64,000 nt of DNA, from contig NC_135259.1 of assembly GCF_964204865.1 (NCBI RefSeq), positions 7,688,001-7,752,000 on the forward strand, given 5' to 3'. Origin of the DNA: Styela clava. Taxonomy: Eukaryota. Position numbers and translations under genes: made by a program. A model generated the notes under the pieces. That model had not been told where the DNA came from, did no database searches, and saw only the letters and a program-made list of their open reading frames with translations. Of the stretch, positions 1 through 64,000 are shown one piece after another (the first letter of the stretch is position 1; each line of letters opens with the position of its first letter).

Positions 1-1626
1 GATACTTGTTATTGATGTTTGTAGGCCGTCCTTATAAATATTGCTGCCTTCTAAGATCAGTGATGACGGACTCGTTCTTGTATCAATTTGCTTTTGCTTC
101 CTACATGAGAAAGAAGGTAGTGGTGGGGATGCATCAACGGGATAGAAGAGTAGACCACTAACAATCATGTTGCCGAAGAAACCTGAAGTTATTAACATAA
201 CCCCTCTCCACGAATATGGTTCAATTAGTGCTTCAAAATACAATGGAAATACAAAGCTTGCTATTCCAAATGCGCTTGATATCAAGCCAAATGCAAGAGC
301 TTTTTCGTCAAGGAAATGTTCAATAACAGCGTTGATATATGAAGTAAGACAGAAACAAAATCCCAGACCTTAAAATGAACAATATTGATTCACGCCACAG
401 TGTTAGCTTAATGGAAGGTAATAAGATAATGTTGAATATTATAATCGACTTTGAAAGAAGTGATTCATCGAAACATTGCCATTTGCGAGATGTAACGCTT
501 CATGCAAAACTTACTGCCAAATCAAGTCTGGATCAATAACGAGTTCAACATTCAAACACAATTATTGAAATCTATTGATATGCGATTTATGTCAGCTTTA
601 ATATATTTGAGCTGCTTTAAATTAAACGTATTATTGCAAAATAAACAAATATATATATATTGAATTCTCACCTCCTAAAATACTATACGTAAAAAATAAT
701 TGAGATAATGTTTGTGCAAACGAGGAAGTTGCAAATGCCGTCATCATCATGATTCCTCCAATGACATGAGTCCATCTATATCCCAATTTTTCAACACAAA
801 AACAACCGAAGGGACCTTTGAATTTAAAATAATTGAAATTTTGATATTGATGAGTGCGACTGCTAGATTCTTCACTAAATAAATTCCACAATTAAGCTGG
901 GTTACTGGTAGTTTTTCCGCTTACATTCTCATACTATCAACATATAAAGCTGTGACATAATGTACATTGCGCAGTGTATATGCCGTTAACAAGACCAACA
1001 AGTTGAATTAATAAAGTTCCGTTCATTTGCCACGTGTAATTAAATATCAGCTCTAATACTATGGCTGGATATTACTTCACATAGTTCATAGTGTTTTTTT
1101 GAGTAGAGTCCAAGTTTAGTGATTATAAAGCTAGAAATCCGGAGATCTTACAGAACGTTTTTGAATTACGGCCGGATGACACAACTACTCGAGCTAATAT
1201 TTACCTTATCCGTCAAGTCGTTCTTCATGACACAAAAGCATGACACGTTGTATTACTAATCTGTATTAAATTCAAGTTCAAGTATTTCAAATGTTTTACA
1301 AATACGGAAAATAGGTTTGAATATACCTCTAATCAAGTCATGCCTGGAATGGGTTACGCACAGCATGGTTATCTGTTTTGAACACAATCAATTAAATATT
1401 TATTCGGTGGGGGAAGTGAATATATCCAACCATACACACTTGCAATTGAAGCTATCGCTGGTCCCGCACTTGAAACGGCCGCTACAGAAGCAGTTGTTGC
1501 TGAAAATTCGTCTATCCAATACAATACAAATGTTCCAAAGGCATAGTAAAATATTGAAATACATATCGCTGATACGAAGCAAGCGATTAAAACTACCCAT
1601 CGCCATCTTGAACCGGAATCAGTCAT
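1..1626 (-). CDS. SLC16/monocarboxylate transporter (MFS) family gene, copy A; 5' part, runs off the left window edge
   Basis: Exons 1626-1440, 815-672 and 368-<1 join in frame via GT-AG introns. N-terminus MTDSGSRWRWVVLIACF matches the SLC16 DGGWGWVV motif. Highly similar to copy B exon by exon. Confidence 0.9.
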
Positions 1627-4600
1627 ATAAAAATTTTGTAACCTGACATAATAACCTGAAATATAACTATGTTACTTCATATTAGTTTGTATCGGTGGTT
1701 TTGCAGTATTTTTATCTTATCAACAGAGAACTGAATTTTTGTATTGAACTCAAACAATATCAGCACAAAATTATAAAAATAAATGATATTTCCGACCTGG
1801 ACGGAAAATATCACGGAACAAGGAAATGCGTCTTCCGTGCACAGTTTATGATTTACCTCTGGCCTTCACTTTTCTTAAATAATTCTGAAATAATTTTTGA
1901 CCGTCGATGTTTTTCCACCTACTGTCTTGGGTCGAAAACATTACTTACTTGTTAGCGTTGCATTCTGTTCATGTGGGCTTTCCCCTTCGGCTGACCAAAT
2001 TTATACACTAAACAGCTCAGAGCTGAATCTGTAACTTGATTTGTGAGTATACATTGAACCTATAAGAGCTTCGAAAGCATATAAAAATGTGACCTAATGA
2101 TTCAATTCTAGCAGAGAAGATGTTTAAAATGTTAATTTTAAAGTATAATTTAAAATAATCGCTTCTTAGTAAATAACTAAATACAAAATCAACCTGTACT
2201 TCCATTTATAATACACAGCACTCACTTATACCCTCTCTAATGTAAGATTTCGATCATCTACACAATGTTCTGCCAGTACTAATGCAAATGTTTACTATTT
2301 CCCCATTTGTCAATGCAAACATCAAGAGCTTTATATTTACACAGCATCCTTGGTCTCGTTAGGTACGAATCATTCCAAGTCAAGTTAGTTTAAAAATTAA
2401 TTTACCTGAATTGGCAAAAGAAAAAAAAAAGCAATATTTCCATTTCACATTTTGTAAGATCGGACTGAAATATACAAACACATTGCATTGTATTTATACA
2501 ATGTACTTTATTTTTATACAACCAATTATACATTGTACGATAATAAATCAGTTGCATTTAATTAAAACCTTTTTTTTCAGAAAAACAAATAAAAATATTC
2601 ACACAGTAAAATCTTCTAATAGCCTCCGAACGAAAATTGCGGAAGAGTTTTTATTGAAAATATTAACATGTTGTACAGCGGTTGTTCTCAACCTTTTATG
2701 GCTCGTGGCCTCATTCCGGCATCTTTTAGCACCCGTGGCTCTCCATCATTCAAAAACTAGACGTGTTCGAGTCTATTATATATTTAAAACATTTTATGGA
2801 GTGCAAAAACAAAACCACGGGGAAGAAAATTAAAGCTTTCGGTATACTAGCTTGGAACTGTCTGACGAGGTTTCTTATATTAGGCACCGTTTTTGATACC
2901 AGACGAACGTCACTGTCAACATCAAGACGTTTCTAGATTTTGTTTTGATGGTGACAAGATCAGAAAAAACAGATTCTCACAGATAGGTTGTGGGAAACAT
3001 TAACCCACACTCGTAATTCTGATTTTATTTCTCTCACATACTAAGTCATATTTGTATCAACGACGTTGTAAACATGTATATATACAACATGGTGAGTGTA
3101 ACTAAGCAAACACAACATATGTTTGAATAGCACGTTTATTCGAAGCTTGCATTCGAGTGAAAGCTATTCAAATGACATTCTACGAGCATTCTTTGAAATA
3201 TCAACTAATCTCATTGGTTGTCTGTAAATGCCACAGGCATTAGAACTACTCGCGAAGATAATTCAAAAAATCGAGAAGTCTTGATCTATGACGATCTATG
3301 AACACAATGTCTGTGAAAAAGATGGAACTTGAATCGAAAAAGTTAACAAAAGAAATACGTAAGACAGCCTACAATGTTGTTACGTATCATAGATATCAGT
3401 GCGCCGTGACAGATAGTTCGGAAGAGCGGCTCCTCTCATACTACAAAAATGCTGAACCCGACAAGAAAACGTATTAAGATATCGCAATCGTGGGAGTAAG
3501 ATGAAGTCGAAATGCAAGTACGCCACCCCATCAGAATCATAACAAAAAGAACAAATGTATCTTTCTTCCAAAATTTTCGCAAAAAAAAATTTATTCTACG
3601 CGTAATGATGATGCATTCATTACTCGGATCTAGGGGGATAGATCTATAGCTTATTTGTCGATTTATTTTTGAGAGACATTGTTCAACTCAGGGATTCCCA
3701 ACCTTGGGAACATTTTTAAGCAATGAAGCACATGAGCAAATGTGACTGTTGATCAAGAGCAGATTGCGAAGTATACTCTATGACGTTCTCACTTCAAAAC
3801 AGTGTCTATCCCAGCACCAGTTTTTGTATTTCACTTACAGCACCTTGGAATATCTATCCACAGTTGAGGGGATGAATTTTATTCATGAAATTTCACGAAG
3901 TGTGAAAGGGAGAATAAAAGTTGAAAACCTTTGAACTGTACAATTGTTAATTCCATCATATTTGTCTGTGTATCCTAAAGAAGAATCATTATTTTCAGAA
4001 GTTTAATTACTTTAATTGGTAGTCGAATGTAAAACAAGGCAAAACTAAAAGTTACCGTTTTTGTGTGAAACTAAAGAGTAATAAACTATATGGTGAGTAA
4101 CAGCATTAGCTTTTTTATTTTGAGTAATACACATTGTGGATTGCATCATAGTTTACTGAATATAGTTCGCTCACGACCGGTTCGCTACGCATGAGTGATG
4201 CGTTTTACGTCATCAGTTTGCTATATTTTGAAGCTTACGGAAGAGGATTTCCGTTCGAGTTTATTTGCGTATTTGGAAAGGTTTTGTTGGTTGAAATAAA
4301 TGAAAATATATACTGTGGCATTAGGATAAGGTAGGGGGTCATGACATCTGCCAGTCATCTCTGCTTCGGTACCATACGTTATCAAAGTGGAGTAGGGGCA
4401 GAGTATTTCTACTGTTCTGTGATTATATTTTTTGAATAATAAAGGTTTATACCAGGATTATAGCACAAAAGTAAGAATTCAGAACCTCCCAGGTATGGAT
4501 GGACGATATAAAATGCCGAATCTGGGGGATTCGAATCCCTAGAACTCGGTTTTCGCCTCTTCGGCGCCTGTATCAATTTTTGCATTTTGGATTTATAATT

Positions 4601-5401
4601 TATTAATCAGGGACGAGCGGTATTTTTTTGCGACGAAGTCGGTCTCGTGTTATTATACTTGTGTTTCTCCCAAAGAGTCCCCAAAAGCGTTTGCGTCAGA
4701 CATCAAACACCGTGACCTCAGCTTGAATATACAGAAAGCAAAGACGGCGTTATTGCGCCATTTTATTATTGGTGCCGACTGCCATCTTACAGGCGATTTT
4801 CCGATTGCAACAATCTTGATTTTTTTGAATAGTGAAACATTCCTTATTTTGAATTGAATAACCCTCGAGTTCTCCCGGAAAATGATGAGTACCCGACGTT
4901 GAATGATAAAACATTATTTGCGATAAAATTAGATCAAATTCTACTTTTCACTACACCCGGTTTCCGAAAATACGAAGTTATAACGCAAAGCAATGCGTTT
5001 TGTTACATTTATTTAGCGCTCCCAATAAAATACATATGTCTTGGATTTCGAGTCGCTGATAAATCCGTTCCTATCGTCCGAGCGCGGCACACGCCTGGTC
5101 GAGTGTCGGGCGGTATTCTAGTGAACGATAAATTAAAATAGTTGCCATACATGGTATGTATAACGACGATGAATGGAAATTGATAATTTGGTAACAGTAA
5201 TGAATTTGTCTCAAGATGTTATTTTATAAATTTTCCTCGCAGAAGCAATCGATTTCTGTCAAAGCACAAGACATTCAAACAATATATAACGAAATCATAT
5301 CAGTCCGATAATCTACATCCCCATTAAACATCGACATGTTCGACATTTCTTGAACATCTCTGAACTTTTGCTGTTAGATTCTGGATCAATGAATTGCGCA
5401 A

Positions 5402-8400
5402 TTAAAAATTCAAAAGTTTTATTTGTCCTGTTAACCATAATCCAATGGGCAGAATAAATGATCCAACGAGTAAGGATGATCCGGCAAAAATAAAAGTCCA
5501 TACGCTGGAACCTGTTACATCAAAGAGTATTCCTCCAATAATTGGACCCGTGACAGCACCAATTCCATGCATAACTTCCAGATAGCCGTACGCAATATTA
5601 AAAAAATCAGATCCTGTCGAGAAAATATAGTTGTGAATTATGAAATAAAAGTATAAATTCTAATATTATTATCAATTACTGAGATATATAATTGTTTGGT
5701 GTAATTTTCCTAAAACATTTCATAACGGCTCCAACGCGGCTTACAACAGATTGAGAATGTGATATACCTTAATGATAACTATTAAGTTATGATTTGTGTG
5801 TTGACAAAAGAGTATTGTATTCACAAAAGAGGCAGCGTGTTAAACGTTAAAATCAAGCGCAGATCGCTCTGTAAGGTAAAATGAATATCTTTTTCGCTTC
5901 ACTTCCAAATAGTTTTTAACTTACCAAAAATTTCATACACCACAACTGGATAGTGAGTCAATCCTGCAAGCATAGCACCCCAGCAGAGGCCGTAAACAAT
6001 TTGCATGGGGAATGATTTGGCAAATACGGAAAGTAAAGTTAAAACTCCAGCAAAGCTGAAGCATGAGAAATACACATTGTATGTTTTAACAACCTTCCAT
6101 CTCGATAGTAGACCATACAATATACGAAATATTGCGCTGATTCCAAACGTTGAAACTATCTGAGCAGCTGAAAATATAAATTAATCGGCATAATTCGACA
6201 TTCACAACATGATTTCAAACGGGAAAAAAGTAGGTGAAATAATGAAAAGTTTTCGGAGTGATACGTTGTAATTCAGAAATGAAACAATTTATCCAATTAT
6301 GATAAATTAGATGCATAAGTCTCATATATTTACATATAAGCAAACGTGATTTCCCAACAACCCAGCTGAAAACAAATAAGAAAAGAAAATGATAATATTG
6401 GTTCAACCTCACCTTGCTCTTCTGTTAGATTTAAATCGTACGATGCCCTGGCTGTTGTCAAACTGAGAACGACAAAAATGCCCACATACAAAAGCGTATT
6501 ATGAATAACCATCAAATAAAACGACCAGCTGCATATCAATATCTTAGTTACGTGATAGTATGATAATTTTTCATCTACGTTTGTTAAGTCACAACAATTC
6601 TTTTTATTATCTTGTATTGCCTGTGACTGGTCAGCGTTGAAGATACCGTTCGTGTGTTTATGGCTCATGGCATCTATTGGTATGGTTGACCTGCTTTCGT
6701 TGGCAAGAAGGATACTTGTTATCGATGTTTGTTGGCCGTCCTTATAAGTATTGTTGTCTTCTAAGATCAGCGATGACGGAGTCGTTATTGTATCAATTTG
6801 CTTTTGCTTCCTACACGAGAAAGAAGGTAGTGATGGATATGCATCAACGGGATAGAGGAGTAGACCACCTACAATCATGTTGCCGAAGAAACCTGAAGTT
6901 ATTAACATAACCCCTCTCCAAGAATATTGTCCAATTAGTGCTTCAAAATACAATGGAAATACAAAGCTTGCTATTCCAAAGGCACTCGTTATTAAGCCAA
7001 ATCCAAGAGCTTTTTGGTCACGGAAATGATCAACAACAGCGTTGATATATGAAGTAATACAGAAGCAACACCCCAGTCCTAAAAAGAATGATATTGAATC
7101 ACGTCACAATGTTTGTGTATTGGAAGAAAAAAGATAATGGTAATGAGACTAAATTTATTATTAATATATAGATTTTGATAGTAGTTTTATTCAAAACGTT
7201 TCGATTCCTGAGATGTCATGCTTCACGCAAAAATAAAATTTTACATCTGACAATAACTTATCCCATGGAATCAGTTTTCGTTCCACATCAAAACACAAAT
7301 ATTCAAATCTATTAGTATGCATTTCATGTCTAGTTTAGTATATTTGATCGTTTTCATAATAAACAAATTACTGCAATACGAACGAATATATATTGGATTC
7401 TCACCTCCTAAAATGCTATACGTAAAAAACAATTGAGATAATGTTTGTGCAAACGAGGACGTTGTAAATGCTGTCATCATCAGAATTCCTCCAATGACAT
7501 GAGTCCATCTATATCCCAATTTTTCAACACAAAAACAACCGACCGGACCTATGAATTTGAAATAATTAAAAATTTTCTACTGATGAGTGCAGGTCGCTAG
7601 ATTCTTCAATAAATTGAATTCTATAACTTAGCTCGGTTACTGGTAGTTTATCTACGTACATTCTCATACTATCAACAAGTACGTTGTGACATAAGATAAA
7701 CCGAGTGGTGTATATGTTGTTAATAGAAAATGTACTAACAAGACCAATATTTTGAATTAATAAACCTTCGTTCATTTGCCATGTGTAATTAAAAATCAGC
7801 TCTGGTCCGTAGCCGGTTATTGTACTTCAAATGGTTTATAGTGTTTTTTGAGTTGAGTCCAAGTTTAGTCAATTTCAAGCTAGAAATCCACATATCATAC
7901 AGAACGGTTGTGAACTACGGCCTGATGACACAATAACTACTCGAGCTCATGTTCACGGTATCCGTCAAGTCGTTTTTCATGACACAAAACATGCGGTGTT
8001 GTATTACAAATAGGATAGGATTTACATATTTATCCAGGCGGAGAGGAAAGCCGATAAGACGACTTAACCATATGGCGAACGACGGCCTCTCGTCCAGTTA
8101 CCATTCCATGTCGGGTATGGGATTAGTTAGTTATTTGTTTTTCATATATGGACTTGGTGGTGGAGGAAGCCGTAACCGACCAGCGGTTACGTGAACCACC
8201 CTACGGCGGCGAGGAGTCCAGCAATCCTCTCGCACATAACCATCCCTGCATGGGATTACCGCTTAGCACGATGAGCCGCACTGTATTAAATTCAATTTCA
8301 AACGTTTTTACAAATGAGAAAAATGGGTTTGAATAATATACCTCTAATCAAGTCACGTCTGGAGTGGGTTAGGCACAACGTGGTTATCTGTTTTAAACAC

Positions 8401-8638
8401 AATTAAATATTTATCCAGTGGAAAAAAGTGAATATACTCGACCATACACACTTGCAATTGAAGCTATCGCTGCTCCCGAACTTGAAACGGCTGCTACGGA
8501 AGCAGTTGTTGCTGAAAATTCGTCTATCCAATACAATACAAATGTTCCAAAGGCATAGTAAAAGATTGAAATACATATCGCTGATACGAAGCAAGCGATT
8601 AAAACCACCCATCGCCATCCTGAACCGGAATCAGTCAT
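5402..8638 (-). CDS. SLC16/monocarboxylate transporter family gene, copy B; complete, 5 coding exons, 483 aa
   Basis: Exons 8638-8452, 7548-7405, 7078-6413, 6167-5925, 5613-5402 (187+144+666+243+212=1452 nt), all GT-AG and phase-consistent. Motifs DSGSGWRWVV, YSWRGVMLI, GPIIGGILFD, and a large central cytoplasmic loop. Confidence 0.92.
8012..8280 (-). mobile_element. tRNA-derived SINE fragment in intron 1 of MCT copy B
   Basis: Absent at the homologous position of copy A (gtattactaat|ctgtattaaa). Homologous to the SINE at 43190-43700, which has a B-box. Confidence 0.7.
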
Positions 8639-9714
8639 AAAATTTTTGTACTCAAATCTGAAAAGTTATTGCATTATACTATAAACCAAAGTAAATTTTA
8701 GGTGAGTATTAAGTTATGGAAAGAAGATTGCTACTAATGAAGTTTTTCAGCATGCTGGGTCTCTTTTCATGCTACGTTCGCATAATAACCTGACATACCC
8801 CCTTATTACATAACCAATTTGTTAGTCTTGGTTTTGCAGTATTTTCATCTTACTAAAGGAGTCACGAACTACATTTTTGTATTGAACTCAAACAATATAT
8901 AAATAAGATTAAAAAAATGGAAATTTCCGATGCGGAGAAAAATAGAATGAAAAAAGGCAAAGCGGCGTCCGTGTACCGAAATTTGTGACTGACTTTCGGC
9001 TTTCATCTATCTTGATTAATTCTGAAAATAGTTTTTAACCGTCGATGTTTTTTCACCTACTGTCTTTGGTCGAAAACTTCTTCCTGTGGACTTTACTTTC
9101 CTCTAACCAATTATACGCTAAACAGCTAGCTCATGGCTGAAACTGTAACTTGCACCGGAGTTACCGACCGGTATAAATATATTGACCCTATAAGAGCTAC
9201 AACAGCATATATAAATGTGATCTAACGATCCAATTCGAGCAAAGCAGTTGTTTTAAATGTTGATTTTAACGTATAATTTGAAATAATCGTTCCGTAGTAC
9301 TAACTGATACAAACTTAATCTGTACTTTCACAATACAGAACACTCATCTACTCTCTTTAATCTGAAACGATTTCAATCATCCACAGAATGCCCATACTAA
9401 CGCAAATGTTTACTATGACACCACTTGACAATGTAAACACCGAAAGATGTATATTTACACAGTATCATGGGTCGCGTTAGGTACGAATAATTCAAATTCA
9501 ATTATTTCAAGATTGCTTTTACTCAAATAGGTAAAAGAAGAAAGACAATCGCAATATTTCTATTTTACACATAAAGTTAGACCGAAATTCACTTATATTT
9601 ATATATACCAAATGTATTCATATATGAATATATATGAATTTCATATATGTTATGCATTATATTTTTTTCACCGAATATAATAAATTGTAACATATATTAT
9701 TAAATTCGTTACAT

Positions 9715-9904
9715 TTAATACAACCAAACACTTCTGACAGCTTAATACAGCCAAATATACTCCTGTCAGCTTAATACAACCAAATACGCATGTCATCTTA
9801 ATACAACCAAATACCCTTGTCATCTTAGTGTGACCAAAAACCCTGTCATCTCAAAACAACAAAATACCCTTGTCATCTTAATACAACCAAATACCCTGTC
9901 ATCT
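9715..9904. repeat. Minisatellite, ~27-bp unit x7 (ttaatacaaccaaatacccttgtcatc)
   Basis: Seven degenerate tandem copies read directly. Absent from the paralogous upstream regions of copies A and C. Confidence 0.9.
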
Positions 9905-10010
9905 TAAAAAGATCGTTCTTATTCTGGGAAAACAAATAAAAATATTCACACAGAAAAATATTCTATATTCTTTCAAACAAAAATTTCAGACGAACCTTCC
10001 TAGACATTAA

Positions 10011-10248
10011 CTCTCTTCCAGCTCTGGACCCATTTTATTTTACATGGGTATTTTCAAAATTATTTTTTTTGTCAACCATTAAGCCCTAAAGCTTCACTCA
10101 TGACTTTTTAAAAGCGTGTGCTAGAGTTCTATTCAGCAATATATCTTTAAAACACACTCCTCCGAAAAAAAAAATTTTATGCAAAAAAAATTTCAAAAAT
10201 TTCTAAAAAAAAAATTGGACCTTGAGAAATTCTGTGTACAGTAGAGGG
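10011..10248. mobile_element. Putative piggyBac-like MITE
   Basis: Flanked by TTAA on both sides (10007-10010, 10249-10252). Degenerate termini CTCTCTT.../...TAGAGGG. Begins at a TTAA where the paralogous copies continue uninterrupted. Confidence 0.45.
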
Positions 10249-10681
10249 TTAATAATTAATTCCTAATTAATTAATTTTTTCTTCAACGTTTTCGTCAAGT
10301 TTTTCCTAACGTAACAATACCAAAACGACTATTTTAGCATAAATGGTTATTACTCTGAAATTCACAATTGTATTTACAGTATTATCAAGTTCAACGCTTC
10401 AATTACCGATTTTGATGACGTCACAGCACTTATTATCACTGCACAGACCACCCCCAATGCAAAAAAATTGAATTTTTTCGACAGAAATGCGCGTAGAACG
10501 ACGTAAACGATCCCATACGCGCATTTACGCTTAAAATTACCATTAATTTTACGTTTTTTTTACATACAAAAAATCTCCACACCTCTGCCAACTATGAGGC
10601 AGTCGAAATCATATTTATCGAAACAACACAGCGCCAAGGATGGTCAGGAATGATATGTATGACTGAAAATACATGCTAAAC

Positions 10682-11275
10682 CAGTGGTTTCCAAACTTTT
10701 TAGAGTTGGGACCCACTATCTATTTCCACAGCTTATGGCGACCCACTTAACTTTAATTTAATTTTGTTTTTATATGACATAACACAGAACACAGCAATGT
10801 CACTTGATTTTTGTATAGGAAATAAAAACAATGGATGTCGGTTTTTATATAGTGTTTAGTAAAAAATCTTGTGATTTTCTACAATGTAATTTTATTTTTG
10901 ATAAATGAATACAAAAGACCTCTTCCAAAAAAAACATAGTGTTATTCTTCAAAAGAAAATAAATCTAAATCCTGTTCAAATTTCTGGGAAACACGGTAAG
11001 AAGTGCTGTACAGTGTACAAAACTGCTATGCGTAAAAAAGCCACATGGTCATTCTTGTGTAGCAAATTTTTGTTCCTTTGAGAAGATCGTAAAAAGGAAA
11101 CTTTCACAGATTATAATTAAAATTATTTTGTTTTTTTGAAGATTTACGCATTCGAGTCGCCACCGATCCTAATAACCAGTATATTTGACCAAAGCTCCCT
11201 ACATCTTTTCTCGACCCACTAAGATTCATTTTGCGACCCACCAGTGGGTCGCGACCCATAGTTTGGGAACCGCTG
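10682..11275. mobile_element. hAT (Buster/Charlie-type) MITE
   Basis: Termini CAGTGGTTTCCAAAC...GTTTGGGAACCGCTG with perfect 8-bp TSD TGCTAAAC. Same family as 20638-21449. Confidence 0.9.
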
Positions 11276-12444
11276 TGCTAAACCAATAAGAAGTCATTAT
11301 AAAGGAGTATTTCCTGTCTGAGCTGAGTCGACATTTTCAGACGTCTGACAGGCGATTTTAAAATCCACGCTATTTATAGTTTCGCACTTTGCGTCACGGC
11401 TGTAAGGTTTTATCGCTTCTCTCATATCAGGGCATTAGGTCAATAAACAGCTAAGAGCGATATTAACAGCAGTTTACCGATCGCAAACGTGAATATAAAT
11501 TTCATCTCATATGAGCTTACCCGCTGGATACAGAATAAAATACTTTATGCAAATTTACTCAATAACTCTTGGACTAAATATTGATAAAAGGTTGTATAAA
11601 AAACACTTCAAAAGTAGGTAAAGAGGCAGAGACACATTCCTCACTTGTCTTATATATTTAAGTGCTATAAATGGTGCTATCATTTGCGGAACGTGGACAA
11701 AACACTATGATTTTTCACTATGTCTTTTTATGATTTATTCATTAACAATGTAGTGTACAAACTGAATGAAACATTGCCTTTAAATTTCGAGTTTTATGAT
11801 TTGATTATACGCAAAAAGTGATGGGTCTATCAACTGCCATTTTGCGTATCTTTTTGGGGTTAGTTGTATTTTGACCTTTTTTTTCTTTTTCGCCTGAAAA
11901 CATAGTTCATGTTTGCAAGTTGATACCGAGTTGCGACATCTTGCACATTAACCTTTCTCGCGATTTTAGCTTGATTTTAGTTCGTAAAATATGATTCGCG
12001 CTTTTTGTACGTTTATATGTAAATTTGTTTGCTATTGACAGTCATTTCCATCCCTTTATATTCGCACCAGTTTAAAATAATGGGACTATCTATCTTTTTG
12101 TTTCAAATGCTATTCTATAATATCAATTTTGTGTAACCAATCACACTACTACCGGTTAGAGATGAACCGCCGCCCTCATCGCTTTTAATTAAAGTGAGCA
12201 TTTGATAAGTTCAGGAAATTTGTGATCTTTACGAAGATTTTGCCACATCTTACACAATATCGCGATGATCAAACACAATTGAACGATAGAATTAGTACTC
12301 TGGCACAATTGATAACACTAATAACACACACGAAAGTATTTCTTCAATACAGTGGTTCTCAACCTTTTTGAGCCTGCCGAAATCAATGCTATTCTGCAAG
12401 CTCCCGTCAAACCCCATCGTATTGAACCGTTGACACTAGCCCGA

Positions 12445-12648
12445 TTGGAACTTCATATTGACTATGAGGGAAAGATTTCTTGTACCAAAAACAGAGGACG
12501 ACAACGCCAAAATATACCAGCAGTCTGAATAACTACCCAACGAGGAAGGAATCCCTCAACAATGAACTCATTAGGAGAACTAACAACAGGTTGGATTGAA
12601 AGGCCATGGTCGACGATGTCTGTAAAAGACCTGGTACACGAAGAAGAT
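12445..12648 (+). mobile_element. RTE-clade LINE 3' fragment
   Basis: Degenerate translation LE...EGKI...RGRQR...ELIR.T..R...MV.DV resembles the RTE ORF C-terminus, followed by a short gaa tail. Inserted within a hAT left end starting at 12350. Confidence 0.6.
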
Positions 12649-13669
12649 AAAGTTTTCGTAGCTTAGTAATATTCCCGTTTTGGGGTCGCTCGAAGATCGA
12701 CTTGAAATCGGAGTGGTAACTCAATCAAATCTTGCTTTGTCTTTCAGGGAATAAAAAGCAAAAATTTTTGAATACTTGAGGGAAGTTATGTGCTTTGCGT
12801 TTCTCCAGAACATATCTACAAATTTTGTAATGCTACAAGCCTACAAAGTATTACAAGCATTAAGAATTACTATGTTCATAGTGATTTACCAATGTCGTTT
12901 CTAAATCTAACTGCTTGAAATCTATACGTCAGACACGTGAACAAAATATTCGGATCTTTCAGAAACAGAATCTATTCAAAAATTATTTTGTAAATGATTA
13001 TGGGTCTTGGACCGGTCTATACCTAGTAGAATTCCTGACTTTTAAATCAACAAATTTTAATAATAAAGCACACTGGGAAATAAACTTTTATGCTGCCCGG
13101 GACGAGTTTCTGATAACGATGATCGTTTTATCTAACATCAAAAAAAATGAGTAAGAATGAAATGTTTGTATTATTTTCATTTCAATCATTATACTAAGAT
13201 TCAACTAACCTCTATTACTTGCCCCGCCATTTTTGTTAATTAAGTGCTGAACCTGTAAATAGGAAGGAAAATAAAAAAAAGTCAAACGTTTTATACGCGC
13301 GTAATCCCGGGACTAAAACCACGAATGGAAACCATTTGGAACATGTTGAAACGCTAACGAAACAAGTTTATAATATAGAACTTGTGTGCCACTTGCTCCC
13401 AGTTGTTTTGGCAATATGCAAACGGTTTAGCCCTTTGAATTACGGTATAATTTTATTGAATTAATGACATTTCGTCAAAGAGGTCATCCATGTTCAAGCA
13501 AGTCCGCTATTCAATTTATATTCTTCAAGAATTTTCATCTATTTCTGCAATTAGCCAATTTTGGAAGTGAATTAGCTGTGAAACTTAGATTTGATAATTT
13601 TAAATTTTTATTAAAATCTCATTTTTTCTCAAAATATGTTATTGTTGAAGTGCAAAACGATATGAAGTC

Positions 13670-13947
13670 ATTCATTTTCAAAAGTTACATTAATTCTCAA
13701 CCGGAAGTTTGCAAAGCATTTTCAGCGCTTGCAGAAAAATAATCCAAAGCATGCGGAACAAAACTTATATTTTTTAAAGATAAGAACTGTCTCTAAAACG
13801 AAAATTCCACAGCAAAGCGCTGTTTTCATTCGGGATTCCTACAAAGTGGCGTTACAAATTGCTGAGCAAAAAGCCTCACATGATAGCAGGAACGCTAGTA
13901 GAGTCATGCGCTATAAAGAGGGCAGAGTTGATTTGGGGATAGACTAG
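13670..13947 (+). pseudogene. Decayed hAT Buster-type (ZBED5/SCAND3-like) transposase fragment
   Basis: Frameshifted translation SYKVALQIA..KKPHMIAGTLVESCAIKRAELIWG resembles the Buster motif ASY.VA..IAK.KKPHTIGE.LVKPCA..MA...LG. A hAT left TIR (CAGTGGTTCTCAACC) lies at 12350. Confidence 0.7.
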
Positions 13948-15067
13948 TGCCATAGAAAATTCAGGTATCTTTATTAAGTATGCCGTTGCAGATAACGCAG
14001 TAGCAGTCAACGTAGTTTTCCAATTATTGATACAAAGCTGGCGACTAGAAGGCCATTGCCACCGTTTGCAGCAGACTTCATATATTTAGCAGAACGTGAT
14101 AATGATCAAAAATCTGAGAATTTTATGACATAGACATGCTAGTGGTCTATTAGCATTAGTTAAATGAGGCACATAAAGATGATTATCGTACAACCATGAT
14201 GTCAACTTTACACAACTGCGCATTGTGTGACTGAACATGACTGATTATTGTCTCGCCATATTGAAGCCTGCCGTTGCTGAAATGCAAGGTTTCTGATTTT
14301 TAATGTCATTCACCCATGACCGATCTTAGTGCATGGTTTGCTGGCTTAGGGCAAATTTATTGAAATATCTGTCTGCCTTGTCTTCAGTTTGTGAAATATT
14401 TTAAATATGAAAAGAATAAGAAAAAAAAACCTCGATTTCCTTCATTATGAACCTCATCGTTTGATTGTCAGCTGGCAACACGATGTTGTTAGAGAATGTT
14501 ATTCGGCTAGAAAATAGCTTTTATTTTACTGCTGTTATTTTTATGTAATATCCGTCTAACAATCACCCGTAATTCTGATTATGCATCTGTTAAATACACA
14601 CATTTGGATCAACAGAGTTGTAAACATGTTCATATAGCCCACTACATGGTGAAAGGAACCGAAACAACAAGAATCGACGTTGCAAACATGTATAGATACT
14701 TCATTGTGAGAGGAACTAAGTAAACACAACATATGTTTGAATAGCTCTTTTATTCGAATCTAAGGTTGCATTTGATAGAGTAAAATCTATTCAAAGGACA
14801 TTCTGCGAGCATTCATTGAAATATCAACTGATCCCATTGGTTGTCTGTAAGTGCCACAAGTAGTAAAACGACTCAAGATCTATTTTCAAAAACATCAAAA
14901 AATCTTGTACAATCTATGCGTCCTCGTGCATAAATGATTATGGTCAACAATGCTTCCAGTAATCACACGAATTGAATGATCATTTACACCTTTAACTTTA
15001 CATCCGTGTTCGACTTTTCCTGAACATCTCTGCACTATTGCTGTTAGATGCGATTTTCAATGAAATG

Positions 15068-15279
15068 CTAAAAATCCAACAATTTAATTTGTCCTGTTAA
15101 TCCAAATCCAATAGGCAGAATAAATGATCCAATAAGTGAGGATGATCCGGCAAAAATGAAAGTCCATACGCTGGAACCTGTTAGATCAAAGAGTATTCCT
15201 CCAATAATCGGACCCGTTACAACACCAATTCCATGCATAATTTCAAGATAGCCGACCGTAATATTGAAAAATTCAGATC
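15068..15279 (-). pseudogene. MCT copy C relic: only the terminal coding exon retained; exons 1-4 deleted
   Basis: 212-nt exon homologous to 5613-5402 with intact acceptor and stop. The flank switches at ~15515 from intron-4 homology directly to homology with the region upstream of the copy-B ATG (8640-9980). Confidence 0.85.
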
Positions 15280-16078
15280 CTGTCGAGAAAATATAGTTGT
15301 GAAGTACAATAAACGTATATTATATACTATATTATATATAATAATATATAGTAGACATTCTAATAGCATTATCAATTACTGAGTTATACTTGAAACTGAT
15401 TTTATAATGTATTTTTCTAAAAACAATTTATATAATCTTTATCGCGTCTTCCAACAGATTGAGAATGTGATATACCTTAGTGGTAACTATTAAATTATGA
15501 TTTATTATTATGATTAAAATTTTTTGTATATAAATCTAAAAAAGTTTTTGCATAATAATAAACCAAAGTGAATCTTAGGCAAGTATTAAATTACGGATAG
15601 AAGAATGCTTTCATTCAATAAAGTTTTCAGAATGTGTTCCTTTTCAAGCCACTTCGCATTTTGTCACCTACTGTCTTTGGTCTAAAACTTTTCCGTGTGG
15701 GCTTTACCTTTCACTGACCAATTATGCGCTAAACAGCTCAAAGCTGAATCTGTGACTTGCTATGGAGGTATGAGTATAAATATATTGACCCTATGAGAGC
15801 TATGAAAGCATATATAAATGTGACCTAACTAGAATGTGATCACATTCTAGCATAGCAGATGTTGCAAATATTGATTTTAACGTATAATTTGAGATAATTC
15901 CTTCTTAGTAATTAACTAAATACTATTATTCTGTACTTCCATTTATGATACACATCACTCACTAATACTCTCTCTAACCTAATAAAACTTCAATCATCCA
16001 CACAACGTTCTGTCGATACTGATGCGAATGTGTACTATTCCATCACTTGGTAAGGTAAACACCAAAAGCTGTATATTT

Positions 16079-16144
16079 ACACAGCATCCTGAGTCGTGTT
16101 AGGTACGGAACACACAGCATCCTGAGTCGTGTTAGGTTAGGAAC
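16079..16144. repeat. 33-bp tandem duplication (acacagcatcctgagtcgtgttaggt...)
   Basis: Two adjacent near-identical copies; single copy in the paralogous regions (~2340, ~9460). Confidence 0.85.
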
Positions 16145-18152
16145 TCTTTAAAGTTAAGTTAATTTAAGAATTATTTTACCTAAATTGGTGAAAGTAAAAA
16201 GATAATCGCAATTTTTCCATTTTACTCTTTGTAAGCTCGGATTGAAATATACAAACACACTGCATTGTAGTTTATTTTTGTACGAAAATAATTAAATTTC
16301 CCCTATGATATTAAATCAGTTACGTTTAAATAGATCGTATTTATTTTAGAAAAAGAAACAAAAATATTTCCCCAGGAAAAATACTCTATTCGAACAAAAG
16401 TCCAGACGAATTTTTCGAGGCATTATTAACATGTTGTACAGACAATGAAGAGCATGGCATTTGCTGAGTCCTAAAATGTATACAGAATAAATTACTCATT
16501 GCAAATGTTACCCAAAGGTAGGTAAACAGACAGAAGCACATTCTCTACTTGTCTTATATTCAAGTGCTATAAATGGTGCCATCATTTGCGTAACTTGGAA
16601 CAAAACACTACGACTTTTCATGATTTTTCAAGTAAAAAGTTACTGTACACGAAAACCGAATAACACATTGACTTGAAACTTGTAATTTTATGACTTGATT
16701 ATACACGAAAATTGATGATTCTGCCAGCTGTCTTCACGAGAATCTAACCTATTTGATCATTGCGGTTAGGGTGCGACCCGCCTGTTGGAGACCTATTTTT
16801 TAGCCAGTTTAACATAATGGGACTATCTAACTACCTTTTTGTTCCAAATGCCAATATATGTTATCAATTTTATGTAACTAATCACACTATCTGCCAGAGA
16901 TGAACTGCGTTATTATATTTACACACCCAGTTCAATTTTTGCACTTTAATTGTTTTGACTCGAACTCCCGGGTATTCCAAAATACGAAATCTTTGGTATG
17001 TCCTTCCACTAATTTAAGTGCGCATTTGGTGATTTCAGATCATTTTTGCTCATAACATAGATTACTTCACGCTTATTAGAATATCGCGATGATCAAACAC
17101 AATAGACCACAAAATCATCACTCTGGCACGATCACTAATACTAATACCACACAATATTATCTTCCTCTAGTACAGTGTTTCAACCTTTTCGAGCCTGCCG
17201 AAATCAATGCCATTCCACAAGTTCCCGTCGTATTGAACGGTTGAAACTTGCGCAATCAGAATTTAATAATCGGAAGCTAATTTGTACAAGGCAATAGGAA
17301 TTGATCATTGTAATAAACTGAATTCAAAAGTGGATAAAATGGTTCGATGATAAATCTAAGCGAAATTCTGCAATGAAATATTTTTGCCACTTAGTGAAAT
17401 TCAAACAACAAGATATTTTGTGCCCATAAAGCAGAATGCATCTGAAAGCACGCTATCGATGAGAAGTATGTCCAAGTATGCCCATACAACACCTGAATCC
17501 AATGGCAGGTTTACTAAATCTTAAATCTGCGCTAGTCTACACACAGCTTAGCTATAGTATATATATATGTATATCTGATAGGAACTGTAGTTATTTTTTT
17601 TCTAATTATAAGGCTGGGGGGTAATTGAAAAGTTTGATGATACACGATTATGTTAGCGGACATTCTCGAACCCCTTGAACATATCCACTGAACCTCTGGG
17701 GTACGTTCGAATCCATAGAAATAAAGCTATAGAGTATAGACTGTTTAAAAATAATGATGTCATTTAAGCTACTAATGCATTAATTCAAAACCTACAACAT
17801 ATAGGAGACATATTTTTAAAATTGACACAGTTTTTATTGCTGCAGTATTCTGTGAAAGTATTTACAGGGAGAACAAAATATAGAAAAGAAATTAAAATAG
17901 GAACTTGTAATTAACGCTGAACAATTATATGTGTTTTAAATACCAACTACAGGCGTTAAGACGAACGATAAACAAACATTTTATTCAACTAACTGACATT
18001 ATTAGAAATTCAGAGTTTGCAAACTGCACACGATTTTGATACAATATGATCATAGCAAGGTCGCGTGCATTCAATCATAAATAAAGGAGATTGATTTTTT
18101 AGTAAGGTAACCATTGACCACTAAATTGCCAAGAGCTGCGGTGGCTATATAA

Positions 18153-18413
18153 AACAAGAGAGCTATGCTCAAATATATGGACACGTAGCGCCACCTAAAG
18201 GCAATAATTTTGATGACGTCATAGCAACAACAAAAAAAGTAATAGCCTTCTGAAGAAAATTTTTATCTTTAACCACTGAAAATTTCAAAGCAATTGGTTC
18301 AGTAATCAAAGAGAAAAGCGACTTTTTAAAAACGTGTCAAAGAACAAGAATAAGAACAAGAACAACAACAACATAATATTGAAACGATCGTTATGTCCAT
18401 TTCGTGTCCAATT
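18153..18413 (-). mobile_element. Helentron-associated (HINE/DINE-1-like) non-autonomous element
   Basis: Subterminal inverted repeat GGACACG/CGTGTCC, terminal hairpin GAGC-TAT-GCTC, internal (aagaac/aac)n microsatellite. Second copy at 37509-37748. Confidence 0.65.
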
Positions 18414-18646
18414 ATAGCGTGGTATACCGCGTTGGTGAACACCACTTGACGAGGTACTTGAGGCAGTTCTTGTCAATGCGATCAGGAAAACTGAGACGAA
18501 GTATCATAACCGAAGGTCTGAAAACATTCTGGCACATGTACACTGACATTGAACAGCTTGAATATTCCATCCTGACAGCATGACAGTCAATAGATATAAA
18601 GGTTAATAGCATCTTTAGAGTTGTTAATTTCTGGTGCGCGCTGCTA

Positions 18647-21600
18647 CTAATAAGTGTTTTCCTCAATTGTGTTAAGTATCCAAGGAACGAAATAGAAAAC
18701 ATCCGTATAAAACCCTGGATAGACGACATCGTTGACCTTTGCACCACAGCCGAGTCCCCAACTGACGATGCCAACTTGATACCAACACGTCTCTCCTTCT
18801 TTTGATTTGATCTAAATGTAAAAGATTAGAAAATAAAATTATATATATGAAATGTGAAAACTCAAAAGTCAATTGATTACGTATAAAATGATTTATTGTC
18901 GTTCATTCTTTTAACAGCGTTCAAGGTATAATAATGTTTCTACTTTAATTTATTTTAATCAATTCTTGAACTGAACACTGATGTATTATGTATAAAATCT
19001 AAAGACATCCATTATTTTTTTTTAGCTTTTTCCGAAGTATCAATGACGCTACGTACCTTTCTCACGAGCGGCCCACCACTATCGCCTTGGCACGAATCCA
19101 CTCTTTTCTTAGAATTAATTGCACAAAATATGCCAGGAACAAATTTAGGAGCACCTTTCCACGTGTCTTTCATAACACCCAGCCTGTCTTTGCAACTAAA
19201 TAAAGAAATAAAATTTTTGGCTAGTTATAAATAACAGCAAGACCACATAAAAAATGACAATAAAACTAGTCAATCAAGTTTTAAAAATTGCTGAAAATTC
19301 ATACTATGTAGTATTTTTAATTTCTAAAGCTCCTTGCTGAAGTCTTAATGACGTAATAATTCCTGAGAAATCGTCCGGTGTTCGCTCGGTAGTATGTCCA
19401 AAACCGGTAACTACTGATGGACTGAAATTGTTAAAGTCCGTACCCGATAACTTGTATTTTTCACCTGAAATAGTTAAACGGGAAACGTCTGAGTGTCATG
19501 TAAATAATACTTGCCTAATTAGAATATTTTTAGAAAAAGAAACTACTTTGACATCATGCAATATTATGTAGGCCTACAACTTATTATGGCAACTGTAGCT
19601 TTATTTACATTACACTAAGTATAACGGTTCTACCACCTACTGAATAAAAAAAATAGGCGACACAAAGATGACCCCTATCCAAAAGCTTCGGTCAAGACAA
19701 TCTAACAAAAGTGAGTGACAAAAAAGCAATAAGTGCAACGACCATTTATTTCTACGCTTGGAGTAGATCACGACACACGTCATCACGCCACACACTCTTT
19801 TGCCCCTGACCAGTGACCGGACGGCGCACAATCATGTATAAAACGTACCTCGTTGAATATGAACATATATATATACATGATAGTAAAATGCAGTTCATTT
19901 TATTAAATCAAATCAAGTGTTTTTTATTTTACTTTCTACTTTTTTTTCATTATCTTCGCTGTCAAATTTGTTTTTATATACTTACCTTGTTTATCACAAT
20001 CATCAGAGTCAAACTTAGAGGAAGAAAATCGAGAATCTTTGCAGTTATTTATACACGGTATACATATTGGTCGAATAACCTCATTGAATACTAATACACC
20101 TACTGAATTGATTATGAAATCTTCATTTTTGATAATTAAGTTATATCCCAGCTTTATCTTAAAACAAAAAATGAATACAGTAAAGTACAGTAAGATTCCT
20201 AGCTGAAGTAAATGAGCTCTATTCTTTAGAGTACAATTTTGTAAATCAATAAAATTTAACCGCGATACAATAGACTGGAGACCTTACATCACATATCATC
20301 AAAGGTAGTAAACTTTTTATTTCTGACAAAGAAAATTTGCGTAAAAATCAAGAAAGATTATATGTACTTCCTACACAGCCTTTGTAGTGTACTTACTAAT
20401 GCAATATCGTTTTTCATATTATGTAGTGTAAACTTTTCATGCATTATAATTTTATCCGCATCATAGTATCTTTCAGTTCCAACTTGCTCATCAACTAATC
20501 GAATTTCAGTTATTCCTGAAATTCGACAAAAAATTTCAATGATGTTCGAGAATAAAAAATAGTAATATATAAATAATAATAATATCATTTTTTTTGTTAT
20601 AAAAGGAAATCTAGATTCCAGATATCTCTCTCTAGTACAGTGGTTCCCGAACTTTTTAGAGTTGGGACCCACTATTTATTACCACAGCTTATGACGACCC
20701 ATTTAACTTTTTGTGACATAACAAAGAACACAGCAATGGCTAATCATCGCAAAACTACCGTGTTTCCTCAAAAATAAAAACGAGAATCTGGAAACGAGAC
20801 CTAATTTGAATTTTAAAAATGATTTCAATTAAACCCTACCCTAGAAATAAATTTAAAATGTGTGGCAGAGGAAAGGTTAAATGACCTGAGGTAAGGTGAA
20901 GATTATACCACGATTCAAGATTGTGTGATGTCACAATCACAATTATGACATTTGTCACTTGGTTTTTGTATGGGAAATACGAATAAAAACACGGTATGTC
21001 GGTTTTTATATAATGTTTGTTAAAAAATCTCTTGATTTTCTACAATGTAATTTTATTTTCAATAAATGAACACAAAAAAACCTCTTTCAAAAAAAAACAT
21101 AGTGTTATTCTTCGAAATAAAGTAAATCTAAATCCTGTCTTAATTTCGGGGAAACACGGTAAGAAGTGCTGTACAATGTACAAAACTGCTATGCGTAAAA
21201 AGCCACATGGTCATTCTTTGTGTAGCAAATTTTTGTTCCTTTGAGAAGATCAGGAAAAGGGAACTTTTACAGATTAGAATTTAAATTAAATTTGATTTCT
21301 TTTGTTTTTTTTGAAGTTTTACGTATTCAAGTCGCCACCGATCCTAATAATCGGTATATTTAATCAAAGCTTTTTACATCTCTTCACGACCCACTAAGTT
21401 CCTTTCGCGACCCACCAGTGGGTCGCGACCTATAGTTTGGGAACCGCTGCTCTAGTAACAACCCCCGCTATGAGACTAAAAAAAATTATATACCAAGTGG
21501 TGTTTGAAAGAGAAAAGACAAAATGAAAAAAAAAGATGATAATCATTCGACTTGTCCAAAAACATTATACTGTTTATAAATACTGACTAGATTTTCTACA

Positions 21601-24600
21601 AATCCAATATTGTTCACGGTTTTCACAGCTTTTAATATTAAAATATCGTCTTTGAGATACAATAAATTTGTTCAATAACCTTATCTAATTAAAACATACC
21701 CATTGCAAATATAAAATTCTTTTGCCAATTCTTCTCTCTTCGTTTTGCTGAATCGAAAATATGAGATGCTGTCAGCAGCCAACGATTATTAAGTATGGAC
21801 GCTCCACCTCGAACGTTGTCGAAAGTCTAAAAATAAATATAAAATTCATTAAAATAAAAAAAAAACTCAATATATAGTGGGATGTATACAGATGGACGAT
21901 TCGATATTTTACTTATGCTGATTCTAGTATTTTTCGATATAGACAAACTCTAGAATTTTTTACTACAGATCTTCTTATCTGCTATTTTATATAATTATAC
22001 AATCCAAACATATCGTCATCATTTGTTATATTTGAGTTTTTTCTTTTGTTTGATATTTGAAAATTCGTATGCTGGCGATAAAACAATATGCGTATATTCA
22101 GTATATTTATAATAAATCAAATTTAATCTATTATAACCGTTCCCCCTAACCTGACTGACTGTAGACTTCTTTTTTAGAACAACAACTTGCCATGGCCATG
22201 CACCTTCTATTGCATTTGTTCCTTCAATTACTCTAAGCACTTTAATTTTGTCTATACGATCAACATCACCAGCGATACCACATTTTGTGTAATCAACTGC
22301 AAAGTAATAAAATAGTATTGAAGATAAGTAACAAAATGGCATTCCGTAATAGGATGTTTGTGGTAAATGGAAAGGTGTTAGGGTACGTCACTAATCTTCT
22401 ATCTTATTTTGTATGTTTTTGTAGAACAGATGGATTCAAGATACGGCCCGCGGGCCATTGGCCCGATGGACCCATTTACGTGGTCCGTGAGAGGCTTGCT
22501 ATACCATTATTTTTGATACTGTTTCTTATTTTATTTGTAACGGTACCAACCTTTGGCGTTTTCGGTCTTGTGTTATGTGACTACGTCACACTGGGGTGAA
22601 GATTCGTCCGACAAGGATTCAAGAACGCGTTTTTTTTTCGGTGCAGTGTAGTGATTAAAAAAGTTACGACAGGTATTCCAGTTAGGGATTTGTTCAAAAA
22701 GAATTGTTTTAGAACAATTGTTTTAAATCAAGTTTTTTTGCCTGTTTTGTTCAAAATGGCTGTACTATTTGATTTTTTGTTTTAAATAGGTTGAAGAAAA
22801 ATGAATGTAAAAACTTGCCAAGCGCTTCTTATTTGCAATAAATTTTTCAAAACGCCACAAATACCGACAGAGGCTCATGCACACCTTCTCAAGCTGTAGT
22901 TCAGTGGCTGGCGCAGTAAGACGCAACCGATAACGTAACGCCATTACGTAAACGACCCTGCGACAAAACCACCTTGCGAAATTGAAATGCGATCGAATAA
23001 ATGAGTTTGTTTAATCTTGAAAAACTCTATCACTTCAACCTTAAAAACAAAGCTTGCTAAGCATAAATTAACCGAACAATATTAACCGTAATAATGCCTT
23101 CATATTACGAGAAAAATGTCAATACATGAACTCGAAATCCACATCATGGCGTCATAACAGATTATTTGAGGCGTCATTGCATCAGAGGACTCTAACAATT
23201 AACATAGGCCAGGCTAGGGTGTCTCATCCGCCGTCGATAAAAGCATATTCTTCATGATCGCAACCCACTCGTTTTGCCGAAGGCTGCCATCCCTCTAACT
23301 GATTTTGTAGTAGGCTTGTGAGCAAATTTTCATGATTTTCTTACTCAAAACGTCTCTTTGATATCACGGATAAACATCCCGGTTAAAATCTTATGATTTT
23401 TGTGGAGATACGAAAGTCGCGATAAATGTACGCAATAGAAGTAAAAGTCAAAATAGCAATTTTTACTTACATTTTTAAAATTATAATTCATGCTGCATGT
23501 ACAGCTGCCCAAATGCAACGTTTTGGCGTAGTTTCGCGGCCATGTATTTCAATACAAAATACAGAAAAATTTGATTTAAAACAAGCCCTTATTTTAAAAC
23601 ACGATGTTACTTCTTTATTCAACACAATCACTAAATGGTTTGCCAATGTGGGCGCCACTATTGTACAAAACCAATTTGCTAGTTAGTAGTTACGATACCA
23701 TTGTGGATCAATTAATTGTTGAAGTCCGTATTGTCTTCGGGTAAAAATATTTATCAAAAAATGTCTCTAGAGAAGAAACATTCAGCGAAATACAGAGTTT
23801 AAAACAGTGGCTCGCCGAATGGACGACCTATAAGAAAATCAGAAGTAGAACAAGATAACAAGCAATCGTTGATTCCAAACGAGCCTACTACGGAAACGAT
23901 TAGCATATTTTAAAAGGAGCTATTCATATTATTGGAGTTGCACGAATATGTAAAATTATGCATGAATCGATCTTTACTTTGGCATCACGTATCTCTTTGA
24001 TCAGTTCTTTAATTGAAATACGCCCTGGCAAGCTCAACTTCGAGTTGCTATAAACTTGTTAGTTTTCCGATGACCCGGCCTTTCATAACTAAAGTTTTAC
24101 GCTTTGACCCATAGCGATACGCACGTGCACGCCCCTGTTATAAAACGAAACAGGATATTTCTTACTTGTTTTAGGTTTTGTTGGCAAAGGTGGCGGTGGA
24201 AATGGAGGCGGAATGCTTAATTTTCTGGCATCGTCACATGTCACGTCAACGTAGTCCAGTGACCAAGTAGAAAAAGGTTTGCAAGTGATTGTAGCTACTT
24301 CGTATCCAGAACACGTCAGAACAGCCTGTAGTTTAGATAATAGTTAATTAATAAACAGATTTTCTATATTCTAATAATATGATGAATAAAGTCCATATGC
24401 TCTCATGTATATGTGATGATATTTCTAAAGCTAAAGTTATGATCCTGCCAAATTTTCCTGCCAACAGCAGGAAGCAGATACTTGGGCGCGATTCCATATT
24501 TAAAATAATGGAGGCAACTAGAACAAACGCTTTCTTAGCGATGGAAAATCAAAGCAGCATATAGAAGTACCTCATCTCCTGTCGAAAATTGGATAAAAGC

Positions 24601-27600
24601 AACGTCGTCTTTATGACCTTGCAGTTGAACGCCAGTTTTAAGTAAATAGGTATCTAGTACGCAACCTCTGTCTGGAACAAAAATATATGAAAATATTATT
24701 ACGAAATAAAATTATATCGTAAATACTTTTTTATTTTCAATACCCAAATATCCCATTGCGAATGTAGTATGAAAACAAGTAAAAAATTTTAACGCATCTA
24801 AATTTTTGATTTACGAATAAAATTGATCCCGGGATTGTTTGAAACCATAAACTTTTCGACGGATTTTAAATTTTCTTAAATGTATATATCAGTCAAACAT
24901 AGGATTCTTCCTAATGCATCTGCTAAAATTTTAATTGAATAATGCGAAAGCGAAAAGTTTTCCTCTACTATAGCTAATTCAGAAAAGTTTAAATTTAATG
25001 TTTTTTTTTTTCTGTACTTTATTTTTTATTCATGCTGATAATAAGTGCTGAAATTCATAAATTTGAGGTCATTGATTTATTGTTATCACAAAGTAAAATG
25101 TGGATTTATAAATTTTTCTTTAAGAAGAACGCTAACCTTTGCATGTTGGTGGCGGCCCTGACCATTGACCAGTAGCTCCGCACCAAATAGTTCGGAATCC
25201 TAATATTTTGAAGCCTATTTGACAGGAAAACCTTGCGTATGTGCTTGCTGAACTGTATTCAACTGTGAGATATTTGGATAGATTGATGAGTTCCGGACAT
25301 CCTGAAAATAAATAAGCATTGACGTGGTAAATTCTTTTTTGTGCCAAAAAAATAGGATTTTTTCTTCCACGTAATAAAATTCGAATATATATTGAAAATC
25401 TTACGAATATCTTTGAGTTTTTTCAAGTTTCATATCGATCGAACACTCGAAGAATGTTTTTTGTGAACAATCGAAATTTTTGCCATATATCAAATATATG
25501 CATATATTTTATTATCATGAGTGCGCGTTGTTTTTAGTTGTAACTTATTCATGCTTGCAAGATAAATTCCTGGAGAATGATTTTTTCCAGTTTTGTATTT
25601 CAACACAAGCTTTCCACCTTATCCCGAATGTCACTGATGTAGCTTAGCTATTCCGCACCTTGAAGTTTACCAGAGTTGGATGCGTATAAGTCAATACAAA
25701 AATGTAAACATTTCATAAATGAATATATTATGCTGTTGACCATATTGTATTTAATATTCAGAAGAATATTTTACAAATCTTGTGTTAGAATTCGATGTGA
25801 TAATTACCACATGTTGGTGTGGGATTGTCCCATACGTTCATCCCAACGCATTTCAGTGTCTTCGATCCGTGCATATGCAAGGCTTGCCTTTTGCATCTGA
25901 ATGTTATTGTGGATCTTATTGCATAAATATTGTCACCTTGGAGACTGCTTTCTATAACTTGGACACTCTTTGAATAAGGTGGCAGATTACAAAATTGCTC
26001 TGTTAAAACAAAAGTTATACTCAATATATATATACAGGGTGTCTCAAAATTAAGTATACACTTTTAATTTTCAGAGCGTTCATTTATTCGGAAAACATAA
26101 GTAGTCGAATTTAGTTATTGTTTGAATTTTTACTGACCCACAGAATGACAATGAGTTTAACCCAACAAATGTGATGCAAAAAGCATAAAAATCAATAAAA
26201 ACTCAACACTTCCTTAACAGAGAATTTGTAATTAATTCGGCTCTGAATGCTTCCCTCGGACCGTCCGCTGCTTGGTTTTCCTGATTTTTGTGCATCAACT
26301 ACAGATCGAGTTTCCATAAATTTACGATGAATTGCCCAAAAATTTTCGTCGTGTAGTAACCGAATTAATAACAAATTCTCTGTTAAATTGGCGCTCAGTT
26401 TTCTTACTGATTTATATGCTTTTTGCCAAACAGCAATTTAGCACCTCATTTGTTGGCTTAATCTCCTTGTCATTCTATGGGTTGGTAAAAAAATGCAAAT
26501 ATTACCTAAATTTTACTACTTATACATACTATGTTTTCTAAAGAAATGAACGCTCTACGATGAGTACCTGAAAAGAAAATCAAAATTGAAAGTGTATACT
26601 TACTTTTGAGACACCCAGTATAGTCCTTCGAAGGAAATAAGCAAATGTGTATATAGCAAAAGTAATTCAAATACAGCATATAAACGTCCCGACAAAGAAC
26701 TTGCATTGAAGATAGTTATACAAGATGACCCCAATTAAAACCATTACGTTTTTATGCACTTTATTTGAATTAACTTGTACATTCGCCAGTAACCCTGGCG
26801 AATGTACAAGGTAATTCAAATGCCCCCTGCGCGGTCAAAAACGGTACAATACTTCACAATACCCAATATCTGGTAGGTCCTACTGAGGTAATATAGTAAC
26901 ATACCTAAACATTTCGGCAACTGATCAGACCATTCACCGTTATCCTGACAATTCAGCTCAGATGCTCCTTGCAATTGGAAACCGGTTTTACAAAATATAA
27001 CAATGAAAGTTCCATCTCGATACTGACGCATGTTGGATCCTTCCGGCGCTGTTAATGGTTTGCATTTAGTTCTGCTAGGTCCTGTTGAAAATAGAAGAGA
27101 ATAAAAATTTTGTGATAATGTTGCTTCATGGGATGTTATCATCAATGCCTCGTGGGTTAAACATCATTTCTGAAGTACATGAGTAGTCGTTTGAAATTCA
27201 GCTAGCGTTTATTTGAGCAAACTAAGCGAACCGTAAAATGCCAGAGATTTCAGAAACGAATGCAAAGGCCAGTACCTGATCTAGACACAAGATGGATGCG
27301 TCTTTATTATATATAATTTATGTAAAGTGTAACTGAAAGATCTATAGCGGTTCTCAAACCGTAGGGCGCGCCTCACAATAGGAGCGTAGACAACTTTTGA
27401 GGGCTCTCCAGAAGTATGTGCATCAAGATGGCGGACACCGGAACGTAGTATGAGTACCAGGTTGGGATTAGGCCATAATTTTATTCCAATTTTCTCCTAT
27501 TTGAGTTTTATTACGAGTTTGGGGACTAGCCAAGTGACTCTTGTAGTATTTGTGCCTGAAATTTTATCCTAATTCTAACCAGGTACACATACTACGTTCT

Positions 27601-30600
27601 GGTGTCCGCCATCTTGGTTTGCATAGTTCCGGAGTAACTCTTTGAGGGAGTGAAGCTAATTAAAAATAAGACTATTTGTTAGATTTGAACTTTCCCGATT
27701 TATTTTGGTTTCAAATCTTTTTATTTTTTTTTTCATTATTTACACTTCATCCACATATTTTCAACGTGTTTTTCAAATTAAACAATTTCGCCTTACTATT
27801 TGTTATTTGTAGCTTATTGTTAGGGTTAGCTAGTTGTAGCTAGTTCTCTTTGAGGTGGGGTGCAAGACTTGACAAATTCTAAAAAGGGTGCGCGGCTTAA
27901 AAAGTTTAAGAACTTTCCATGATGCTTTGGCACAGGGGCGGGCAACTTCTCTAGTCGGCGGGCCAGATGTGAAAAAATAAAGCCCTCGGCGGGCAGGATT
28001 ATTACAAAATTATTATTATTGCCCACCCCTGCGGGCAGCATAAATAAAATCATACGAATAAAACAAAAATTGTCTACATCAATGAATACCTGCAAATATT
28101 CGTGAACTGTCCGTGGTAGACGTGAGAGTAGTAGTAACTGTAGAAAGAGTAGTTGGTATAGCAGTGGTAGAGCGACATTGTACCTTACTGTAATCTACTG
28201 ACCACCTTCCGTCATCGCGACATCTTATGGACCTCACTATCCGATCATAACATTTCAGATTTATCTTATAAAACAAAATTATTGAAAGAATTAATGTTTA
28301 AATAATAGTTTATTCCAAATTTAGTCTATACAGCATTTTTGATAGAACACGGTTACATTTTCGTATTTTTCTCTAAAAGCTATCCATTAGAGAATAAATT
28401 TAATTAATAAATTTATATTCTCGCCTCCAAAGAAAAGTGATAGCAGACATTGATAGTATATAAGGCTATGTATGAAGCGCAGAAAGTTGAAAGAAATTCT
28501 CCTCTAGCCGCTTGTAGCGGTGTCTCGAAAATGTCGTGTCCCACATGTCTCACTTGTTTCACATTGCCCTGGTACAAGTGAAATACGTGGGACAAGTGAG
28601 GCACGTGGAGCAGGTGGGACAAATGGCAGAATGTCCCAAAAGGTTTTTTATCAACATCTGAAGAAATACCGGATATGTGTCTAAATGTATATTTTGAGTT
28701 TATTATTACTATTATCTTCATAATAGAACATAAATTTAACATTGCTATTATCAACATTTGCTTTTCTGAAAATAATAACTTATACATATCAGTACTTTTC
28801 CTCCTTTCTTTTTGATAATCTTTTCTTTCTTGTCGTCGTAGTTTTCAACAGTGACTCGGTTATTCAAATAGAATTGATCAAGTATGCATTTCCTCTCTGA
28901 AATATAATGCAATTTTTAATAGTTCGCATTGCTGTAAACAAGGTACGCAGCAGCCACTTTGAGGCAGAGGGTTGAAAAAGTTGGACTGACTGTAATCTCT
29001 CTGATTAGGCATATATAATCTCGTTTGTGTTGGGTTAGAGTTCATGACATGGGCAAACTACGGTCTGCCCTCACATGACCCGCCAATCTAGGTGCCAAAT
29101 TTTTGTCCCGTGGTTCAAAAACCTTGCCAACCCCTGGGTTAGACGCTAGTCTAACAATGATTTAATTAAAATAGGTATTTCTAAAGTGCAATGCCAATAA
29201 AATAACATCATTTCATTACCATCGCGCTCATTGGTGAATAAAACTATTGGTTGTTTCTTACCTGGGCGTGAACGGCACGAAGGAACATCGGCTGACCATT
29301 TCTGAGCTTCGTTGCAAAATATTTGTTTCTCACCCATTAGAATATATTTTTCTTCGCAGTTAAAAGTAACTGTGGAATTTATTAAACGAAGTCTGTCTGA
29401 CCGCGAGTATGAGGCAACAAGATTGGAGGGTAGTGTAAGTTCCGGACATTGTATTGCTGTGAATTAATGAAAATTAAAATAGAATATGGAGTTGATAAAT
29501 TTTTTGAGACTTCCGGAGGTTAGGCTACATGACTGTTTTTAAGGATCAAATCCAGATATGATCCGTGCTTTCTACAATCATTACATACACACCGGCTGTG
29601 GAATTTTATCTCATAATAGTGCAATACGTTGGGTGTCTCAAAAATGTCATGTCCCCGCGTGTCCCACTCGTCCCCCATGTTTGTCCTAATTGTCCAACGT
29701 GTATCGCTTGAACAACCATTTTTTCATGTCTGTTCCAAACAATCCAGATGATAATTAAATATTATATATCAGTATCGGAATACCGAAAATTCGGTATTTT
29801 CAAATATCGGCGTCTCGATATCGGATCATCGAATTGAAAAATATTTTTTTATAAATAATAATTGCAATACTTTAATTCAATCAGGTGTAGTTCACTTATA
29901 CGCCAATTTTCACCACCTTGAAACAAGTAGGGTACGTTTGGAAAGTGAGACACGTTGGACACGTGGGACAAGACATGTTCAAGACACCGCAATACGCCAT
30001 CACATAGATAAACAGCTGAATGAAGAAAAACCAATTTTTTTGTCTGAATTAAAAATATGACCAGAACCATAATATATAAGGCTTTTGACCAAAAGCTAGA
30101 ACAAATGTAAAATCTAAAATACAATCAGGAATATGGAGAATAAACATAGCATACCTTCGCATGTAGGCGCACTGGTAGACCAGACGTCACCTTCTTCACA
30201 TTTCAATATTCTACTCCCAATAAGTCGATATCCAGATTTACAGAAGAAAGTTGCAAATTTGTTGTTCGAAACAGTCATTTCGGAATTTGGATTTGCTGTC
30301 AATCTGGGACAATTTGCAACTGGAAAAAGGTAACTTGCGTAATACATTGAATGCATCGAAGATGGAAGTTTTTTTAAAATATTGTGTATATGTTATAATT
30401 ATTAATTATATATTTTATTACCTCTTTGGCAAACGATATTCAGTTTTGACCAAACGCCGTTTTCCTGACAGAACGCATAATCTTCCTTCACTACATTTTT
30501 GTATCCTGTAATGATAAATAAATTCGTACCGTTTGACAATGCAATTGAATTTTGGCATATAATCTCCCTATTCTGAATCATTGTCTTCTTTATATTGGTC

Positions 30601-33600
30601 ACTACGTGAGTTGATTTGTTTTTCGATACACGTGATTTCGATGTAGAAAAGGGGTTTTGTGAATGTAAGAATTATCCTTAATTGCCAATCCAAAAGTTTA
30701 TCAGTGAATGTTTTAAAAATAGTTATAATAATATGTCTTGATAGTCCTTCAACAAAATGATAAAAACATTTTACATACCGCTAAATTAAAAATATTGCCT
30801 GGTGCTAAAACGAGTTTATACGAACATTGTGAAGTGGAACGATTTTCGATAATGAGCAATGAATTCAATAAAATTGATAAATAAATTCAATAAACTTCCT
30901 CAGACCTTCTGCACACTTATAATGAGCTTGCAGTATTCCGCTTTTAGACGTGTCGATCGTTGGTGAATCTGCAGATATTGATTTATCGGAAGATTTTGGA
31001 GGTGTTCCACATTTATTTTCCAAACAACTATGCCGAGGTGTAGACCAAGTGTAATCTTCATTGCACTTAATTTTTGAATCTCCGAGAAGAATGTAACCTT
31101 TGTATAAAATAATTACATACTGTATCATTAATATTTGTAACCAGTATATATCAAAAATATAATATAATGTAATATAATTTATAATACATATAATTATAAA
31201 AGTTGAAAAAGTAAAATACTACACGTAATTATAGTAGGATTGAATATCCATCCTTTTTGAAAACTCGGTTTTGATTGTTGTAAATACAGAGGACGAATAC
31301 AGAATACTACCGACCATATTCACAAACGTGGTGAACGACATCTCGGACATCATATCCTAGTTTTAGTGATATTGCAAGTGAGTGATGGATGATGTTCGTC
31401 GGGGGCTTACATCCACCTTAAAAATGAGATTATTTGTTGATATTACGCATGTAACATAAAATGGTATTATAAAATAAAACTATATGAAAAACATTCCTAC
31501 AAATTGGATCTAAACAATTGGCGAGAATATAATATGCTAGAAAGCAATCCTCACATATATGGACATAAAAATGGCGAAACGGTACGGGTATGGTAAATCT
31601 TCTTATCTGAACACTGATTTTACCGCACAGATCGTCGGCGAAACGTGACGGAGGAAGACAATCGTGACGTAATTTTATGTGTTTCCATCCCCAAATAAGT
31701 ATCCTTTTTAATTGAAATAAAACTTCGAAAATTTCAGGTGAGACATTTGAAAATGAAATACTCACGAATGCACGTTGGTTCAATGCCAGACCACTTTCTA
31801 TCAGTTCTGCATTTCTGGAATATGTCACCGTAAATATAATAACCTTCCTTGCAATCGTACTGTAATTTTTGTCGTCTATCTCCATAATATTTAGCAATTT
31901 TTGGATAATAGACTGAGGGAAGATAACAATCTGCATCTGTCAATAGGAGGATAAAACTGCATATAGGCACAAGACTGCTGTTGGCTCATTGCGGATCCAG
32001 TATAGGAATAAATGAAACTTTTTGAAAAATAATGTAGAATCGATTTCCCCCTTACTCGTCTATATATATATATTATTGTTTGATTTGTCGGTAGTTTAAT
32101 CGTTATCAGCTACAACGACTTACTGTATTTAGGTAAAGGGTAATCCTGAAGTATTCGCACCACGATGTCGCACAACCTGAATCCTAACCTGTTACACGAC
32201 CTGAGTTCAGGTGGTGCGCCATCTTGGTACGCATACTTCAGGAGGTCCAATTAAAGTTTATTTCTTTTAATACAAAAAAAGTAAGAATATCAAAAATATC
32301 AATCGCGGAAAGGTAATAGCTGCAAATTAATATTGGAAAGAATATAAATTACTTTAGCTCAAAGTTTATCAAATTATAAATTACTTGGATTGAAGCAAGA
32401 TCGACCACAGTGGTCATCACAAAGACATTCTTTCGATTTCGCCTTGCAGTCCCATTTCGACGAGCATGGTTTCCTACACTTTCGTCCTGCTTCAACTAAA
32501 TGAATGTTTTTGGTACATTTCTCGTCACCTGTCGCAAAAGGAGATAATGTTTATTCTATAAAATTAGGTGCAAATACGTAAAAAATATGGAGCAAAAGCG
32601 TGGGAACAATTTCAGTAAATCATTTCACAATGTAGTCAGATTGATAATATAATTTCTTCTCACTTGGTATAGCACATGTATTATGGAGGTGAAGCAAACG
32701 TACTTAAACTAATACTGTATGTCAAATTCTGTATTTTATATTGTAAAGAACTTTACTCAATCATTAAAATTATAGGCAACAGTTTATTGATTCAAATACG
32801 GGGAACTAAAGTGAACATAATAGCTGTGACTATAAATTCTGCATATCCGTAAGCTGTTTTATTCGTTAAATTTCTATTTATTTATTTGGGAAATTTGGGA
32901 AAAATCTGAAATGTTGTTGGATAAATCTTAAACTACGTTCGAAACAAATGAAGTGCTGTAAATGTCACTGAGTTTATTTTCGTTTCGAAGCAGTAAACTG
33001 AACAAGGCCCAAGGCGTTAGGGACTTTCTGACATAAAGTATACATCTGCTATAAATAGAAAACTCAAATGACGATTTCTATTGGGGCATCATAGGAAAAT
33101 TGCTCGTTTGCATTGGTTGGATAAACGTTTTCAGTAATTAGGAAAAAGGAATACCTATGTTTTCAACGATCTTCATAGCTTGCCGACATTCTGCCATTGT
33201 TTCGCAACATTGTGTTGAACAAGCAGTTAAGTCCACGTCGTAAAATCCAGATGCTACGAGGGCGACAATATTTTCGCAAGAAACTGAATTGCACTGCGCT
33301 TTTGGAATACATGAAGCTGCTATAAGACGTTCACCTAAAACAAAAACAATATGAAAAAATGATTACAATATTATCTTAGGTGTAAAGTATTCAGGTATTG
33401 TGTTCTGTAATTCAAATTCAAATAAGTAATACATTTCCAAAGTTACCCGAACAGGTTTGAAAAAATATTCATCACTTTTATAATATACAGCGTTTTCACA
33501 TATATTTTAAAGAGAACAGATCATATTTCAAATACTGATATAATTAATTCGAATTTACGTCTACCAGATGATTGCCCCTATATCTTATTGTAAAAATGTC

Positions 33601-36098
33601 CACTGAAATTATGCATAGTATTCCTTTGATTCTTTTTCATTACGTGTGGCAAAAAGCTCCATTGCGAAATTCTTTCGTAAAGCATATAGCTGCATTTAGA
33701 AAATAAATTGTTGATATCTGTTACAAACGTTGCTAATATTTATTTTAAAGGAATCTCAAATATTATTTTGTTTCAAATCAAAGTTTTATTATTTTTTACT
33801 TTTTCATATTTTTTCACATTGACATATATTTTTTTTAACTTGAATATTTTAAATACGATTACACATTGAATATTCAGTGTAACATGTGCAATAATACTTT
33901 AACATTCACATATGTTTAGAATCTGTATAACGTCGGAATTTCGTTGTATCTAACTAAAAAAAATTAGGCAAAGGCCAAAATATTCAAACAGACGTTTAAT
34001 ATGAAAATAAGTCGTCCGAAGAATGACAATTTCCACTACAGGGTATAATAAGGTCAACTCGAAAATAAATGAAACAAGGAATAATTTCTAAGATGCAGTA
34101 CTTTTATTAGGCTGATCTATTTTGAAATAACAATTTCATCTGATATCAGATGCATAATATTAATGATAATTCTTAGAAAACACCTCATTTACCTCCTGAT
34201 TGCAGTTTGAAATCTTTCATAACAAGACAGCTTTCATCTTTTGAACATTTGACTTCAATTAGGTCATGATCTTCATAGTCAATAATAGAATTGTAAATAT
34301 GAATTCCACGAGGGCAGGAGGCCAGACCTATTTTGGGTAAAAAAAAAATCTTTTACCTAAATGAACTGAAATTGAAATTGCGGATTATGTTTCAAATTCA
34401 CAGATTATAACTATGAGGCTGTAAGACAAGTCGATGACGTAGAATCGTGCACAGATTGTGTGAAAGTGATCCAACTGATTACTCTCATTAAGATATGTTT
34501 TCTGCATTGTTCCAAACTGTTCTCATGTTTCGAAGGAAATTTATAAACTATTTTTTTCTACAATTATATATTCTCAGTGTTCTGATATAACATTTATACT
34601 ACAGCAAGCTTTTGGTAAGGAATTGTGTATAATCGCCACAACAAAGCGCAAATCAGGATCAAAAACTTAGCTGCCATGGTGCCTTTTTTGTGTGTGTGAT
34701 CAGTATGTAGGCGTCATCATTGAGACAACTCGACATAGCGATTTTTCATAAAAATGTTGTATTAAATAGAATTAATAAATAAAAATCAAGAAAATATAAG
34801 TTATTTCCTACTTTGTGAAGTTACATCACTGATGGATCTCGAGCTTTTTCTTGCTTTTTGATATCGAAGTTCAAATGTGGATAAAGGATTGATAACGAAA
34901 GCTATCAAACGTATCTTGTTTGTTTTGGTTTCGTATGTTACTTCAAACTCCTCATTGTGAAACACTTTTTCCAAAGATCCATCTGTTAGCTGATATAATT
35001 GACGATAGAAATAAGGTGCATTATGTTGTGCCAGAACTTGGTTCAAATGTTGATAATCTCCGTGTTTGAGAAAACCGAAACTTCTCCAGTTCGACACACG
35101 TAAAGACTATTATAAGTTTTATTGATTTGAAAATGAACTTTAAAGATCTGAAGCATGAAATCTCTTCCACCAGGCTATCGCGTCTACAAACGTTAATCAA
35201 ATAATAAAAGTTTAAACTGATAGGATTTGTTACTTAATTTTTCTGAAATGTTACATTTAATCTAAAAGTCACTAAATTACACAATTTTTGCAATATAAAA
35301 TGTGGAATAATAAATAAGTGTTTTTACGTTAAAAATTTTCAATACGCATTTGCAACTGACACAGTTGATGAAACAAAACGATTTCATTCCAAGTAGCTTC
35401 ACATACCTCAAACTAGCAGGTTGATCTTTGCTTAGAATAAATAAAACAAAAACAAAAAAACAGCCGCTTAACAATTCTGTCATGAAAATTGTTTTCTTAC
35501 CCATAACGTATCTGGTCCTGAAAATTTTATGAATGGAAAGAATAAGTTGATAGTTGTGCCTGGATCAGTTTCCAAGTGCCACGTACATGTTAAGCTTTCT
35601 CTATCTCGTCTCGACCATGTCTTCAGTGATATAGTCTTAGCACCGGCGCTCACTTGCTCATTGAACTTACATTCATCTACAACAATAAAAGAATACTCAC
35701 TCCATGAGCGGAATTATAGAATATGAACCCAAGTTTTGGGGGTATAATTTTTAGTAAAATCACAATTATACCAATAGCATTTAAAGAATGCTTAATTTTC
35801 AGGAGGATCTAAAGGAATTGCTTTGTCGACGTTGTCTGACAAATTATTAGATGATTTAGTAACTTAGTTTATATTATTTGAATTTTACTAGTTTAGACAA
35901 AGTAAAGGCTCCTAGAATAATAATCTTTCATCCTATAAAATTTGGCGAATTTGAAAAAAAATTGATAAAATAAACCTAAGATTCATGAACGAATAAGTCT
36001 ACTATTAATATATAAAAAAAAAACATACCTTCTCCGTTTATCTTCAACGTATTCACAAAAAGTAGACATCCAGTAAAAATCAAATTAATGCAATTCAT
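18647..36098 (-). CDS. Secreted mosaic trypsin-like serine protease: SP - CUB-like - LU/three-finger-like - WAP - 10xCCP (sushi) - Pro-rich linker - S1 protease; ~1335 aa, 26 exons
   Basis: Exons: 36098-36029, 35676-35501, 35106-34812, 34327-34193, 33334-33155, 32528-32385, 31936-31766, 31416-31315, 31097-30906, 30505-30422, 30319-30155, 29456-29262, 28896-28796, 28264-28090, 27081-26905, 25999-25808, 25301-25137, 24671-24571, 24325-24166, 22296-22151, 21826-21700, 20515-20397, 20157-19986, 19464-19305, 19195-19057, 18811-18647 (4008 nt, all GT-AG, phase-consistent, no internal stop). Activation site R|VIEG; triad TASH / NDIAL / GDSGG; Asp189 (VDSC). Confidence 0.88.
20638..21449. mobile_element. 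hAT MITE in a protease intron
   Basis: CAGTGGTTCCCGAAC...GTTTGGGAACCGCTG with perfect 8-bp TSD CTCTAGTA. Confidence 0.92.
20758..21159. mobile_element. Tc1/mariner-pogo-type MITE nested in the hAT MITE
   Basis: TA|CCGTGTTTCC...GGAAACACGG|TA termini with TA TSD. Confidence 0.75.
22427..24137. mobile_element. Old non-autonomous hAT-like element filling a protease intron
   Basis: CAGATGG...cggcccgcgggcc left end, ...GCACGCCCCTG right end, degenerate TSD ttgtagaa/ttataaaa. Confidence 0.5.
26035..26618 (-). mobile_element. Internally deleted Tc1/mariner element with an N-terminal transposase remnant
   Basis: TIR CAGGGTGTCTCAAAA..AAGTATACACTTT / AAAGTGTATACTT..TTTTGAGACACCCAG with TA TSD. Remnant [19 protein letters not shown] resembles the KF.ETGSV.D..RSGRP HTH region. 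Confidence 0.85.
26764..26820. repeat. Near-perfect 57-nt palindrome/hairpin in a protease intron
   Basis: 26-bp arms TTTGAATTAaCTTGTACATTCGCCAG / CTGGCGAATGTACAAGgTAATTCAAA, one mismatch, 5-nt loop. Confidence 0.9.
27402..27638. mobile_element. Long-TIR MITE (Merlin-like, GG termini), nested in a hAT-like element (~27345-27915)
   Basis: TIR gaagtatgtg..caagatggcggacaccggaacgtagtatg and its reverse complement. Same family at 43364-43600; shorter relatives at ~32139-32248 and ~53899-54007. Confidence 0.75.
29632..29990. mobile_element. MITE with internal 9-bp (gtgggacaa-like) repeats
   Basis: Inverted termini ggtgtctcaaaaatgtcatgtcc / gggacaagacatgttcaagacacc. Related copy at ~28518-28640. 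Confidence 0.55.
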
Positions 36099-37508
36099 CT
36101 TTTCTTTAAAAAAAGTACTGATGTGAAATAAATATTACCGACAAATAAATTTTATTCAGATGGCATGGCGGAAAAATCAGGCATAAAAGTTTGATGTTGT
36201 ATTACAGTAATCAAATTATCCAACGGAAAATATGTTCAATTCATTCTACTGCAGATATTTACTTCCCTATTTTCACTCAGAAGATAAATTTTTTGTCCAT
36301 TTAGTTATTTTTCAAGTGACAATTTACCAAACGTAACCAAATGTTTCACGAACAACGTACCTAAATATTACATATTCACTAGAGTCAAAATCGAATAAAA
36401 ATATTCAGCTTAAAATATCATCGTAATCTTTTAACTGGTTCCGTAACGTTCAATTTCGTATTGTGAGTTATATTTTGCAATTCAATTATAATTCAACCAC
36501 AAAACCGATATGTATTGTTAATTCCATTTTGATTACTTAATTTGAAATATAGATATATAAGTCACATATTTCTTTGCATGATACTAAAATTATACTATCA
36601 TATAAAAAGTTAAAGCAATAACATTTCAGGGAAAATGCAAGTCGACAATATTGCTTAACAAAATATAAAAAAATGTATAGAACTTTGTATTAGTACCAGA
36701 ATCGCATGTAACCTCGAAAGATTCGTATACTCCATAATTGCTGAAAATAGTATTAGACACTTTTCTGTCTGCAAGAATGATATCTTATTATTTTACTCTA
36801 CCTGATAATATCTTTGAATAATATCGAATATTTTAGACACAGTAAAAATCAAAACACTCAATCTGCATGGACATAACAACTGTAAGAATTATTAGCATTA
36901 AGTAAGTAGCCAAGCCTTACTTGTAAAATTAAAAACGCATGCTTGAGGCAATTTACGATTTATCGCCATTAAAATGCAAAACAAATATACTGAAATGTTA
37001 CAGTAAATCTTATGTAATTAACTTACTTTGCACAATGAATCGTATGTTGGCTAAATAGGCAAGTCTTCAAATGAATCTAAAACACCTATACCGTAAACGT
37101 GAATAAGCTCTGGAATAAGCCATTATCTGTACGGTATGTTTACAAGGTATAGTTGATTTTTCAAATATTTCTGACAGCATGTCTTCGAAACTATGACTTT
37201 GGTTTTGTTGTCATACGTGATAGCCAAACTAGAACATGAGTCACGCGACAGTGTTAGTAAAGATCGTATATTAAATCAAATATGTGTGTTTCTTTATATG
37301 ACTCTACAGTAAAATTATGAGGATATTTTTGCTTCATGTGTAGAATGATTGCAGGTGGTCTATCAACAAGTCAAATAATAACTACCTGTTATAGAGAAAT
37401 ATATATTTATATTTACCCGGTGAGCGAGAAAATCTGATAATTGTTCTTAAAAAATAGCAAAGTATAAAATGTCGATTGAAAAGTGAAAAAAAAAATGTTA
37501 CATCCATA

Positions 37509-37748
37509 AACAAGAGAGCTATGCTCAAATATATGGACACGTCACAAGGTGTCGCTATTTTTCATTCTGACACATAAAAAACGAATCTCTTGAAGTCCAC
37601 AGAAAATTAACCACTGAAAATTTCAAAGCAATTGGTCCAGTATTCGAAGAGAAAAACTTTTCGAAGAGACTTTTTTTAACGTGTCAAAGAACAAGAACAA
37701 CAACAACATAATATTGAAACGATCGTTATGTCCACTGACGTGTCCAAT
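37509..37748 (-). mobile_element. HINE/DINE-1-like element, second copy
   Basis: Near-identical ends to 18153-18413. Isolated hairpin ends in opposite orientation at ~40594-40626 and ~59787-59816. Confidence 0.65.
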
Positions 37749-39089
37749 AAATGAAAGATAGACTCCGAAGTTTTGTCATAGTCAAGTTGGTAGTTTGAAT
37801 CATAAATGTACCGATTATACTTTTGTCATCGATACCGATACGCCGATATTTCAAAAAGCCGTTATTGCCGACAATATTACGGACGAGGTAAAAAAAAGTT
37901 ATTGGCGATCTACTACTGTAGACATTCTTAATTAAGCTCGAGGTACAGGTTAATCACAACATGAGAAAAGATTATGTAAATTAATTTGCACAAACGGTCC
38001 TTTACTAGACTTATTACTAACGATTTATTAAAATATTTAAATTATTGCATCTTGAATTTCTTTGTAACTTTGTAAATACGCAAGAAGCGTCTAAACACTT
38101 CAATTGAATGTGGATGTTTCATTGTGAAGAGGCGCAAGGAATAGCACAGTTCGATTAGTTTTCGATAAAGGTGGGCTTATAAGTTACAACGATACTTCCC
38201 TCGCTTTTTTGGCATTCTTATGAGTTGCTTTTCGACAGTTTAAAATTTAGCGGTCGTTCATTTTTATGTGACTTCATTCTAGTCAGCCAAACACAGTATT
38301 ATGAAAATTTTAGTCGAACTCAGTCGAAGGCAGGAAGGACACTTCTGATACATAGGATGCAACCAAATACAGAGAACACGTCGAATTCTAAATACAACCG
38401 TCTGCCTGACATAAAATAATTATATTTTCATTTGACACGATATCTGAAATGACGTAATTTTTCCAATATTGTACAGTATTTATAGTATTTGCCCATCAAC
38501 ACCAATACATCGCATTAATAACTCACTTCCTCTCAAATCGAGTTTAGCCCGAGTGAGACTAAACTAAACCTATAGAAATAGCCGGGCTTAAGCATGGAAC
38601 ATACTTTACTGTCCCATCCCCATGGGATTCCTATTGTAATAACGAAATTCATTAGGAATTATTAAATTTATGAAATTATAGGTATAATATCTGCTAAATA
38701 AGACATGCAAAACGACAATATTTATTGACTTTATTAATTAACTTAAAACTTCAGAAGTATTGTCCAACTATGACAAAGAGTATTACGACCCCATCGCCAA
38801 AACTACTCAAAAGAGCTCTTAGTGTTCGTGCAAAGTTCGAGTTACCACTTGAATTGTTTTCTCTTTGCACCTATCTTTTCAATCTTGAAATTTATTCTGA
38901 TTTTGTATATTTTAGGCAAAGTTTGTAGTCTTGTTTTGTGAAATACTATATTATATACATAAATTAAACGATTAAAGGAATATTTCATGATTTCCACTTG
39001 AATAATATGAACTGAAAAAACGATTGTATTAAAATTTGCATGCTTATTCCTTATGCACGATACAAAGATCTAGTTTTCATCTGCAACAA

Positions 39090-40069
39090 AAAAATCCGTG
39101 AGGAAGAATCTATTGTGACATGGAATACAAATACAACATAAAACTCAAGATTGAAATATGCTTGGTCAAATTAAATGTCCATGAAGCCAATAGATTCTTT
39201 AGTCTGCCACCCAATATTTTTTTATATGCCAAAGAAGAAATCTGCATAGATCAATGTTGATGGTAGAAATTTATCTTGGCCCTTTCAAATATATGTAAAA
39301 GTATCTCAAATTGAATCGGTCCATGTATGGTATACCCTGTGATTGATTGATGTTCGTGACAGTCAAAAACCTGGGGAAAAAATCGTCTGTGAAAATAAAA
39401 TTACGAAATATAAACAATATACAAAGTACATTGCGTTTGAAAACTTTGTATGTTTTATACTTGAACTTTACACTAATTTTTCGATGTGAAAATTCGAGTC
39501 ATGCATGATCTCAAAAACTTCGATCAAAAAGAAATCAAGCAAAGAACATTAGGCAGCAGTCAATTATTTAATAACTAGACTAGGGGGTATGTGTCATTGC
39601 GTCTTTTCAATAACTTGTCCAAGAAGAATTTATTGTAACGAGGAATACAATAGCATAGCATAAGTTCTAGATTAAAATGCAGTGGGTCAAGATAAATATC
39701 TATGATCCCAATGTTTTTTAAATCTTCCACCTACTGCTTTCGATATTACAACGAAAAAATCTGCAAAGACCAATGTTTATGACAGATATTCATCTTGGCC
39801 ATACCAAATCTTTGTGAAAATACTTTAAATTGAATCAGGCATATATGGTATATCGTTTGATTTGAGGCTGATTGTGGCAATCAAAGCCAAAGAGAAAGAA
39901 TTGTCTTTGACGATGAATTTCAAAATATAAACAATACACAAAGTACATTGCGTTTAGAAACTTTGCATGTTTCATACTTGATCTTCATAGATTTTTCTGG
40001 ATTTAGATATTCCAGTCATGCATGATCTCAAAAATTCCGGCCAAAAAGGAATCAAGCAAAGAACATTAG
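39090..40069. repeat. Degenerate ~520-bp tandem duplication (non-coding, probably TE-internal)
   Basis: Blocks such as aaatataaacaata.acaaagtacattgcg and gtcatgcatgatctcaaaaa...aatcaagcaaagaacattag recur ~518 bp apart. No intact ORF. A further ~200-bp duplication lies at 40245-40560. Confidence 0.75.
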
Positions 40070-54300: not shown

Positions 54301-56999
54301 AAGTATAACACTATCAGAGTGGAATTCCCTCCAAACTCTTTGGAATTCACCGTAAGTAATTTGCGCATCATCCTAAACGTATTTGGTAATTCATATGCGT
54401 GTTTTCGTACTCTAATTCCATAAAATCGAGTGCCATAAAAGTCCCTGATAGAAGACATGCTAATAAGATATGTTTCAGAAGTTTCTTATTGATACAAACA
54501 TTGATCAAATATCTGTGACCCACTATCTACTGTTCCGCGATGAAAATATAATTTTTTGACCCATTCTCTGAAAAAGGTTCGCCATCCCTGTTATAGAGCA
54601 TTCTCGGCAAACCGGAAACGATACGTGGTCGAAACGAGAAAGGCAATACATGGAGCGAATGCACTATCGCTGTTGCGAAACATAATGCGGCCTATTTTGT
54701 GAAATATTACATGCTATTAATATGAAAGGGTTAAATACATTATAATCCATAGTTACACAATGCACATTCGCTACAATACCTGCTGCACACTAACACGAAT
54801 GTATTTCTGTAACGTTTGGTCTGACCAAAATCAGACATCGCCAGACAAGCATACGATTGCGCACTTGCCGACTAGTGTGATTAGCGCAAAGGTATTGAAG
54901 AAGGATTGGGAGTTAGTCTCGCGTAACTTCTACTGATAGTAATATCATCTTTTTCAGAGTGTTACACAAATGCAGTTGTTGATCAGTGTGGATGTAGACT
55001 GCATACACAGTATTGGGATACAGAACATGACGAATGTACGACATTGCAATTATTTGAATGTGCTGCGGAACATCTTGTCGCAGTAAAACAAAACGTGAGA
55101 TTTGTGATATATATATATATAATTTATATGTAATTATATATCAGTTATATATACATCTGGTTCGGTGCGTTTATATTAATCCAGGAATTTTATGGTTTCT
55201 TCACTGAAAAATATATTGATTAGAAGTTACTGAAACATGAGCAGTGAATATAATCAATAAATAGACGTTCCCAACTTATATTTTATAAACGAAAGGATCC
55301 AGAATAATAAAATATTTTAGCAAAGCATGAACACATTTGTCCAGTGAAGTAGAATATCTTGTAATAGAGTGCGGGAAGAATTAGTCAAGCACACTCATTA
55401 CTAAAATTTAACTGGTGTAGCCTACGATCTACGTAAATAGCGGCTATGTCAGTTTGCGGTGTAGGCTACTGTAGAGTGTAGGCTATCAGTACGCTTGGAG
55501 CCAATTACATGCATTTTGACTGAGGAAGTTTTATCGTGAGCAATGCAAAGTTGCAATATATGCAAAAAATTTCAGTCAGTTTATATCTAATTATAATTGA
55601 ACGTCAGAATTTTTTCAACGTAAATCATTATAAAAAACTGTTTTTTAGTATTCTGCAAGCGACTGTAACTGTACTATTCCATGCACATTCACTGACTATG
55701 AGTTGACTGTCGCGTATGCTACATTTCCAGGATACACAACAAGAAATTACCTTGTGGTATGTTGCTTTATCCCACACAATTCCATTACTATTGATTGATG
55801 TTTGTTCATTTCTGTTGAATTATCCATACTGGTGGCGCATCTGTACCAGCACTATAATATTGTAAGATAACAAAATAGTGCAAAGTCTGGTATAAAAACA
55901 CTGAAATGAAGATTTTGAAGATGATTTTTTATGACCAACATCTTTTCTTGCAAAATTTGGAAATAAACTATTTAATATTTTATTTATTTCCCGCGTTTGG
56001 TGCACCTGAATAACCAGGAAACAATAAGGGATGTTGACGAAGAATATATAAAAGAGAACATGGTGAAACTTGAAGTATATTTCAGTCGTATGAGTTATCG
56101 TACTTTCAAACAGTCAAAGAAAGTTGATGAATCTGGACTGCTTAGTGATGTCGGTAGGTATATATCCAAGATCAACCTGACAAACATATCATTAGACAGA
56201 ACCGGTGCTGTGTTCTATTTTGTATAGATAGAACTCTCCAACGACAGGTAGCTTATTTCAGAAAATGTATGTATATATGTCACTGGGCAAGCTGCATTAG
56301 CACGACATGCCTTACATTAATGTATTGCATACCTTTTGCCAAAAATAATTCTGATCATAAGGTGCTGTGCACGTTACGCATTTGCTGCATTGTCGAACAA
56401 CAAAAACAGAACGGGTTCGATAATTATCACGACACTCCAGTGGGAACCCGCAGAACACTACTCCTGGACAGAACTAAGTCAATATGGCTGTTAATGATAG
56501 AATATTTTGAAGCTATGCTCATGCACCGAATTCTGCCGCCCATTCAAAATAGGATTATTGAACTTGGTTATGAGATGCTGCTTCACAGAAACTTATCATT
56601 GCGCGCGTATCATCATAATATGTATATATATATATTTAACGTTTTCAAGTCTGCAAAGGAGTCCATGAATAAAGCAGTGGTATCGTACGTATTATTCCGT
56701 GCATAAAGTTGTGTGGTACGAAATATTCCGTATACCCTTTAACAAAAAGACTGGTTATTAGTAAAATTTGTCCTGTATTATATATCATGATATTTATGTA
56801 ATAGCTGCAATTTGTTATAACTTGATATTTTTCAGGTGGACAGCTTGGATTGTGGTCTGGAATGAGTTTTGTTACTTTAGCGGAATTTGTTCAGTTCTTC
56901 TTTCTCAAAGGATACTTTGCGAAATCACGAATACAGAACAGAAAACGAAAGAGGAGAAAAAGGACCCAAAACACCAATGGAGCCACTATACACGCTTGA
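48332..56999 (+). CDS. DEG/ENaC family ion channel (ASIC/BASIC-like), 9 exons, 492 aa
   Basis: Exons 48332-48527, 49379-49514, 51660-51866, 52340-52547, 52807-52993, 54958-55094, 55649-55756, 56018-56153, 56836-56999 (1479 nt, phase-consistent). Motifs STSCHG, FPAVTVCNFN, GRCHTFN, Cys-rich thumb, LLSDVGGQLGLWSGMSFVT. Confidence 0.93.
48547..48863. mobile_element. hAT MITE in intron 1 of the channel gene
   Basis: CAGGGTTACTCAAC...GTTGAGCAGCCTG with perfect TSD GTATAAGC. Confidence 0.9.
53643..54590. mobile_element. Non-autonomous hAT element in intron 5 of the channel gene
   Basis: Perfect TIR CAGGGATGGCGAACC / GGTTCGCCATCCCTG and perfect TSD TTATAGAG. Confidence 0.93.
54782..54927 (-). mobile_element. 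Decayed Penelope-type repeat (same family as 57750-58440)
   Basis: Shares gctgcacactaacac.aatgtatttctgtaacgttt...cagacaagca and ttagtctcgcg.aac. The hammerhead core is mutated. Confidence 0.65.
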
Positions 57000-57749
57000 T
57001 GGTTATCGACGGTGTTGTAATAATTACTCGCCTAGTCCTGTCTAGTTTGTTAAAATAAAAACTCCTGAAAACGGCCTATGGGTCTCATAAATGAACTTGA
57101 ATCAATCCATTGTTTTTATATCAATAAATATTATATATCTTTTTTGTTTTAAAATTAAACTTGCAAGCATAGTGTATGATGTTATAAGAAAGATGTAGAC
57201 ACGACCGTACACCGTGCGAACCTCTTACACAAGCGAGAACCACATCGAACATACCCAATGAAGAGCGACAAAATCAATTACATATTATATAGCCTATATA
57301 TAATATGACGAATGTCACAAATTTATTTAAAATCTTATGTACCAGAGATGCCGCATCACTGACTTCTGTCTCAATAATGACCGGCATGATGCCCAGTAAA
57401 GTACAAAAAATTGTGAAAAGGCCGGTCTTAACTCAATCTAAGAATATGTGAATTACTTTAATCAAATCCTGTGTATATATATATGACATGAAAGTTGTTT
57501 TTATGAAAGCTATCGTTCATTTATATTCAGGCAAATCCTTGTTTTCGTACATGGGTTTTATAAAATCAAGCATCCTGAATCACCTAGGTTCAGATACGAG
57601 TGCTACATGTTTAAATTTCATATCGTCCCACATTTTGGAAAATATGAAGGAGCAATTTTTCACTGAAACATACATTGTTTAAATCTATGACGTCTCTTTT
57701 ATATACGGACAGTATAATTTCTGCTTATTGCATATTCAATATATATATT

Positions 57750-58440
57750 TTCTATCCAATTAAAGAGTCCAGCTGCACACTAACACAAATGTATTTCTGT
57801 AACGTTTCGTCCGACCGGAGTCAGACTTCCTCAGACAAGCAGTTTACAACAATGGCAAAAAATAAATTTGGTAAATGAATTTGAAATATCAAATCAAGTA
57901 TGACGTAACAATACATAAACATTTAATTTGCATTTAGCCGCAGAAGTAATGATGGGAAAATTAGAACAACAAATATCAGTGGAACTCATTTCAGATGTAA
58001 TTAAAAAAAAAAAAAAATTTAATATTGCATTTACGAAAATGATGGGTAACTAAATGTAATTAAAATTAATATTATTGGCACTTAGAGAACCACGAGGAAG
58101 TAAACCAACATTTAAACATAAATCAACATGTATCAATACTCGACAACGATTGCAAGAAAGAAAATTTATGCATTGTTACGTCATACTTGATTTGATATTT
58201 CAAATTCATTTACCAAATTTATTTCTTGCCATTGTTGTAAACTGCTTGTCTGAGGAAGTCTGACTCCGGTCGGACGAAACGTTACAGAAATACATTTGTG
58301 TTAGTGTGCAGCTGGACTCTTTAATTGGATAGAATAGTCATGTTTATTCCAGCTACAGTATCCTTGCAGTATACGCATACGGATCCACTAGCATAAAGGC
58401 ATAGAGAAAAGATAGGAAATTAGTCTCGCGCAACCCAACT
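57750..58440. mobile_element. Penelope-like terminal repeat in inverted configuration (170-bp arms 57750-57919 / 58165-58334)
   Basis: Arms are reverse complements with ~2 mismatches and each carries a hammerhead motif. The flanking sequence atatattttctat is duplicated at 57743 and 58448 (possible TSD). Confidence 0.75.
58246..58287 (+). ncRNA. Minimal hammerhead ribozyme motif (identical copy on minus strand at 57797-57838)
   Basis: TTGT-CTGAGGA-A-[GTCTGAC tccg GTCGGAC]-GAAAC-GTT-ACAG: intact CUGANGA/GAAA core, 7-bp stem II, 4-bp stem I, palindromic ACGU stem III. Confidence 0.7.
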
Positions 58441-60435
58441 CAAATTTATATATTTTCTATTATCAAAAAATAGGGGTTTGTTTTATTTTATATCTGAATT
58501 AATTGAATTCTTCATGTCTCATTCATAATTTTTCAGGAACCCATATTTGAATTCACACTTGTTTACTGTAATAATTTTAGTAGTTGCCTATACTGATGAT
58601 AATTATCAAGAAAACATTGTTTTTTGACTACGTTGGTTGTAGTCGAATGCAACAACGTAGACTGAAAAAAATAATCAAGGGTGCATATCCAGGTTAATAC
58701 GATTGTAAATAGTAAAACGTGCTCTACAGCAGATAGAGACCTTCAAAAACACCTCTGATTAACCCACGCGGGGAAGCAGGTTTCAATGCCTCGGAAGATA
58801 ATTATGTGCCTGAAGTATGCACGTGCCAAAGGGTATTTGTTCCAGTATCTAACTATGTGCATATGAAGTAATTAACTCGTGGACTATTTGCAGACCCAAC
58901 TTTATCCTGGGTAGCTGAAGGACCATGGCAAACGATGAGTATTAATGGACGCTAACTCAGAAGCAGTTTTTACGAAATAGGATTGGATTTTCATTATGGT
59001 TTGGTTTCAAAAAATGTGTTGCCAAAATTTACTCGTGAAAGTAACCAAAAGCTTGTTAACGACGTAGAACACTTTGCTTTTAACCCCGACTATGTTCTGG
59101 CCAGTAAATTTAATGTTACTGTCCATTACCATCCGGGTTTGTATTGAAACAAGAGCAGTATAAGCAGTTTGAGCCTAAATTATGGACGTGTGCGTACGGT
59201 GTTATTGAGTTATAAGAATCCTTTCTAAGTTCCTCTTTATGCTACCAGCGAAGGCTTGTCCCATCATACCAGAGCAGATGGTTTTATCCTGAGGAGCTCC
59301 AAGAAGCAGTCATTAAGTTTGCCGTACATCGTACCGAACAGCTTGTCCCGGTATTCTTTGTCTCAATCCACTCTGTGCGTGCGCTAAACTTAATCTTCCG
59401 GTACTCTATTATAAGAGATTCTAATTTAATTCATGAAATAAATTTGAACAATTTGGTCAAATGTTTTTATCATTTGCTAAAATATTTTATTATTATGACT
59501 GAAAGCATGTCATATAGGCTACCCAGTTGTACGCCTTTGTCCAGATACAGACATATTTGACATCCCTCTACGGTTAGCATAGGTACCCGGTACCGGTATT
59601 TATGGGGTTACGAGTTGTAGTTTTATTAATAGTAATGAAAACATAGTCTAGAAATAGCTGTGATAAAATAGGTTAAATCTATGGAAACACTGGCTGTCTG
59701 GTTTGATTCTGTGAATTCTTGCTACGCGAAACTCGGAATCTTTTTGAGGGTAGCGTCAAGGGTAAGGACTGCTTCGCTCTTTGTAACGTGTCCGTATATT
59801 TGAGCATTACTCTGTTGTAATTTGATATTTTTGCACGGAGTGATTGATCCAACTATGATATCCACACAATATTTACGTGGTCATTTTAGTCCGTCACTTT
59901 TTCGCATCTTGCTGATTGGCTATGTTTAAATCCAGGGGTGGACCCGCTCTTGGAATGTTATGAAAACCAGTTACGTCCGCAAAGGTGCACCATAGCTGAC
60001 AACTATCGTTACCGGTTTATTTGGTGTTTCGAAAGTTATGTATTAAATTTGTGTGAAGCAAGCATGTGATGGAGCCTGATAGAATTACAAACATTTACTG
60101 TTTGCGAGTTCAACACAAAGAGAACCTTTCGAATCCCACCACTTGTGTTCCAACAGGATTCCATCGCCGCGATTACAACTGCATAGTGGCCCACCATGAG
60201 TCAAACACTAATAAATTGAAATGCTCCGCTGTTCGCACACATAGTACCTGACATTCATTATGGACATTTATATTAAAGACTGACAAATCTGAAAATTAAT
60301 AAAAGATCTTTCATAATCCAAAAAGGTTAAGGGAACACCAAGTTAAAACCCTATGTTATAATCTTGTCGCTACCTGCTCACAATGACAAAAAACAACTCA
60401 ACACATGCATTTGAGCTAGTTTATTAAAATGCAAG

Positions 60436-62978
60436 TCATCCTTTGATGTCTTTGACACTCAAGCTTGGTGGAAGCGATTGTCGGAGTTTTTCAGCCTTGT
60501 CATTGTCTTGAATAACCAGGGTATACAGGTATCGGCTACAGCGGACCTGAAACAAGTAAATGAAAAAAATTATATTTAATTATTGATTCACTTTTTGACT
60601 ATCACATGTTGAATAAGAGCTACAGAGTCTCCCATTTTGGATACGATACATACAGTTTTATAAAAGTGTAGTTGGCTAGATGGAAAACCAACACCTAAAT
60701 CTTCCGCAAAAAATATTCTAAGTACATTGGTTAGAAATGTCATTGAGTTCAAGAAATGACTAATTGCCATAGTTAAATGGAATATGAAAATCACCTAATA
60801 AATGATTTGATATAAGTGACCTAATATAAATTAAATCAATAGATTTCTTTTATCAAATCATAACCGAGGTTAACCAGCACAACTGCAATATGACAGAAAA
60901 AGCATATGCATAGGTTTGCACTAGTTAAATCCATAAATTTAACATGAAAAAAATCGAATTAGGTATATGAGACAAAAGATAAAATCTAAATATCCATAGT
61001 TTCAAGAGCATACGGACCAAATTGAATACCAAACAACTACAAAACATGAAAACACTGTAGCTGTCAGAAGATCCATTAAACATACTACAGAAATTGGCGT
61101 ACAATGAAAAAATACAATATAAGTAGACATTATCAGAATAAGCTCAGCATTCAATATGACAAATTTTAAGATCGACTTCGAACAAACCTTTTTTGTGTTT
61201 GTATATTATTATTATTATACAACTACCTAACTACTAAAAATCAATATCAATAATAACTCAAAGCGGTCATATGCCACGTAATGGTAGGAAATGTCTAATT
61301 GAAAAGTCTGTCATTTATTTGTTTACTGATCCATACATGAAATGATAAACGTACCGGTAATATTTTTGTGTTACTGAAATTAATCAAACGTTCTCAACAA
61401 TCCAGATTAAATGATGATCATATGACCTTGTTAATTAGAGTTGGTAGGCTACTGTAAAATCATTTCAGCCTGATATTAGTAAGCTGGTGGCACAAAAGAG
61501 ATGCCAAATGTCAGGACATATGTAATAAAAAAAAACTGAGTTTATTCTGTAGTATTTTTGTCAACTTTAGGTCTTTATATTTAGATTGACTCATTCTTTG
61601 CGTATGTATTATTCTTTCCACATCAAAATTTATGATTTTTTGTAATAAATACAGCCATTGCAATAATAGTGAAATGCAAAAATTAATATGAAAATTAAGA
61701 AAATAACAAAACTTCTTCAATTGCATCACAATATATGTCACAAACTACACCTATCTAAAAATATGCTTTAGGTATATATCATCAAAATCTGTTTGCGGCC
61801 CTTTACACTATTCCCAAATTGCAATGCGGCCCTCGAAAACCCACGAGTTTGACACCCCTGAACTAAACTGTCTCAAACCTCGTAACTAACCACTCTTTGT
61901 TATTCTATAGAGTCAATCGCGTAAAGATGATGCCTATATTCTGAGTGAATGCCTCCATCTAGAGCTAGATTAATCTATTATTCTATGCAGTTTGTAAAAA
62001 TTCGACAATGTATTGATCAATATCATTCAATCTCATGCCAGTTTCTATCACACCATATTCAGAGCAACACAACTTTGAACTAGATATGAATGTAATCAAT
62101 CTGTTGTTTCATAGCTGACTCATATTTTAGTATTCACATATAATCAAGTGTTAAGGTATTACGTAACTTAGTTTTGTTTAATTCCTAAATGCCAAATAAA
62201 TAGTTTATTTTGAAAACTCCACAATAGACACTGATTAAAAAAGAAGAATTTTGGAAAGCAAGCAAAACCTTTAAAAAAGTTTGAAACACAAGAAATATCA
62301 TGTGCCTGCTCACCAGCACAAACAAAAAAAAGAAAAAAACTTGGCCAGGGCCAGAATGTATTGAACGTTTGGCTGTTTACTTTTTAATATTAGTCAGTAC
62401 TGACCAATTCAAACTGATACAAGATGAGGTGTGAAATACAATTCAATAAAGTGATGAGAATAATCCTGTAATCAAAAGCCATGAAAAACTAAACCGATTG
62501 CGCACTGCTGAAAAGGTGATAAAGTGGTTCGAAGTGAGCATTGGAAACACTGATTTATTGAACAAATTAAACTTTCGGCTGTTCAATCAAAGTTTTACTA
62601 ATAGATTAGTAGTTTTGAAAATATTTTATTAATTCCGTTCAGTTTTTAATTTGCAATTTGAGAACATGCAAACAATTCATTTTGAAACTTATGACACAAG
62701 ATTTATAAAATATATGAATGTGCGCAACAATGAAAAAATCATAGCAGATGAACCACAAACATACGGTACTAGCCTAGTATGCATACAAATCGACGATACT
62801 GAACGAACGAAACTGTTTTTAGATTCTGGTATTGATGTAGGTTATAACGAATTCAGGGATTATGAAAACTGACCTTAAATTTAGTATTCTCCTTGTTCTT
62901 TTTTATTTTTACAGATTTTGCATCTTTACGCCTTGCTGTAAGAAGGAAGTCTTTTATTTCTTTGATCTCTTTAGGCAT
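60436..62978 (-). CDS. RPL38: 60S ribosomal protein L38 (eL38), 71 aa, 2 coding exons
   Basis: Exons 62978-62874 and 60546-60436 give [35 protein letters not shown]|[42 protein letters not shown] at 60425-60420. Confidence 0.98.
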
Positions 62979-63174
62979 CTTGATGATTCTAAACAAAGAG
63001 CAATAGACTGATAAAGCAGTTGAATAAACTGATGGAAGGCACCAGGGTAATAAGGCCTGGTTTCAGGCTCATGTTTGGAAATTTTAAAACTAACTTCTTT
63101 TTATCAAAAACTAACAAAAAAAAACGAGAAAACAAACTTTAACTGATATGAAAAAATGATACTAAAATCCATAC

Positions 63175-63214
63175 CGAATGACAAACAGCCAGCGAGATCG
63201 ATCCACGAGAAAGG
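63175..63214 (-). promoter_or_regulatory. RPL38 non-coding first exon with 5' terminal oligopyrimidine (TOP/TCT) start
   Basis: Minus strand CCTTTCTC start at ~63214, donor G|GTATGG at 63175, acceptor tttag just before 62988. Confidence 0.7.
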
Positions 63215-63860
63215 ACCGATCATGAGGTGAAAGTTCAAAAGGCAGAAAATATGTTACAGTTGAACGGAGTTCCTATTCTTCGTACCGGTATGTTTTTTAG
63301 TTCAAATTTTTCATTTTTGTTCAAACAAATATTAATTCAAAAATATTTCAGTTCACACTGATTATAAATACGCCTTCCGGTGCTTTTAATTTATATCCCA
63401 AACTTATTTGGACTTCGGTGTACCGGATACATGTAAAATCACAATGACCTTATTCATAACTTAGAATTTTATCAATATCTGTTCATTATTGTTTATTACT
63501 ATTTTGCGCTAATTGTATAGAATATTTCATTTATATTATTGTTATCGCTGCATTTGTAGGTATTGCCTTCAAATACGCGAAAATAGGCTATATAACGATA
63601 TGCGTTGAGGTCTGAGTCTTCCGGATTTGCGTGTGATCGATTATCCCTATTCTCATAAGCTCAGTCACGGGATTTGACTTGCCAGAGTTTCAACAATATT
63701 TAGAATACTAAAGTTTTGTCAGACGGAGTTCCAATTTGTTATAATAAGATATTTGCATCGTTTAGTAAATACGGTATTATTTACATTTTGCTGGTTGAAT
63801 ATCAGTTTTTATGGATGTCAAAGTTTTCTGGAAATGAAGAGGACTGTAAATTTGCGTGAT

Positions 63861-64000
63861 ATGTCAGCAGCAAATAACGGACAGATGCCAATCGGCGGTC
63901 AAGATCAAACAAGAAAAATATTGTCAGACTTGCAGAAGGAAAAAGCTAGACTTCGAATGTTACAACAAGGGGGTGGTGCTGTTGCACCCGGATCGTCAAG
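63861..64000 (+). CDS. INIP: SOSS complex subunit C / INTS3-NABP interacting protein, 5' part (runs off the window)
   Basis: MSAANNGQMPIGGQDQTRKILSDLQKEKARLRMLQQGGGAVAPGSS resembles vertebrate INIP N-terminus (MAANSSGQG...ILAELDKEKRKLLMQ...HPGAS). An in-frame upstream ATG lies at 63834. Confidence 0.8.
   Translation, partial: MSAANNGQMPIGGQDQTRKILSDLQKEKARLRMLQQGGGAVAPGSS

What the first reader, a model, noticed from the sequence alone, without database searches (positions are those of the whole stretch)
18647..36098. Mosaic complement-like protease with an unrecognised CUB-LU-WAP-CCP10-trypsin architecture
Seen: a 26-exon phase-consistent ORF with a signal peptide ([15 protein letters not shown]), a divergent CUB ([17 protein letters not shown]...TFELRY), a 9-Cys three-finger/LU-like module (C.RG...C..DESC...SC....C....C...C.TQCC.....C), a LEV-9-type WAP ([11 protein letters not shown]...[14 protein letters not shown]), ten CCPs and an intact trypsin domain. 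Known: MASP/C1r/s are CUB-EGF-CUB-CCP2-SP; factor B/C2 are CCP-vWA-SP; nematode LEV-9 is WAP-CCPn without a protease. None combines these modules, and no vWA or EGF exon was found here. Inference: a lineage-specific recognition-plus-protease molecule of innate immunity, allorecognition or fertilisation, possibly carrying its own inhibitor-type (WAP) module.
Basis: partly seen in the sequence, partly recalled or inferred. Interest (0 to 1): 0.8.

Follow-up and report, generated by a model that had tools for sequence, protein, structure and literature searches.

The report
Sea-squirt mosaic WAP-sushi serine protease
This is a real, expressed sea-squirt (Styela clava) gene for a secreted trypsin-like enzyme on a long stalk of sushi repeats; it belongs to a sea-squirt family related to complement factor B, and only its first two modules have no detectable relatives.

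Summary
A 26-exon minus-strand gene (36098-18647, 1296 codons) has GT..AG at all 25 introns. Spliced contigs from 4 runs in 2 studies join the signal, CUB-like, Cys-rich and WAP exons to the sushi exons. The exon peptides match RefSeq XP_039260971.2, "uncharacterized protein LOC120337291 [Styela clava]", at 1277 of 1277 residues.

- **Confirmed modules:** ten sushi modules, a WAP module, and an intact zymogen-type trypsin domain with no vWA or EGF.
- **Not unprecedented:** WAP followed by sushi and then this protease type recurs in ascidians. The genome has 32 paralogous WAP exons, and relatives exist in Clavelina and Phallusia.
- **Protease placement:** it falls inside an ascidian clade that holds the vWA-bearing factor-B-like proteins, and lies far from MASP/C1r-like proteins.
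- **Orphan modules:** the CUB-like and Ly6/uPAR-like modules are unique to this gene. Their fold assignments remain weak.

This scan had already found the same family on other DNA of this genome (s1-815922, s1-825817, s1-816022). Function is untested. Verdict: a new variant of a known kind, of moderate interest.

The parts
36029..36098 (-). Exon 1: start codon and hydrophobic signal-peptide-like N-terminus (residues 1-23)
   Evidence: Spliced to exon 2 in 4 of 4 runs. Contigs end 7-17 nt upstream of the ATG. The signal peptide is judged by eye and by a hydrophobicity window only.
35501..35676 (-). Exon 2: first half of the CUB-like module (C26...C54-x-W, INLFF)
   Evidence: Pfam CUB E 0.01, 16.6 bits, profile positions 5-47 of 110, below the cutoff. 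Only itself in its own genome. Joints.
34812..34989 (-). Exon 3: second half of the CUB-like module plus a Ser/Lys-rich linker
   Evidence: No CUB hit. Only itself in its own genome. Phase-0 intron to exon 2. Joints.
34193..34327 (-). Exon 4: first part of the 10-Cys module (3 Cys)
   Evidence: No Pfam hit. Only itself in its own genome. Joints.
33155..33334 (-). Exon 5: second part of the 10-Cys module (7 Cys, C-x3-CC-x5-C end)
   Evidence: No Pfam hit. The only true hit in 1.84 billion representatives is its own protein. Weak paralog at L002, 31% identity over 36 aa with 5 Cys aligned. The AF2 model of this exon was unreliable, pLDDT 56.
32385..32528 (-). Exon 6: WAP-type four-disulfide module (8 Cys, CxCDD..CG.SCFNP)
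   Evidence: 32 paralogous exons in its own genome. 9 of 21 aligned family exons hit Pfam WAP at E<=0.01. 43-60% identity to Pfam-called WAPs of relatives. AF2 pLDDT 85.8; best structural rows are half-SLPI at Z 2.6 and nawaprin at Z 2.2.
31766..31936 (-). Exon 7: sushi/CCP 1
   Evidence: Pfam Sushi 7.2e-7; Cys/Trp pattern; joints.
31315..31416 (-). Exon 8: first half of CCP 2
   Evidence: joints.
30906..31097 (-). Exon 9: second half of CCP 2 and first half of CCP 3
   Evidence: Pfam Sushi 0.003; joints.
30422..30505 (-). Exon 10: second half of CCP 3
   Evidence: Pfam Sushi 0.2; joints.
30155..30319 (-). Exon 11: CCP 4
   Evidence: Pfam Sushi 2.4e-6. The acceptor at 30319 is seen in spliced contigs.
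29262..29456 (-). Exon 12: CCP 5
   Evidence: Pfam Sushi 5.7e-7.
28796..28896 (-). Exon 13: first half of divergent CCP 6
   Evidence: Matches P0011 599-631.
28090..28264 (-). Exon 14: second half of CCP 6 plus a Thr-rich linker
26905..27081 (-). Exon 15: CCP 7
   Evidence: Pfam Sushi 2.8e-9.
25808..25999 (-). Exon 16: CCP 8
   Evidence: Pfam Sushi 8.7e-5.
25137..25301 (-). Exon 17: CCP 9
   Evidence: Pfam Sushi 5.9e-7.
24571..24671 (-). Exon 18: first half of divergent CCP 10
   Evidence: Built like exon 13: 101 nt, phase 1 to phase 0.
24166..24325 (-). Exon 19: second half of CCP 10 plus a Pro-rich linker
   Evidence: Residues 734-931 repeat 462-661, 29.5% identity over 210 aa, E 2.4e-18.
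22151..22296 (-). Exon 20: linker Cys960 ([10 protein letters not shown]), activation site R976|V977 (KVLR|VIEG), WPWQ
21700..21826 (-). Exon 21: catalytic His1025 (TASH); no His-loop cysteines
   Evidence: Pfam Trypsin 0.004.
20397..20515 (-). Exon 22: catalytic Asp1082 (NDIAL)
   Evidence: Pfam Trypsin 0.018.
19986..20157 (-). Exon 23: ascidian-clade insert after DIALIKLG, PICIPC and extra Cys
   Evidence: The exon choice is settled by P0001/P0011. The insert is shared by 9 of 9 ascidian relatives aligned.
19305..19464 (-). Exon 24: middle of the protease domain (VTGFGHT)
19057..19195 (-). Exon 25: S1 Asp1229 and catalytic Ser1235 (GDSGGP; Ser codon AGT)
   Evidence: Pfam Trypsin 1.2e-5; codon context.
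18647..18811 (-). Exon 26: C-terminal end of the protease domain and stop codon
   Evidence: Pfam Trypsin 3.7e-5.

Best explanation
The locus is one expressed Styela clava gene, RefSeq LOC120337291. It encodes a 1296-residue secreted mosaic serine protease with this order of parts: signal peptide, CUB-like module, 10-Cys (Ly6/uPAR-like) module, WAP module, ten sushi/CCP modules in two blocks each ended by a low-complexity linker, and a trypsin domain.

The protease is a diverged paralog in an ascidian-specific family. That family's protease domains cluster with ascidian factor-B-like proteins, and its members carry a WAP-sushi cassette in front of the protease. Here the vWA domain is absent. 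The sushi array was lengthened by an internal duplication of about three modules. Two orphan modules were added at the N-terminus, most simply by phase-1 exon shuffling.

Inferred mechanism. The protein is secreted as a single-chain zymogen and its non-catalytic stalk binds a target or partner. Cleavage after Arg976 (KVLR|VIEG) frees Val977 and switches the enzyme on. The stalk then stays attached through Cys960 to the Cys122-equivalent (Cys1117). The enzyme cuts after Arg or Lys, because Asp1229 sits at the base of the S1 pocket.

Shown here: gene structure, transcription and splicing of the 5' part, domain content, family placement, and intact catalytic and activation residues. Inferred: secretion, the disulfide link, activation, specificity, and any biological role.
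For: Gene and transcript. The 26-exon frame has GT..AG at 25 of 25 introns. Ten of 10 joints in 30300-36150 appear in spliced contigs of 4 runs from 2 studies. Single contigs of 2748 and 2898 nt carry exon 1 through the sushi exons. The exon peptides match XP_039260971.2 at 1277 of 1277 residues.

Domains. Pfam finds Sushi (8 stretches) and Trypsin, and no vWA or EGF even at E<=10. The Cys/Trp pattern gives ten CCPs.

WAP. 32 paralogous exons, 26 of the 33 matches on contig C5. 9 of 21 aligned exons hit Pfam WAP. The module is 43-60% identical to Pfam-called WAPs in P0016, P0035, P0057 and P0017.

Family placement. The best protease matches are S. clava paralogs at 38% identity, followed by ascidian proteins with WAP, vWA, Sushi and Trypsin. 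In a tree of 52 protease domains the query sits in an 18-row all-ascidian set with SH-aLRT 98. A hemichordate factor-B-like protein lies just outside, and fish MASP/C1r-like proteins are distant. Shared derived traits are the DYxxCGxAGD linker, loss of both His-loop cysteines, a roughly 20-residue insert after DIALIKLG, and CxPC with extra Cys.

Catalytic and activation residues are intact: H1025, D1082, S1235, D1229 and R976|V977.

Internal duplication: residues 462-661 against 734-931, E 2.4e-18. All module borders are phase 1.
Against: - No experiment or tissue label supports any role; the runs' samples are coded.
- The splice links downstream of 30319 (CCP4 through the protease) were not seen directly. 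They rest on the RefSeq model and on one 3223-nt contig whose length (2538 nt beyond 30905) nearly equals the 2543 nt predicted.
- The query protease branch is long (1.06) and its place inside the ascidian set is unresolved. The tree was a quick search and held no vertebrate factor B, C2, MASP, C1r or C1s.
- Single protease exons score best against thrombin, kallikrein and TMPRSS in the PDB, which does not discriminate.
- The CUB call is weak. A home-made CUB profile gives 1.9 bits and Pfam lists no CUB for the whole protein.
- The LU call has no database support.
- The signal peptide was not scored by a dedicated predictor.
Confidence: 0.75

Rival explanations
1. It is a working complement component: a C3-activating or convertase-like protease of the ascidian alternative or lectin pathway. 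Its sushi array would bind C3b-like fragments and its head would replace vWA or lectin-binding modules.
For: The protease domain clusters with ascidian factor-B-like proteins. The sushi array scores best against CR1, CR2 and factor H in the PDB. Passages read in a review say ascidians express C3, Bf, MASPs and lectins in hemocytes (PMC5465252).
Against: There is no vWA domain, which factor B uses to bind C3b (that role is recalled). The activation site is an ordinary zymogen site. There are no expression or binding data. The family has many paralogs with very different stalks, so most are unlikely to be core complement parts.
Confidence: 0.2
2. It is a reproductive or self/non-self protease, for example a sperm or egg-coat enzyme or an allorecognition effector, and its orphan head is evolving fast.
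For: The head modules have no detectable relatives. The two public alleles differ at 18 of 1295 residues, and 5 of those lie in a 23-residue protease loop at 1205-1227. Acrosin is the best single PDB protease hit for the whole protein.
Against: No tissue data. Two alleles are far too few for a test of selection. S. clava is solitary. The acrosin score (76.7 bits) is tied with thrombin (76.5 bits).
Confidence: 0.1
3. It is mainly a LEV-9/Hasp-like extracellular scaffold (WAP plus a sushi array) that organises receptors or matrix, and the protease only processes it or a partner.
For: WAP followed by 8 to 17 sushi modules is the LEV-9 and Hasp layout, and both proteins are proteolytically processed (passages read in PMC9083331).
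Against: LEV-9 and Hasp have no protease domain. Sequence kinship of this WAP to theirs was not tested here. The protease has every catalytic residue.
Confidence: 0.08
4. The 5' exons (33155-36098) belong to a separate gene, or the model is an assembly chimera.
For: None found.
Against: Single spliced contigs in X1 and X2 run from exon 1 into the sushi exons. The joints recur in 4 runs from 2 studies. RefSeq predicts the same 1296-residue product.
Confidence: 0.02

Closest known systems
Ascidian factor-B-type proteases with a WAP-sushi cassette (predicted proteins only: S. clava P0014, P0017, P0022, P0026, P0029; Clavelina P0016, P0035; Phallusia 'CiBf-3' P0057)
   Same: The WAP subtype is the same (45-60% identical). 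A sushi module follows it directly. The protease clade is the same, with the DYxxCGxAGD linker, no His-loop cysteines, the insert after DIALIKLG and extra cysteines.
   Different: This gene has ten sushi modules between the WAP and the protease, where the S. clava relatives P0014, P0026 and P0029 have one. It has no vWA, TSP1 or LDLa. It carries two N-terminal modules found in no other family member. It lies on contig C13, away from the C5 arrays.
Complement factor B / C2
   Same: Sushi modules lie upstream of a related protease domain. The ascidian vWA-bearing factor-B-like proteins are in the same protease clade.
   Different: There is no vWA domain. There is a canonical R|VIEG zymogen site and Asp at the 189-equivalent position. 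That vertebrate factor B lacks such a cleavage and has no Asp189 is recalled, not tested.
MASP / C1r / C1s
   Same: A mosaic protease with a CUB-like module, sushi modules and a protease domain. The His-loop cysteines are absent and the catalytic Ser uses an AGY codon. That these two traits mark MASP-2, C1r and C1s is recalled.
   Different: No EGF, at most one weak CUB, ten sushi modules rather than two, and a protease domain split by six introns. It is far from the fish MASP/C1r-like domains in the tree.
LEV-9 (C. elegans) and Hasp (Drosophila)
   Same: One WAP followed by a long sushi array in a secreted protein (passages of PMC9083331).
   Different: Those proteins have no protease, CUB-like or LU-like module. 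Sequence kinship was not tested here.
Horseshoe-crab factor C
   Same: A recognition-plus-protease design with sushi modules before a trypsin domain (recalled). NCBI names the paralog P0029 'clotting factor C-like'.
   Different: Pfam finds no EGF, LCCL or C-type lectin module. No factor C sequence was compared.

Membership tests
S1 (chymotrypsin-fold) serine protease, active zymogen type | Trypsin domain with the His/Asp/Ser triad | tested here: met
   Pfam Trypsin at 978-1287, E 2e-30. H1025, D1082 and S1235 sit in TASH, NDIAL and GDSGG.
S1 (chymotrypsin-fold) serine protease, active zymogen type | Activation cleavage site Arg|(I/V)xGG, plus a linker Cys to hold the chains together | tested here: met
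   KVLR976|V977IEG and Cys960 align with the same sites in relatives. Actual cleavage was not tested.
Ascidian factor-B-type protease clade | Protease domain groups with ascidian factor-B-like proteins and shares their inserts and cysteine changes | tested here: met
   18-row ascidian set, SH-aLRT 98, in a quick tree of 52 rows. Shared linker motif, no His-loop Cys, insert after DIALIKLG and CxPC in 9 of 9 aligned ascidian relatives.
Ascidian factor-B-type protease clade | WAP module directly followed by a sushi module upstream of the protease | tested here: met
   WAP at 251-291, then CCP1 at 298. The same order holds in P0014, P0016, P0026 and P0057.
Complement factor B / C2 | vWA domain between the sushi modules and the protease | tested here: not met
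   No VWA family is listed for P0011 at E<=10, while VWA is found in P0016, P0017 and P0035 by the same tool.
MASP / C1r / C1s | CUB-EGF-CUB-CCP-CCP-protease architecture | tested here: not met
   No EGF, at most one sub-threshold CUB half, and ten CCPs.
MASP / C1r / C1s | Protease domain in the MASP/C1r/C1s clade | tested here: not met
   Fish CUB-EGF-CUB-Sushi-Trypsin proteins lie on the far side of the 98% branch. No named MASP, C1r or C1s was in the tree.
WAP four-disulfide core | Eight cysteines in WAP spacing and a profile match | tested here: met
   8 Cys. Its own Pfam score is 13.1 bits, below the 20.8 cutoff. However, 9 of 21 family exons hit WAP, and it is 43-45% identical to the WAPs of P0016 (37.4 bits) and P0035 (26 bits). 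Structural support is weak: half-SLPI Z 2.6, rmsd 4.1, 35 aligned. Foldseek gave nothing at E<=0.001.
CUB domain | Profile match over the roughly 110-residue beta-sandwich | tested here: inconclusive
   Only profile positions 5-47 match, E 0.01, 16.6 bits, below the 21.4 cutoff. There is no hit for exon 3 or the whole protein. A home-made profile gives 1.9 bits. The fold was not predicted because joined exons were left out.
Ly6/uPAR (three-finger) domain | About 10 Cys with a C-terminal CC-x4-CN, plus a profile or fold match | tested here: inconclusive
   10 Cys ending C-x3-CC-x5-C with no Asn. No Pfam hit. 31% identity over 36 aa to an exon at L002 that ends CC-x4-CN. A 3-sequence profile finds nothing in the PDB at E<=10. 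The AF2 model of exon 5 alone was unreliable.
LEV-9 / Hasp | Secreted WAP plus sushi array without a protease | tested here: not met
   The WAP plus ten sushi modules are present, but a trypsin domain follows. Sequence orthology was not tested.

The most novel reading that the evidence does not exclude
The two orphan N-terminal modules form a Styela-specific recognition head, with a CUB-derived sandwich and a CD59-like three-finger module. On a factor-B-derived protease this head would make a self-contained sensor-protease comparable to horseshoe-crab factor C. That would be a new initiating arm of ascidian complement, or a self/non-self recognition enzyme.
Probability: 0.1. Interest if true: 0.7.

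Novelty: new variant of a known kind. Interest (0 to 1): 0.4.

Why it matters
Tunicates are the closest living relatives of vertebrates (abstract of PMC5465252). How their complement proteases diversified bears on how the vertebrate system was assembled.

This gene shows a factor-B-type protease domain that has kept its WAP-sushi cassette, lost vWA, multiplied its sushi modules and gained two modules without detectable relatives. All module borders are phase 1, as expected for exon shuffling.

The gene gives a concrete, expressed construct for two tests: what the ascidian WAP-sushi cassette does, and whether the orphan head binds anything. On its own it is one more predicted member of a large unstudied family.

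Tried and rejected
Approaches that led nowhere or were set aside:
- **Single protease exons against the PDB.** Best hits were thrombin, kallikrein and TMPRSS at 23-33 bits, too short to place the subfamily.
- **Whole protein against the PDB.** The list was dominated by the sushi proteins CR1, CR2 and factor H.
- **Exon 5 against 1.84 billion representatives.** Nine of the 10 hits are not relatives. By Pfam, six are RCC1-repeat proteins, one is an M4 peptidase with PKD/CUB, and two have nothing relevant. I took them as chance matches and did not check them further.
- **Word search with residues 24-300.** It returned only the protein itself among 931 candidates.
- **Word search with residues 246-300.** It drew a single candidate, so that blank says nothing.
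- **ESM Atlas.** Closed, no result.
- **Home-made CUB profile from 58 CUB domains of 15 fetched proteins.** It scored 1.9 bits on P0011, so it gives no support.
- **LU detour.** The L002 exons have no Pfam hit. The L002 exon finds only itself in the genome. Profile A1 finds nothing in the PDB. The AF2 model of exon 5 with A1 had pLDDT 56, so I discarded it and did not search with it.
- **Foldseek of the WAP model.** Nothing at E<=0.001.
- **Rfam on 18000-37000.** Nothing.
- **Papers.** Seven searches found no paper on a WAP-sushi-protease family in ascidians or on LOC120337291. For the papers listed I saw search listings only. The exceptions are passages of PMC9835746, PMC9083331 and PMC5465252. 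Supplements were not opened. Ji et al. 2000 and Yoshizaki et al. 2005 on ascidian factor B were seen only as reference-list entries and may describe domains relevant here.

Not done:
- My own exon peptides were never joined for a search or a fold. The CUB-like (exons 2+3) and 10-Cys (exons 4+5) modules therefore could not be folded as whole domains.
Full report
**What is there**

I set exon borders from splice signals and frame. The result is 26 exons, 3891 nt, 1296 codons plus a stop. All 25 introns are GT..AG. Eighteen are phase 1, six are phase 0 and one is phase 2, and no junction codon is a stop. Every module border is phase 1. Phase-0 introns split the CUB-like module and the two divergent sushi modules (CCP6 and CCP10) internally.

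**Transcription and splicing**

I laid contigs from four runs in two studies on 30300-36150. The tool labels these runs RNA only as a guess.
- All ten predicted joints in that stretch are present. Nine appear in 4 of 4 runs and one in 3 of 4.
- Each skipped part is CT..AC on the + strand, which is GT..AG on the gene's strand. That is what spliced RNA shows and genomic DNA does not.
- Single contigs of 2748 nt (X1) and 2898 nt (X2) run from exon 1 through the CUB-like, Cys-rich and WAP exons into the sushi exons.
- A 3223-nt contig in X3 starts in exon 5 and continues 2538 nt beyond position 30905. The model predicts 2543 nt to the stop.

**Identity**

A full HMMER search with the exon-5 peptide against 1.84 billion representatives gave one true hit, P0001, 1295 aa, 100% identical over residues 188-246. 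Its cluster holds XP_039260971.1/.2, named "uncharacterized protein LOC120337291 [Styela clava]". The 1296-residue version, P0011, equals my 26 exon peptides at 1277 of 1277 residues, each at the expected place. That also settles the one doubtful border, exons 22/23 (NDIAL|IKLGYN). The gene is therefore already predicted in RefSeq, and the organism is the ascidian Styela clava. P0001 is another allele with 18 differences. The RNA contigs carry its variants at 31345 and 31023.

Every full-length search used the public protein by its id.

**Domains**

- **Sushi and trypsin.** Pfam on the whole protein lists only Sushi (8 stretches, E 1e-48) and Trypsin (978-1287, E 2e-30). It lists no vWA, EGF, CUB, WAP or LU family, even at E<=10.
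- **Ten sushi modules.** A Cys/Trp pattern finds them at 298-350, 354-410, 415-475, 481-531, 536-593, 601-661, 696-747, 752-812, 814-866 and 871-931. The pattern also gave one false match, and its match for the first module begins inside the WAP.
- **Internal duplication.** Residues 734-931 repeat 462-661, 29.5% identity over 210 aa, E 2.4e-18. Each copy ends in a split divergent sushi module followed by a Thr-rich or Pro-rich linker. An internal duplication of about three modules therefore lengthened the array.
- **WAP module (exon 6, 8 Cys).** It is sub-threshold in Pfam on its own, 13.1 bits.
  - It has 32 paralogous exons in this genome; 26 of the 33 matches lie on contig C5.
  - Nine of 21 aligned family exons hit Pfam WAP at E<=0.01.
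  - It is 43-60% identical to modules that Pfam calls WAP in relatives.
  - An AlphaFold model built on that alignment is confident, pLDDT 85.8.
  - Foldseek finds nothing at E<=0.001.
  - The all-against-all aligner ranks half-SLPI first (Z 2.6, rmsd 4.1, 35 aligned) and nawaprin fourth (Z 2.2). Only 6 of 48,161 chains reach Z>=2. This support is weak but points the right way. That both proteins are WAPs is recalled.
- **CUB-like module.** The only support is a half-domain Pfam hit, E 0.01, below the cutoff, among about 27 segments scanned. A home-made CUB profile gives 1.9 bits.
- **Cys-rich module.** It has 10 Cys and no Pfam or PDB-profile support. Its one weak relative is an exon at L002 on contig C5 that ends in a Ly6/uPAR-style CC-x4-CN. 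The two share 31% identity over 36 aa with five Cys aligned.
- **No other relatives of the head.** Exons 2, 3 and 4 match nothing else in the genome at E<=1. Residues 24-300 find no other protein in the word search.

**The protease and its family**

- **Best matches.** The closest matches to residues 955-1295 are S. clava paralogs P0014 and P0015, 38% identity, Sushi plus Trypsin. Next come ascidian proteins that carry WAP, vWA, Sushi and Trypsin (Clavelina P0016 and P0035, the latter named C3/C5 convertase). After them are S. clava factor-B-like proteins (P0024, P0027), TSP1-bearing paralogs, a "clotting factor C-like" paralog (P0029) and Phallusia "CiBf-3".
- **Tree.** In a quick maximum-likelihood tree of 52 protease domains, the query falls in an 18-row all-ascidian set supported at SH-aLRT 98. 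A hemichordate factor-B-like protein is the first branch outside. Fish CUB-EGF-CUB-Sushi-Trypsin proteins are far away.
- **Caveats on the tree.** The query branch is long and its position inside the set is unresolved. No vertebrate factor B, C2, MASP, C1r or C1s was included. I dropped the P0015 isoform rows before building the tree.
- **Shared derived traits.** The alignment shows a DYxxCGxAGD linker, loss of both His-loop cysteines, a roughly 20-residue insert after DIALIKLG, and CxPC with extra cysteines. These occur in 9 of 9 ascidian relatives aligned.
- **Catalytic features.** The domain keeps a canonical activation site (KVLR976|V977IEG), the triad (H1025, D1082, S1235) and Asp1229 at the S1 base. 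The Ser codon is AGT. Six introns split the domain.

**How it probably works**

This section is inference. The protein looks like a secreted single-chain zymogen whose stalk binds a partner. Cleavage after Arg976 would activate it. The stalk would stay disulfide-linked through Cys960, and the enzyme would cut after Arg or Lys. Whether it acts in complement, reproduction, matrix or elsewhere is open. The sample labels of the RNA runs are coded, and no paper mentions the gene.

**Comparison and novelty**

- It is not factor B, because it has no vWA.
- It is not MASP, C1r or C1s, because it has no EGF, has ten sushi modules, and sits in a different protease clade.
- LEV-9 and Hasp share the WAP-plus-sushi layout but have no protease (passages of PMC9083331).
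- The new features are the two orphan head modules, the ten-module array and the loss of vWA.
- Earlier notes of this scan describe the same family on other DNA of this genome. They report a TSP1-stalk paralog, WAP modules in factor B, and a WAP between two sushi modules. My results agree with them.
- Seven paper searches found no description of the family. Two older papers on ascidian factor B were seen only as citations.

**Verdict**

This is a new variant of a known kind, of moderate interest.

Noticed in passing
window 32135-32260 (intron between exons 6 and 7): A repeat of about 115-125 bp that matches itself on both strands (palindromic, MITE-like). The first look found 2137 candidate copies in the genome. 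It explains the contig depth in the thousands and the many loose ends at 32189-32268 in the RNA-type runs.
   Followed up: partly
window 35432-35482 (intron 2): The tool skipped a repeat at 35432-35467. In all four runs one contig ends at 35482 and continues for 255 letters unlike the window. This is either another copy of a repeat or an alternative transcript form. Not resolved.
   Followed up: no
window 19100-19170 (exon 25; residues 1205-1227): Five of the 18 amino-acid differences between the two public alleles (P0001, P0011) fall in a 23-residue protease loop just before the S1 Asp. Four of the five change charge.
   Followed up: no
L002 = G000:C5:23863993-23867157: A separate locus with exons that end CCSEDLCN and CCEQNLCNE, and one that begins LQCYS. 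These are Ly6/uPAR-style motifs (recalled). It is the only weak relative of exon 5, Pfam does not recognise it, and it finds only itself in the genome.
   Followed up: partly
G000 contig C5, about 10.2-10.4, 11.7-11.8, 13.07, 14.1-14.2, 18.80-18.85 and 20.19-20.46 Mb: Tandem arrays of the same WAP-type exon; 26 of the 33 genome matches lie here. These are presumably the main clusters of the WAP-sushi-protease and factor-B-like family. The gene studied here sits apart on C13.
   Followed up: partly
P0014 / P0015 (S. clava paralogs, 1480 and 1455 aa): The closest paralogs carry one family-type protease domain after WAP-sushi, followed by three more trypsin domains of a different, long-branched kind. 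They are polyprotease-like models.
   Followed up: no
window 6330-6953, minus strand: A 207-aa open frame with hydrophobic ends, the longest ORF in the window. It was not examined.
   Followed up: no
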